A DNA stretch of 24,000 nucleotides from Terriglobia bacterium (GTDB taxonomy: Bacteria; Acidobacteriota; Terriglobia; Terriglobales; Acidobacteriaceae): contig CAWCKR010000004.1 of NCBI GenBank assembly GCA_963796205.1, positions 742,726 through 766,725 on the forward strand. Direction: 5' to 3'. The notes under the pieces were generated by a model. That model saw only the letters and a list, made by a program, of their open reading frames with translations, was not told the origin of the DNA and made no database searches. Below, one piece after another: positions 1 to 24,000 of this stretch. The position numbers and the translations under genes were made by a program. The first letter of the stretch is position 1. The number at the start of each line of letters is the position of its first letter.

Positions 1-321
1 TAGACACAAGCAGGGGCGGGGAAAAGTTCTCCTCGCCTCTCTTTGCCCGCTTCTCTCGAATGAAAAGTCTCAAATCCAGACAAGAAGCTCTTCTCCGGTT
101 CTCGTCCCTTTTTTGGACTTAGTTCTTCCCCTGTAAATTCATTGAAATTTCGCCGGATTGCTAGTATGAAGGTCCCCAAAGACGCTTGGGACAAGGAATA
201 CCGTGTCTAAGGTTCAAGAAATCGGAGGCTCCGGGCCTCGGGTCGGAACTTCAGAGACAGGGTTTTGCTCTCCGGCTGATTTATGATTAGCTAAATCACT
301 TCCCAGGCGACAGGTGAAGCA

Positions 322-1128
322 ATGTTCGGAGCGGGACAAAATCTCCGCGGTGTTCGAGAGCGATTAGGACTGACCATGCGCGACGTAGAGAGCGCCAGTG
401 CTCGTATCGCGCAAAGGCATGGCAACGAAGAATTTCTGATCGGCCCGAGCCGGCTGTCTGACATCGAGACCAAAGGCATCATTCCCAGCATCTACCGGAT
501 TTACGCGCTGGCGATCATTTACCGCCGCGATCTTCATGAGATCTTAGGTTGGTACGGCGTCGATACTAATGAAGGGGCCGCCGACCTGGCTCTCGCTACT
601 CCTCCGAAGTCCCATCGCATGGAAGCTCTCGAACATGCCAGCGTGGTGCAAATGCCCACCCGGCTCGATCCCTCCTTCGATACGCGGCGCACCAGCAATG
701 TAGGGCGAATGATCGAACAATGGGGAGCGGTGCCGCTTTCTTATCTCGCCCAATTCGTAAACCATCACTTCACCTACGGATACATCGGCAGCGAGGATTT
801 CACCATGTATCCCATTTTGCCTCCGGGTACGTTTATCCAGGTCGACGAGTCGCGCAACAAAGTGATGGATGGAGTTTGGCGTTCCGAATATGAGCGGCCC
901 ATCTACTTCGTCGAAACGCGCGACGGGCACACTTGCTGCTGGTGCACGCTCAAACGTGAGAATCTGATTTTGCAGCCGCACCCTTTGTCGCCAGTCTCGG
1001 TGCGGGTGCTACGGCATCCGCAGGAAGCCGAAATCGTGGGCCAAGTGGTAGGCGTAGCAATGCGGCTCGGCGAATGGCAGGCTATCGAGGCTTTACCAGG
1101 TACGAAAGAACGCGCAACACTGAGTTGA
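322..1128 (+). CDS. XRE-family helix-turn-helix regulator with C-terminal LexA/CI (peptidase S24)-like domain, probably non-cleaving
   Basis: 268-aa ORF. The ATG is preceded by AGGTGA. N-terminal HTH_XRE-like segment (LRGVRERLGLTMRDVESAS...GPSRLSDIE). The C-terminus reads like the S24 beta-barrel (TMYPILPPGTFIQVDES, ILQPHPLSP, EIVGQVVGVAMRL). Confidence 0.7.
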   Translation: MFGAGQNLRGVRERLGLTMRDVESASARIAQRHGNEEFLIGPSRLSDIETKGIIPSIYRIYALAIIYRRDLHEILGWYGVDTNEGAADLALATPPKSHRMEALEHASVVQMPTRLDPSFDTRRTSNVGRMIEQWGAVPLSYLAQFVNHHFTYGYIGSEDFTMYPILPPGTFIQVDESRNKVMDGVWRSEYERPIYFVETRDGHTCCWCTLKRENLILQPHPLSPVSVRVLRHPQEAEIVGQVVGVAMRLGEWQAIEALPGTKERATLS

Positions 1129-1477
1129 GGTGCCTCGCCGATCCCGCCCCGGGATGCGAGGGCAAAAGCTTTTCCCCTCGTTCGTGCAGCTCTTTCGCAT
1201 ACTGTTCGGGGGGTACATTTTGAGCTTCGCTGGAATTCTCCGCGTCCCGAACCATGCGTCGCAAAGGCGTTCTCAGAACCTCTTCTGCTGTCGAACGGTG
1301 TGCTTCCGCGAGAGCCTCCTGCGCGGCGGCTTCCCCGTGAATCCGCGACAATCCCCAGTGGGCGTACTTTCCGTCCCTGCCGCGCAACCGGGCCAGATAG
1401 TCAAGCCTGCCGAGCAGGCCCGTAACCTTTCGCAAGGTAGTGTCTTTCAGGTCTTCGAGGGCGGAGTGCAATGGCAT
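1082..1477 (-). CDS. hypothetical protein, 131 aa
   Basis: Open frame with a helical, charged, protein-like composition, whereas the opposite-strand ORF 1130..1591 looks like a shadow. Convergent with the XRE gene and overlaps its 3' end by 47 nt. No family recognised. Confidence 0.45.
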   Translation of the reverse strand: MPLHSALEDLKDTTLRKVTGLLGRLDYLARLRGRDGKYAHWGLSRIHGEAAAQEALAEAHRSTAEEVLRTPLRRMVRDAENSSEAQNVPPEQYAKELHERGEKLLPSHPGAGSARHLNSVLRVLSYLVKPR

Positions 1478-1675
1478 ACGGCTTGTTCGGTTTCCGGAAA
1501 ACTGAAATATTCAACGCCCCATGCTAGATACAGGGGAGATTTATTGCACACTAACACGGTTGCAGTTCTCTGGAAAGGAGTAACCAGGTAACGGTTTGGC
1601 ATTTGCCGCTGCCCGCGACCGCACAGAAATTAGAACGGCCGGGCTTCGTCAGGAACGAGCCTTCTGTTCGGCTTC

Positions 1676-2296
1676 TTGCTTAACAATGCATTACTGAAGA
1701 CGGTGTTGTGCGAACCCCCGGAGGCGAGTTATGCTGCCGCTCTTGGCTTTGAAATGTTGATTACCGTTCTACTTATTTTCGTCGCTTGTTTGTTGCCTGT
1801 ACTGGTGTTCCTTATCACCCGCCGAAGGTCTTCGTTAAAAGTATTCTCCGGCGAATTTGTCGCTCAGTTGCATTTGGTCGACATTGAAGCCTTCTGTAAC
1901 CTCGTGGATCCTGACGAAGAGTCTTTTCTCCGAACGAATTTGCCTGCCGCGTTGTTTCGCTCCATCCAGCGCGAGCGTTTGCTGGCAGCCACTGACTATG
2001 TTGCCGCGGTTTCGCACAATGCGGCCATTCTGACCAGGTTGGGCGAGGCTGCACGCCATCATGCGGATGCCGGGGTCGCGCAAGCCGCCGAACAGCTTGC
2101 CAACCGGGCGGTTCGTCTTCGCCTCCACTGTTTGCTGGTCACCTTGAATCTTTGGACCGCCATCGCTTTGCCCGGCGCCAGCCTGTCCTCCGGTTCCTTC
2201 GTGGAACATTATGAACAGATTAACGGCCTGACCCGTAATCTACTCCGTCTACGCACTCCGGCGAGCAATTCCCAAGCCTCTGCTTCTGCCGGGTGA
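1676..2296 (+). CDS. hypothetical N-terminally membrane-anchored protein
   Basis: 206-aa ORF from TTG 1676. An in-frame ATG at 1754 (MLITVLLIFVACLLPVLVFLITRRR) would start directly at the single predicted TM helix. The remainder is Ala/Leu-rich and helical. No family recognised. Confidence 0.5.
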   Translation: MLNNALLKTVLCEPPEASYAAALGFEMLITVLLIFVACLLPVLVFLITRRRSSLKVFSGEFVAQLHLVDIEAFCNLVDPDEESFLRTNLPAALFRSIQRERLLAATDYVAAVSHNAAILTRLGEAARHHADAGVAQAAEQLANRAVRLRLHCLLVTLNLWTAIALPGASLSSGSFVEHYEQINGLTRNLLRLRTPASNSQASASAG

Positions 2297-2689
2297 CCGT
2301 ACCGTTCACTCGCAGATTTCATATACCCGATAATCCCGGACCTCGCAGGGAATTCCCCGCAGGAGCGGGCTCGCGGCGCCGACTTGTTCGTTTTTCGGAA
2401 CACGATGCGTACTTGAGGCGTCAAGGTGTGTGGGGTCCGTTAGAATCACCCGCAATCGGGTGTCATCCTGTGTCGGGGAATCCGGCCCTCGTTGATGACC
2501 AAAAGTCACCGGGTGAAAACCTTAGGTAAGTGTCCGGATTACTCGCTGTCACACGCCGCAACGTCTTAACGGGAGGACAGTCGGGTCCGTTCGGCGGTGG
2601 GTCTCTGGAAACATCGGTTCTGGTCGCAGGTCTCCTGCAGGCGGATTAGAGGCTGCAGTGGCGTCTTCAGTAGTTGCAAAGAACAGAAG

Positions 2690-2705
2690 TGGCGCTCCAA
2701 AAGCA
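2690..2705 (+). promoter_or_regulatory. weak candidate sigma-54 (-24/-12) promoter upstream of the response regulator
   Basis: TGGCGCtccaaAAGCA has GG and GC at the canonical spacing, about 90 nt upstream of ATG 2795. The -12 element is AAGC rather than TTGC. Confidence 0.2.
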
Positions 2706-2794
2706 TGCTGTGGATCGTCCCCACATCCATCGCGCGCTTGGCGAGCATTTTTCCGGAGCACGCGACAGGCGCAGCGAGCAGGCAAGAGGGCCCC

Positions 2795-4156
2795 ATGTTA
2801 AAGGACAGAATTCTTCTCGTGGAGGATGAACTGGCGGTTCGCGAGACCCTCAGTGACTTCCTGCAAAGTCGTAACTATGACGTGCTGGCCACCGGAACCA
2901 GTGCTGGAGCCGAACAGTTCTGGCGCGCCGGACATCCCGACGCTGCTGTGCTCGACTACTGTCTGCCCGACGGCAACGCCCTCGATCTCATCCCGCGCCT
3001 GAAAGCCATCGATCCCACCATCCCTATCATCATTCTCACCGGATACGGTTCCATTGATTTCGCCGTCGAGGCCGTGAAACTCGGCGCGGAGCACTTTCTC
3101 ACCAAGCCCATCGAACTGGCCACCTTGTCGCTGATGCTGCAACGTTGCATCGAAAACCAGCGCAACCGGCAGAAACAGCTCGCCGAAAAGAGTCGTTTGC
3201 AACGCCGTAGCTTTGATCTCTTTCTCGGAACCAGTTCCGCGATCACCAGGCTCGCGGAAACCGCCAGAAAGGTACTGTCGAGCGACAGCCCGATTCTGAT
3301 TCAAGGCGAAACCGGCACCGGCAAAGGACTCCTCGCCCGGTGGCTGCACCAGAATGGACCGCGCGCGTCCTCCCCCTTCGTTGACCTCAACTGCGGCGCG
3401 CTCTCAGGCGAGCTCCTGGAGACCGAACTCTTCGGACACGAACGTGGTGCATTCACCGGAGCTGTGCAAACGAAAACCGGATTGCTCGAGATCGCTCACA
3501 AGGGCACTGTATTTCTCGACGAAATCGGCGACGTCGATTTGCAACTGCAGCCGAAACTGCTGAAGGTTCTCGAAGAAAAGCAGTTTCGCCGCCTAGGCGA
3601 TGTCCGCGACCGCCGCGTCGATATCCGCCTGATCGCCGCCACCCATCAGGATATGGCGCGCCGGGTGCGTGACAAGCTTTTCCGCGGCGATCTCTACTTT
3701 CGCATCAGCGCGATTCCCCTTCTCACTCCGCCATTGCGCGAGCGCGTGGAAGACATTCCTATGCTCACTACCAGCATGCTTGGCCATTTGGCCGCCGATC
3801 TCGGTACCGGTTCCATTGAAGCGAGTCCCGCGACCATGCGCATGCTGCAGTCTTATTCCTGGCCCGGCAACATTCGAGAGCTGCGCAACGTGTTGGAGCG
3901 TGCCGTCCTCTTGAATGGCGGACACATCATTACCGAAAGAGATCTCCACTTTGACGTAGAGCCTGAAGCCGCCGGGTTCGGCGGGCCGGTGAAAACCCTC
4001 GAAGACATGGAGCGCCAATACATCGAGGAGATCCTCTATCTCGAAGGCGGCCGCGTCGAGCCAGCCGCTCGAAAACTCGGGATTCCCCGCAGCTCCCTCT
4101 ATCACAAGATCAAGCAATACGGAATTAACCGTCCCAGTGCGAGCCCGACGCGCTAA
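2795..4156 (+). CDS. sigma-54-dependent Fis-family response regulator (NtrC/AtoC class enhancer-binding protein)
   Basis: Receiver domain (ILLVEDE, VLDYCLPDG, LTKP). AAA+ sigma-54 interaction domain (Walker A GETGTGKG, GAFTGA loop in ERGAFTGA, Walker B VFLDEIGD). C-terminal Fis-type HTH (AARKLGIPRSSLYHKIKQYGI). ATG 2795 with an AAGAGGG RBS was chosen over the 66-codon upstream extension in the ORF track. Confidence 0.9.
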   Translation: MLKDRILLVEDELAVRETLSDFLQSRNYDVLATGTSAGAEQFWRAGHPDAAVLDYCLPDGNALDLIPRLKAIDPTIPIIILTGYGSIDFAVEAVKLGAEHFLTKPIELATLSLMLQRCIENQRNRQKQLAEKSRLQRRSFDLFLGTSSAITRLAETARKVLSSDSPILIQGETGTGKGLLARWLHQNGPRASSPFVDLNCGALSGELLETELFGHERGAFTGAVQTKTGLLEIAHKGTVFLDEIGDVDLQLQPKLLKVLEEKQFRRLGDVRDRRVDIRLIAATHQDMARRVRDKLFRGDLYFRISAIPLLTPPLRERVEDIPMLTTSMLGHLAADLGTGSIEASPATMRMLQSYSWPGNIRELRNVLERAVLLNGGHIITERDLHFDVEPEAAGFGGPVKTLEDMERQYIEEILYLEGGRVEPAARKLGIPRSSLYHKIKQYGINRPSASPTR

Positions 4157-5079
4157 GACCGGACTTGCCCAGCCTGGGCCGCTCGCTCCAACGCCGCCCG
4201 ATCCCACTTCCCCAGATTTGCGCCAGATTCGTAAGTGCTCTGCAGAAAATCCAGCAGCATGGTGCGCGGTGAGGCTGCTTTCCGGACGTCGTCATACATC
4301 AGGAAGAACTCTTTCATCTGCGGATGGTAAAACGCCTGTGATGGAAGAATCGCGCTCTTCGAAAATCCTTCCGGCTCCGGCGCTGCGTACACGTAGAAGG
4401 CCGCGCCTTGGATGTCGCCGCTGCCCGGCCAGAATCCCGCGCTAATCACTTCGTGCGAATAGGCCTCGCGCGTGACCGGATCCGCGCCCTCGCGCTCCGG
4501 CGCGCGTCGCCCTGAAAATCGCGTCACTGCCAGATCGAAACTTCCCCAGAAAAAATGCACCGGAGAATCTTTTCCGACGAACCGCCCGCGAAACTCCTTG
4601 AAGATCGTATCCACTGAAATCAGGGCGTGCCAGAAGCGGCTGACCGCATCTCGATCATAGGACGCATGGATGAAATCTTTATCGAACGCGATCGGATTCT
4701 GAACCTCGACCGGCATGTGCCAGATTTTCACGCGAATTCCCAGCGACTCCAACGTCGCCATGAACTCCTTGTAGAAATCTGCCACTGGTCGCGGTGCGAG
4801 CGCAATCGTCTTGCTGGTCGCGTTGCTCGTCTGGATTACCAAATTGTGATGAAGGAAATCGAATTCAATCTCGAAGATTCCGCGCTCGTAAGGAATCGCC
4901 GACGTCGTCAGCCCGCGGGCGCTGACATAAAGCGTGGATTCCCAGAAATGGTTTACCGGCGGAGCCAACGCCAAACGTACTTTGCCCACCATCTGCGTCC
5001 ACATGTGCAGCGTCGCGTAAGTGTCTTGCCACTCGGCCAGGGGCAAAGCCGGCCACGGATCATAAACAGAAGAACTCAT
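4153..5079 (-). CDS. DUF5996-like conserved protein of unknown function
   Basis: 308-aa ORF with a GGAGG RBS. The N-terminus (WPALPLAEWQDTYATLHMWTQMVGKVRLALAP) matches my recollection of the DUF5996 family. It lies 35 nt downstream of the hexosaminidase gene on the same strand, and its stop overlaps the regulator's stop. Confidence 0.6.
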   Translation of the reverse strand: MSSSVYDPWPALPLAEWQDTYATLHMWTQMVGKVRLALAPPVNHFWESTLYVSARGLTTSAIPYERGIFEIEFDFLHHNLVIQTSNATSKTIALAPRPVADFYKEFMATLESLGIRVKIWHMPVEVQNPIAFDKDFIHASYDRDAVSRFWHALISVDTIFKEFRGRFVGKDSPVHFFWGSFDLAVTRFSGRRAPEREGADPVTREAYSHEVISAGFWPGSGDIQGAAFYVYAAPEPEGFSKSAILPSQAFYHPQMKEFFLMYDDVRKAASPRTMLLDFLQSTYESGANLGKWDRAALERAAQAGQVRS

Positions 5080-5114
5080 GACAACCTCCTACGACTGGGG
5101 CGAAGACCTGCGAC

Positions 5115-7154
5115 TTACTTTGCGCTGGCTGCCCTGACCAGCTTTTCGATCGGTGGGGCCACCATCAGCAGCAACTGCGCCCGCGGTTTCTTCGCTTGCT
5201 CGGCCAAAGCCAGCAATTCCTTCGTCCAGTCGTCGGATGCAGCCAGCCCTTGGGAAACGAAGTCCATTGCCTGCAAACCACCTGCAGCCAGCGCCGCAAG
5301 ATTCTGCGAAATCGGAGCCACTTCCTGCAACAAGAATGACTTAGTTGCCAACGGCTGCAATTTGCTTTGATTGTCACGCCAGATCGTCAGCAATGCTCGC
5401 ATCCGGTTCTTCGTCGCGTCGTCTGCCTTGCCAGCCAGAAACTGGTCGACCATCTCCGTGAATTCCCGCGCCGTCGCGCTTTCCGGCCGTGCCGTATCCA
5501 CCAGTCGGTTCAGCGGAGTCGAACTGGTCGCCGGCGTCTTGGCTAGCTCTTCGCGCGCATAATCTTTCACTGGTTCCACCACGTCGGCCAGCACTCGCAC
5601 TGGACTCGCGTCGTCCGATCCCGCAATCCGCCGCAGCATAAGCGGATACACCGAATCATGCTTCAATCCCAGCAAGTCCAGGCGGCGCCGTATGATCTCC
5701 ATCCGCGCGTACATCGACGGCACATCTTGCACCGATGGCGCCGACCACAATCGCTCCGCAATCACCGCCGCCCTCGGCCAGATGCGGGCATCAATGTTTT
5801 CCGGCGAAGCGTACTCCGACCACATGCATGCCTCACCGCCCAGAATGCGCGACCGCTGCTCTGCACTCAAACCCGACGCCCCGTCGCCCAGCGGGTCCAC
5901 CGCATAATGCCGTGCCGCCGGCCACATCAAATCGAGATAGTAACCATACGAAAGCAGGCCGCGATATCCCTGCTTTGAAGCTTCCGCCAGCGACGCTTGT
6001 CCCCGCCACGACTGCACCACAGTGGTTTTGGGCAAGTCCGGCCGCAGAATTTCATCCCATCCCACCATCGTTTTGCCGTGGCGGCGAACAATCTCCTGCA
6101 CCCGCGCGTTGAAGTACGCCTGCAGATCTTGATTGTTCTTCAGGTTGTGAAGATGCATGAAGGCTTGAATCTTCGGATTCGCGCCCCACTGCTTGCCGGT
6201 TACCTCATCCCCTCCTATGTGGAAGTAGGGATCGGGAAACAGCTTGGCCATCTCTCCAATAAATCCCTCCAGGAATCGGTACGTGCGCTCTTGCGTCGGA
6301 TCCATCGCCGCATCGAAGATTCCCCAGGTGCGGGCAATCGAGTAAGTCCCCGGCTGGCTCGCTAGTTCGGGATATCCTACGAACCAGGATGTAGTGTGTC
6401 CTGGCATATCGAATTCCGGAACCACGCGGATGCCGCGGTCACGAGCGTAGGCGATCAGGTCGCGTACTTCTTCCTGCGTGTAATAAAGTCCGTCGGAGCC
6501 CATCTGCTGCAGGTTGGGAAATTTCTTGCTCTCGATGCGAAATCCCTGGTCGTCCGACAGGTGCCAGTGAAAGACGTTCATCTTCAGCGCCGCCATGCCG
6601 TCGAGATTTCGCTTGAGCACGTCGAGAGGAATGAAGTGGCGGCTTACGTCGATCATCAGGCCGCGCCACGCAAAACGCGGCTGGTCACGAATTGTGACCG
6701 CCGGCACCGCAAATCCCTCAGGGGTAATTTTTACCAGTTGCAGAAAAGTTTCGAGCCCGCGTATGGCTCCCAGAGTGTTCGCCGCGCTCAGCGTGGCTCG
6801 CGTGCTGGTCACCTCGAGCGCGTAGGATTCATCCTCCCCTGGCTCCTGCACATCTTTGCTGATGGCCTCGGTGCGAATCACCAGGTTCGCTTTCGACACG
6901 TCGGCCAGTCCCACATCGTCCGGCAGCATCCCGGTTTCCTTGTGCAGTTTCTCGGTGAAAATCTCCACCGCGTGCTGCAGTCTCACTTCGGTGTTTCCGG
7001 TAACGGCGACCGCGAATGTGGGAGTGATCGGAAGCTGGCCTTCTCCGGCCTTAACGCTGGCGGGAACCGGCATCAAATTGAAAAGACCTTCCTGCGCGGG
7101 AACCAAGGGTGCGAGCATGGCGAGCAATAGCAGAATCAGATTTGGCGTTCGCAT
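5115..7154 (-). CDS. secreted glycoside hydrolase family 20 beta-N-acetylhexosaminidase
   Basis: 679-aa ORF with a signal peptide (MRTPNLILLLLAMLAPLVPAQE). GH20 catalytic-domain motifs: RGLMIDVSRHF, FHWHLSDDQGFR, HIGGDEV. Confidence 0.9.
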   Translation of the reverse strand: MRTPNLILLLLAMLAPLVPAQEGLFNLMPVPASVKAGEGQLPITPTFAVAVTGNTEVRLQHAVEIFTEKLHKETGMLPDDVGLADVSKANLVIRTEAISKDVQEPGEDESYALEVTSTRATLSAANTLGAIRGLETFLQLVKITPEGFAVPAVTIRDQPRFAWRGLMIDVSRHFIPLDVLKRNLDGMAALKMNVFHWHLSDDQGFRIESKKFPNLQQMGSDGLYYTQEEVRDLIAYARDRGIRVVPEFDMPGHTTSWFVGYPELASQPGTYSIARTWGIFDAAMDPTQERTYRFLEGFIGEMAKLFPDPYFHIGGDEVTGKQWGANPKIQAFMHLHNLKNNQDLQAYFNARVQEIVRRHGKTMVGWDEILRPDLPKTTVVQSWRGQASLAEASKQGYRGLLSYGYYLDLMWPAARHYAVDPLGDGASGLSAEQRSRILGGEACMWSEYASPENIDARIWPRAAVIAERLWSAPSVQDVPSMYARMEIIRRRLDLLGLKHDSVYPLMLRRIAGSDDASPVRVLADVVEPVKDYAREELAKTPATSSTPLNRLVDTARPESATAREFTEMVDQFLAGKADDATKNRMRALLTIWRDNQSKLQPLATKSFLLQEVAPISQNLAALAAGGLQAMDFVSQGLAASDDWTKELLALAEQAKKPRAQLLLMVAPPIEKLVRAASAK

Positions 7155-7221
7155 GGTCAGACGTTCTTAGTAACTTGCCCGGCTGCCGTCGGGCTCAAAA
7201 CCTCGATCTTTTCTGTCGCAC

Positions 7222-7244
7222 TGCAAAGTTTTGCGCAATTGCAA
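7222..7244. promoter_or_regulatory. dyad-symmetric sequences, possible enhancer/operator in the divergent hexosaminidase / PEP-CTERM intergenic region
   Basis: TGCAAA-GT-TTTGCG overlaps TTGCGCAATTGCAA, which contains the perfect palindromes TTGCGCAA and GCAATTGC. They lie about 65-90 bp upstream of the -24 element at 7309. Confidence 0.2.
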
Positions 7245-7308
7245 GAACCTGTAACTATTATCGTCTCTAGCTTCATGAAAACAATTGGGCTTTCCGGAAC
7301 ACTTCGAA

Positions 7309-7324
7309 TGGCGCACCAGTTGCT
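7309..7324 (+). promoter_or_regulatory. sigma-54 (-24/-12) promoter
   Basis: TGGCGCaccagTTGCT against the consensus TGGCAC-N5-TTGCW: one mismatch and exact spacing. It sits about 65 nt upstream of GTG 7389. Confidence 0.5.
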
Positions 7325-7388
7325 GCACTTCCTCACAGCGCAGGTCTCGGCGGCCCCCGGACAAATCAGACCTGCAGGAGCCACCTCT

Positions 7389-7934
7389 GTGAATCGTTCT
7401 ATCAGGTTTTCGCGCCTTTTGTTCGTTTTCATTGCTCTGGCCGTTTTTGCCACGGCGGCGTACGCAGACTCCAGCCTCGACCCCACGATCATCATTCGCG
7501 ATCCCGCGTGCCCGACGCCGGGCTGCATTTCGGTCGGCCAGAACTTCACTTTCGGCGTCCCCAACAGCGGGCAGGGAACCCTGTTCTTCACCAACGCCTC
7601 GGGCATCGACTGGAACAACCTTAAGCTCACCGAGAGCGGCGTCTCGGCCAACGTGATTGGCTGCACCACCACCGCGTTCGCGAATTGCACGGTCTCGACG
7701 GTGAATGGAGTGACCACGATCTTCCTGTCGGGTGTGAACCAGAATTTCCTCGGCATCACCAACGGAGAGAACTTCTCCATTGTCTTTGGATGCGTGGAAG
7801 GAACCTGTTGGCCCGGTGGCCTGGACTTTACCGCCACCGCTAACGTTCCTGAGCCCGCGACCATGGCTCTGCTGCTGACCGGACTCGGCGGAATCGTCAC
7901 TCGGCGCCGCTGGGGTAAGCGTCCTGCTGCCTAA
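7389..7934 (+). CDS. PEP-CTERM sorting-domain secreted protein
   Basis: C-terminal VPEPATMALLLTGLGGIVTRRRW gives the PEP motif, a TM helix and an Arg cluster. Signal peptide FSRLLFVFIALAVFATAAYA. GTG 7389 with AGGAG 8 nt upstream was preferred over the ORF-track ATG 7239, because the upstream in-frame codons overlap the sigma-54 promoter. Confidence 0.8.
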   Translation: MNRSIRFSRLLFVFIALAVFATAAYADSSLDPTIIIRDPACPTPGCISVGQNFTFGVPNSGQGTLFFTNASGIDWNNLKLTESGVSANVIGCTTTAFANCTVSTVNGVTTIFLSGVNQNFLGITNGENFSIVFGCVEGTCWPGGLDFTATANVPEPATMALLLTGLGGIVTRRRWGKRPAA

Positions 7935-7960
7935 CCAACGGCGATAAAAACCAATTGATT

Positions 7961-7998
7961 GGACGGCACGAGTTCGCTCGTGCCGTCCGCGTTTGTTG
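7961..7998. terminator. stem-loop terminator between convergent genes
   Basis: GGACGGCACGAG-ttcg-CTCGTGCCGTCC is a 12-bp perfect stem with a TTCG loop, followed by gcgTTTGTTg. A T-run also lies on the other strand a few nt away. Confidence 0.5.
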
Positions 7999-8096
7999 CC
8001 TAACAAGACTCGCCGATCAGGATTTTGCGTGGCGCAAGACTTCCCGCGCTTGCGAACGACATCGTGAATGAATCCGCGCTTTCGCCCCCAGGGTGC

Positions 8097-9776
8097 TTAA
8101 GGCGTTTTCTTCTTCGCGTACTGCCCCGCTAACTGCTGAAACGCCGGCAAGCTCTTCAACTTCACCAACTCCGGATCATTCTGCGCTTCTTCCGGCGAAT
8201 ACCCCTTCTCAAAGGCTTCCTTCAGCGCCGCCAGCGCCTCTGGCTGCTTGCCTCCCAATGCATTGACCTGCACCTGATCGTAAATCAACTGCAAATCCGA
8301 GGAATCAATCGCCCTCGCCTGCTTGATGTATTGCTCCGCATGCGCGGGATCGCCCTTCTTCGCATAGTAGAGCGCCAGGTCTCCCATCACGCTGGCCGAC
8401 CGCGGATTCACCTGCAACTGCTGATATGCGAGTCCGATCGCCTTATCGTAAGTTGTCACCGCTTGCTCGGTATGGCCTGACGCGCGGTACGCGTCCGCGA
8501 GGTTGCCCATCACCTGCTCGTCCTTCGGACTCATTTCCGCGGCCTTCTCGAAGGCGTGCACTGCTTCGTCATAGCGCTTTAGGAAAAAGTACGCTGTACC
8601 AAGATTCGAATATGCCGAGGCATCAGGCTCTAATTCGATCGTCTTCTGCAAGCCCGGGATCGCCTCCTGGTACTTCCCTTGTCGCAAATAAACCGCAGCA
8701 ATGTTTCCCCAGCCAATGGGATTGTCTGCTGCCAGTTCAGTCACACGCTGGTATTCTTGCAAAGCCTTGTCGCTGTCGCCGGTTTGCAAATAGGCGCCGC
8801 CCAGCTTGTTGTGGTTGTACCAATAATAGGGATTCGCGTTCACCGCAGCCTGATATGCCGCGATCGCATCCTGTTTCTTCCCGCTCGCCAGATATGCATC
8901 GCCCAACCGATAGTAAGTCTCATCGGAGTTGGGAGCCAGCTTCAGCGCCTGCTGCAGCTCATCCACCGCTTGTGCGCTCTTGCCGGTCGCGTTGTAAACG
9001 CTTCCCAGGGCCTGGTGAACTTCCGGCAGATTCGGGTTCAGCCCCTCAGCCTTCTGTGCCGCCACCAGCGCCTTCTGCGCATACAGCGAATCTTTGCTGT
9101 CGCGGTAAAGGCGCAGGTTCGCGTCCGCCAATCCTGCATACGCCAGAGCGAAATTCGGATCCTGTTTGAGCGCCTCTTCGAGGAACTGCACCGCCGACTG
9201 CGTATCGCGCGTGCCCTGGCTTCCGCGCAACGCGTTGCGTCCCTTCAAATACGAATCGTACGCTGTGCTGTTCTCCGTCGGATGCACTCCGCTGCGCGCC
9301 AACTCTTCATTCGTCGGCTTCAATTCGAGCGCGGTCACAACGCTGCCATAAATCTGATCTTCGAGCGTCAGCAAATCGGCCGGGATTCCGGAGAATTCAT
9401 CGCTCCACAAACGGCGTCCACTGGCCACATCTTCCAGATCGAGGGTGATGCGGAACTTGTCGGCCGACCCCTGCACCGTGCCCTGCAGAATCAAATTCAC
9501 GCCCAGCGCCTGCGCGGCTTTGGTCAGTGGCAAGTCTTTGTTCGCGATCTTGTCGACCGCCGCCGACGAGGCCACGTGCACTTCCTTCAACTGAAACATC
9601 TTCGCCGACAGCGCATCCACCAACCCGGCCCCCACGTAGCCCAGCGCCTTTTCGTCGCCCAGAACCTTCAGTGGAAGCACCGCCACATACTTTCCCTTGC
9701 TCAAGGAGGGAATGTTTCCCGCGCCGATCTCGCCCTGCTGCGTTGCCGGAAAGACCAGATGCCGCGTCGCCGGCAC
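8097..9776 (-). CDS. TPR-repeat protein with an N-terminal TolB-N-like module; apparently the detached C-terminal part of the upstream kinase
   Basis: 559-aa ORF from GTG 9776. The N-terminus (YVAVLPLKVLGDEKALGYVGAGLVDALSAKM) is the module normally found just after the TM helix of kinase-TPR fusions. About a dozen TPR units follow (e.g. ALGSVYNATGKSAQAVDELQQALKLAPN). Its 5' 380 nt overlap the kinase ORF in another frame. Confidence 0.8.
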   Translation of the reverse strand: MPATRHLVFPATQQGEIGAGNIPSLSKGKYVAVLPLKVLGDEKALGYVGAGLVDALSAKMFQLKEVHVASSAAVDKIANKDLPLTKAAQALGVNLILQGTVQGSADKFRITLDLEDVASGRRLWSDEFSGIPADLLTLEDQIYGSVVTALELKPTNEELARSGVHPTENSTAYDSYLKGRNALRGSQGTRDTQSAVQFLEEALKQDPNFALAYAGLADANLRLYRDSKDSLYAQKALVAAQKAEGLNPNLPEVHQALGSVYNATGKSAQAVDELQQALKLAPNSDETYYRLGDAYLASGKKQDAIAAYQAAVNANPYYWYNHNKLGGAYLQTGDSDKALQEYQRVTELAADNPIGWGNIAAVYLRQGKYQEAIPGLQKTIELEPDASAYSNLGTAYFFLKRYDEAVHAFEKAAEMSPKDEQVMGNLADAYRASGHTEQAVTTYDKAIGLAYQQLQVNPRSASVMGDLALYYAKKGDPAHAEQYIKQARAIDSSDLQLIYDQVQVNALGGKQPEALAALKEAFEKGYSPEEAQNDPELVKLKSLPAFQQLAGQYAKKKTP

Positions 9777-10947
9777 TGCGAAGAAATGCGATGATCAGCG
9801 CCAGTGCTACCGCTGCCCAGATCATGCGCCCCTGGCTCGGCAGGTTCAGTTGCACCTGCACGCTGCGCGGCGCCGAAGTCTGGGAGATCAATTTCTCGAC
9901 TACGCTGGGATTCGATTGCCACGCGTCCAGCGTATCCAGCAACTCCTGCGCGCTTCCATAACGATGATTCGGATCCCGCTCCAGGCAACGCGCGACCACC
10001 ATGCTCAGCGATTTCGGAACCGTGGGATCGACTTGCGAGATCGGCACCGCCGCTTCCCGCGTGCGCTTCACCAGCGTCGCGATTCCGGTATCTGCTTTAT
10101 AGGGAGACTTGGCTGTCAGCAGTTCGTAGAAGATCAGCCCCACCGCAAACAGGTCCGACCGCTGATCGAGCGTCTCGCCCATCGCCTGTTCCGGAGACAT
10201 GTACTCGAACGTTCCCACCAGCGCCCCGGTCTGCGTCATGCCCGGTGACTCGAGCAAGCGCGCCAACCCGAAATCCATCACTACCACGCGCCCCTGCGGA
10301 TCGCGCATCACATTCTGCGGCTTCAGGTCGCGATGAATCACTCCTTCGGCATGCGCTGCTTCCAGCGCGCGGCAAATCTGCTGAATCGTTTCCACCGATT
10401 GGCTGGGAGAAAATTTTCCGTGCCGCCGCAACAGCGTCCGCAGATCATCGCCTTCCACGTACTCCATGGTGATGAACCGCGTGCCCTCCGACTCGCCGAG
10501 GTCGTAAATCCGCACCACGTTCTTGTGGGTCACGTGCCGCGCCAGAATCAGTTCCTGCTTGAAGCGCTGCAGAATGCTGGGATTTCCCGCAAGCTCGGGA
10601 CGAATCACCTTCAACGCGATGATGCGATCCAGTTCCTGATCGCGTGCCTGGTAGACGGCACCCATGCCGCCCTGGCCCAGCGTTTTCAAAATGCGGTAAC
10701 GCCCGGCGAGGATCGCCCCGGGGCTAAGGAGTGCCTGCTTCGCCAGGTCAGTGTCAGAAATCGATGTGATTGGAGGGGCCGGAGTGGAACCGCCCATCGC
10801 ACTGCCGGGCGCCATGGTAGGCGCGTCGGAAATATCGGACTGCGGCGGCGGAGTCTTTTCAGCCACCGGCGCCCTCTTGGGCGGCGAGCTTTCCCCGGAA
10901 GCTTTGGGAGCCTCGAAATCAGGCATAGTTTTGCCGTCGTCTTCCAT
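9397..10947 (-). CDS. Ser/Thr protein kinase (Hanks type) with a C-terminal TM helix; the ORF tail after about 9785 looks out of frame
   Basis: GQGGMGAVYQA P-loop, IIALKV Lys, HRDLKPQN, DFG, YMSPEQ, then the TM segment MIWAAVALALIIAF. The last ~125 codons (Gly/Arg/Ala-rich) have no protein-like character and overlap the TPR ORF. Confidence 0.85.
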   Translation of the reverse strand: MEDDGKTMPDFEAPKASGESSPPKRAPVAEKTPPPQSDISDAPTMAPGSAMGGSTPAPPITSISDTDLAKQALLSPGAILAGRYRILKTLGQGGMGAVYQARDQELDRIIALKVIRPELAGNPSILQRFKQELILARHVTHKNVVRIYDLGESEGTRFITMEYVEGDDLRTLLRRHGKFSPSQSVETIQQICRALEAAHAEGVIHRDLKPQNVMRDPQGRVVVMDFGLARLLESPGMTQTGALVGTFEYMSPEQAMGETLDQRSDLFAVGLIFYELLTAKSPYKADTGIATLVKRTREAAVPISQVDPTVPKSLSMVVARCLERDPNHRYGSAQELLDTLDAWQSNPSVVEKLISQTSAPRSVQVQLNLPSQGRMIWAAVALALIIAFLRSAGDAASGLSGNAAGRDRRGKHSLLEQGKVCGGASTEGSGRRKGAGLRGGRVGGCAVGEDVSVEGSARGLVGGGRQDREQRLATDQSRAGAGREFDSAGHGAGVGRQVPHHPRSGRCGQWTPFVER

Positions 10948-11214
10948 GCCAGGTCTGCTACTCCCAGGTGCGAGCCTTCTTCGGAATTCCAGGATTCAGA
11001 CGAAGCGCGGCCTGAGACGGGGAATCCCGGAAGTATACTCCACCCCAAGCCCCCGCAAACCATTGTTATGTCTAGGAATAACCGAGGTTAAGGAAGCAAC
11101 CGCGTCCCCGCCCATTGCTGTACCGAACCCGAACCAAAACCGCCGAGGACGCCGAGGTTTCCAAAATTAAAACCCCGCGTCCTCTGCGTCCCCTGTGGTT
11201 TTCACTTCTCGCGC

Positions 11215-11466
11215 CTATACGATGAAACTGCTTAATTCATATTCCGCATTCCGCAGGCCCCCGGCCCGCGCGGGTCGCCGCAGCTTCCGCATCCTCCCGC
11301 CGATGGCGACAGCCGACGCCCCACTCTTCGCCGACACCGCAAACACCGACAACTGTGGCGTCAACTTCTTGCTGTGGCACTTCGGACACTCGGCCTTTTC
11401 GCTGCCATACACCAGCGCTTCGAATCCGTGCTCGCATTCTTTGCAAATGTACTCATAGATAGGCAT
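11215..11466 (-). CDS. FmdB-family zinc-ribbon protein (C-terminal tail probably frameshifted)
   Basis: MPIYEYICKECEHGFEALVYGSEKAECPKCHSKKL carries the CxxC...CPxC FmdB signature. See the finding on the alternative Cys/Gly-rich tail ending at 11232. Confidence 0.8.
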   Translation of the reverse strand: MPIYEYICKECEHGFEALVYGSEKAECPKCHSKKLTPQLSVFAVSAKSGASAVAIGGRMRKLRRPARAGGLRNAEYELSSFIV

Positions 11467-11505
11467 AAATAACTCCGCTGCAACTTAACCATTTAAACTG
11501 TACGC

Positions 11506-12489
11506 GTGGGGTCCTTGCAAGACAAACCAACATTTCAGCCTCGCCGCGGACTGCGCGGCGGACACTTGCAAACCATTGGCAGCTTTCTGCTTCCGCGCCA
11601 CGTCATCCCCCCGCCCGCTGAAGAACGTCTGATCGACGTCGGAGATGGAGCCAAAATCCTTTGCCACTGTCACTGGCAGCCCGATCGCGCCAACGCGCTG
11701 ACCGTCATCGTGGTGCACGGACTGGAAGGTTCCAGCGAGTCGACATACATGCTGGGCATCGCCGCCAAAGGCTTGGCGCGCGGAATGAATGTGATCCGCA
11801 TGAACCAGCGCAACTGCGGAGGCACCGACGGCTTCTCGCCCACGCTTTATCACTCCGGACGCTCCGCCGACATCGCCGCCGTAGTCCGCCATCTCATGAA
11901 GAACGATCGCATTTCTCGTTTCGCGCTCGTAGGATTTTCCATGGGCGGCAACCTGGTGCTCAAGCTCGCCGGTGAGTGGGGAAGAGAAGGACCTTCCGAA
12001 TTCCGCGCCGTGGCGGCGGTTTGCCCTTCCGTCGATCTCGCAGCCTCGGCCGATGCGCTCCATCTGCCCAGTAACCGTTTGTACGAGTATTACTTCCTGT
12101 GGAGGTTGCGCCGGCGCCTGCGCGAGAAAGCGCGCCTGTTCCCCGGTGTCTTCGACGTCTCCCGCCTCAACGGCGTGACCACGTTGCGCGACTTCGATGA
12201 CAAAGTAACCGCCTTCTATTGCGGATTTGAGGGCGCCACTGACTATTACGCCCGCGCCGCCGCATCGAATGTCATCGATCGCATTGCGGTTCCGGCGTTT
12301 ATCCTCAATGCCGCCAATGATCCCTTCATCCGCATCCTTCCCGAAACACGCAAGAAGATCCTCGCGAATCCGCACATCACTTTTATCGAAACCGCCGACG
12401 GCGGGCACTGCTCCTACCTTGCCCAACCTGACGGAGACGACGGCCGCTGGGCCGAAGTCCGTGTGATCGAATTCCTGCGAACGATTTGA
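11506..12489 (+). CDS. alpha/beta-fold hydrolase (YheT-like)
   Basis: 327-aa ORF from GTG. N-terminal RGGHLQTIGSF. Nucleophile elbow GFSMGGN. HG at the end of VIVVHGLEGS. The full-length antisense ORF 11485..12498 is treated as a shadow. Confidence 0.85.
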   Translation: MGSLQDKPTFQPRRGLRGGHLQTIGSFLLPRHVIPPPAEERLIDVGDGAKILCHCHWQPDRANALTVIVVHGLEGSSESTYMLGIAAKGLARGMNVIRMNQRNCGGTDGFSPTLYHSGRSADIAAVVRHLMKNDRISRFALVGFSMGGNLVLKLAGEWGREGPSEFRAVAAVCPSVDLAASADALHLPSNRLYEYYFLWRLRRRLREKARLFPGVFDVSRLNGVTTLRDFDDKVTAFYCGFEGATDYYARAAASNVIDRIAVPAFILNAANDPFIRILPETRKKILANPHITFIETADGGHCSYLAQPDGDDGRWAEVRVIEFLRTI

Positions 12490-12504
12490 AGCGTGCATGC
12501 GTCA

Positions 12505-12659
12505 CGGGGAAGGGCACGATTTTCAATCGTGCCGGACGAAGCCAAAAGGTTCACGGCTTCAGCCGCTGAGGTTTGGTATTGGGTCGAAAGCCGACCTCGG
12601 GGGCTAAAGCCCTCAAGAATGGTCGCTCTTGCGGCACGATTGAAATCGTGCCCTTCCCG
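12505..12659. repeat. MITE/REP-like element bounded by ~27-bp inverted repeats
   Basis: CGGGGAAGGGCACGATTTTCAATCGTGCC (12505-12533) matches the reverse complement of GGCACGATTGAAATCGTGCCCTTCCCG (12633-12659), apart from two 1-nt run-length differences. Each arm is itself a hairpin (CACGATT-loop-AATCGTG). The interior has further small hairpins (GGCTTCAGCC, GGGCTAAAGCCC). Confidence 0.5.
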
Positions 12660-12825
12660 ATTCGCTTCGCCTTCGCATCCTCGAACGATTTGGCTGTCCC
12701 TCCCCATCTTGACAACCTCTCGTTGCTAACGTGGAATACTCCCACGAATTAAAAGCCTCATGGCTTGATCGCCGGAACCAGCTTGGGTTCGAGCGTCCAC
12801 GTCAGTCGTTCAGGAAGGTTTAGAA

Positions 12826-14144
12826 GTGTTCCAGCGATTCCGCGCGCTGCTTTTGTTGAGTCTGCTCCTATGCCTGCTGAGTTGTGGCGGGGGCAGTTCA
12901 AACGCCAATCCCGCTCCGCCTCCTCCCCTTCCCGGCGCCATTCCCGCCAAACTTTTTTCGCTCTCCGTTCACAGCGTCAACGACTGGCCGACGGTTCCAT
13001 TTGCCGGCCTTCGCCTGTGGGGAACCGGTACTTCATGGCAGGACATCAATTACGCACCGGGAATCTTTGATTTCTCAGCGCTCGACCGCTGGATTAGCGC
13101 CGCCCAGGCTCACAACACCGATTTGATCTACACCTTCGGCGAAGTGCCCGGCGTGGGCCTCTTCCGACACGACTCTGATTTGCGGTAACAGCGGCGCTCC
13201 CATCGGCACTTGCGCTCCGCCTGACGATCTCAATGCTGATGGCACCGGAGCCAACCAGCATTGGAAGGACTTCGTGACCGCTGTGGTCACCCACGCCGCG
13301 GGAAAAATCAAGGTCTGGGAAATCTGGAACGAACCCACCGTCCCCGGATACTGGCAGGGCACGAACCAGCAGATGCTGCGCTTGGCGCAAGACGCCTACG
13401 GCATCATTAAAGCCATCGACCCGAATGCGCTGGTGACCACGCCCGCGCCCTCTACCGGAATCAACGGCGTCGCCAACTGGATGGGCCCCTATCTCGCGCT
13501 CGGTGGTGGCAATACGCCGACATCATCAGCTTTCACGGATATAACTGGAGCACGCAGGCGGGAGTCTATCCCCAGCCCGAGGCCATCGTCCCCCTGGTAA
13601 ACAATCTGCAGGGCCGTATTGGCCAGCAATTCGCAAAATAATAAACCGCTGTGGTGCAGCGAAGGCGGCTGGGGAGACACGACCGGCAACGGCTTCGTCG
13701 ATCAGGATCTGCATGCCGCTTACTTGGCGCGCCACTACCTGTTGCAGGCAAGTGAAGGCGTCGTCCGTTACTTCTGGTATGCCTGGGATAATGGCCTCGA
13801 CAGCGCCGGATTGCCCGATGGACTCTGGCTTCCTAATCTCCGGCATCACGCCGGCCGGCACGGCCTATCAGCAAATTCAAAACTGGATGGTCGGCGCCGT
13901 GCCGACCGCCCAGTGCTCCGCCAACGGAAACATCTGGACCTGCAATTACACTCGCGCGAACGGATATCAAGCCGAGGCGATCTGGGATACCTCGAAGAGC
14001 TGTTCGAACGGCATCTGTGGCACCGGCCCGCAAGGTGCACCATCGCAATATGTGCACTACCGCGATCTCAACGGCAATACCACCAGCATTACCGGTGGTA
14101 CTGTCCCGGTGGGAGCGAAACCGATCCTGTTAGAGAATCAGTGA
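12826..14144 (+). pseudogene. clan GH-A (TIM-barrel, GH39/GH5-like) glycoside hydrolase lipoprotein, disrupted by four frameshifts
   Basis: Lipoprotein signal (LLLCLLSCGG). The reading frame must switch near 13150, 13511, 13636 and 13815 to give a continuous sensible protein. That protein carries WEIWNEP (acid/base Glu), ADIISFHGY and KPLWCSEGGWG (nucleophile Glu). ORF-track pieces: 12826..13188, 13274..13600, 13619..14185 and 13713..14144. Confidence 0.75.
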
Positions 14145-14253
14145 AGCTCGTGCAGATGACCGTCCCGTTGCGCGTCTCGCCATAATGCGAGGCAATCTGC
14201 TTGATCCATTGGAAGGGCGTGTCCATTGCATGAGCCAGCCGATGGAACGTCTC
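14143..14253 (-). pseudogene. possible relic fragment of an arylsulfatase-family gene
   Basis: A start-less ~37-codon stretch, AHAMDTPFQWIKQIASHYGETRNGTVI, resembles the conserved TPFQW-KQ(V/I)ASH-GGTRN block of large arylsulfatases as I remember it. It is bounded by a stop upstream and has no continuation. Confidence 0.3.
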
Positions 14254-14356
14254 TTATAGGGACGAGCTTAGACTATCTGCGATCTCCTAAGGCAGAGCGG
14301 ACTTGCTATCATTGGAGAAGCGTTACCGCTTTGAACTGTGGTCTTTAGTCGGAAAC

Positions 14357-14433
14357 GGGCGCGTAGCTCAAACGGATAGAGCATCGGATTTCTAATCCGA
14401 GGGTTGCAGGTTCAATTCCTGCCGCGCCTACCA
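14357..14433 (+). tRNA. tRNA-Arg (anticodon TCT), CCA encoded
   Basis: Manual cloverleaf. Acceptor GGGCGCG/CGCGCCT. D arm GCTC-AAACGGATA-GAGC. Anticodon arm TCGGA-TTTCTAA-TCCGA. Variable loop GGGTT. T arm GCAGG-TTCAATT-CCTGC. Discriminator A followed by CCA. Confidence 0.95.
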
Positions 14434-14542
14434 GCCCGCCGGCTTCAGCGTCGCGGCCCGGGGGCGTGCCTGTCTTTGTAGATACCTCATGGTTGCCATT
14501 CCGTTTGACCGCTGCCCTGCTTATGTTGGATATTGAGACGGA

Positions 14543-14722
14543 ATGGACACCGAGCGGACCATTGCCGAAATCGAGTGGCTGGAGCGCATGTTCGCCGTGC
14601 CCGACGCCAGGCCGCTGAGCGCGAGTGACATCTCGGCTGCGAATCGAAGGCACGACGAGATGAACGCCCAAAGCCCGTGGTTTCAGCTTTGGCATCGGTA
14701 CGGCATCTGCTGCCGCACCTGA
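14543..14722 (+). CDS. possible small protein (59 aa), unknown function
   Basis: ATG..TGA ORF just below the track's size cutoff: MDTERTIAEIEWLERMFAVPDARPLSASDISAANRRHDEMNAQSPWFQLWHRYGICCRT. G/C-rich third positions resemble neighbouring genes. The RBS is weak. Confidence 0.35.
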   Translation: MDTERTIAEIEWLERMFAVPDARPLSASDISAANRRHDEMNAQSPWFQLWHRYGICCRT

Positions 14723-14740
14723 CGCGCTTCACTCCAGCAG

Positions 14741-15154
14741 TTACGACCTTCCCACGAAAGACACTCGTTCGGGGTGTCTCACCAGACTCACCGCCAAGAA
14801 CGCACCGAGAAGAGCATCAAACGCCAGGCAGAAACCCGGCCACCAGTGTGGTACACCGGGGTTGTCGATGAAGAAGCGGTGGACGAAGTCAAAAATGCCG
14901 TGCCCAATAAGGGCGGCGACTATCCACCAGAAGTTTTTTCTGAAGCCGAGGACGGCAACCAGCAGGAATGCGCTTGCGACAACGATTTCAATGATCAGCG
15001 CGCGCCGCGAAGCTCCCATCGCAGCAAACAACACATAATAGGAGGCAATCACGATCAGCACGGTTGGATAGAAGGCGCGCGCCCGATCAAAGCCAGTCAT
15101 GGCAGCAAAACCAGCCACCGCCAAAGACAGGATCAGGCCAATCAGATATTCCAT
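14741..15154 (-). CDS. small integral membrane protein (about 4 TM), unknown function
   Basis: ATG 15154 is preceded by GAGGAG. MEYLIGLILSLAVAGFAAMTG... has four hydrophobic segments. The 79-codon upstream extension in the ORF track (to 15391) is Arg-rich and not protein-like. Confidence 0.65.
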   Translation of the reverse strand: MEYLIGLILSLAVAGFAAMTGFDRARAFYPTVLIVIASYYVLFAAMGASRRALIIEIVVASAFLLVAVLGFRKNFWWIVAALIGHGIFDFVHRFFIDNPGVPHWWPGFCLAFDALLGAFLAVSLVRHPERVSFVGRS

Positions 15155-15353
15155 TTGCTCCTCTCGCCGCGGGGCCCGCACGGATCTGCAATACCCGAAC
15201 TTCCCGGCATGCTTCTCTACCGTTTCGGATCCCTGTCGTCGGGCGTATTCCCCGCGCCTGATGGCGTTCGACATTCCGAGTTCCTCGTCACGTCGGGCAC
15301 GGGAAAGGCGACAATTCCTCCCCAAGTTCCGCGTCGCCCCCCTCGCTTTTCTA

Positions 15354-15371
15354 TTGTGACTTACGTCACAA
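15354..15371. promoter_or_regulatory. perfect CRP/FNR-family type palindrome
   Basis: TTGTGAC-ttac-GTCACAA, i.e. TGTGA-N6-TCACA with extended arms. It lies about 110-125 nt upstream of the cytochrome-porin ATG (15480), in the divergent intergenic region. Confidence 0.4.
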
Positions 15372-15479
15372 ACCTGCGTGACCCCTGCCACAGCGTCTTG
15401 GGTCGTAGCTAACCGAAAATCCCCACACTGAGTTTGGGGAGTATCGGTTCAGAGAATGAATTCATTAGGAGGCGATTCG

Positions 15480-17054
15480 ATGCCCATGCATCGTCGCAAG
15501 ACTGCAATCTTGTTCGTGCTCGCTGGCATGATTCTGCTGTCGAGCACAAGCTACGCCATTCCCGCGTTCTCACGCCTGTACGGGACATCGTGCAGCACCT
15601 GCCACCTCGACTTCCCCAAGCTCAATGACTTCGGGAAAGCCTTCAAAGATGCTGGCTTCAAGTTTCCGAAAGACGACGAAACCTTCATCAAGATCCCGCC
15701 GGTGATGCTCGGATCGCAGGCCCAGCAGGAACTCTGGCCGCACACGATTTGGCCGGGCAGCATTCCCGGACTGCCTCCGATCGGCCTGCGCTATAACACC
15801 TTTTTCCAGGTGGTCAGCCAGAATCGCAACAATTACTCGAATCTGCAGAACCCGGGAGATCCAACAGCCGGCTTCATCCCCCGTACCGATTTTCAGTCCG
15901 GACTGTTCAGCATCTTTACGGCTGGAAACTTCGGCAGCGACATTGCCTTCTGGGTTGATGACGATATCAGCGTTGGAGGGGCTAACGCCAATGGCGGTCT
16001 CGGCGACGGTTACCTCAAGTTTGTGAACATCGGACGCTTCCTCAAATTGCCGACAGACTCTCTGAGCTTGCGGGTCGGCCAATTCGAACTCGACTTGCCC
16101 TTCAGCCCGGCGCGCAGCTGGAACCTGAGTGGTTGGGACATTTACGGTCAGTCCAATGTTGGAATCCCGAACGCGACCTTTGGAAGCCCCACGGTAAATA
16201 ATGGCTTTTCCCTGGATAGTGCCGCGCAGGGCGTCGAACTCAGCGGCGGCCATACCTACCGCGGCTACCACTACTCGCTCGCCTTCGTGAATCAAAACAC
16301 CGGTGGCACGCCGGCCGGCGGCACGAACGTTCCGCCTGAGGTTCAGTACACCTCCGACTCGAACTTCAAAGATATCTACGGACGCTTCTCCTATCGTTTC
16401 AATCTCGAGCGCGATCCTAAAAGCCGCAACGAGATTCAGGCCGCGGGAGCTACGGGGCCGCGAGACCATACGTACCTCAACGTAGGCGGCCTCTACTTCT
16501 ACGGCCGTTCGGTGCAGCGCTTCCAGGGACAAGACTCCGCCGGCGATCCCGTCGTTCTCACCGCGCGCGAGCCCTTCTATCGTGCGGGCGCCGATTTCAG
16601 CTTTAACTACCATACCTTCAACCTGTTCGGTCAATACATCTACGGACGCGATCAGAACCTGCTGCCCCTGGTCCCGACCAATTTCGTGTTGCCCAGCGGC
16701 TTCATTACCGGCCATCCGGCGACTTTCGACGGAGGCTTCATCGAAGCCGACTATCTGGCGCTGCCCTGGTTGATGACCATCATGCGCTGGGACGAGGTCA
16801 ACTCCAGCGCCGACTTCTTGAATGGCGTGGGCGCCACTCCCGACTCCTCGAGCGCACCTTTCCTCTCACCCTACCGCTCGGCTCGCAACCGTTTCACACC
16901 CGGAGTGCAGTTCCTGGTTCATGCCAACATCAAAGCCTCGTTCGAATATCAGATTCGGCCCCAGCAGGTCGTTTACGACCCCACGACCGGCAAGCCATTG
17001 ACCAATCCCTTCCGCACCAATTCAGCGGTGGCGGGATTGGAGTTCGTGTACTAA
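15480..17054 (+). CDS. Cyc2-like fused monohaem cytochrome c / outer-membrane beta-barrel porin
   Basis: ATG 15480 lies 7 nt after AGGAGG. Signal peptide ending SYA. A single CxxCH sits right after the cleavage site in PAFSRLYGTSCSTCHLDFPKLNDFG, with a PxL motif after the haem site. About 470 aa follow, rich in Gly, Tyr, Phe and Asn with an alternating pattern. The protein ends in the OMP-type terminus GLEFVY. Confidence 0.8.
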   Translation: MPMHRRKTAILFVLAGMILLSSTSYAIPAFSRLYGTSCSTCHLDFPKLNDFGKAFKDAGFKFPKDDETFIKIPPVMLGSQAQQELWPHTIWPGSIPGLPPIGLRYNTFFQVVSQNRNNYSNLQNPGDPTAGFIPRTDFQSGLFSIFTAGNFGSDIAFWVDDDISVGGANANGGLGDGYLKFVNIGRFLKLPTDSLSLRVGQFELDLPFSPARSWNLSGWDIYGQSNVGIPNATFGSPTVNNGFSLDSAAQGVELSGGHTYRGYHYSLAFVNQNTGGTPAGGTNVPPEVQYTSDSNFKDIYGRFSYRFNLERDPKSRNEIQAAGATGPRDHTYLNVGGLYFYGRSVQRFQGQDSAGDPVVLTAREPFYRAGADFSFNYHTFNLFGQYIYGRDQNLLPLVPTNFVLPSGFITGHPATFDGGFIEADYLALPWLMTIMRWDEVNSSADFLNGVGATPDSSSAPFLSPYRSARNRFTPGVQFLVHANIKASFEYQIRPQQVVYDPTTGKPLTNPFRTNSAVAGLEFVY

Positions 17055-17084
17055 AGCAAGCGATTTGAAAGAACAGGAGAAATC

Positions 17085-17666
17085 ATGAAACGCAATGCCC
17101 TAGTCATAACCATGATCGTCGCTGCACTGGCGCTCGCCGCTCACGCCGGCACCATCAGCGGAAAAGTCTCAGGTGTCGCCGGCGAGTCTGTCGTCTACGT
17201 CGACACCATCGCGGGAAAGACTTTCCCGGCGCCCACGCAGAGTCCCATCATCGACCAGAAGGGTCTCTTGTTCCAACCGCACATTACCGCCGTGCAGGTT
17301 GGAACTACGGTCGAATTCCTCAATAGCGACAGCGTCGCTCACAACGTTTTCTGGACCTCGGTTGGAGGCAACAAGAAGCTCGGACACAACCTCGGTACCT
17401 GGCCCAAGGGCGAGAAGCGTCCCTTTAAGTTCGACAACCCTGGCGCGGTTGCACTGCTGTGCAATGTCCATCCCGAAATGTCGGGCTACGTCATCGTCGC
17501 TCCCACACCGTATTTCGCCGTGACCGACAAGTCCGGTGAATACAAGATCGAAAACGTCCCTGACGGAAGTTACACAGTGACTGCCTGGCATGAAGGCGCA
17601 AAAAATTCCTCCAAGCCTGTCACCGTCTCCGGCGACACCAAAGCGGATTTCACTCTGACCAAGTAA
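17085..17666 (+). CDS. periplasmic type-1 copper (cupredoxin, amicyanin-like loop) protein with a C-terminal CarboxypepD_reg-like beta-sandwich
   Basis: Signal peptide (ALALAAHA). Candidate Cu ligands are the His in SVAHNVFW plus the Cys, His and Met in LLCNVHPEMSGY (C-x2-H-x2-M, as in amicyanin). C-terminal KSGEYKIENVPDGSYTVTAWHEG. AGGAGA RBS. Confidence 0.85.
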   Translation: MKRNALVITMIVAALALAAHAGTISGKVSGVAGESVVYVDTIAGKTFPAPTQSPIIDQKGLLFQPHITAVQVGTTVEFLNSDSVAHNVFWTSVGGNKKLGHNLGTWPKGEKRPFKFDNPGAVALLCNVHPEMSGYVIVAPTPYFAVTDKSGEYKIENVPDGSYTVTAWHEGAKNSSKPVTVSGDTKADFTLTK

Positions 17667-17672
17667 GGAGAA

Positions 17673-17705
17673 GGGGAGCGGTCGCTGACCGCTCCCTTTT
17701 CTTCT
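17673..17705 (+). terminator. rho-independent terminator
   Basis: GGGAGCGGTC-gct-GACCGCTCCC is a 10-bp GC-rich stem followed by TTTTCTTCT, starting 7 nt after the cupredoxin stop. Confidence 0.6.
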
Positions 17706-17758
17706 GCTTGTCACAGACATCCACCATCAACAGCGGCTAAAAAGACCGGATCACCATC

Positions 17759-19744
17759 ATGCTGAAACGCTACAAGGACAAAAAAGTCGACAAGGATTGG
17801 TTGAACACAAACTTTCCTTGCATGATGGCCTGTCCGGCCCACACTAACGCGGGACGCTACGTAGGCCTGATCGCCGAAGGCCGCTTCGAAGAAGCCTACA
17901 AAATAGCCCGCGACCCCAATCCCCTGGCCAGCATTTGCGGACGCGTCTGTGCTCATCCGTGCGAGACCGCCTGCCGCCGCGGCGAAATCGACAAACCGAT
18001 TTCCATCCGCGCCCTCAAGCGCTTTCTCACCGAACGCTACGGCGCCGAATCGAAGCACCCCGTCGATGTGAACGCTGGCCGTGGCCAGAACAAGCTACCT
18101 TTCAAGGTTGCTGTCGTTGGCGGAGGTCCCGTCGGACTCTCTGCCGCGCACGACCTCGCCTTAATGGGCTACGCGGTCACGATCTTCGAAGCCGCTCCAG
18201 TCGCCGGCGGCATGCTCTACCTCGGCATCCCCGAATACCGCCTCCCGCGCGACGTAGTCGAAGCTCAAGTCCGCGAGATCCTCGAAACTGGCGACATCAC
18301 CTTGCTGTTGAATCACGCCGCCGGACGCGACTTCGCCATCTCCGACCTCCGGCGAGAAGGCTTCGATGCTGTCTTAATCGCTGTCGGCGCTCACCGTAGT
18401 CGCGACCTCACCATTCCCGGAGTCGATCTCGACGGCGTCTACAAAGGCATCGATTTCCTGCTGAACGTCAACCTCGGCTACAAGTTCACCATCGGCAAGA
18501 AGGTCATTGTCATCGGCGGCGGCAATGTGGCCATGGACGTCGCTCGCTCCGCCGCGCGCGAAGTGGTCAAGCAACACGTCGCCGGAGTCGAAGACCTCGA
18601 ACCCTCGATGGAGAACGTCAGCGCGGTCGCCACCAAAGAAATGGTCGACATCTCGCTCTCCGCGCTGCGCATGGGCGCTCACGAAGTGAATCTCGTCTGC
18701 CTCGAAAAGCGCGAGGAGATGCCTGCGGCTTTGGAAGAGATCGTAGAGGCCGAAGAAGAAGGCATCATCATGCATCCCGGCCTCGGCCCCAAGCGCATGA
18801 TCGGGAAAAACGGACACGTGGTTGCCCTCGAAGCTCTGAAGACCAAGTGGGTCTTTGACGAGAACAAGCGCTTCAATCCAGCGTTCTATGAGGGCAGCGA
18901 GACCCTCATCGAGTGCGACACCATCATCATGGCCATTGGCCAGGCCCCGAAGCTCGACTTTCTAAAGAAGGAAGACGGCGTCGAGATTTCTCCTCGCGGC
19001 TTGATCTCAGTCAATCCGCAAACCCTGATGACCTCAGCTTCCGGCATCTTTGCAGGTGGCGATTGCGTCTTCGGTCCGCGTCTCATCATCGACAGCGTCG
19101 CCGATGGCAAGCGCGCCGCAGTTGGCATAGACGAATTCCTGCGCGGCCAGAAGCATCCCGATCCCATCGTTGAAGTGGAAGTTTTCAAACGCCACAGCAT
19201 GCCTCTCGAATTGCTCGACCTGGTGCGGCCCGCCGTACCCATGCTGCCGCTCGAACGCCGCACCGGAGTCACCGAAGTCGAAATCGGATACGACGCCGCC
19301 AGCGCGGTCGAAGAGGCGCAACGCTGCCTGCACTGCTGGGTCAATACCGTCTTCGAGGGTGTCCCCGAAGACGGCACCATGTGCATCCTGTGTGGCGGAT
19401 GCGTCGATGTCTGTCCTGAGAATTGCCTTGAACTGGTTTCGCTTGGCCGCATCGCCTTCGAGCCGGAAACCGTGCAGCACATCCGCGATGAACAGAAGTT
19501 GTTCGGCGTCGAGCTCGATGAAGTGGCTGCGGACGAACTCGGCGTTGTCACCGGCTCGGCCATGCTGAAAGATGAAACCCGCTGCATTCGTTGCGGATTA
19601 TGCGCTGCCCGATGCCCTGTCGGCACCATCACCATGGAGTCTTACAACCTGGTTCCTGCCGAACCCACGGGATTGATCTCCATTGAAACGATTGATGGAC
19701 CACTTCGCGCCAAAGCCCCGGCAACTGTAGGAGGCCCGAAATAA
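17759..19744 (+). CDS. GltD-like (glutamate synthase small-subunit family) FAD/NAD(P)-binding Fe-S oxidoreductase with a C-terminal 2x[4Fe-4S] ferredoxin domain
   Basis: N-terminal Fe-S motifs (FPCMMACPAHT, CGRVCAHPCETAC). Two Rossmann motifs (VVGGGPVGLSAA, VIGGGNVAMDVA). GGDC near the FAD site. C-terminal CILCGGCVDVCP and CIRCGLCAARCP. No signal peptide or TM helix, so predicted cytoplasmic. Confidence 0.9.
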   Translation: MLKRYKDKKVDKDWLNTNFPCMMACPAHTNAGRYVGLIAEGRFEEAYKIARDPNPLASICGRVCAHPCETACRRGEIDKPISIRALKRFLTERYGAESKHPVDVNAGRGQNKLPFKVAVVGGGPVGLSAAHDLALMGYAVTIFEAAPVAGGMLYLGIPEYRLPRDVVEAQVREILETGDITLLLNHAAGRDFAISDLRREGFDAVLIAVGAHRSRDLTIPGVDLDGVYKGIDFLLNVNLGYKFTIGKKVIVIGGGNVAMDVARSAAREVVKQHVAGVEDLEPSMENVSAVATKEMVDISLSALRMGAHEVNLVCLEKREEMPAALEEIVEAEEEGIIMHPGLGPKRMIGKNGHVVALEALKTKWVFDENKRFNPAFYEGSETLIECDTIIMAIGQAPKLDFLKKEDGVEISPRGLISVNPQTLMTSASGIFAGGDCVFGPRLIIDSVADGKRAAVGIDEFLRGQKHPDPIVEVEVFKRHSMPLELLDLVRPAVPMLPLERRTGVTEVEIGYDAASAVEEAQRCLHCWVNTVFEGVPEDGTMCILCGGCVDVCPENCLELVSLGRIAFEPETVQHIRDEQKLFGVELDEVAADELGVVTGSAMLKDETRCIRCGLCAARCPVGTITMESYNLVPAEPTGLISIETIDGPLRAKAPATVGGPK

Positions 19745-19746
19745 CC

Positions 19747-20238
19747 ATGGCTGACGAGAAACGGATCACCTCGCCGCTACCTACCGACGAGCACTCGCGT
19801 CGGGAATTTTTTCTGAAGCTGGGACTCGGATCACTGGGCATCGCCGCGGCGGGAACGACGGTTTTCGCTTACCAGTTCCTCTCGCCGAACGTGCTCTTTG
19901 AACCTTCCCCGATCGTGAATGCCGGCAAGCCCGAAAGCTACCCCCTCGATTCTGTGACGCTCGATGTCAACAACGGCATTTACCTGATTCACGCCAAGGA
20001 AGGATTCTTCTCGCTAAGTGCCATCTGTACGCATCTCGGTTGCATGACCGCGTGGAAGCCGGAACTCGGCATCATCGCCTGCCCCTGCCACGGCAGCAAG
20101 TTCAAGCGCGATGGCGAAAAAATCGAAGGCCCCGCACCCAAGCCGCTGCCCTGGCTCAAAACCTGGGTCAGCGATGAAGGCGATCTGATGGTCGACCGCT
20201 CCGCCGACATTCGTCCCATGGAGTTCGTGAGGGTTTGA
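19747..20238 (+). CDS. Rieske [2Fe-2S] protein with Tat-type signal/anchor
   Basis: [20 protein letters not shown] (twin-Arg). Cluster boxes CTHLGC and CPCHGS. The start is 2 nt after the upstream stop. Confidence 0.9.
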
Positions 20239-20240
20239 GC

Positions 20241-21032
20241 ATGGAAAAAACGGTCTCAAATTATTTTGATGAGTTGCGCGCAACCAGAATCTGGCGCTCG
20301 GTCTTCCGCAGTGGCATAGGTTCGAGCACTCTGCACCGCTCGCTGGCCATCCAGCAGAACGTCTTCCTGCATCTGTTCTCGACCAAAGTTCGCCGCCGCA
20401 TGCTGAGCTTCAGCACCACCTGGTATCTGGGAACGCTGACTCTCGGGACGTTTCTGATTCTGGTCAGCACGGGAATCTTCCTGATGCTCTACTACCATCC
20501 CTCGGTGCCCCAGGCATACGCCGACACCAAGGACCTGCAGTTCGTCGTTTCTTCCGGACTGTTTCTCCGCAACCTTCATCGCTGGTCCGCACACGCCATG
20601 GTGTTCCTCGTCTTCGCGCATATGTTCAAAGTTTTCTATCGCGGCGCTTATCGCGCCCCCCGCGAGTTCAACTGGGTTATCGGCGTCATCCTTCTGGTCA
20701 TCACGCTTCTGCTCAGCTATACGGGATACCTTCTTCCCTGGGATCAACTCGCCTACTGGGCGATCACCATCGGATCGAATCTCGCTTCGGCGGTTCCGGT
20801 CTTCGGAACCAAGGTCCACTTCCTCATGCTGGGTGGAAATCAGGTGAACGCCAACGCGCTGCTGCGCTTTTACGTTCTGCACTGCATGATCTTGCCGCTG
20901 ACCGCGATCATGTTCATCGCGATTCACTTCTGGCGCATCCGCAAAGACGGCGGACTCTATGCGCACCAAAGCGAACCTAAGACTCTCGCCGCACCGACCG
21001 TGCCGCAAGTCGCCGGAAAGGAGGCGCTGTGA
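20241..21032 (+). CDS. cytochrome b6-type (N-terminal half of a split cytochrome b)
   Basis: Haem-ligand pairs H-x13-H ([17 protein letters not shown]) and H-x14-H ([17 protein letters not shown]); the x14 spacing is b6-type. [11 protein letters not shown] motif. ATG 20241 with a GAGGG RBS; TTG 20235 is an alternative. Confidence 0.9.
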
Positions 21033-21733
21033 GCGATCAGAAAGACTTCGTCGCCGGACTGGATTCCAACGCCCGCAAGTCTCCGAAGCGTATTGTTTTC
21101 GTCACGCGCCGTACTTCGGCGCAAGTCAAAGTCACCGACGAGGACCAGCTTCAGACCTATCCGGAGGTGCTGTTCCGCGCCGTAGTGGCCATCGAAACCC
21201 TGGCGATCGCCCTCGTCGTCATCGCGCTCGCCTTCAATGCGCCGCTTGAGGGCCTTGCCGATCCATCGCATACACCGAACCCTGCAAAAGCACCGTGGTA
21301 CTTCCTTGGCCTGCAGGAAATGCTGCACTATTTCCCGCCCGTGGTCGCCGGAGTTCTGGTACCGACGCTGGTCATCATCGCGTTAGTGGTCATTCCCTAC
21401 TTCAACATCAATATCGAGGCGGAAGGGTTGTTCCTCAAAGACCGCCAGAAGCGTCTGCGGATCTTTTACACGATCGTCATCGTGTTTTGTGCGTTTTTAC
21501 TCTTCTTCGATGTCATCGTTGCTCTCGTCCCAACGCTCATTGTCGCCGCCTTTATGATCGCGGCGTCGCAAAGTTCACCGCAGTCGCCTTCGCCCTTTCG
21601 ACGGTATCTCGCGGCGAAACCGCTCTCTTACTGGATCATGACCTGGTTCCTGTTCGAACTGGTCGTGCTCACTGCTGTTGGCACCTTCTTCCGCGGCCCG
21701 GGCTGGTCCTGGGTGCTGCCCTGGAGGAGCTAA
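21029..21733 (+). CDS. cytochrome b C-terminal-domain / b6f subunit IV-like membrane protein with extra C-terminal TM helices
   Basis: GTG start overlaps the upstream stop (GTGA), with GGAGG upstream. [19 protein letters not shown] corresponds to the PEWY-region motif. There are several further hydrophobic helices. Confidence 0.8.
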
Positions 21734-23821
21734 GTGCAATCATCGGGCAAGAACTCTCTCTGGAAAACGCTCTTTGGTGATCCCGTCCGCGCCTTCGGCG
21801 TCGTCAGCATACTTCTGCTGATCTCGCTCGCCATTGCTCCGGCAAAAAATTACTTCAGCGAGTGGCGCCACTACCAACACCAATACCTGAAACTCGTTCG
21901 CGGACGCGGCGACGCCGTCACTCTGCAGCGTCATTTCGAAGCAGGCATTCACCAGATCTGGCTGCCCGAAATCAACGTTGTCGATCGCTGCACCACCTGC
22001 CACGTCGGCCAGAAGGAAGCCAGCCTCACCGATGTCAGCACGCAGCCTTTCCGCCGCCATCCCGCGATTCCGCACACCTCCGAACAGTTCGGATGCGTGA
22101 TGTGTCATCGTGGACAGGGCGCCGCGACCACCGTCGAAGAAGCCCATCGCAGCACGCTGGCCTGGGAGCAGCCGATCCTCCCCGCACGCTACGTTGAGTC
22201 ATCCTGCGGACAATGTCATCACACCCCGCTGACCGGAACGCCGCAGTTAAACGCCGGCCGCGATCTGCTGGCCCGCGCGGGATGCGTCCATTGCCACACC
22301 ATCAAGGCACAGGACGGCAGCGCCATGAAAGCCTCCGACGATCCCCCCTCTCTTTCGCACATCGCCGACAAGACCACGCGCGAATGGATCTACGCCTGGC
22401 TCAAAGATCCACAAGCCTATGCCGTCACCGCGGGCATGCCCAACTTCAAGCTGAGCGATAACGATGCGCGCGACATCTCGGCATTCCTCATCGCGAACAG
22501 CACGCCGCTAGTGGGTGACACCGCAACGGTAGCTGCACCCGGCAAGGCGCCTGATCCGACCGCCGGCGCCAGCCTCTACGGAGAGTCCTTCTGCGCTTCT
22601 TGCCACGCCGTGCAGAATGCCGCTGGGAACGTTGTCGGCGGCAACATCGGACCCGAACTCACTCGCGTTGGCAGCAAGGTGAAACCGGAGTGGTTGCAAG
22701 CGTGGCTGAAAAATCCGCGCACCTATGACCCAGCAACGGCCATGCCGCACTACCGTTTCACCGACCAGCAGGTGAGCGTGCTGAACGGTTTCCTGCAGGC
22801 CAAGGCCGATGCCGATCTGCTCGCGAACGTTCACCTCGAGGCCGCCACTGCTGACCAGATCGCCCACGGCAAACTTCTCGTCACCGAATACGGATGCGCC
22901 TCCTGCCACGAAATCAGCGGGATCAAGAAGCCCGAAAACTTCGCTCCCGAACTCACTCGCATCGGCAGCAAGCCCGTCACGCAACTCATTTTCCTGCCGG
23001 GGATGCAACACTCGCTGCCCGACTACATCTCGAATAAGATCCGGCAGCCGCGAGCCTTCGGATCCGCGCTGAAGATGCCGCAGTACAGCTTCACGCCCGC
23101 GCAGATCGACGCACTCACCACCGCGCTGCTCTCGCTCACCGACCGATCGCAGAGCTTGCCGATGTCGCTCGCAGTGGCCGCGCCTCCAGGCTCGCACTAT
23201 CAACCTGCGGGCAAAGCCGGACAGCTGATCAACGATCTAGCTTGCTTCAGCTGCCACACCATCAACGGCCGCGGAGGCGATATGGCCCCCGACCTTACCT
23301 GGGAAGGCAGTTCCGTGCAGCGCCAGTGGTTGACCGAATTTCTGAAGAATCCCAACACCCTTCGTCCCGCATTGATTCGCCGCATGCCGAAGTTCAATCT
23401 TTCTGATAGCGATATTAACGAACTCACTGATTACATCATGACCGTCTACCAGACGCCGGCCTTCGATCGCGACTCGATGCCGCAGACCGGATATCCCGCC
23501 GCGCAGGTCGAACAAGGCAAGCAACTCTTCTATTCCAAATACGCCTGCCAGTCGTGCCACATCATTGACACGAAAACGGACAAGGGATACGTCGGGCCCA
23601 CTCTCACACAAGTGGGATCACGCCTGACCGCCGCATGGATGTATCACTGGCTGAAGAATCCGCAGGCTCTTCGCCCCGGAACGATGGAGCCGAACCGCAA
23701 CATGAGCGACGAAGATGCGCAGGCATTGACCGCCTACCTCACCACGCTAAAAAGCGGAAAGGCAGCAGCCAAGACAGCTGCCCACACCGGGAAACCCGCA
23801 ACTCTGGAGGCAAGGAAATGA
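21734..23821 (+). CDS. membrane-anchored octahaem c-type cytochrome (3-haem N-terminal module plus five tandem class-I monohaem domains)
   Basis: Eight CxxCH motifs: CTTCH, CVMCH, CGQCH, CVHCH, CASCH, CASCH, CFSCH, CQSCH. N-terminal TM helix FGVVSILLLISLAIAP. The last five motifs are each followed ~45-60 aa later by a conserved Met (MPNF, MPHY, MPQY, MPKF, MEPN). GTG start lies directly after the upstream TAA, with GGAGGAG upstream. Confidence 0.9.
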   Translation: MQSSGKNSLWKTLFGDPVRAFGVVSILLLISLAIAPAKNYFSEWRHYQHQYLKLVRGRGDAVTLQRHFEAGIHQIWLPEINVVDRCTTCHVGQKEASLTDVSTQPFRRHPAIPHTSEQFGCVMCHRGQGAATTVEEAHRSTLAWEQPILPARYVESSCGQCHHTPLTGTPQLNAGRDLLARAGCVHCHTIKAQDGSAMKASDDPPSLSHIADKTTREWIYAWLKDPQAYAVTAGMPNFKLSDNDARDISAFLIANSTPLVGDTATVAAPGKAPDPTAGASLYGESFCASCHAVQNAAGNVVGGNIGPELTRVGSKVKPEWLQAWLKNPRTYDPATAMPHYRFTDQQVSVLNGFLQAKADADLLANVHLEAATADQIAHGKLLVTEYGCASCHEISGIKKPENFAPELTRIGSKPVTQLIFLPGMQHSLPDYISNKIRQPRAFGSALKMPQYSFTPAQIDALTTALLSLTDRSQSLPMSLAVAAPPGSHYQPAGKAGQLINDLACFSCHTINGRGGDMAPDLTWEGSSVQRQWLTEFLKNPNTLRPALIRRMPKFNLSDSDINELTDYIMTVYQTPAFDRDSMPQTGYPAAQVEQGKQLFYSKYACQSCHIIDTKTDKGYVGPTLTQVGSRLTAAWMYHWLKNPQALRPGTMEPNRNMSDEDAQALTAYLTTLKSGKAAAKTAAHTGKPATLEARK

Positions 23822-24000
23822 CAAGGCGCGAACTCACCATCGGCGCAATGACGTTTCTCCTGATGCTCTCCGCTTGCTCGCGCAAGTCTGCCCCGGCATC
23901 AAGTCCTGCAGGCACGGCCTTCGGCGCTGCTATCGTCGAATCAAGTGGAGGCAAGCAGATCGGAGCCACCGGCGCGACCCTCAGCCAACCAATCGTCGTC
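23818..24000 (+). CDS. lipoprotein, partial (continues beyond the window)
   Basis: The ATG overlaps the upstream stop (ATGA). MTRRELTIGAMTFLLMLSAC has a lipobox-like LSAC. The frame is open to the window end. Confidence 0.5.
   Translation, partial: MTRRELTIGAMTFLLMLSACSRKSAPASSPAGTAFGAAIVESSGGKQIGATGATLSQPIVV

Follow-up and report, generated by a model that had tools for sequence, protein, structure and literature searches.

The question raised by this locus is whether a cytochrome-porin of the outer membrane and a Rieske/cytochrome b (R/b) complex of the inner membrane, encoded side by side in a Terriglobia (Acidobacteriota) bacterium, belong to one electron path, and in which direction electrons would run along it. 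The window is a 24,000-nt stretch of contig CAWCKR010000004.1 (assembly GCA_963796205.1), of which positions 15,354–24,000 were analysed. Eight reading frames, all on the plus strand, were present at about the coordinates originally predicted, and their domain and motif calls showed that the genes are mostly what that prediction had described. The features are as follows.

15480–17054, plus strand: Cyc2-family fused monohaem cytochrome c and 16-strand outer-membrane porin (motif, signal peptide, model)
17085–17666, plus strand: periplasmic type-1 copper cupredoxin with a CarboxypepD_reg (Ig-like) domain (Pfam)
17670–17700, plus strand: stem-loop with T-rich tail, terminator- or attenuator-like, between the cupredoxin and flavoprotein genes
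17759–19744, plus strand: GltD/NfnB-type FAD and NAD(P)(H) flavoprotein, cytoplasmic (Pfam, NCBIfam)
19747–20238, plus strand: Rieske [2Fe-2S] subunit with twin-arginine signal and membrane anchor (PF00355)
20235–21032, plus strand: cytochrome b6-type subunit with an N-terminal extension of about 55 aa (PF00033, E 3.6e-44)
21029–21733, plus strand: subunit IV-like membrane protein of about five helices (PF00032, 27.5 bits, cut-off 20.7)
21734–23821, plus strand: membrane-anchored octahaem cytochrome c (8 CxxCH; Cytochrom_C and Cytochrome_CBB3 in multiple stretches)
23818–24000, plus strand: lipoprotein gene, 5′ end only, as the window ends here (match to full-length relatives)

The genes belong to a single conserved cluster of about 11 kb that the window end truncates. 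Relatives show that it extends beyond this point by the lipoprotein gene and, conserved 3′ of it, a gene for a 434-aa secreted protein of unknown fold, for which the Pfam search found no family. The gene order is Cyc2-type cytochrome-porin, type-1 copper cupredoxin, strong hairpin, GltD/NfnB-like NAD(P) flavoprotein, Rieske protein, cytochrome b6, 5-helix subunit IV, octahaem cytochrome c and lipoprotein cytochrome c, with the flavoprotein gene first and the octahaem gene last in the R/b group. From sequence and comparison, the cluster is predicted to encode a redox chain across the cell envelope: the Cyc2-family protein in the outer membrane, the cupredoxin in the periplasm, an anammox-type Rieske/cytochrome b6/subunit IV/octahaem c complex in the inner membrane, and an NfnB/GltD-like NAD(P)(H) flavoprotein on its cytoplasmic face.

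The ORF of the Cyc2-like protein opens at 15456, and its likely start is Met9 at 15480, a residue invariant in relatives. The protein (532 aa) has a signal peptide and a single haem motif (C46STCH50), with A34IPAFSRLY42 upstream and P54KL56 downstream. The Pfam search gave no match for it; an AlphaFold2 model (pLDDT 78.3, pTM 0.80) displayed a 16-strand barrel, and Foldseek returned OprP (2o4v, E 9.5e-12) as the best match, with OprO (4rjw) also matched. By the features that define the family (PMC8406198), namely the motif, PXL, size and OprP-like 16-strand barrel, the predicted Cyc2 assignment largely holds. The signal peptide, single N-terminal CXXCH, upstream family motif, downstream PXL, length of more than 365 aa and barrel most similar to OprP/OprO are shared with the iron oxidases Cyc2 of A. 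ferrooxidans, Cyt572 of Leptospirillum and Cyc2 PV-1 of Mariprofundus (PMC8406198, PMC7029218). Unlike these, the window protein has Ser for Ala and Leu for Gln/Lys in its motif, and its 532 aa exceed the length of most members of the family. In a published similarity network, Acidobacteria homologues adjoin Leptospirillum Cyt572.

The two departures from the strict motif speak for the idea that the porin-cytochrome handles a small redox-active solute other than iron (e.g. Mn, Cu or humic quinones), in which case "Cyc2" would be only a structural label. The Cyc2 authors also regarded the function of the nearest characterised group (Cluster 3, Cyt572-like) as the most uncertain (PMC8406198), a role in Mn(II) oxidation has been suggested for the Cyc2 of Ca. 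Manganitrophus, and a peat study argues that organic acceptors are the target of extracellular electron transfer there. However, the biochemical data on the family all concern iron (PMC8406198, PMC7029218), and a 373–378 aa neighbour in distant loci gave a faint match to an Fe2+-transport family; a non-iron substrate is considered quite improbable.

The cupredoxin (193 aa) matched PF00127 (Copper-bind; 28.6 bits, cut-off 21.2) and PF13620. Its copper ligands, C-x2-H-x2-M and an upstream His, were kept in all of 114 homologues, and in 79 of 81 loci its gene adjoins that of the Cyc2-like protein. The terminator-like element predicted between the two gene groups is real: the hairpin, which has a T-rich tail, pairs over 14 bp, 8 of them G-C. 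In 23 of 53 related loci the cupredoxin–flavoprotein intergenic region contains an uninterrupted stem of 9 bp or more (95th percentile of shuffles, 8), and among the listed cases these stems mostly begin 10–20 nt past the cupredoxin stop. The hairpin probably raises the dose of the outer pair, and probably does not make two unrelated operons.

The flavoprotein (661 aa), in which no helix was found by membrane helix prediction, has an N-terminal 2×[4Fe-4S] domain and a C-terminal 2×[4Fe-4S] ferredoxin domain (Pfam Fer4_20, Pyr_redox_2 and Fer4_7; NCBIfam PRK12771, 449 bits); its best solved relatives are NfnABC (9bov/9bp5), NfnA and NfnI. The Rieske subunit carries the motifs SRREFF, CTHLGC and CPCHGSKF, with Kuenenia Kuste4569 (9rk4, E 1.5e-22) and Kustd1480 (9rk3, 3.8e-18) as best PDB matches. 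For the cytochrome b, the best PDB matches were to cytochrome b6 (E 2e-45); each of the four haem His ligands is aligned, b6 Cys35 corresponds to Tyr64, and N-x-F-x-H46 was kept in 109 of 116 homologues. Subunit IV has hydropathy segments at 45–78, 98–132, 141–183 (double length) and 199–221, and a 15-residue stretch of it is invariant across three deep lineages. In the octahaem protein (695 aa), four c3/NrfB-like haems precede four class I cytochrome c domains. This protein had been taken for a free periplasmic wire, but its N-terminal hydrophobic helix (12–41) points to a membrane-bound subunit in the cytochrome f/c1 position. The window translation of the lipoprotein, MTRRELTIGAMTFLLMLSAC..., matches a 244-aa protein of locus L001; full-length relatives (244 aa) have a lipobox, a Big_1 Ig-like domain and a monohaem cytochrome c (Pfam Big_1 and Cytochrome_CBB3), so that the earlier label of a lipoprotein of unknown role no longer applies.

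The original prediction had allowed that the adjacency of the two gene groups might be coincidental, and co-occurrence across genomes was checked. The sampled loci are phylogenetically related and the counts overstate the number of independent events; the full gene order was kept in 55 of 76 related Terriglobia species loci, and it was found in all deep branches of the Cyc2 tree. In the other 21 loci (28%), Cyc2, cupredoxin and the 434-aa protein were kept and the R/b module was absent. In full clusters the gene for the 434-aa protein is found 3′ of the R/b module; since the short loci keep it together with Cyc2 and cupredoxin, the R/b module sits inside the Cyc2 gene set. Searching from subunit IV, a Cyc2-family gene was found on 25 of 27 informative metagenome contigs; two subfamilies, 23–29% identical, were exchanged at the same position, and in some R/b loci the gene had moved downstream yet was retained. 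The same architecture was observed in two very distant lineages (L082 and L086), in which Cyc2 is approximately 27–30% and the flavoprotein 49% identical to those of the window. With linkage strongly conserved in both search directions and across such distances, the adjacency is not a coincidence.

Linkage may nevertheless reflect a shared carrier. The R/b complex would then bifurcate to NAD(P)+ and to a periplasmic cupredoxin/cytochrome c pool re-oxidised by a terminal oxidase encoded elsewhere, the Cyc2-like protein would separately feed or drain the same pool, and the genes would be co-located through the common carrier, maturation factors or regulation and not as one obligatory path. This explanation agrees with the 21 loci that have the outer pair alone, with the quite different inner-membrane modules that accompany this pair in other phyla, with the presence of a full and a short cluster in one genome (L057 and L059), and with the hairpin between the gene groups. 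It is less easily reconciled with the insertion of the R/b module between the Cyc2 partners and not beside them, with the retention of a Cyc2-family gene despite subfamily swap or downstream move, and with the same order in very distant lineages; we regard it as unlikely. The short loci and the hairpin also run against a single path, as do two exceptional loci, one with R/b and GltD genes and no Cyc2 nearby (L095) and one lacking both flavoprotein and Cyc2 (L166).

The reading that we favour, with a probability of about one half, is an envelope-spanning chain in which menaquinol bifurcation reduces NAD(P)+, the Cyc2 branch is the high-potential partner, and outward flow is preferred. The R/b module would oxidise menaquinol at the outer quinol site and split the two electrons. 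One would pass downhill from the high-potential Rieske cluster to the octahaem c and on to the small cytochrome c or the cupredoxin; the other would cross the membrane through the b haems, the Fe-S chain and FAD to NAD(P)+, and an extra interfacial haem on the conserved His46 is possibly part of the b-haem path. The Cyc2/cupredoxin pair would serve as dedicated redox partner of the downhill branch, tying it to an extracellular one-electron couple, most plausibly Fe(III)/Fe(II), so that Fe(III) or another high-potential oxidant would be the sink paying for NAD(P)H formation. Outward flow is favoured because, taking about −75 mV for menaquinone and −320 mV for NAD(P), the forward reaction would run downhill once the potential of the outer couple exceeds roughly +0.2 to +0.3 V, as is expected for iron at the acid pH of Terriglobia habitats. 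The chain would be near isopotential and could reverse. Flow in the opposite direction, to an extracellular acceptor, had also been suggested earlier, and it fits better than Fe(II) entry.

The poor solubility of Fe(III), other than at low pH or in bulky complexes, speaks against outward flow. So does the behaviour of the characterised Cyc2 proteins, which are all Fe(II) oxidases passing electrons inward (PMC8406198, PMC7029218), with the haem placed by published models in a narrow pore that suits dissolved Fe2+ (PMC8406198).

Entry of electrons had first been proposed as Fe(II) electrons lifted through the R/b complex to NAD(P)+. This does not fit the only mechanism published for such complexes, quinol bifurcation; its reversal would consume and not make NAD(P)H, which leaves the proposal unsupported. 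Entry could take another form, in which the Cyc2-like protein oxidises Fe(II), electrons pass through cupredoxin and octahaem c to the Rieske protein, and the R/b complex runs backwards by confurcation, an Fe(II)-derived and an NAD(P)H-derived electron, aided by the membrane potential, reducing menaquinone. This mode would parallel the petI bc1 complex of Acidithiobacillus ferrooxidans, which works in reverse; the pet operon of that organism also contains an NAD-binding gene, sdrA. Besides this gene and the record of the tested Cyc2 proteins, loci lacking the R/b module resemble the rus operon in having a dihaem c4-like cytochrome, and in other lineages distant Cyc2-like modules adjoin oxidase-like genes (bd-like in L169, COX2-type in L083 and L168), which take up electrons and so argue for an entry role. 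However, the backward mode would use up NAD(P)H and, by its stoichiometry, conserve less energy than complex I with a quinol oxidase; the NAD(P)H drop and the membrane potential together would not suffice to lift electrons to menaquinone (−0.075 V) from iron, which lies at +0.4 V or more at acid pH; no Rieske-to-NAD(P)+ route is evident without quinol chemistry; and Terriglobia are known mainly as organotrophs. Electron entry is considered unlikely.

Among known systems, the extHIJKLMNOPQS cluster of Geobacter sulfurreducens (PMC5877670) likewise unites a phosphate-porin-like outer-membrane protein, periplasmic cytochromes and a Rieske/cytochrome b unit (Rieske ExtO, cytochrome b ExtP, membrane protein ExtQ and lipoprotein cytochrome c ExtS) in one conserved cluster, and provides a precedent for linkage of a porin to such a unit. 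In NCBIfam, the window cytochrome b scored best against ExtP (259 bits) and the octahaem protein against ExtS (104.8 bits), the ExtP and ExtQ scores of the window proteins being below the curated cut-offs (290 and 150). Unlike the window, the ext cluster has a porin without fused haem (ExtI), a different multihaem set (ExtKL, ExtM and ExtN), and neither cupredoxin nor NAD(P) flavoprotein.

The rus and petI operons of A. ferrooxidans resemble the window in devoting Cyc2, a blue copper protein (rusticyanin), c-type cytochromes and a bc complex to one iron-linked path. They differ in being two separate operons with a canonical bc1 complex containing cytochrome c1, and NAD+ reduction there requires complex I; the organism is a ubiquinone user and an obligate acidophilic lithoautotroph. 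The Cyc2 gene of the window has an NAD(P)-linked R/b complex and an Ig-like-domain cupredoxin as neighbours, and not the rus or pet operons or cbb3 genes.

An R/b complex with a built-in NAD(P) subunit, originally thought undescribed, was proposed by Kartal et al. (2013) and modelled (PMC12954380) for Kuenenia stuttgartiensis Kuste4569–4574 (R/b-3) and Kustd1480–1485 (R/b-2), although NAD(P)H production is still a proposal even in anammox bacteria (PMC12954380). The window complex is of this type, sharing with the anammox operons a Rieske protein, a split b6-type cytochrome b, a 5-helix subunit IV, a hexa- or octahaem c replacing cytochrome f, and a GltD/NfnB-like NAD(P) oxidoreductase. Its Rieske protein is nearest to the solved Kuste4569 and Kustd1480 proteins, with a box II (CPCHGS-x-F) of the Ser/Phe pattern of Kustd1480, for which a midpoint potential of +335 mV was reported (PMC12954380); its flavoprotein is nearest to NfnABC 9bp5, also the closest structure given for Kuste4570 (PMC12954380); and its cytochrome b has a conserved His in the N-terminal extension, where anammox models put an extra haem b. 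Until now such complexes were known from anammox bacteria alone; here one occurs in soil acidobacteria. Its coupling to Cyc2 and cupredoxin, of which no earlier description was found in the searchable literature, appears to be new in the literature searched, and the gene set suggests a single electron path spanning the whole cell envelope. Unlike the anammox systems, the acidobacterial host has no anammoxosome, the cluster lacks an HAO-like octahaem partner (Kuste4574), Tyr replaces the Cys to which haem cN is bound in b6, and the flavoprotein gene leads the R/b group. The window module is also flanked by a Cyc2-type porin-cytochrome and a cupredoxin on one side and the 434-aa protein on the other; PMC12954380 describes none of the three for the anammox complexes and proposes no high-potential partner for Kustd1480–85.

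The cluster region of the window contained eight genes, all co-directional on the + strand, in the following layout (R/b, Rieske/cytochrome b):

15456/15480-17054, + strand: Cyc2-like protein, 532 aa, with a signal peptide and a single CSTCH
17085-17666, + strand: cupredoxin, 193 aa, combining a plastocyanin-type copper domain with an Ig-like CarboxypepD_reg domain
17670-17700: hairpin with a 14-bp G+C-rich stem and a T-rich tail
R/b group, first gene, + strand: GltD/NfnB-like flavoprotein, 661 aa, with Fer4_20, Pyr_redox_2 and a C-terminal dicluster ferredoxin domain (Fer4_7)
3' of the flavoprotein gene, + strand: Rieske protein with a Tat signal
R/b group, + strand: b6-type cytochrome b
R/b group, + strand: subunit IV-like protein
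R/b group, last gene, + strand: cytochrome c, 695 aa, with eight CxxCH and an N-terminal membrane helix
Window end, + strand: lipoprotein gene, 5' part only, running off the window

The genes from flavoprotein to lipoprotein were closely packed or overlapping, with the flavoprotein stop 2 bases ahead of the Rieske start. The gene block of the original prediction was confirmed, with corrections. The flavoprotein gene leads the R/b group and the octahaem gene closes it. The octahaem protein, previously taken for a periplasmic wire, is membrane-anchored through its N-terminal helix. The full-length relatives of the lipoprotein consist of a Big_1 domain and a monohaem cytochrome c.

The left side of the window was occupied by unrelated neighbours, namely a sigma54-dependent response regulator (2597-4156, + strand), a DUF5996 protein (4153-5079, - strand) and a GH20 beta-hexosaminidase (5115-7154, - strand). 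At 8097-10947 on the - strand, a TPR-repeat ORF (8097-9776) shares about 380 bases with a Ser/Thr protein kinase ORF (9397-10947) that is read in another frame; a frameshift within a single kinase-TPR gene, or a wrongly placed start, could account for this. To the left of the cluster, the sequence differed in L001, a close relative with 94% identity; therefore, the conserved unit begins at the Cyc2-like gene.

Whether the Cyc2/cupredoxin pair and the R/b genes belong together had been doubted in the original prediction, in which their adjacency was allowed to be coincidental. The linkage was found to be strongly conserved: the full order was present at 55 of 76 loci, the association was recovered on 25 of 27 contigs approached from the subunit IV side, and it recurred in the distant loci L082 and L086.

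In the forward scan, one genome per species was searched with the Cyc2-like protein, and relatives were detected in at least 478 genomes. Loci were searched with a narrow Cyc2 alignment, one of 27 sequences having proved too divergent. The best 80 loci (63–94% identity) were from Terriglobia or Acidobacteriaceae MAGs, save one labelled Limnocylindrales, and 76 had enough downstream DNA to be scored. The full cluster comprised genes for the Cyc2-like protein, cupredoxin, flavoprotein, Rieske protein, cytochrome b, subunit IV, octahaem cytochrome, a 244-aa lipoprotein cytochrome c and a 434-aa protein. A short form without R/b genes was seen at 21 of the 76 loci (about 10001-14600 where full-length); there, the Cyc2-like and cupredoxin genes are followed by one for a dihaem cytochrome c, roughly 300 aa long, and one for a 54–61% identical homologue of the 434-aa protein. 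The short-form loci were L003, L005-L007, L009, L011-L013, L015, L019-L021, L023, L025, L035, L037, L041, L042, L052, L055 and L059. Because the 434-aa protein and the cupredoxin are kept in both forms, the R/b module is flanked by conserved partners of the Cyc2-like protein. In a neighbour-joining tree, the full cluster occurred on every deep branch, and the short form made up one clade and scattered singletons; short cluster L059 is a second copy beside the full cluster L057 in the same MAG. A flavoprotein 100% identical to that of the window was found on a 1.3-Mb NCBI/ENA contig, and homologues with 88–98% identity were found in MAGs named Terriglobales or Ca. Sulfotelmatobacter.

The 434-aa protein lies past the window end and was located in L001 at 19023-20327. 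It is a secreted protein with a signal peptide, occurs in full and short window-type clusters, and matched no Pfam or NCBIfam family; in L080 its gene is immediately 3' of the Cyc2-like gene. One complete window-type cluster, L067 (DATIWA010000574.1), comes from a contig that was binned with Candidatus Limnocylindrales (Chloroflexota), a placement reflecting either a binning error or horizontal transfer.

The reverse scan used subunit IV, which has a 15-residue signature, and retrieved at least 590 metagenome contigs. Upstream DNA reached 5.6 kb or more on 27 of them, and 25 of these had a gene of the Cyc2 family in the cluster. Ten loci carried a second Cyc2 subtype of 455–480 aa with the pattern A[LV]PSYARQTGL[PA]CSGCH..PPEL, only 23–29% identical to the first; eight of the ten were within the 27, and L137 and L149 had less upstream DNA. 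Positions of the second subtype were as follows:

Upstream of the cupredoxin gene, in the place of the first subtype: L133, L134, L137, L138, L142, L145, L146 and L165
Downstream of the lipoprotein gene: L148, 13057-14262; L149, 5180-6679

The R/b and GltD clusters of these loci were otherwise similar, with the 434-aa protein absent. Such an exchange of one distant paralogue for another, with the architecture retained, is hard to explain by chance. L145 also has an additional, third Cyc2-like gene at 16370-17893. Two exceptions were observed in the reverse scan: L095, with neither cupredoxin nor Cyc2 gene within 6.8 kb, and L166, an R/b locus lacking the flavoprotein.

The gene context of ten distant Cyc2-like homologues (25–31% identity) was also examined. 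L082 and L086 showed the order two-component regulator, Cyc2-like protein, 233- or 373-aa protein, cupredoxin/CarboxypepD_reg protein and flavoprotein, followed by R/b genes for the Rieske protein, cytochrome b(6), (subunit IV), multihaem cytochrome c and monohaem cytochrome c. The L086 flavoprotein was 49% identical to that of the window over its full length and shared an insertion with it. In L171, R/b genes were present and the flavoprotein was absent. The Cyc2-like module stood beside a bd-like oxidase in L169, COX2-type proteins in L083 and L168, and an NrfD/molybdopterin unit in L087; L085 had no respiratory module within 9 kb, and the contig of L170 stops just past the Cyc2-like gene. 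The downstream inner-membrane module varies by lineage: it may be R/b, either with GltD or lacking it, a bd-like oxidase, COX2-type or NrfD/molybdopterin.

A histidine kinase and a sigma54- or OmpR-type response regulator were nearly always encoded 5' of the distant Cyc2-like genes, as in L082, L085, L086, L087, L168, L169, L170 and L171 (just before position 8001/9001 or 5210). L086 (10396-11517) and L168 (10337-11473) encode a 373–378 aa protein between the Cyc2-like protein and the cupredoxin, with a faint match to PF10634 (periplasmic Fe2+ transport) that may be a weak hint at iron as the substrate. L084, from an anammox bacterium (Ca. Scalindua MAG GCA_052827685.1), has at 7897-10493 a Cyc2-like gene followed by CarboxypepD_reg, SCO1, cupredoxin and PilJ-domain genes and a gene for an 865-aa GltD-like protein. 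This locus was considered as a link to the anammox R/b complexes and was not counted, the GltD-like protein being 36% identical, bearing extra N- and C-terminal regions and lying at the contig end.

Members of the Cyc2 family have been defined by a signal peptide, one CXXCH, a length of at least 365 aa, AXPXFAR[Q/K][T/Y] just upstream of CXXCH, PXL about 4 residues after it, and a 16-strand barrel like OprP/OprO, both of which are given as Cyc2 templates (Keffer et al., PMC8406198). In the 532-aa window protein, the signal peptide region was evident as a hydrophobic segment at 16–38 (model helix 11–28) followed by a conserved A-I-P mature start. C46STCH50 was its sole CxxCH, and C46, C49 and H50 were invariant in 150 family sequences. 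The upstream motif, A34-I-P-A-F-S-R-L-Y42, missed the strict pattern by two conservative changes, Ser for Ala and Leu for Gln/Lys; close relatives have PAFSRQY, and distant full-length homologues (25–36% identity) have PAFARKY, an exact match. The PXL feature was present as H50-L-D-F-P54-K-L56. An AlphaFold2 model built from 150 diverse sequences (pLDDT 78.3, pTM 0.80) had about 16 strand elements past residue 105; an earlier model from 32 close homologues (pLDDT 39.7) was set aside. Foldseek returned OprP (2o4v_A, E 9.5e-12) as the best PDB match and OprO (4rjw) at rank 29. The protein matched no Pfam or NCBIfam family. In a published similarity network, Acidobacteria homologues are placed beside Leptospirillum Cyt572 (PMC10654088). 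We assign the window protein to the Cyc2 family, with a motif that departs slightly from the published pattern and a putative function.

The cupredoxin scored 28.6 bits against PF00127 (Copper-bind; cut-off 21.2), and C-x2-H-x2-M with an upstream His was present in 114 of 114 homologues. With this score and ligand set, it is a predicted type-1 copper protein of the plastocyanin/amicyanin family. Uninterrupted stems of at least 9 bp followed the cupredoxin gene in 23 of 53 related loci (95th percentile of shuffled sequences, 8), and T-rich tails followed the stem in just 10 of the 53; the window hairpin itself is strong. A generic scan gave about the number of sites expected by chance. Its standing as a true terminator is ambiguous. 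The hairpin is read as a dosage or stability element inside the conserved cluster.

An R/b complex with its own NAD(P) subunit, presented in the original prediction as undescribed, has a precedent in anammox bacteria. Kuenenia stuttgartiensis has two such complexes, Kuste4569-74 and Kustd1480-85 (Kartal et al. 2013; PMC12954380), with a b6-like cytochrome b, 5-helix subunit IV, hexa- or octahaem cytochrome c and putative NAD(P) oxidoreductase (PMC12954380). Formation of NAD(P)H through quinol bifurcation was suggested for both in 2013 (Kartal et al. 2013), and one of the two is without any suggested high-potential partner reaction (PMC12954380). The nearest solved structures to the window Rieske protein were Kuste4569 (9rk4, E 1.5e-22) and Kustd1480 (9rk3, E 3.8e-18), with b6f Rieske proteins ranking behind them. 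Its box II, CPCHGSKF, shares a Ser/Phe pattern with Kustd1480, for which titration gave +335 mV (PMC12954380); this pattern was near-universal in the Rieske relatives. The best solved relative of the flavoprotein was NfnABC (9bov/9bp5), which is also the match reported by the anammox authors for Kuste4570. Cytochrome b6 was the best solved relative of the window cytochrome b, with four of four His ligands aligned; subunit IV has about five helices by hydropathy, and the octahaem protein takes the place of cytochrome f/c1.

Cytochrome b has an N-terminal extension of about 55 aa in which N-x-F-x-H (His46) was found in 109 of 116 homologues, including those of L082 and L086. His46 is a candidate ligand for the extra interfacial haem b predicted in the anammox models, there at Kuste4571 His43. 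Both b6f and the anammox models show a covalent haem cN, and the window protein lacks the cysteine for it: b6 Cys35 aligns with Tyr64, and this position was Tyr in 95 and Cys in 1 of 110 homologues. We treat this as a variant difference, not as a family-defining trait. Judged by sequence, the inner unit belongs with the NAD(P)-linked R/b complexes of the anammox type; binding of the flavoprotein to the membrane core and formation of NAD(P)H are predicted.

Acidobacteriaceae use MK-8; the potentials assumed are about -75 mV for menaquinone and -320 mV for NAD(P). The Rieske centre, placed by analogy at about +300 mV, the class I haems, the type-1 copper and the Cyc2 haem (+208 mV in PV-1; PMC8406198) would form a near-isopotential high-potential chain that links the outer quinol site with the outer membrane. 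The opposite branch would run from the b haems through Fe-S clusters and FAD to NAD(P). With the electrogenic step counted, forward bifurcation would be downhill if the outer couple were above roughly +0.2 to +0.3 V, and iron at pH 4–5 would qualify.

The Cyc2 proteins characterised so far all oxidise Fe(II), and the Cyc2-like module is associated with oxidase-like genes in other phyla; both point to electron entry, in which the Cyc2-like protein takes electrons inward from iron, and speak against outward flow. For the R/b complex, the reverse reaction would consume NAD(P)H and keep less energy than complex I, and the step from acid-pH iron to menaquinone would be too steep. Quinol oxidation with NAD(P)+ reduction is favoured on these grounds, with Cyc2/cupredoxin as the high-potential outlet. 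Possibly, the R/b complex and Cyc2 both exchange electrons with a shared cupredoxin pool, the oxidase being encoded elsewhere. We infer the mechanism and its direction, and favour outward flow through the Cyc2/cupredoxin branch. In the most far-reaching form of this proposal, the Cyc2-type porin-cytochrome and its cupredoxin would supply the high-potential partner so far lacking for NAD(P)-linked R/b complexes. Abundant Terriglobia of soil and peat, along with members of other phyla, would then have an undescribed iron-coupled bifurcating respiratory complex, in which NAD(P)H made directly from quinol is paid for by electron transfer to or from extracellular iron across the outer membrane. This is tentative, with a probability of about three in ten.

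No earlier description linking Cyc2 and cupredoxin with an NAD(P)-linked R/b complex was found in the literature searched, coverage of which was incomplete. A 2026 peat preprint on electron-transfer clusters of Acidobacteriota covers porin-multihaem systems, with no mention of Cyc2 or of Rieske proteins. As far as we can tell, the conserved union of Cyc2/cupredoxin with R/b genes, its wide spread in soil Terriglobia and its presence in distant lineages are new. NAD(P)-linked R/b complexes have been a proposal since 2013, confined to anammox bacteria, which are hard to grow, and the union offers a concrete, conserved candidate partner for a class of complexes of open function. The anammox-type complex is widespread in Terriglobia (full clusters at 55 of the 76 loci scored among the 80 closest, out of at least 478 species genomes with a Cyc2-like relative), and at least 590 metagenome contigs carry the subunit IV signature. 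Full clusters were present in MAGs assigned to Granulicella, Terracidiphilus and Silvibacterium, genera with aerobic cultured species, which may open the mechanism to tests in tractable organisms. Matches to cyc2 in soil Acidobacteria may not simply signify lithotrophic iron oxidation, which bears on the reading of metagenomic iron-cycle surveys of peat and permafrost soils.

Several known systems resemble parts of the composite. The window R/b unit differs from the anammox complexes in having no HAO-like partner. The Geobacter ext cluster combines a porin-like protein (ExtI) with Rieske (ExtO) and cytochrome b (ExtP) proteins, ExtQ and ExtS, and has neither a copper protein nor a flavoprotein. 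Filing the R/b unit under the Ext families was rejected, since the NCBIfam scores for ExtP (259.2, cut-off 290) and ExtQ (54.1, cut-off 150) were below the cut-offs; ExtS (104.8, cut-off 100) was a partial match to a window protein about 2.6 times the profile length. The ext cluster is thus an analogue, and the rus and petI operons of A. ferrooxidans are a further parallel to the composite.

Follow-up and report, generated by a model that had tools for sequence, protein, structure and literature searches.

We conclude with high confidence that the gene described here, which lies in a 24-kb stretch of Terriglobia DNA (the window, that is, the whole stretch analysed), encodes a Cyc2-type cytochrome-porin, a divergent member of a known family (Table 1). 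The preliminary description had proposed a Cyc2-like organisation, and this is borne out by agreement with the published Cyc2 signature, by a match to the haem peptide of Cyc2PV-1, by full-length homologues that carry the canonical motif and by an OprP-like structural model with 16 strands. Terriglobia that possess the gene probably exchange electrons with dissolved iron. The explanation that we prefer, and hold to be reasonably likely as a whole, is that the Cyc2-family protein and the cupredoxin encoded next to it form a one-electron path across the outer membrane, with inward flow as the default.

Table 1. The cyc2-like gene, its upstream elements and the genes that follow it (positions in the window)
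Feature	Positions	Strand	Remarks
Perfect palindrome TGTGACTTACGTCACA, TGTGA-N6-TCACA, putative CRP/FNR-family type operator	15355..15370		125 bp upstream of start codon
Shine-Dalgarno AGGAGG	15467..15472	+	Read from the sequence; 7 nt before ATG 15480
Cyc2-like fused monohaem cytochrome-porin gene	15480..17054	+	524 aa plus stop
Signal peptide, residues 1-26 (MPMHRRKTAILFVLAGMILLSSTSYA)	15480..15557	+	Predicted cleavage after SYA; inferred from hydrophobic core and AXA-like site
Cytochrome signature AIPAFSRLY-GTS-CSTCH-LDF-PKL, residues 26-48	15555..15623	+	CxxCH at 15591-15605; PxL at 15615-15623
Predicted 16-strand beta-barrel, residues 101-523, terminus LEFVY	15780..17048	+	AlphaFold2 and Foldseek
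Periplasmic type-1 copper protein, 193 aa with signal peptide	17085..17666	+	Pfam Copper-bind and CarboxypepD_reg
Putative terminator-like hairpin, 14-bp stem with 8 G-C pairs and T-run	17670..17700	+	In the 92-bp gap after the cupredoxin gene
GltD/NfnB-like FAD and Fe-S NAD(P) oxidoreductase subunit, 661 aa	17759..19744	+	Pfam Pyr_redox_2, Fer4_20, Fer4_7
Rieske [2Fe-2S] subunit, CTHLGC...CPCHGSKF	19747..20238	+	PDB matches
Cytochrome b6-like subunit	20235..21032	+	Pfam Cytochrome_B, E 3.6e-44; NCBIfam ExtP-like, 259 bits (below the 290-bit cutoff)
Subunit IV-like membrane subunit	21029..21733	+	Pfam Cytochrom_B_C; NCBIfam ExtQ-like, below cutoff
Membrane-anchored octahaem c-type cytochrome, 695 aa, 8 CxxCH	21734..23821	+
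Lipoprotein Big_1 plus monohaem cytochrome c gene, start only	23818..24000	+	Operon continues past the window end

Start codon and protein architecture

The earliest in-frame ATG is found at position 15456. The ATG at 15480 is preceded at 7 nt by a perfect AGGAGG, and the start Met of the orthologues falls at the position equivalent to it; together, these observations favour 15480 over 15456 as the start and agree with the coordinates that had been given for the gene at the outset. A 381-aa ORF on the minus strand (15570–16715) was set aside as a shadow ORF.

As judged from the sequence, the protein begins with a signal peptide, which has a basic n-region (RRK) and a hydrophobic core with a maximum 19-residue Kyte-Doolittle mean of 2.0 at residue 9. 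With cleavage after SYA, the mature protein would start at I27 and the haem His would be its residue 16, which is also the number (H16) that this His has in a published model of A. ferrooxidans Cyc2. The only CxxCH of the 524-aa protein, C38STCH42, follows just past the predicted cleavage site and supplies its sole two cysteines, and the PxL motif (PKL, residues 46–48), which is kept in homologues, comes next. The mature part contains 10.7% Gly, 8.5% Phe and 4.6% Tyr, and the protein ends in LEFVY, with F or Y being the C-terminal residue in nearly all homologues. All these features – the signal peptide, the lone CxxCH immediately after it, the PxL motif, and the Gly/aromatic-rich region with its outer-membrane-type terminus – had been pointed out in the preliminary description, and all of them are there and are conserved. 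At 524 aa, the protein exceeds the Cyc2 family minimum of 365–375 aa. We infer that it carries an attached haem and resides in the outer membrane.

The haem site carries a variant of the Cyc2 signature

In the Cyc2 motif as described by Keffer (2021), AXPXFAR[Q/K][T/Y] is located upstream of CXXCH and PXL after it. The AIPAFSRLY of the window protein agrees with this motif at seven of nine positions and has identical spacing to CxxCH; the deviations are S31 for A and L33 for Q/K, and the strict PXFAR[Q/K][T/Y] expression of the published tree is not matched. Having FSRLY where the family has FAR[Q/K][T/Y] is one of the traits that set the protein apart. Comparison with Cyc2PV-1, which was made with the mass-spectrometry peptides of that protein rather than its full sequence, yielded 10 identities between residues 35–53 and the haem peptide (z 9.6, with none of 300 shuffles reaching the score). 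The haem peptide alone aligns: the barrel peptides of Cyc2PV-1 gave no alignment with the window protein (z ≤2.0). Both proteins have FPxLNxFG[KR] after the haem site, and the PxL is one residue nearer the haem His here (CSTCH-LDF-PKL) than in Cyc2PV-1 (CLSCH-FQTF-PAL).

In an alignment of 54 sequences spanning 24–94% identity, P28, R32, Y34, C38, C41, H42 and L48 are invariant, and no Met or additional His that could serve as the distal haem ligand is conserved, which is a further point of difference from the Cyc2 family. Charged residues that are conserved in the protein include E253, K297, D298, R368, D372, R436 and E489. Among full-length homologues, xPxFxRxx followed after three residues by CxxCH is present in 167 of 172, the same arrangement plus PxL in 163 of 172, and exactly one CxxCH in 168 of 172; in most family members the cysteines of this CxxCH are the only two in the protein. 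The form of the motif varies, with FSRQY in most orthologues (106) and the canonical FARKY in homologues at 24–46% identity (36), and the canonical AIPxFARKY...CxxCH...FPKLNxFG is found in homologues that match over their full length with E values of 1e-27 to 1e-37.

The predicted fold is a 16-strand porin

The AlphaFold2 model, which was computed without haem and is of moderate confidence (pTM 0.76, pLDDT 73.4), contains 16 long strands. The best match in a Foldseek search against the PDB is OprP (2o4v, E 2.6e-11), followed by OprO (4rjw) and the OmpF/PorB class of porins. OprP and OprO are also the templates reported for Cyc2 (Keffer 2021). A check of the fold had been named beforehand for the suggested beta-barrel, and the outcome supports it. 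While the predicted barrel resembles OprP/OprO and general 16-strand porins such as OmpF and PorB (Foldseek E 1e-9 to 1e-11), identity to them is about 10% and they lack an N-terminal haem domain; all structural matches are haem-free porins. A porin of the MtrB/PioB type was considered and rejected, as judged by the strand count (16 versus about 26), the location of the haem site in the same polypeptide and the lack of an adjacent MtrA-like gene.

Homologues are concentrated in Terriglobia

We found at least 2967 homologues, with 72–94% identity among the best 120. A genome scan using a 14-sequence alignment as the query detected the cyc2-like gene in at least 439 species-level genomes; the best 80 are nearly all Terriglobia MAGs, and no known iron oxidiser is among these best 80 matches. 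The nearest copies, at 94% and 92% identity, both come from Terriglobia MAGs, in keeping with the earlier description of the organism as Acidobacteriota-like, and identity within Terriglobia is very high throughout (62–94%). A tblastn search against plasmids gave no match. Poz1, the sole match of the PDB sequence search (E about 1), is noise.

A cupredoxin gene and a conserved putative operator flank the cyc2-like gene

The cupredoxin gene starts 30 bp downstream of the cyc2-like gene and adjoins it in 80 of 81 Terriglobia loci. The same adjacency is seen in the P0122 loci, which hold a 46%-identical homologue, and homologues of about 30% identity have cupredoxin/CarboxypepD_reg genes and c-type cytochrome genes as neighbours. 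The copper protein consists of a cupredoxin domain and a CarboxypepD_reg-like beta-sandwich and aligns with blue-copper domains in the PDB; its type-1 copper ligand set is complete (H86, C126-x2-H129-x2-M132) and has amicyanin spacing. We consider this predicted cupredoxin a likely working partner of the Cyc2-like protein.

On the upstream side, the palindrome TGTGACTTACGTCACA has a single exact match within the window. In 74 of 80 loci, the 350 bp ahead of the orthologue contain its core, GTGA-N6-TCAC, for the most part at −105 to −127, and 58 of the 83 exact operator matches in 1.47 Mb of loci fall in the upstream zone, which makes up 1.9% of the sequence. The conservation of this putative operator argues for a regulated function of the cyc2-like gene. 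A sigma-54 promoter search stayed at chance level, with none upstream of the cyc2-like gene, and a sigma-70 scan detected no promoter near it.

A Rieske/cytochrome b block follows the gene pair

In 56 of 81 loci, as well as in P0122, the pair of cyc2-like and cupredoxin genes is followed by a Rieske/cytochrome b block that includes an NAD(P) reductase subunit; about 22 of the 81 lack the block. In the window it spans positions 17759–23821 as one operon holding all the Kuenenia-type parts: Rieske, split cytochrome b6, subunit IV, multihaem c and NfnB/GltD-like reductase. The reductase subunit has its best PDB match in NfnABC (9bov/9bp5, E 1.3e-92), which is likewise the structural homologue reported for Kuenenia Kuste4570. 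The best PDB matches of the Rieske subunit are Kuste4569 (9rk4, E 1.5e-22) and Kustd1480 (9rk3, E 3.8e-18), with b6f Rieske proteins ranking lower. The operon holds no terminal oxidase genes. In the L001 locus, the gene next after the one for the Big_1/cytochrome c protein encodes a conserved 434-aa protein.

A proposed electron path and the alternatives to it

In the path that we propose, a monohaem c-type cytochrome domain of about 70 residues at the mature N-terminus, fused to the 16-strand porin barrel, would receive electrons from dissolved iron at the pore and pass them through its haem to the periplasmic type-1 copper centre. From the copper they may continue to c-type cytochromes and the downstream Rieske/cytochrome b complex, or to a terminal oxidase whose genes lie elsewhere; outward flow along this chain is also plausible. 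As with the preliminary description, we hold that neither direction nor substrate can be read from the sequence: iron is the substrate that we favour by a little, and inward and outward flow appear close to even. To our knowledge, Fe(II) oxidation is the only activity that has been shown for members of the Cyc2 family, and it is for this reason that our default has electrons from Fe(II) flowing inward. The linkage to a quinol-oxidising complex agrees with electron export no less than with import. Organoheterotrophy is the lifestyle for which Terriglobia are known. One review reports Fe(III) reduction, not Fe(II) oxidation, for acidobacterial isolates, and Keffer et al. describe the function of Cluster 3 as the least certain and many Cyc2 homologues as residing in organisms not known to oxidise iron.

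Outward flow would take electrons from quinol through the Rieske/cytochrome b complex to the octahaem cytochrome and cupredoxin, and from there through the Cyc2-like protein to soluble Fe(III) or another dissolved oxidant, for example humic quinones, thus serving as a sink when oxygen is limiting. We regard this as possible but on the whole unlikely. The quinol-oxidising block behind the gene pair speaks for it, although the loci without such a block do not; the Rieske subunit resembles high-potential Kuenenia proteins and has a Ser/Phe pair as in Kustd1480 (measured at +335 mV), for A. ferrooxidans, it has already been proposed that the same chain runs in reverse to reduce Fe(III), and micro-aerobic Fe(III) reduction occurs in isolates of Acidobacteriaceae. 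The CRP/FNR-type operator could act as a switch that responds to oxygen or energy. Outward flow is further weakened by the reach of a monohaem pore, which extends to soluble acceptors only, and by the lack of any known Cyc2-family protein with biochemically shown reductase action. In a bolder version, which we consider doubtful, the high-potential branch of a Kuenenia-type Rieske/cytochrome b complex would end outside the cell in the Cyc2-like protein and cupredoxin: quinol oxidation would bifurcate, with one electron leaving to dissolved Fe(III) or a different extracellular acceptor of high potential and the other going uphill via b haems, Fe-S clusters and FAD to NAD(P)H, while operation in the opposite direction would use Fe(II) to reduce NAD(P)+, the whole being governed by a CRP/FNR-type switch. 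If true, many abundant soil and peat Terriglobia would possess a bifurcating system that is coupled to iron, spans the membrane and lies outside the anammox bacteria.

A redox porin without a respiratory role, be it in Fe(II) detoxification, in conditioning iron for uptake, in periplasmic or extracellular redox sensing or in acting on other dissolved species (Mn, Cu, organic radicals), would be in line with the additional Cyc2 functions that Keffer et al. consider possible and the many hosts that do not oxidise iron, with the histidine kinase and sigma-54-type regulator pair adjoining distant homologues, and with an operon that is devoid of a terminal oxidase. Given the tight, conserved linkage to the cupredoxin, the c-type cytochromes and a respiratory Rieske/cytochrome b complex, as well as the high identity within Terriglobia, we find it improbable. 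Even less credible, to the point of being nearly negligible, is an ordinary diffusion porin that binds no haem and has a CxxCH by coincidence. While searches of Pfam and NCBIfam with the Cyc2-like protein returned no family match, cytochrome families included, and the haem-free nature of the structural matches would suit such a porin, an incidental CxxCH is rejected on its invariance over 24–94% identity, with no other cysteines in most members, on the fit of the flanking motif to the validated Cyc2PV-1 haem peptide and on the electron carriers encoded by the neighbouring genes.

Comparison with known systems

Read as a Cyc2-type cytochrome-porin, the protein has in common with Cyc2 of A. ferrooxidans (Cluster 2), Mariprofundus Cyc2PV-1 (Cluster 1) and Leptospirillum Cyt572 (Cluster 3) a signal peptide and a single CxxCH some 12 residues from the mature N-terminus, with a motif of the A-x-P-x-F-x-R-x-Y type before it and FPxLNxFG after it, as well as the predicted OprP/OprO-like barrel and aromatic C-terminus of Cyc2 proteins. 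Its length is closer to that of Cyt572 (residues numbered to at least 553) than to the Cyc2 forms of about 440 aa, and the similarity-network cluster of Cyt572 includes homologues from Acidobacteria (PMC10654088). Unlike these three, it is hosted by an organoheterotrophic soil lineage of Terriglobia.

The arrangement of the locus recalls the rus operon of A. ferrooxidans (cyc2-cyc1-cup-coxBACD-rus), where the gene for an outer-membrane cytochrome-porin is likewise linked to one for a periplasmic type-1 copper protein, rusticyanin. However, the cupredoxin here differs from rusticyanin in its amicyanin-type C-x2-H-x2-M ligand spacing and its added CarboxypepD_reg-like domain, and we therefore consider the two analogous rather than orthologous. 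The link to a Rieske/cytochrome b complex has its counterpart in the PetI bc1 'uphill' branch, which in A. ferrooxidans joins iron to the quinone pool and NAD(P); unlike in the rus operon, there is no aa3 oxidase in the operon here, and an NAD(P) reductase subunit belongs to the Rieske/cytochrome b complex itself. In the latter respect the complex is similar to Kuste4569–4574 and Kustd1480–1485 of Kuenenia stuttgartiensis, which combine an NfnB/GltD-like NAD(P) reductase, Rieske, split cytochrome b6 plus subunit IV, and multihaem c. Among solved structures the Rieske is nearest to Kuste4569/Kustd1480, the Rieske proteins being the only Kuenenia subunits compared by sequence. The differences lie in the host (aerobic soil Terriglobia versus anammox bacteria), in the HAO-like subunit, of which none was seen here, and in the linkage of the block to a Cyc2-like protein and cupredoxin. 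Finally, MtrAB, MtoAB, PioAB and the porin-multihaem clusters of peat Acidobacteriota, the latter from the same phylum, share the general task of electron transfer across the outer membrane; while these systems employ a porin of about 26 strands that encloses a separate deca- or multihaem cytochrome, the protein described here is a single polypeptide with one haem site and 16 predicted strands.

Significance and relation to earlier work

Terriglobia are among the most abundant bacteria of acidic soils and peat and are usually seen as plain organoheterotrophs. If the Cyc2-like protein is active, they would take a direct part in the redox cycling of iron, a process that governs how phosphate and carbon are retained in acidic soils and peat. 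The link to an anammox-type NAD(P)-linked Rieske/cytochrome b complex would, moreover, offer a second and genetically more accessible lineage for studying the proposed bifurcation mechanism.

The preliminary description held that the function had not been characterised in an Acidobacteriota-like organism. While uncharacterised is accurate, unheard-of is not: acidobacterial Cyc2/Cyt572 homologues have been noted bioinformatically (PMC10654088; also FeGenie surveys), and Cyc2 in Acidobacteriota is thus uncharacterised rather than a new idea. The Candidatus Acidoferrum paper deals with multihaem Fe(III) reduction genes, not Cyc2, and a 2026 preprint on extracellular electron transfer in peat with multihaem-porin clusters only. 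Since the clade has FSR[Q/L]Y instead of FAR[Q/K][T/Y], it may have been filtered from the reference Cyc2 phylogeny, and since no Pfam or NCBIfam model covers it, standard annotation labels it 'hypothetical'. The clusters into which the homologues fall are named 'hypothetical protein' only.

The cyc2-like protein is probably a divergent Cyc2-family member

As judged by the criteria tested, the 524-aa protein belongs to the Cyc2 family but is divergent, missing the strict upstream-motif filter by two residues. Its gene lies within a single long plus-strand ORF (15456–17054); since a perfect Shine-Dalgarno sequence precedes the ATG at 15480 and the orthologues begin at the equivalent Met, we place the start there, and the coordinates proposed in the preliminary description (15480–17054) are thus right. 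A 381-aa ORF on the opposite strand was rejected as a shadow ORF. All the elements initially read from the sequence are present: a Sec-type signal (MPMHRRK, then a hydrophobic core, then SYA), one CxxCH (C38STCH42, containing the protein's only cysteines), PxL (PKL, residues 46–48) and the C-terminal LEFVY. The mature protein is composed of 10.7% Gly, 8.5% Phe and 4.6% Tyr.

Pfam and NCBIfam yielded no family match for the protein, and a PDB sequence search no relative. A 5.8-billion-protein set contains at least 2967 homologues, every one labelled 'hypothetical', with 1806 family representatives at the 50% identity level. The published definition of Cyc2 (Keffer et al. 2021) calls for a protein of 365 aa or more with a signal peptide and just one CXXCH, preceded by AXPXFAR[Q/K][T/Y] and followed by PXL, and with a 16-strand porin that matches OprO/OprP. 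The N-terminus studied here carries A26-I-P-A-F-S-R-L-Y34, GTS, CSTCH, LDF and PKL in that order, agreeing with seven of the nine upstream-motif positions at the correct spacing, with S in place of A and L in place of Q/K. Most orthologues have FSRQY, and full-length relatives of 24–36% identity (E 1e-27 to 1e-37, 420–546 aa) display the canonical AIPxFARKYxTSCxTCHxxFPKLNxFGEAFRxNGY. Residues 35–53 (GTSCSTCHLD-FPKLNDFGK) share 10 identities with QTGAACLSCHFQTFPALNAFGR, a peptide detected by mass spectrometry from Mariprofundus Cyc2PV-1, which has been validated biochemically (z 9.6; 0/300 shuffles as high). The PV-1 barrel peptides did not align with the protein, consistent with the published restriction of conservation between Cyc2 clusters to the cytochrome part (16–23% identity overall). 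If cleavage follows SYA, the haem His would be mature residue 16, the same number as H16 in the published model of Acidithiobacillus ferrooxidans Cyc2.

Judged by its conservation, the haem motif is evidently not due to chance: C38, C41 and H42 are invariant in an alignment of 54 sequences (24–94% identity), and xPxFxRxx, three residues and CxxCH occur in 167 of 172 full-length homologues, 163 of which have PxL as well. The exceptions are truncated entries, one CSTCR and the homologues P0157, whose N-terminus looks unrelated, and P0240, in which L replaces F. The 54-sequence alignment shows no conserved Met and no conserved His other than H42, so by conservation the sixth haem ligand is neither; Y34, K71, K297 and Y300 are the conserved alternatives.

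The beta-barrel suggested in the preliminary description is borne out by structure prediction. The haem-free AlphaFold2 model built on the 54 sequences (pLDDT 73.4, pTM 0.76) has short helices within residues 29–85 and 16 long strands within 101–523. Its top Foldseek match in the PDB is OprP (2o4v, E 2.6e-11), followed by OprO (4rjw) and 16-strand porins of the OmpF/PorB class; the predicted fold resembles the very porins reported as templates for Cyc2 (OprP/OprO) and Leptospirillum Cyt572 (PorB).

A cupredoxin gene and a putative operator accompany the gene

Features of the cyc2-like operon and of related loci (window positions unless a locus is named)
Feature	Position	Strand	Remarks
TGTGA-N6-TCACA palindrome, perfect	15355-15370	.	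125 bp 5' of start codon
Shine-Dalgarno AGGAGG, perfect	15467-15472	+	7 nt before ATG
cyc2-like gene	15480-17054	+	524 aa
Secreted copper protein	17085-17666	+	193 aa; cupredoxin domain and CarboxypepD_reg-like beta-sandwich; starts 30 bp past cyc2-like gene
Terminator-like hairpin, strong	17670-17700	+	14-bp stem then T-run; in 92-bp gap past cupredoxin gene
Rieske/cytochrome b block	17759-23821	+	five genes, translationally coupled; starts past hairpin; operon continues to 24000
Block gene 1			NfnB/GltD-like FAD and Fe-S NAD(P) oxidoreductase, 661 aa
Block gene 2			Rieske protein
Block genes 3-4			cytochrome b6-like, then subunit IV-like subunit
Block gene 5			octahaem cytochrome c
Lipoprotein cytochrome c			follows octahaem gene; window ends within
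Secreted protein, 434-450 aa	L001 19023-20327		operon end, with block
Secreted protein, 434-450 aa	L005 13219-14571		operon end, without block

The cupredoxin gene directly follows the cyc2-like gene in 80/81 loci, the sole exception being a truncated contig, and likewise lies 3' of a 46%-identical homologue. Its product has the full set of type-1 copper ligands with amicyanin spacing (H86 and C126-x2-H129-x2-M132) and can be aligned with solved blue-copper domains. The copper domain apparently either sits within the beta-sandwich or is joined to it: the mature protein begins with GTISGKVSG, which is similar to the first strand of a CarboxypepD_reg-like domain, and only the C-terminal two thirds of that domain, past the copper domain, are matched by Pfam. 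The hairpin that separates this gene from the Rieske/cytochrome b block suggests that the pair forms its own transcription unit, with read-through into the block possible.

Upstream, the conserved palindrome is the phylogenetic footprint of a putative CRP/FNR-family operator. The window has no other exact match. The core, whose spacer varies, lies upstream of 74/80 orthologues, in most cases between −105 and −127; across the 1.47 Mb of loci there are 83 exact matches, of which 58 fall within the 350-bp zone upstream of the cyc2-like gene.

Homologues of ~30% identity in other lineages have cupredoxin/CarboxypepD_reg genes and c-type cytochromes as neighbours, together with a histidine kinase paired with a sigma-54-type regulator. 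Three such loci with the canonical motif (L084, L086 and L087) have the kinase and sigma-54-dependent response regulator alongside; L084 adds a COX2-like protein, L086 a large HEAT-repeat cytochrome c, and L087 a molybdopterin/Fe-S oxidoreductase with a cytochrome c7-type protein. Given these differing neighbours, regulation and inner-membrane partners seem to vary between lineages.

The Rieske/cytochrome b block resembles anammox complexes

The best solved relatives of the Rieske protein are Kuste4569 (9rk4, E 1.5e-22) and Kustd1480 (9rk3) of Kuenenia stuttgartiensis, with b6f proteins ranking lower, and the reductase subunit best matches NfnABC (9bov/9bp5), the reported structural homologue of Kuste4570. 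By these matches the block is of the same architecture as the Kuste4569–4574 and Kustd1480–1485 complexes, sharing their gene set of NAD(P) reductase subunit and Rieske/cytochrome b; the Kuenenia complexes have been proposed to form NAD(P)H by quinol bifurcation. The block follows the cyc2-like/cupredoxin pair in 56/81 loci and is absent from ~22, across several clades; in these, a cytochrome c comes immediately after the pair, along with a 450-aa protein. The longer operon of L001 ends with a 56%-identical homologue of the latter. This operon-end protein, for which Pfam holds no family (L001, L005), may also belong to the module.

Distribution

Scanning one genome per GTDB species, we found a relative of the gene in at least 439 genomes. 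The best 80 of these are nearly all MAGs labelled Terriglobia, Terriglobales or Acidobacteriaceae from soil and peat, including bins named Silvibacterium, Granulicella and Terracidiphilus; the closest copies among them are 94% and 92% identical, and identity within the Terriglobia group is 62–94%. Some MAGs carry the cyc2-like/cupredoxin pair twice (L068/L069, L060/L063). A whole Terriglobia-type operon (~66% identity) in a bin labelled as Chloroflexota, Candidatus Limnocylindrales (L071), may reflect mis-binning or gene transfer.

The preliminary description knew of no characterisation in Acidobacteriota. The bare idea of Cyc2 there is not new, as acidobacterial Cyt572 homologues (PMC10654088) have been published, as have Cyc2 assignments made with FeGenie for MAGs of Acidobacteriota, but the literature searched contains no description of this Terriglobia clade, its cupredoxin partner or its conserved operator, nor of a Kuenenia-type complex in Terriglobia or its cyc2-like linkage.

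Proposed mechanism and direction of electron flow

The protein joins a conserved monohaem-binding signature to a predicted 16-strand barrel; a type-1 copper protein is linked to it in 80/81 loci, and c-type cytochromes and the Rieske/cytochrome b complex often. Haem attachment would fall to the cytochrome c maturation system, the protein would reside in the outer membrane, and a dissolved redox species would reach the haem via the pore. Electrons could then pass to or from the cupredoxin, in parallel with the pairing of Cyc2 and the copper protein rusticyanin in A. ferrooxidans. By analogy, iron is the likeliest substrate, since all three characterised family members are Fe(II) oxidisers.

We consider outward and inward electron flow close to equally probable. 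Export would suit the link to a complex that oxidises quinol and whose Rieske centre is probably of high potential: CPCHGSKF of the window's Rieske protein has the Ser/Phe pair of Kustd1480, measured at +335 mV. Acidobacterial isolates habitually reduce Fe(III), and the operator could be a low-oxygen switch, both of which point the same way; family precedent, however, points to import. The system would gain in significance should its connection with bifurcation prove genuine.

Flanking sequence

A tRNA-Arg(TCT) gene (14357–14433) lies just 5' of the operon. The 5' flank is wholly unlike that of the 94%-identical locus L001/L002, where ECF sigma factor and YCII genes are found, which indicates a rearrangement boundary upstream of the cyc2-like gene. 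At 12826–14185, a lipoprotein-like gene whose sequence looks glycoside-hydrolase-like seems to be split over three frames (ORFs 12826–13188, 13274–13600 and 13713–14144) and could be a pseudogene or reflect assembly indels. The ORF at 7239–7934 ends in VPEPATMALLLTGLGGIVTRRRW, a PEP-CTERM-type sorting signal.

Follow-up and report, generated by a model that had tools for sequence, protein, structure and literature searches.

A gene for a Sec-secreted type-1 copper protein stands directly behind the gene of a divergent Cyc2-type cytochrome-porin in the window analysed here (a stretch of 24,000 nucleotides from a Terriglobia bacterium), and the same pair recurs in related loci. We think it probable that these two genes form a co-inherited module, in which the cupredoxin is dedicated to the Cyc2-type porin as its redox partner in the periplasm, with electrons most likely flowing inwards, and in which, by analogy, it would play the role that rusticyanin has at the branch point of the Acidithiobacillus-type (A. 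ferrooxidans) pathway. The products of the Rieske/cytochrome b cluster that follows are likely the inner-membrane partner complex of this module.

Cyc2 is the marker gene used most widely for microbial iron oxidation, while its periplasmic partners are known in a few Proteobacteria only, and its meaning in organisms without known iron oxidation is still debated (Keffer 2021). The linkage described here provides an easily recognised and specific partner protein for two Cyc2 subfamilies, and it ties Cyc2 genetically, and directly, to the poorly understood Rieske/cytochrome b complexes that include an NAD(P) reductase module; it also indicates an unstudied route of electron exchange with a metal (probably iron) in very common soil bacteria. 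In the literature searched for Cyc2 with Acidobacteria and cupredoxin, with Terriglobia, and with plastocyanin and Rieske proteins (a body of papers that leaves most subscription journals aside), we found no description of the pairing, nor, within the same scope, any paper dealing with Cyc2 together with Terriglobia.

Table 1. Features of the analysed window, with strand and basis of assignment.
Feature	Position	Strand	Basis
Cyc2-type fused cytochrome-porin, 524 aa	15480..17054	+	homologue starts, motifs, single haem site
Motif AIPAFSRLY of the Cyc2-type protein	15555-15581	+	sequence
Single haem site CSTCH (residues 38-42 of the 524-aa form)	15591-15605	+	sequence
PKL motif of the Cyc2-type protein	15615-15623	+	sequence
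Spacer between Cyc2-type and cupredoxin genes, 30 nt	17055..17084	+	Shine-Dalgarno AGGAG at 17075-17079
Cupredoxin ORF	17085-17666	+	ATG start, 193 aa, stop codon included
Predicted Sec-type signal peptide MKRNALVITMIVAALALAAHA, residues 1-21	17085..17147	+	sequence reading; AF2 helix 2-19
CarboxypepD_reg-like beta-sandwich, first two strands GTISGKVSGVAGESVVYVD, residues 22 to about 42	17148..17210	+	spliced-profile match
Inserted type-1 copper (cupredoxin) domain, residues about 43-139	17211..17501	+	Pfam, alignment, Foldseek
Cu ligand codons H86; C126; H129; M132	17340-17342; 17460-17462; 17469-17471; 17478-17480	+	sequence
Beta-sandwich C-terminal strands, residues 140-193, and stop codon	17502..17666	+	Pfam, conservation, splice test
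GC-rich stem-loop, core GGGAGCGGTC-GCT-GACCGCTCCC, then TTTTCTTCT	17666..17705	+	folding, terminator scan, recurrence
GltD-like FAD/NAD(P)-binding iron-sulfur flavoprotein, C-terminal 2x[4Fe-4S] domain	17759..19744	+	profile searches
Rieske protein	19747-20238	+	profile searches, synteny
Cytochrome b N-terminal part	20235-21032	+	profile searches, synteny
Subunit-IV-like cytochrome b C-terminal part	21029-21733	+	profile searches, synteny
695-aa multihaem cytochrome c	21734-23821	+	profile searches, synteny

A cupredoxin nested in a beta-sandwich

The cupredoxin reading frame is a genuine and strongly conserved gene (Table 1). From our reading of the sequence, the signal peptide would be cleaved just before GTISG and contains no lipobox Cys, and the product is predicted to be a soluble periplasmic type-1 copper protein that would bind copper through four conserved residues. 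Two Pfam families are recognised in it: PF00127 (Copper-bind, the Greek-key cupredoxin family), with 28.6 bits (cut-off 21.2) over residues 56-138, and PF13620 (CarboxypepD_reg), with 37.6 bits (cut-off 32.3) over residues 140-192, the latter at profile positions 27-82 only. Taken alone in a splice test, the C-terminal sandwich part (which holds a conserved W168-H169-E170) scores 40.7 bits over profile positions 30-82, and when residues 22-45 are spliced to residues 140-193 the score rises to 45.7 bits, with the full profile covered (1-82 of 82). Since full coverage is reached only after residues 22-45 are added, the sandwich domain appears to be complete, yet interrupted, with the cupredoxin inserted between its strands 2 and 3; within the first strands, G26 is conserved in 98 of 101 sequences. 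The sequence-only reading of this DNA had described a fusion of the two domains, of which the CarboxypepD_reg-like domain was recovered, whereas the end-to-end arrangement had to be replaced by a nested one.

The putative copper ligands lie in the motifs DSVAHNVFW (H86) and CNVHPEM (C126, H129 and M132, spaced as C-x2-H-x2-M). In a profile alignment with amicyanin (PDB 1aac_A), these residues align one-to-one with H53, C92, H95 and M98, and in a set made of the query and 100 diverse relatives (101 sequences) they are kept in 99, 101, 99 and 99 cases, respectively, that is, about 98% ligand retention, which bears out the complete type-1 set first read from AHNVFW and CNVHPEM. The AlphaFold2 model has a pLDDT of 79.8 overall, and of 91-94 in the first sandwich strands, and it gives 69 PDB matches in Foldseek at E <= 0.001; amicyanin, the Nitrosopumilus cupredoxin 5fc9 and plastocyanin are the best of these, with pseudoazurin and CuA domains making up the other top ones.

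A divergent Cyc2-type gene upstream

The mechanical reading frame of the upstream gene starts at 15456 (15456-17054, 532 aa); its homologues begin at the Met encoded at 15480. As in the fused cytochrome-porins of the Cyc2 family (Keffer et al. 2021; McAllister et al. 2020), the protein has a signal peptide, one CXXCH and a PXL motif, and its remaining part, of more than 365 aa, is rich in beta-strand; the signal peptide, the single CXXCH near the N-terminus and the length above 365 aa are among the features by which Keffer 2021 (PMC8406198) recognises Cyc2. The PXL motif comes 4 residues past the haem site (CSTCH-LDF-PKL), the sequence beyond the cytochrome part is mostly predicted beta-strand, and exactly one CXXCH, at residues 28-55, is present in 118 of the 120 Cyc2-type homologues compared. 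The N-terminal motif differs, being AIPAFSRLY instead of the AXPXFAR[Q/K][T/Y] of Keffer et al. 2021, so that a strict published filter (PXFAR[QK][TY]) would drop the window protein (PAFSRLY). The subfamily consensus is AIPAFSRQY: the change from A to S spans the whole subfamily, while that from Q to L is seen only in the window and in its closest relative (L002). Nevertheless, the spacing is identical to that of canonical AVPSFARQT neighbours, and AIPAFSR[Q/L]Y, CXXCH and PKL follow one another as in canonical neighbours such as AVPSFARQTGLACSGCHYAPPEL.

Additionally, tblastn links it, over nearly its full length, to proteins with a canonical PAFARKY motif (more than 400 aa aligned at 25-29% identity). 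The AF2 model of the Cyc2-type protein is of low confidence (pLDDT 48.6, from a shallow alignment of 72-94% identity) and consists mostly of long beta-strands; with this low-confidence model, the top 47 Foldseek matches are all 16-strand porins at a TM of about 0.5, including OprP (2o4v) and OprO (4rjw). When type I and type II Cyc2 proteins are compared profile to profile, they can be aligned over the 52-residue cytochrome domain only. Based on motifs, haem count and porin-like fold matches, the 524-aa gene can be assigned to a divergent Cyc2-type single-haem cytochrome-porin, in agreement with the outer-membrane cytochrome-porin that had been proposed from the sequence.

The spacing of 30 nt between the two genes, as first read, is borne out by the coordinates of their reading frames (17054 and 17085). 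The AGGAG in this spacer sits 5 nt ahead of the ATG of the cupredoxin gene, and no stable hairpin was found within the 30 nt.

Recurrence of the pair

Ligand residues placed for a copper site and a conserved linkage of the two genes had been set beforehand as tests of the original proposal; neither the ligand positions, at the level of alignment and fold, nor the linkage counts refute it. The Cyc2-type gene lies immediately upstream of the cupredoxin gene in 76 of 81 Terriglobia loci, and somewhere in the cluster in 78. These loci came from a genome scan with 15 closer sequences, and the 80 that were kept are consequently all from Terriglobia, with identities of at least 69%. MAGs labelled Granulicella and Terracidiphilus are among those hit, and related MAGs come from peat and soil sites such as Stordalen (palsa and bog), SPRUCE and Microflora Danica. 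The breadth beyond this class comes solely from metagenome contigs without taxonomic assignment, where the pairing is also found in distant relatives, 45-73% identical to one representative whose own identity with the window cupredoxin is only about 46%. In the reverse direction, a search that set out from Cyc2 homologues recovered four places, and in each of them the cupredoxin gene comes next (4/4). Altogether, the cupredoxin accompanies two Cyc2 subfamilies in at least several hundred Terriglobia species genomes and in the unassigned metagenome lineages.

Relation to known electron-transfer systems

In A. ferrooxidans, rusticyanin is the branch point at which electrons from Cyc2 pass either downhill, through the di-haem Cyc1 to aa3, or uphill, through the di-haem CycA1 to bc1, the petI operon also including sdrA1 (PMC2754497). 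In that pathway (rus and petI operons), as here, the genes of an outer-membrane single-haem cytochrome of the Cyc2 type and of a periplasmic type-1 copper protein are linked, and the di-haem c-type partner of our module, or its Rieske/cytochrome b genes with an NAD(P)-binding gene, mirror the downhill and uphill branches (PMC2754497). The two copper proteins, however, are related by fold only: the window cupredoxin is nested in a beta-sandwich, its gene directly adjoins cyc2, its ligand loop is C-x2-H-x2-M, and rusticyanin is absent from its 32 PDB sequence matches at E <= 1, which upholds the earlier statement that it is a cupredoxin of another kind. The ligand loop of rusticyanin is longer (Cys138, His143, Met148). 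Further differences are that the window bc complex is of a b6f-like split type with a GltD-like subunit, that no oxidase genes occur within the cluster, and that the host is a soil Terriglobia bacterium and no extreme acidophile.

Amicyanin (from Paracoccus; TIGR02657) shares with the window protein the four ligands and their spacing, and its structures are the best Foldseek matches. Nevertheless, identity is about 22%, the window protein has the extra beta-sandwich, and its score with NCBIfam TIGR02657 is 27.8 bits, with the family cut-off at 110.2; moreover, no methylamine dehydrogenase (mau) genes were found among the Pfam-scanned ORFs of the window. Judged by these comparisons the protein is not an amicyanin orthologue, so that of the label "amicyanin-like", given to it at first, the ligand loop can be retained and the family membership cannot.

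The neutrophilic Cyc2 pathways described so far differ in using c-type cytochromes, without a dedicated neighbouring cupredoxin. The downstream cluster, for its part, has the gene composition of the Kuenenia clusters Kuste4569-4574 and Kustd1480-1485 (a Rieske/cytochrome b complex with an NAD(P) reductase module), although no pair of Cyc2 and cupredoxin is described for the anammox complexes.

Proposed electron path and its direction

In the explanation that we favour, Cyc2 would oxidise Fe(II), or another extracellular one-electron donor, and the electron would then reach the Cu(II) of the periplasmic cupredoxin. From there it could travel uphill, through the Rieske/cytochrome b-flavoprotein complex to quinone and NAD(P)+, or, alternatively, downhill via c-type cytochromes to an oxidase. 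The link to the inner membrane would be the multihaem cytochrome c of the Rieske/cytochrome b complex in the window, and a di-haem cytochrome c in some relatives, while the recurring stem-loop may mark the pair off from what follows it, whether it ends transcription, attenuates it or stabilises the mRNA. Within this scheme we infer that the cupredoxin binds copper and touches Cyc2, and likewise which substrate is used, which way the electrons run and how the hairpin acts on transcription. The general logic of an outer-membrane Cyc2 combined with a blue-copper shuttle, which was already part of the sequence-only reading, gains support from the linkage, the ligand set and the co-variation with the partner type, with Fe(II) oxidation itself as the presumed activity.

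The same module could also work outwards. The complex with the GltD-type subunit would then oxidise quinol and bifurcate the electrons, its low-potential branch reducing NAD(P)+ and its Rieske branch passing electrons through the multihaem cytochrome c and the cupredoxin to Cyc2 and on to an extracellular acceptor of high potential, for instance oxidised humics, Mn(III/IV) or, at acid pH, Fe(III). We regard this as possible, but distinctly less probable than uptake. To our knowledge, there are no recognised iron oxidisers among Terriglobia. Acidophilic Acidobacteriia have been associated with Fe(III) reduction (PMC7980381), for complexes of the same architecture in anammox bacteria it has been suggested that NAD(P)H is made while one electron leaves by way of a Rieske centre (about +300 mV) towards an acceptor of high potential (PMC12954380), and the potential of a cupredoxin would suit the high-potential branch. 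Furthermore, Keffer et al. consider the function of divergent Cyc2 clusters uncertain and additional functions of Cyc2 possible (Keffer 2021, PMC8406198). On the other hand, every Cyc2 homologue that has been tested biochemically (A. ferrooxidans Cyc2, Leptospirillum Cyt572 and PV-1 Cyc2) oxidises Fe(II) (Keffer 2021, PMC8406198), the modules without bc genes pair with a di-haem c4-like cytochrome, which in A. ferrooxidans is on the path to the oxidase, and the recognised Fe(III) reducers employ multihaem porin-cytochrome conduits instead of Cyc2. As a small soluble protein, the cupredoxin is accessible to a measurement of its redox potential.

If the module works as we propose, one of the most abundant classes of soil bacteria would take part in the redox cycling of iron or humics in acid soils and peat. 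A more far-reaching version, which we hold to be rather doubtful, would make Cyc2 and the nested cupredoxin the entry port of a self-contained machine for the uptake of extracellular electrons, which would pass from Fe(II), reduced humics or Mn(II) directly to a Rieske/cytochrome b complex with an NAD(P)+-reducing flavoprotein of its own. Under that version, cryptic iron oxidation, lithotrophic or mixotrophic, would be expected in hundreds of abundant Terriglobia species of soil and peat that have so far been deemed plain organoheterotrophs, and it would follow another route than in Proteobacteria and Leptospirillum.

Partner of Cyc2 or of the Rieske/cytochrome b complex

The bc cluster, whose first gene is the GltD-like one, lies downstream of the cupredoxin gene in 70 of the 81 loci, and in four loci a cupredoxin gene with its bc cluster lacks a Cyc2 directly upstream. 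Both counts would fit the view that the cupredoxin is chiefly the soluble partner of the Rieske/cytochrome b complex (as plastocyanin is for b6f) and its adjacency to Cyc2 a matter of operon history. We consider this improbable for several reasons. Two of the four loci hold Cyc2 at the far end of the cluster; nine others retain Cyc2 and cupredoxin without any bc genes, followed by a di-haem c-type (c4-like) cytochrome, and one further locus has the pair in yet another context; and a stable hairpin lies on the bc side of the cupredoxin gene, with no counterpart on the side of Cyc2.

The cupredoxin sequences also follow the type of the Cyc2 partner and not the neighbouring gltD-like gene. UPGMA clustering of the cupredoxins separates 20 partners of type II Cyc2 from a group of 31 partners of type I plus 5 of type II, whereas clustering of gltD leaves the Cyc2 types mixed (24 and 24). 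Between loci with a gltD identity of at least 0.92, the cupredoxins are 0.886 identical when the Cyc2 type is the same and 0.772 when the types are different, this comparison (like the clustering) being one of raw identities without phylogenetic correction.

The stem-loop at the boundary

The sequence that follows the cupredoxin gene (17666-17705) folds with -29.2 kcal/mol (z = -4.76), and none of 200 shuffled versions is as stable; a terminator scan finds in it a 14-pair stem with 8 GC pairs. The T-run past the stem is interrupted (TTTTCTTCTGCTTG) and partly paired to an upstream GAAG. What had been announced as a GC stem with a T-run thus keeps its hairpin, which recurs in relatives, and loses the clean T-run. 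With the T-run interrupted and partly paired, a strong terminator is something that we infer, and the stem-loop may be an intrinsic terminator, an attenuator or an element that stabilises the 3' end of the mRNA. Searching Rfam, we found no known RNA family that matches it.

For the comparison between loci, an energy-based measure (against random windows and the upstream spacer) replaced a strict stem-plus-T rule, which only 7 of 80 related loci follow, the T-tract being weak in most. A hairpin of -20 kcal/mol or lower is present after the cupredoxin gene in 64% of the 81 related loci, against 4% of random windows, while the 100 nt ahead of the cupredoxin start reach this value in only 1% of related loci. 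The palindrome GGAGCGG...CCGCTCC has one copy in the window (0 expected) and occurs once per locus in 12 loci, never elsewhere. A dispersed REP-like repeat was also considered and ruled out, because the palindrome is single in each locus and found only at the hairpin position after the cupredoxin gene.

Alternatively, the inverted repeat (17675-17695) might be a DNA operator for a regulator of the Rieske/cytochrome b genes instead of an RNA terminator: its outer arms GGAGCGG/CCGCTCC are kept in 12 loci and the window, it lies 53 nt ahead of the gltD-like start, and we detected no sigma-70-like promoter between 15000 and 21500. This, too, seems unlikely. The spacing of the arms ranges from 7 to more than 17 nt, the inner stem varies while its pairing holds, three loci (L058, L070 and L075) pair GAGCAG with CTGCTC, that is, with both sides changed, and in many loci a stable hairpin of unrelated sequence occupies the same place. 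Variable spacing together with two-sided changes fits selection on an RNA or DNA hairpin better than on a protein site of fixed geometry. The pair had also been described as a discrete two-gene unit, and here the recurring hairpin does border it; an independent island it is not, as the Rieske/cytochrome b cluster comes after the pair in about 89% of cases.

Electron transfer and the nested scaffold

A role of the cupredoxin as an electron shuttle is well supported. That it would instead handle copper (as a chaperone or in resistance), or be a non-redox structural protein of the periplasm, is very improbable, for, even if cupredoxin-like folds serve copper trafficking too and a function in copper delivery was at one time suggested for Cup, encoded in the rus operon of A. 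ferrooxidans (PMC2754497), the full His/Cys/His/Met set conserved across diverse relatives, the nearest structures (all electron-transfer cupredoxins) and the conserved neighbours (all redox proteins) count against it.

The PF13620 sandwich family is shared with SusC-like/TonB-dependent transporters, with the difference that here the sandwich stands by itself as a scaffold, one of whose loops takes up the redox domain. In those transporters, the CarboxypepD_reg domain sits on the periplasmic side of the outer-membrane barrel, and one might speculate that the sandwich of the window protein docks at the Cyc2 barrel. A SusC-like/TonB-dependent transporter is encoded near the cluster in one of the related loci (L001). 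Finally, one member of the cupredoxin family is fused to a di-haem cytochrome c peroxidase; such peroxidases receive electrons from small cupredoxins or cytochromes, and the fusion fits a role as electron donor.

Architecture of the cupredoxin

The structural and genomic case for a module formed by a cupredoxin and a Cyc2-type cytochrome-porin is solid, and its physiological role is one that we infer. Both copper motifs quoted in the sequence-only reading are present in the translated cupredoxin (H86 within DSVAHNVFW; C126, H129 and M132 within CNVHPEM), in which Pfam matches Copper-bind in residues 56-138 (28.6 bits, cut-off 21.2) and CarboxypepD_reg in residues 140-192 (37.6 bits, cut-off 32.3). 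At the N-terminus, MKRNALVITMIVAALALAAHA precedes GTISG and is read as a Sec signal peptide; no lipobox is present. The overlapping minus-strand ORF 17169-17720 was discarded as a shadow ORF, since the evidence from homologues and domains lies entirely on the plus strand.

More than 8000 database proteins match the cupredoxin, the best 120 all being >80% identical and ~193 aa long, and 50%-identity representatives, searched exhaustively, gave 14,845 matches at E <= 0.001 (138 at E <= 1e-30), many of them ~200-aa proteins aligning end-to-end at 40-50% identity. A profile alignment, using a verified amicyanin reference sequence, places H86/C126/H129/M132 one-to-one on amicyanin H53/C92/H95/M98, with identical C-x2-H-x2-M spacing, and in the query plus 100 diverse relatives these ligands are kept in 99, 101, 99 and 99 of the 101 sequences, which bears out the complete type-1 copper ligand set claimed earlier. 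The AlphaFold2 model (pLDDT 79.8) is of the amicyanin/plastocyanin-like fold class, its nearest structures being amicyanin, a Nitrosopumilus cupredoxin and plastocyanins. The gene encodes a secreted protein of type-1 copper fold, whose ligand set is complete and conserved and whose copper site is predicted from the alignment. The earlier label "amicyanin-like" holds for the ligand set, the loop spacing and the fold matches, but not as orthology: the NCBIfam amicyanin model, with its cut-off at 110.2 bits, gives 27.8 bits, and methylamine dehydrogenase genes are absent from the neighbourhood of the cupredoxin gene. Rusticyanin (the periplasmic cupredoxin of A. ferrooxidans Fe(II) oxidation) is not among the PDB sequence matches, and by these searches the protein belongs to neither family.

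In the native protein the CarboxypepD_reg match covers profile positions 27-82 only, and residues 22-40 (GTISGKVSGVAGESVVYVD; modelled pLDDT 91-94, G26 kept in 98/101 relatives) resemble the absent first strands of the sandwich. When residues 22-45 were joined straight to residues 140-193, the complete profile was matched (positions 1-82 of 82, 45.7 bits, vs. positions 30-82 and 40.7 bits for the C-terminal piece alone), so the cupredoxin (~43-139) sits between sandwich strands 2 and 3. The beta-sandwich of the sequence-only reading is present, but the cupredoxin domain is inserted in it and not fused end-to-end. This nested layout is common to the whole family; in P0242, P0264, P0269, P0270 and P0275 (all from the set of representatives) the whole unit is tandemly duplicated, the first copy of P0242 having lost the Met ligand (CVTHPEA) and the second being intact. 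Far away from the copper, in the C-terminal half of the sandwich, a WHE motif (W168-H169-E170) is conserved, with W kept in 94/101 sequences, H in 63/101 and E in 72/101; it might serve for docking or lie on the electron path.

The upstream Cyc2-type gene

The 532-aa ORF (15456-17054) upstream ends 30 nt before the cupredoxin ATG, as had been described, and its product has no Pfam or NCBIfam match. Because its 524-aa homologues (98% coverage) begin at the Met encoded at 15480, from which the sequence reads MPMHRRK..., translation probably starts at 15480 or 15486 and not at the mechanical 15456. Exactly one CXXCH, within residues 28-55, is found in 118/120 homologues. By the published definition, a Cyc2 protein has a signal peptide and one CXXCH, with the motif AXPXFAR[Q/K][T/Y], unique to Cyc2, just before this haem site and PXL four residues after it (Keffer et al., PMC8406198). 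The window protein shares the single CXXCH, the motif spacing and PXL, but has AIPAFSRLY in place of the canonical motif (AIPAFSRLY-GTS-CSTCH-LDF-PKL; subfamily consensus AIPAFSRQY), and the A to S change would make it fail the strict published filter. Its spacing is that of canonical neighbours elsewhere (AVPSFARQT-GLA-CSGCH-YAP-PEL), and tblastn gives near full-length matches, at 25-29% identity, to metagenome proteins bearing canonical PAFARKY. In a structure model of low quality (pLDDT 48.6), long beta-strands make up most of the protein, and 16-strand porins account for all of the model's top 47 Foldseek matches, among them OprP and OprO, the templates reported for Cyc2 (Keffer et al., PMC8406198). 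We read the gene as that of a divergent Cyc2-type cytochrome-porin.

Linkage of the two genes

Scanning one genome per species, we found a cupredoxin relative in at least 583 genomes, the best 80 being Terriglobia/Terriglobales MAGs (69-92% identity; they include Ca. Sulfotelmatobacter, Terracidiphilus and Granulicella, and one bin labelled Binatia). Among these 80 loci plus L001 (81% identical), a single-haem protein of 445-580 aa lies immediately 5' of the cupredoxin in 76/81, and in two of the five exceptions (L030, L071) a type II gene is found at the opposite end of the same cluster. The 76 genes fall into two Cyc2 subfamilies, alignable over the 52-residue cytochrome domain only: type I, that of the window (46 loci), and type II, which replaces it in 30 loci (L017, L019, L028, L035, L037, L043, L045 ... 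L081), is ~450-490 aa long and has the near-canonical motif AVPS[Y/F]ARQT (AVPS[Y/F]ARQTGLACSGCHYAPPELNPAGRRFKLLGY). In distant metagenome loci, whose cupredoxins are 45-73% identical to a representative itself ~46% identical to the window protein, the gene 5' of the cupredoxin encodes a 410-550-aa single-CXXCH protein (with PAFARKY, PAFSRKY, PSFARQT or similar), and in a reciprocal search from three Cyc2-type homologues the next gene was a 192-195-aa cupredoxin in 4/4 places. The pairing with the two Cyc2 subfamilies is near-obligate.

A cluster of GltD-like flavoprotein, Rieske, cytochrome b, subunit IV and multihaem cytochrome c genes (bc cluster) follows the pair in 70/81 loci and is absent from 9 loci with sufficient flanking sequence; in the two of these inspected closely (L007, L040), genes for a ~300-aa di-haem cytochrome of c-type and for a ~460-aa secreted protein take its place. 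Downstream of the metagenome pairs lies either the GltD/Rieske/cytochrome b set or a di-haem cytochrome, and one of the 4 reciprocal places is a third context, without bc genes. The secreted protein (~424-469 aa) ends clusters both with and without bc genes, its versions being 61-63% identical, and in bc-less loci it comes after the di-haem cytochrome, which is of the Cytochrome_CBB3 type.

In an average-linkage clustering of 56 cupredoxins, 20 sequences associated with type II stood apart from the remainder, 31 type-I and 5 type-II ones, whereas the adjacent gltD-like genes mixed the Cyc2 types (24 and 24 in a single cluster). At gltD identity >= 0.92, cupredoxin identity is 88.6% for the same Cyc2 type vs. 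77.2% for different types, in a comparison whose pairs are phylogenetically dependent and whose value is indicative. That the cupredoxins cluster by Cyc2 type and the gltD-like genes do not is an indication that the cupredoxin follows Cyc2, and not the bc cluster, in its inheritance.

Proposed role and direction of electron flow

The neighbours of the cupredoxin gene are redox proteins only, and the cupredoxin would carry electrons one at a time between the haem of Cyc2 and the chains of the inner membrane. In P0324, a 547-aa representative, a di-haem cytochrome c peroxidase (CCP_MauG, 197 bits) is naturally fused to a nested cupredoxin/beta-sandwich unit, which forms the C-terminus. The normal reductants of such peroxidases are small cupredoxins or cytochromes, and the fusion, as a Rosetta-stone hint, supports a putative role of the family as generic electron donors to haem enzymes. 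A speculative role of the beta-sandwich would be docking to the Cyc2 barrel on its periplasmic side.

In A. ferrooxidans, one branch leads from rusticyanin through di-haem Cyc1 to the oxidase and another runs uphill to NAD(P) by way of di-haem CycA1 and the bc1 complex, an NAD(P)-binding dehydrogenase gene being part of the petI operon (PMC2754497); these branches would correspond to the two downstream contexts found here (di-haem cytochrome and bc cluster). By analogy, the system would work like Cyc2-rusticyanin in its logic, and the Cyc2-type neighbour, together with the missing rusticyanin match, agrees with the earlier suggestion of an outer-membrane cytochrome plus a putative blue-copper shuttle of an unrelated type.

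Outward electron flow through the same module is plausible: in anammox complexes of the same composition, quinol electrons have been proposed to bifurcate between NAD(P)+ and a high-potential acceptor, the latter branch passing a Rieske centre at ~+300 mV (PMC12954380), and acidophilic Acidobacteriia have been linked to Fe(III) reduction (PMC7980381). We prefer inward flow, in which electrons from Fe(II) oxidised at Cyc2 would pass from the Cyc2 haem to the cupredoxin and then to the inner-membrane chain, because every biochemically tested Cyc2 oxidises Fe(II) (Keffer et al.).

Against the searchable literature, the nested cupredoxin family is new, and so are the near-obligate tie between it and the two Cyc2 subfamilies, its proposed place as a bridge to GltD-type Rieske/cytochrome b complexes, and its host range in abundant soil Terriglobia.

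The hairpin after the pair

Within 100 nt past the cupredoxin stop, a hairpin of <= -20 kcal/mol is found in 64% of the 81 related loci, against 4% of random windows and 1% of Cyc2-cupredoxin spacers (Mann-Whitney, p ~2e-24 and ~3e-20). Reading this inverted repeat as a protein operator is disfavoured: from locus to locus the arms lie at different distances and the inner stem differs in sequence, with pairing retained and GAGCAG/CTGCTC variants changing both sides, which favours an RNA hairpin. A dispersed repeat was rejected because the outer arms GGAGCGG/CCGCTCC, which recur in 12 loci, occur once per locus and at the post-cupredoxin position only.

The hairpin thus sets the Cyc2-cupredoxin pair apart, and may terminate transcription, attenuate it or stabilise the upstream mRNA. 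Of the "strong terminator" proposed earlier, the stable stem-loop stands, but the T-tract is weak (TTTTCTTCT in the window), a strict stem-plus-T rule being passed by only 7/80 relatives. As to the "discrete unit", the hairpin sets the pair apart and bc-less loci exist, but the pair is no independent island, being followed by the bc cluster in 70/81 loci. No Rfam family matches the hairpin site, and no sigma-70-like promoter was found 5' of the gltD-like gene.

Flanking genes

The conserved block seems to begin at the Cyc2-type gene, because the 5' flank differs in L001 (the one relative with gene calls inspected) and the 216-aa ORF 14741-15391 has no tblastn match in any of the 81 loci. At the other end, a further cluster gene (23818-24000), cut by the window end, overlaps the multihaem cytochrome stop and encodes a lipoprotein (…LMLSAC…) homologous to a 244-aa protein (Big_1 + cytochrome c) encoded at 16685-17419 in L001.

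Coordinates of features in the window and in related loci
Feature	Position	Strand	Remarks
Cupredoxin ORF	17085-17666	+	ATG start, 193 aa
Shine-Dalgarno AGGAG	17075-17079	+	precedes cupredoxin ORF
WHE motif	17586-17594		
Hairpin	17666-17705	+	-29.2 kcal/mol, z = -4.76
tRNA-Arg (anticodon TCT)	14357-14433	+	~1 kb 5' of cluster
ORFs in different frames	12826-13188, 13274-13600, 13619-14185 / 13713-14144 (overlapping)	+	window
Regulatory genes	2597-4156 (+), 9397-10947 (-), 8097-9776 (-)		window
Secreted protein	L007 10638-12965; L040 10639-12912; L001 17406-18680		no Pfam match; cluster end

Taken together, the consecutive plus-strand ORFs between 12826 and 14185 resemble a single lipoprotein glycoside hydrolase ("WEIWNEP" motif) interrupted by frameshifts, either a pseudogene or the result of indel errors in a long-read assembly. 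Elsewhere, the window encodes a sigma-54-dependent response regulator, a Ser/Thr protein kinase and a TPR/BTAD protein.

Follow-up and report, generated by a model that had tools for sequence, protein, structure and literature searches.

The window analysed here, a stretch of 24,000 nucleotides from an uncultured soil acidobacterium (Terriglobales, "Ca. Sulfotelmatobacter"-like), carries a Rieske/cytochrome b operon led by a GltD-like NAD(P)/FAD/Fe-S oxidoreductase, as the initial annotation had proposed, and this operon is homologous subunit by subunit to a kuste4569-4574-type cluster of the anammox bacterium Kuenenia (L086). The most likely function of the encoded proteins is a reversible quinone-based bifurcation joining menaquinol, NAD(H) and a high-potential chain in the periplasm and outer membrane, and we give about even chances to the full proposal that the genes at 17759-23821, together with the one that starts at 23818, code for a single membrane complex carrying out this reaction. 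What was observed directly is which subunits are encoded, how well they are conserved, and that their cofactor ligands are kept. Such a design, a complex-III-like enzyme with an extra NAD(H)-binding Fe-S flavoprotein, has so far been discussed only for anammox bacteria; here, it adjoins an outer-membrane iron-oxidase-like cytochrome and is widespread, its chemistry being a proposal. The region comprises the following features:

15456..17054, forward strand: putative Cyc2-like fused monohaem cytochrome-porin of the outer membrane, in its own transcription unit (motif, beta-rich model)
17085..17666, forward strand: periplasmic type-1 copper protein (cupredoxin) with CarboxypepD_reg-like domain (Pfam, invariant copper ligands)
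17670..17700, forward strand: GC-rich hairpin plus T-run, candidate terminator or attenuator (stem, folding energy)
17759..19744, forward strand: cytoplasmic NfnB/GltD-type flavoprotein, 661 aa, with C-terminal 2x[4Fe-4S] ferredoxin domain (Pfam, NCBIfam, Foldseek)
19747..20238, forward strand: Rieske [2Fe-2S] subunit, 163 aa, with Tat signal/anchor (PF00355, conserved ligands)
20235..21032, forward strand: b6-type cytochrome b, 265 aa, four helices, N-terminal insertion with His46 (PF00033, haem ligands)
21029..21733, forward strand: subunit-IV-like membrane subunit, 234 aa, APWY Qo motif, two extra helices (PF00032, hydrophobic segments)
21734..23821, forward strand: membrane-anchored octahaem cytochrome c, 695 aa, periplasmic side (8 CxxCH, N-terminal helix)
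23818..24000, forward strand: start of a sixth coupled gene, lipoprotein cytochrome c, cut by the window end (lipobox LSAC, orthologue)

The five genes at 17759-23821 (+) are tightly coupled, with successive gaps of +2, -4, -4 and 0 nt, and all except the flavoprotein gene are preceded by a good Shine-Dalgarno sequence. The initial annotation had counted five coupled genes correctly, but the fifth, coding for the octahaem cytochrome c, lies beyond position 21733, where it had let the operon end, and a sixth gene that it missed also belongs to the operon, overlapping the fifth by 4 nt (ATGA). The visible start of this sixth gene contains the lipobox LSAC, and its orthologue (L001:14042-14776) codes for 244 aa with a C-terminal monohaem cytochrome c domain (CSRCH). 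The hairpin between the cupredoxin and flavoprotein genes, a possible terminator or attenuator, has a 14-bp stem with 8 GC pairs; the fold energy of this intergenic region is -34 kcal/mol, and the 72-95-nt spacer folds at ≤ -20 kcal/mol in 76/78 relatives.

Since the same gene order was kept in 80/80 related Terriglobales species genomes, the arrangement is not due to chance. Adjacency of flavoprotein, Rieske and cytochrome b genes was also found in Planctomycetota, Nitrospinota, Armatimonadetes, three unassigned metagenomic lineages and Kuenenia, with varying gene order and a fused or split cytochrome b in Planctomycetota, Nitrospinota and one of the unassigned lineages. The flavoprotein gene was likewise adjacent in all three loci that were reached independently from the Rieske side, and between these lineages the flavoproteins share only 34-60% identity. 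Synteny bears out the linkage of the GltD-like protein with the Rieske/cytochrome b genes. The arrangement, which had been singled out as notable, is not rare: several hundred species genomes of Acidobacteria have it, and it occurs in several phyla. The periplasmic partners elsewhere are a HAO-like protein (Kuenenia), NarG-like molybdoenzymes, or Cyc2-like proteins with cupredoxin or cytochrome c, all of which handle high-potential couples.

The flavoprotein is the best conserved protein of the cluster (mean identity 87.7%). Its domains (Fer4_20, Pyr_redox_2 and a 2x 4Fe-4S dicluster in Pfam and NCBIfam), together with the failure to find a hydrophobic segment in its 661 aa, agree with its description as a soluble GltD-like flavo-iron-sulfur protein. 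By sequence, the nearest solved structures are NfnABC (9bov, E 1e-92), StnC, NfnB and GltD; an AF2 model (pLDDT 82.7) gave 9bov_A, 8oh5_C, 9n5u_A and 5jca_L as top Foldseek matches. On the basis of sequence and model, it is confidently assigned as an NfnB-type NAD(P)H:Fe-S module. It shares fold and domain order with the NfnI large subunit, NfnABC subunit A, StnC and GltD, and also with the N-terminal part of dihydropyrimidine dehydrogenase (Fe-S, FAD, NAD(P)H). The Cys ligands are common to these NfnB-type modules, including the CxxC after the nucleotide domain, which aligns in 9bov. Of its 20 cysteines, residues 21, 25, 64, 68, 72, 523, 526, 542, 545, 548, 552, 609, 612, 615 and 619 do not vary across 87 sequences; all eight of the C-terminal ferredoxin domain are among them, and Cys60 is kept in 85/87. 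The extra 2x[4Fe-4S] domain, shared with the Kuenenia subunit, sets both apart from NfnB-type modules; the present protein also differs from these in that no NfnA, GltB or HydBC partner is encoded near its gene. The designation as an NAD(P) oxidoreductase stands in so far as both Rossmann motifs (GxGxxG/A) are intact; however, the nucleotide site looks NADH-type rather than NADPH-type, since the beta2 strand ends in VCLE(K/R)R where Kuenenia and NfnB have VYRR, so that the NADPH-binding YRR of NfnB-type modules is replaced by CLE(K/R)R (85/87 sequences). The enzyme would thus prefer NADH. In public records, the protein is called 'formate dehydrogenase beta subunit' or 'glutamate synthase beta subunit-like'.

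The three membrane-associated core subunits proved to be of the types initially assigned. The Rieske protein (PF00355) has the twin-arginine motif SRREFFLK, with R18/R19 conserved, in line with Tat export, and its ligands C94/H96/C112/H115, the disulfide C99/C114 and the Ser117/Phe119 pair are conserved. Its top PDB matches were Kuenenia Kuste4569 (9rk4, E 1.5e-22) and Kustd1480 (9rk3, E 3.8e-18); the latter, with a measured potential of +335 mV, has the same Ser/Phe signature. Cytochrome b (PF00033, N-terminal domain, E 4e-44) has the b6-type haem ligands His115/His129 (H-x13-H) and His216/His231 (H-x14-H). An NxxLH46 motif was present in 85/85 cytochromes b from flavoprotein-adjacent operons, in which His46 and Arg236 are invariant or nearly so; the canonical b6 of Nitrospirota L081/L082, the only canonical b6 sampled, lacks the motif and the N-terminal insertion. 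The subunit-IV-like protein (PF00032, Cytochrom_B_C/petD, E 4e-6) has four to five hydrophobic segments (51-69, 104-122, 149-167 (+170-190) and 199-217) compared to three in canonical subunit IV, a ten-residue stretch conserved in 87/88 sequences and an invariant APWY Qo motif. The haem cN cysteine is replaced by Tyr64 in cytochrome b, and Ala51 of the subunit-IV-like protein sits where Kuenenia has Glu. With both residues missing, it is less likely that a quinone-reduction site of b6f type competes for the bN electron, but the sequence would still allow a bc1-type Qi site.

In Kuenenia stuttgartiensis, Kuste4569-4574 and Kustd1480-1485 were described as Rieske/cytochrome b complexes with an NAD(P) oxidoreductase subunit (proposed by Kartal 2013; Hauser et al. 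2025, PMC12954380). The comparison with anammox operons made in the initial annotation was well founded: the flavoprotein is 34% identical to its L086 counterpart over 633 aa (E 2e-101), cytochrome b 51%, the Rieske protein 40% and subunit IV 39%. Both systems combine a flavoprotein with C-terminal ferredoxin domain, a Rieske protein, a split b6-type cytochrome b and an extended subunit IV, and in both a multihaem c replaces cytochrome f/c1. The Rieske proteins are mutual best matches in the PDB, NfnABC (9bov/9bp5) is the best structural relative of either flavoprotein, and the APWY motif and Arg236 (Kuenenia Arg247) are conserved. His46 corresponds to Kuste4571 His43, a predicted ligand of an extra haem b, both lying within the N-terminal insertion. 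In contrast to Kuenenia, the present complex has neither the haem cN cysteine nor the subunit-IV glutamate, CLE(K/R)R replaces YRR, and a 35-residue insertion, modelled with low confidence by AF2, lies inside the nucleotide-binding domain. Gly takes the place of Arg511 of Kuste4570, a residue that touches the extra haem in other authors' AF3 model and belongs to the first of the Cys motifs in the C-terminal ferredoxin domain. Further differences are the position of the extra subunit-IV helices (before the last helix rather than appended), the four class-I domains of the octahaem c with no HAO-like subunit, the Cyc2-like and cupredoxin partners, and a host without anammoxosome.

The octahaem cytochrome c, conserved in 79/80 relatives, has 8 CxxCH motifs behind an N-terminal helix (residues 17-35) and matches Cytochrom_C five times, Cytochrome_CBB3 and a c7/c3-like family, corresponding to four closely spaced haems plus four class-I domains. 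The cupredoxin (Copper-bind, residues 56-138; CarboxypepD_reg, residues 140-192) has copper ligands His86, Cys126, His129 and Met132 invariant in 79 sequences; in 78/78 relatives whose flanking sequence sufficed, its gene is found upstream of that for the flavoprotein, and homologues occur in L088 and L089. The product of 15456..17054 gave no family match in Pfam and NCBIfam, but has a signal-peptide-like N-terminus, a single CSTCH at residue 46 within AIPAFSRLY-GTS-CSTCH-LDF-PKL, and a C-terminus ending in EFVY; the Cyc2 signature is AXPXFAR[QK][TY]...CXXCH...PXL (PMC8406198). Its AF2 model is poor (pLDDT 48), but beta-rich from residue 112, with 16-strand porins including OprP and OprO as best Foldseek matches. 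A Cyc2-like gene occupies the same position in at least 60/77 relatives, and L085, L088 and L089 also carry one. An electron-uptake module had been suspected beside the operon; the putative porin-cytochrome and the type-1 copper protein fit this, but uptake is one of two possible directions. The set resembles the Cyc2-rusticyanin-CycA1-bc1 system of Acidithiobacillus ferrooxidans, in which a Cyc2-type cytochrome-porin of the outer membrane, a cupredoxin in the periplasm and a Rieske/cytochrome b complex likewise occur together, and whose petI operon includes a nucleotide-binding protein gene (sdrA). That complex also has a non-PEWY Qo motif with Pro at the second position, but is an unsplit proteobacterial bc1 of another lineage (PPWY). 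Furthermore, SdrA is short-chain-dehydrogenase-like instead of an Fe-S flavoprotein, and NAD+ reduction in At. ferrooxidans requires reverse complex I, unlike the reaction proposed here.

Arguing for one complex are the coupled genes, the conserved adjacency, the traits common with anammox bacteria, the secure NfnB-type assignment and strong conservation of the flavoprotein, the Rieske signature, the partners and the loss of the residues for a b6f-type quinone site. From these, we infer physical association of the subunits, an extra haem, the reaction and its direction; flavoprotein docking and the extra haem follow AlphaFold3 models of other authors. The core would be a dimer of Rieske protein, cytochrome b6 and subunit IV belonging to the 'APWY' clade, with the octahaem and lipoprotein cytochromes c on the periplasmic side. 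The cytoplasmic side would be occupied by the flavoprotein, which is predicted to hold four [4Fe-4S] clusters besides FAD and a single NAD(H) site, and whose C-terminal ferredoxin domain would dock to the cytochrome b dimer on its n-side. The flavoprotein would be wired to haem bN by a further haem b with bis-His ligation, to which each cytochrome b monomer contributes its His46. The proposed reversible reaction is 2 menaquinol + NAD+ + 2 oxidised high-potential carrier <-> 2 menaquinone + NADH + 2 reduced carrier. Of the two electrons that each quinol gives up at the Qo site, one would run downhill through the Rieske cluster and the haems c to the blue-copper protein, and from there to a terminal oxidase or the Cyc2-like cytochrome, while the second would reach NAD+ by way of bP, bN and the extra haem, followed by the Fe-S chain and FAD. 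In reverse, confurcation would raise Fe(II)-derived electrons into the quinone pool, paid for by NADH and proton-motive force. Described Acidobacteriaceae use menaquinone, which is assumed here as well. A high-potential Rieske protein paired with menaquinone would leave enough energy for a very low-potential b branch, as argued for anammox complexes, in which bifurcation is biochemically undemonstrated (PMC12954380), as the initial annotation had also stated.

If this explanation holds, net quinol oxidation with NAD+ reduction is slightly favoured as the main mode over the reverse. Terriglobales are, as far as known, organoheterotrophs making NADH by catabolism, so that the need for quinol-to-NAD+ flow is not obvious. 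Presumably heterotrophic hosts and an NADH-type nucleotide site would also suit a distinctly less probable alternative, in which the flavoprotein is an NADH input module: electrons would pass from FAD over the Fe-S chain, extra haem and bN to menaquinone at an n-side site, and a forward Q cycle would feed the octahaem cytochrome, cupredoxin and Cyc2-like protein, giving a compact NADH:Fe(III) or NADH:oxidase chain with energy conserved through the Q cycle only. In plants, FNR bound to b6f is an NAD(P)-linked partner, overlooked when the initial annotation denied canonical bc1/b6f complexes such a subunit; it is thought to inject electrons near haem bN/cN, and FNR/ferredoxin to reduce quinone at the n-side in cyclic flow. 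Plant and cyanobacterial b6f with FNR resemble the present complex in the b6-type core and the NADP-linked flavoprotein at the n-side, but FNR has an unrelated fold, is not encoded with the complex, lacks an Fe-S chain and works through haem cN, a haem that the present complex does not have. In favour of NADH input, Fe(III) reduction occurs in Acidobacterium and Acidicapsa strains, and the Geobacter Ext operon encodes an outward porin-cytochrome conduit. A quinol-bc1-cytochrome c-rusticyanin-Cyc2 route was proposed for Fe(III) reduction in At. ferrooxidans (PMC8790237), and for cytochrome b, subunit IV and cytochrome c alike, the closest NCBIfam models come from the Ext operon, whose genes likewise adjoin an outer-membrane electron conduit. 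The cytochrome b, however, scored 259 bits against ExtP, its best model, below the family cut-off of 290.

With the APWY clade, which includes the Geobacter Cbc6/Ext-operon cytochrome b (Kao & Hunte 2014, PMC4122944), the present complex shares the APWY motif and a Rieske signature predicted to be of mid-to-high potential; a cytoplasmic flavoprotein is not part of the clade's description, Acidobacteria are not named among the members in its accessible part, and reverse operation is proposed from one Geobacter gene cluster only. His46 may mark the wider clade and not specifically the complexes with a flavoprotein, because the ExtP model also prefers His strongly at this position (H46A costs 4.7 bits, compared to 5.0 for a true haem ligand). 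Against NADH input speak the missing haem cN cysteine and subunit-IV glutamate of a b6f-type n-side quinone site, the wasted NADH-to-quinone energy span (an argument made for Kuenenia, PMC12954380) and the high-potential Rieske signature, for which this role has no need.

It is improbable that the flavoprotein is an n-side subunit for which NAD(P)(H) is not the sole or main partner, so that the b-haem chain would be tied to a low-potential ferredoxin or another cytoplasmic carrier, or to flavin-based bifurcation. The nearest solved relatives do belong to flavin-based bifurcating enzymes (NfnABC, StnABC, NfnI), and the replaced YRR and the low-confidence insertion would fit, but the Rossmann motifs are intact, the same module is the pyridine-nucleotide site in NfnABC/StnABC, and no NfnA-, HydBC- or ferredoxin-type partner gene was found in the window or related loci. 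Least likely of all, and very doubtful, is a separate soluble enzyme of the glutamate-synthase or formate-dehydrogenase beta type, co-transcribed with an ordinary menaquinol:cytochrome c reductase: the names in public records and Nitrospirota L081/L082, where 4 kb separate a homologue, which stands beside other small membrane proteins, from a canonical b6 complex, would suit it, but neither GltB nor a formate dehydrogenase catalytic subunit nor any other partner was found in the window, the gene adjoins or overlaps Rieske/cytochrome b genes across at least seven deeply divergent lineages, the adjoining cytochromes b share the insertion absent from the canonical b6 of L081/L082, and all three Kuenenia Rieske/cytochrome b complexes, two of them with such a subunit, were reported to be expressed (PMC12954380).

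The respiratory genes of the window form a compact cluster on the plus strand, reaching from 15456 to the window end and made up of the following features.

15456-17054 (+): Cyc2-like protein, 532 aa, with a signal-peptide-like start, one CSTCH, a beta-rich remainder and an aromatic terminal residue
17085-17666 (+): cupredoxin, 193 aa, with a plastocyanin/amicyanin-type copper domain and a CarboxypepD_reg-like domain
17670-17700: hairpin with a 14-bp GC-rich stem and a T-run, directly after the copper-protein gene
17759-19744 (+): flavoprotein, 661 aa, with Fer4_20, Pyr_redox_2 and two 4Fe-4S motifs (Pfam, NCBIfam)
19747-20238 (+): Rieske protein, 163 aa (PF00355)
20235-21032 (+): cytochrome b, 265 aa, N-terminal domain (E 4e-44)
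21029-21733 (+): subunit IV, 234 aa, petD-type domain (E 4e-6)
21734-23821 (+): octahaem cytochrome c, 695 aa, with several cytochrome c domains
23818 onwards (+): sixth gene, starting in an ATGA overlap and truncated by the window end

The initial annotation had described five translationally coupled genes with gaps or overlaps of -4 to +2 nt, and the measured junctions of +2, -4, -4 and 0 nt bear this out; genes 2 to 5 are each preceded by a Shine-Dalgarno sequence. The count of five is right if the 695-aa gene is included, but the end assigned to the run, 21733, leaves that gene out. Every sequence detail listed there was also seen on direct inspection: the flavoprotein has no hydrophobic segment and carries two Rossmann motifs, the Rieske protein contains a twin-arginine motif (SRREFFLK), the haem-ligand pairs of cytochrome b are His115/129 (x13) and His216/231 (x14), and subunit IV has four to five hydrophobic segments. 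The octahaem protein carries eight CxxCH motifs and an N-terminal anchor. In L001, a 98%-identical Terriglobales locus, the orthologue of the sixth gene encodes a lipoprotein of 244 aa whose C-terminal part carries a CSRCH haem site. The end of this lipoprotein cytochrome c gene is overlapped there by a gene (14763-16067) for a 434-aa secreted protein with no assigned function, and judging from this overlap the operon may comprise seven genes. The 72-95-nt spacer between the cupredoxin and flavoprotein genes forms a stable fold in 76 of 78 relatives. Because of the hairpin with its T-run and the persistence of the fold in relatives, the Cyc2-like and cupredoxin genes probably constitute a transcription unit of their own or an attenuated one.

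Close relatives of the flavoprotein number in the thousands at 88-98% identity, and those with names belong to Terriglobales, Terriglobia or 'Candidatus Sulfotelmatobacter'. In a scan of one genome per species, at least 579 stretches were found to encode such relatives, and gene order was counted in the best 80 of these loci. The order flavoprotein, Rieske, cytochrome b is kept in all 80, subunit IV and the octahaem cytochrome c are each kept in 79, and the cupredoxin gene lies upstream in all 78 loci with sufficient flank. The adjacency of GltD-like and Rieske/cytochrome b genes, on which the initial annotation had relied, thus holds in the best 80 loci and also in other lineages. Mean identity is highest for the flavoprotein (87.7%), followed by cytochrome b (85.5%), subunit IV (79.8%), the octahaem cytochrome c (78.5%), the cupredoxin (74.6%) and the Rieske protein (73.3%); the copper ligands of the cupredoxin (His86, Cys126, His129 and Met132) show no variation among 79 sequences. 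The names in ten clusters of close relatives were those of MAGs or metagenome contigs, with no cultured strain among them. Sources of the relatives include peat and soil sites such as SPRUCE, the Stordalen palsa, bog and fen, and Microflora Danica.

In these ten clusters the protein is publicly named 'FAD-dependent oxidoreductase' or 'formate dehydrogenase/glutamate synthase beta subunit', and for close relatives (P0012, P0036, P0058 and others) the public records give either 'formate dehydrogenase (NADP+) beta subunit' or 'NADPH-dependent glutamate synthase beta subunit-like'. We rejected an assignment as glutamate synthase small subunit or formate dehydrogenase beta subunit because the catalytic partner gene is missing and all NCBIfam equivalog scores of the flavoprotein lie below the cut-offs; neither in the window nor in the related loci was an NfnA, GltB or HydBC-like partner gene found. 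The conserved genomic context supports neither of the two names, under which these flavoproteins are now misannotated publicly.

The combination of a Fer4_20 Fe-S domain with FAD and NAD(P)H Rossmann domains, seen in Pfam matches, related structures and the predicted fold, is that of the NfnB/GltD family. The closest solved structures by sequence are the NfnB-like subunits of NfnABC (9bov, E 1e-92), StnABC (8oh5_C) and T. sibiricus NfnABC; NfnB, GltD and dihydropyrimidine dehydrogenase rank next, and a fold search with the AF2 model from a diverse alignment (pLDDT 82.7, pTM 0.83) ranks the same relatives. The same NfnABC structure is the best structural relative of Kuste4570 from one of the two NAD(P)-oxidoreductase-bearing Rieske/cytochrome b complexes of the anammox bacterium Kuenenia stuttgartiensis (Hauser et al., PMC12954380). 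Six N-terminal Cys, a CxxC at 523/526 that aligns in 9bov and eight Cys in the ferredoxin domain would, by their number, suffice for four [4Fe-4S] clusters. In Rossmann folds, an acidic residue at the end of beta2 favours NAD(H) and a pair of Arg residues favours NADP(H). At this position of the substrate Rossmann fold, V-C-L-E-(K/R)-R is found in 85 of 87 sequences (the aligned set is phylogenetically redundant, with 81 sequences from Terriglobales and independent support from about seven lineages), whereas Kuenenia, the Armatimonadetes cluster L087 and the NfnABC structure have V-Y-R-R. Since an acidic residue replaces the Arg pair, the nucleotide site of the window flavoprotein looks NADH-type rather than NADPH-type. 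Its NAD(P)-binding domain also contains a 35-residue insertion (residues 270-304, 18566-18670; pLDDT below 50), which the CLE-type flavoproteins share and which Kuenenia, L087 and NfnB-type structures lack.

The Qo motif, located in subunit IV, reads A-P-W-Y within a 10-residue stretch kept in the window and in 87 of 88 aligned sequences, and because of this motif we assign the complex, on sequence grounds, to the 'APWY clade' that Kao & Hunte described, an uncharacterised group with proposed reverse operation and mid-to-high-potential Rieske proteins (PMC4122944). In an earlier phylogeny, two Kuenenia cytochromes b grouped with those of the acidobacterium Solibacter (PMC3509893). The position of the haem cN Cys is occupied by Tyr64 in 83 of 87 sequences, and that of the subunit-IV Glu facing haem cN by Ala51 in 74 of 80 Terriglobales; with both residues replaced, haem cN is most likely absent from the window complex. 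The traits of canonical cytochrome b6f or Bacillus-type b6c (a PEWY/PDWY motif, the haem cN cysteine, and cytochrome f or a c subunit with one or two haems) were not found, APWY, Tyr64 and an octahaem cytochrome c being present instead, and with the NCBIfam model for cytochrome b6 the score is 189 bits, below the cut-off of 325.

An insertion of about 22 residues carries His46 in the motif N-x-x-L-H. All 85 aligned cytochromes b of flavoprotein-adjacent operons have this His, and Arg236 is conserved in 86 of 87 sequences. By inspection, the insertion also occurs in L087 and in L088 and L089, two lineages without assigned phylum. We considered the insertion as specific to flavoprotein-linked complexes and weakened this claim, as the NCBIfam ExtP model of Geobacter-type cytochrome b weights the same His: the score loss is 4.7 bits for H46A, compared to 5.0 bits for the bona fide ligand change H115A and none for F48A. 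Since this model weights the His46 position so strongly, the insertion may belong to the whole APWY clade.

The best PDB matches of the Rieske subunit are 9rk4 (Kuste4569, E 1.5e-22) and 9rk3 (Kustd1480, E 3.8e-18), i.e. the Rieske subunits of the two Kuenenia complexes that bear an NAD(P) oxidoreductase. The potentials of these two proteins are +303 and +335 mV (Hauser et al., PMC12954380), both above the +300 mV used here as the mark of a high-potential cluster, and the Ser117/Phe119 pair of the window protein is that of Kustd1480 (+335 mV), although SF pairs are elsewhere assigned 200-230 mV. Compared to L086, a Kuenenia sp. cluster of the kuste4569-4574 type, identities are 34% over 633 aa for the flavoprotein including the ferredoxin domain (E 2e-101), 40% for the Rieske protein, 51% for cytochrome b and 39% for the N-terminal 117 residues of subunit IV. 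Both have a split b6-type cytochrome b with its four haem-liganding His, and in both subunit IV has more than three helices. In AlphaFold3 models of the Kuenenia complex, an additional haem b sits at the interface between the two cytochromes b of the dimer, with Kuste4571 His43 as ligand and with Arg247 and flavoprotein Arg511 near the propionates; in the second complex, Kustd1481 His62 is the predicted ligand (PMC12954380). His43 aligns with His46 and Arg247 with Arg236 of the window cytochrome b, which would be compatible with the same, predicted, haem. The equivalent of Arg511 is a Gly in the first Cys motif of the ferredoxin domain, whose eight Cys are invariant. The two complexes differ in the haem cN position (Cys in FTWCMGG of Kuenenia, Tyr64 in the window), in the nucleotide site, in the extra subunit-IV helices, which are inserted before the last helix in the window and appended in Kuenenia, and in the c-type subunit, an octahaem protein with four class-I domains unlike those of the anammox complexes. 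Two subtypes can be distinguished across the family. The first form (Kuenenia, L087) is short and YRR-type, mostly accompanied by a haem cN cysteine, and has a HAO-like protein or a molybdoenzyme as periplasmic partner; the second (Terriglobales and L085, L088 and L089, the latter three without assigned phylum) is longer and CLE-type, mostly without the cysteine and often with a Cyc2-like protein.

A search of 50%-identity representatives returned 4011 relatives of the flavoprotein at E <= 1e-30, many of them full-length (590-670 aa) and 41-58% identical. Named members among the distant relatives come from Nitrospinota, Nitrospirota, Myxococcota and Planctomycetota. Three of these distant clusters are arranged as follows.

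L083 (Planctomycetota): flavoprotein, Rieske, fused cytochrome b, cytochromes c, NarG-like enzyme
L084 (Nitrospinota): flavoprotein, fused cytochrome b, Rieske, cytochrome c
L085 (no assigned phylum): Cyc2-like protein, monohaem cytochrome c, then flavoprotein, Rieske, cytochrome b, multihaem cytochrome c

In order to avoid sampling from the flavoprotein only, we also searched from the Rieske side, using the Kuenenia Rieske sequence from the PDB alignment, and inspected three non-anammox matches. In all three (L087, L088 and L089), the flavoprotein gene overlaps the start of the Rieske gene, cytochrome b is split, subunit IV has the APWY motif and multihaem cytochromes are encoded as well; in L088 and L089, genes for a cupredoxin/CarboxypepD_reg protein and a Cyc2-like protein lie upstream. 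Because the flavoproteins of these lineages are just 34-60% identical to each other, their association with Rieske/cytochrome b genes would be either old or repeatedly co-transferred. The exception are the Nitrospirota loci L081 and L082, where other small membrane proteins come after the homologue and a canonical b6 complex lies 4 kb away. In L081, from a groundwater MAG, the homologue is 48% identical and heads a group (8001-11682) that continues with a Cys-rich protein of 181 aa and two small membrane proteins, and the Rieske/b6 complex (13847-15590) has PEWY and the haem cN cysteine and lacks the His insertion; L082 is alike. Here, the flavoprotein homologue may pair with a different membrane partner. 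Molybdopterin oxidoreductase genes are found directly downstream of the clusters in L083 (12666-15899, NarG-like) and L087 (11414-13798). The relative P0150 (1069 aa) was considered as a fusion of flavoprotein and membrane subunit and discarded, since its N-terminal part is TPR-like and thus has no Rosetta-stone value.

Cyc2 proteins are recognised by a signal peptide, a single CXXCH preceded by AXPXFAR[Q/K][T/Y] and followed four residues later by PXL, a length of at least 365 aa and a 16-strand porin (Keffer et al., PMC8406198), and every characterised Cyc2 oxidises Fe(II) (PMC8406198). The window protein has a signal-peptide-like start, a single CSTCH at residue 46, a length of 532 aa and LDF-PKL, and its motif AIPAFSRLY-GTS-CSTCH-LDF-PKL deviates from that of Cyc2 by two substitutions (A to S and Q/K to L). 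The proteins of L088 and L089 (A[FI]PEFARKY) match the motif exactly, and sister genomes carry at the same position a second paralogue type with AVPSYARQT-GLA-CSGCH. In Terriglobales this position holds one of two clearly different types, 'AIPAFSRxY...CxTCH' or 'AVPSYARQTGLACSGCH'. The type other than that of the window is present in the Terriglobales loci L004 (5803-7280) and L037 (5741-7220) and in about 30 others, and the two types align significantly only over the N-terminal cytochrome domain (about 32% identity). In at least 60 of 77 Terriglobales loci, a Cyc2-like gene immediately precedes the cupredoxin gene. An AF2 model of poor quality (pLDDT 48) has about 16-18 predicted strands, and the best Foldseek matches for it are OmpF-type/16-strand porins including OprP (2o4v) and OprO (4rjw), both reported templates for Cyc2, at TM-scores of only 0.3-0.5. 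Because of the poor model and the low TM-scores, we call the protein Cyc2-like rather than Cyc2.

Since the gene coupling is conserved, the cytochrome b insertion shared and the set of Fe-S ligands invariant, the flavoprotein is very probably a true n-side subunit of the Rieske/cytochrome b complex. The quinone bifurcation proposed for anammox bacteria is the best-supported chemistry for the window complex. The quinone is taken to be menaquinone and the host to be heterotrophic, as is general for Acidobacteriaceae. Quinol would be oxidised at Qo, one electron passing to a putatively high-potential Rieske cluster and on via the haems c to the cupredoxin, and the other via bP, bN, the extra haem, the Fe-S chain and FAD to NAD+, so that the strongly exergonic branch would pay for the endergonic one. 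The Ser/Phe Rieske signature fits the need for a strongly exergonic branch, and so do the periplasmic partners seen in the family, all of them high-potential: a HAO-like protein, NarG-like enzymes, or a cupredoxin together with a Cyc2-like protein. Without a haem cN site the obvious competing sink for the bN electron would be gone. Physical association, the extra haem, nucleotide preference and activity are predictions at this stage.

The reaction is in principle reversible, and its direction is not readable from sequence. Reverse flow in the APWY clade has been argued by Kao & Hunte in their treatment of that clade (PMC4122944), and the homologous Cyc2-rusticyanin-bc1 chain of At. ferrooxidans has been invoked both for uphill electron flow from Fe(II) and for Fe(III) reduction (PMC8790237); Fe(III) is reduced by Acidobacterium and Acidicapsa strains (PMC8790237). 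The main rival explanation, in which NADH would drive quinone reduction on the n-side and an ordinary Q cycle would come next, would make the cluster a compact NADH:Fe(III) chain, and we consider it improbable.

NAD(P)-linked Rieske/cytochrome b complexes have been an unproven idea since 2013 and were discussed only for slow-growing anammox bacteria, whose system is known from genomes and models and is biochemically unproven (PMC12954380), in agreement with the caution of the initial annotation that bifurcation to NAD(P)+ had not been shown biochemically. A full-text search within a collection of papers found no description of the operon in Acidobacteria or 'Sulfotelmatobacter', or of its linkage to a Cyc2-like protein. 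Among the abundant Acidobacteria of soil and peat, several hundred species genomes carry the same design in strongly conserved form, and no fewer than six other lineages have it too, which makes it a bioenergetic module of wide distribution and not a peculiarity of anammox bacteria. The window variant is distinct in having no haem cN site, an NADH-type signature, Cyc2-like and cupredoxin partners and a class-I octahaem cytochrome c, and it is very widespread among uncultured soil and peat Terriglobales. Since the ligand His is invariant across lineages, the predicted extra haem b gains support from comparison, and the YRR (NADPH-like) and CLE (NADH-like) subtypes give testable predictions. If bifurcation takes place, it would be a second route, besides reverse complex I, to NADH from quinol-level electrons and would directly connect the NAD(H) pool with the cycling of iron in soil. 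More tentatively, and with considerable doubt, the complex might serve in hundreds of species as a direct, complex-I-independent link between high-potential iron chemistry outside the cell or in the periplasm (Cyc2-like protein, cupredoxin) and the NAD(H) of the cytoplasm, working by quinone-based bifurcation or confurcation via a conduit of three haems b and the Fe-S flavoprotein. Such a link, if true, would amount to a major, so far overlooked pathway for iron-coupled energy metabolism and for making NADH from quinol-level donors, operating in dominant peat and soil Acidobacteria and several other phyla.

The genes farther upstream in the window are unrelated to the cluster (sigma-54 activator, DUF5996, GH20 and a Ser/Thr kinase-TPR pair), and no sigma-70-like promoter was found between 14600 and 24000. 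Since sigma-54 activators stand upstream of the distant operons, we also searched for sigma-54 promoters (TGGCAC-N5-TTGC, up to two mismatches), which gave matches at chance level and none upstream of 15456 or 17759. The distant activators are located at 4179-5561 in L083, 448-1794 in L084 and 3129-4496 in L085, with 0 to 4 genes between activator and flavoprotein gene; a histidine kinase accompanies the activator in L083 and L085, and L084 has a C-terminal histidine kinase fragment at the contig edge. The window itself encodes a sigma-54-dependent response regulator (2597-4156, +), 13 kb upstream of the cluster. On the minus strand, a TPR-repeat ORF (8097-9776) and a Ser/Thr protein kinase ORF (9397-10947) overlap by 380 nt in different frames, which could reflect a wrongly set start or a frameshifted kinase-TPR fusion.
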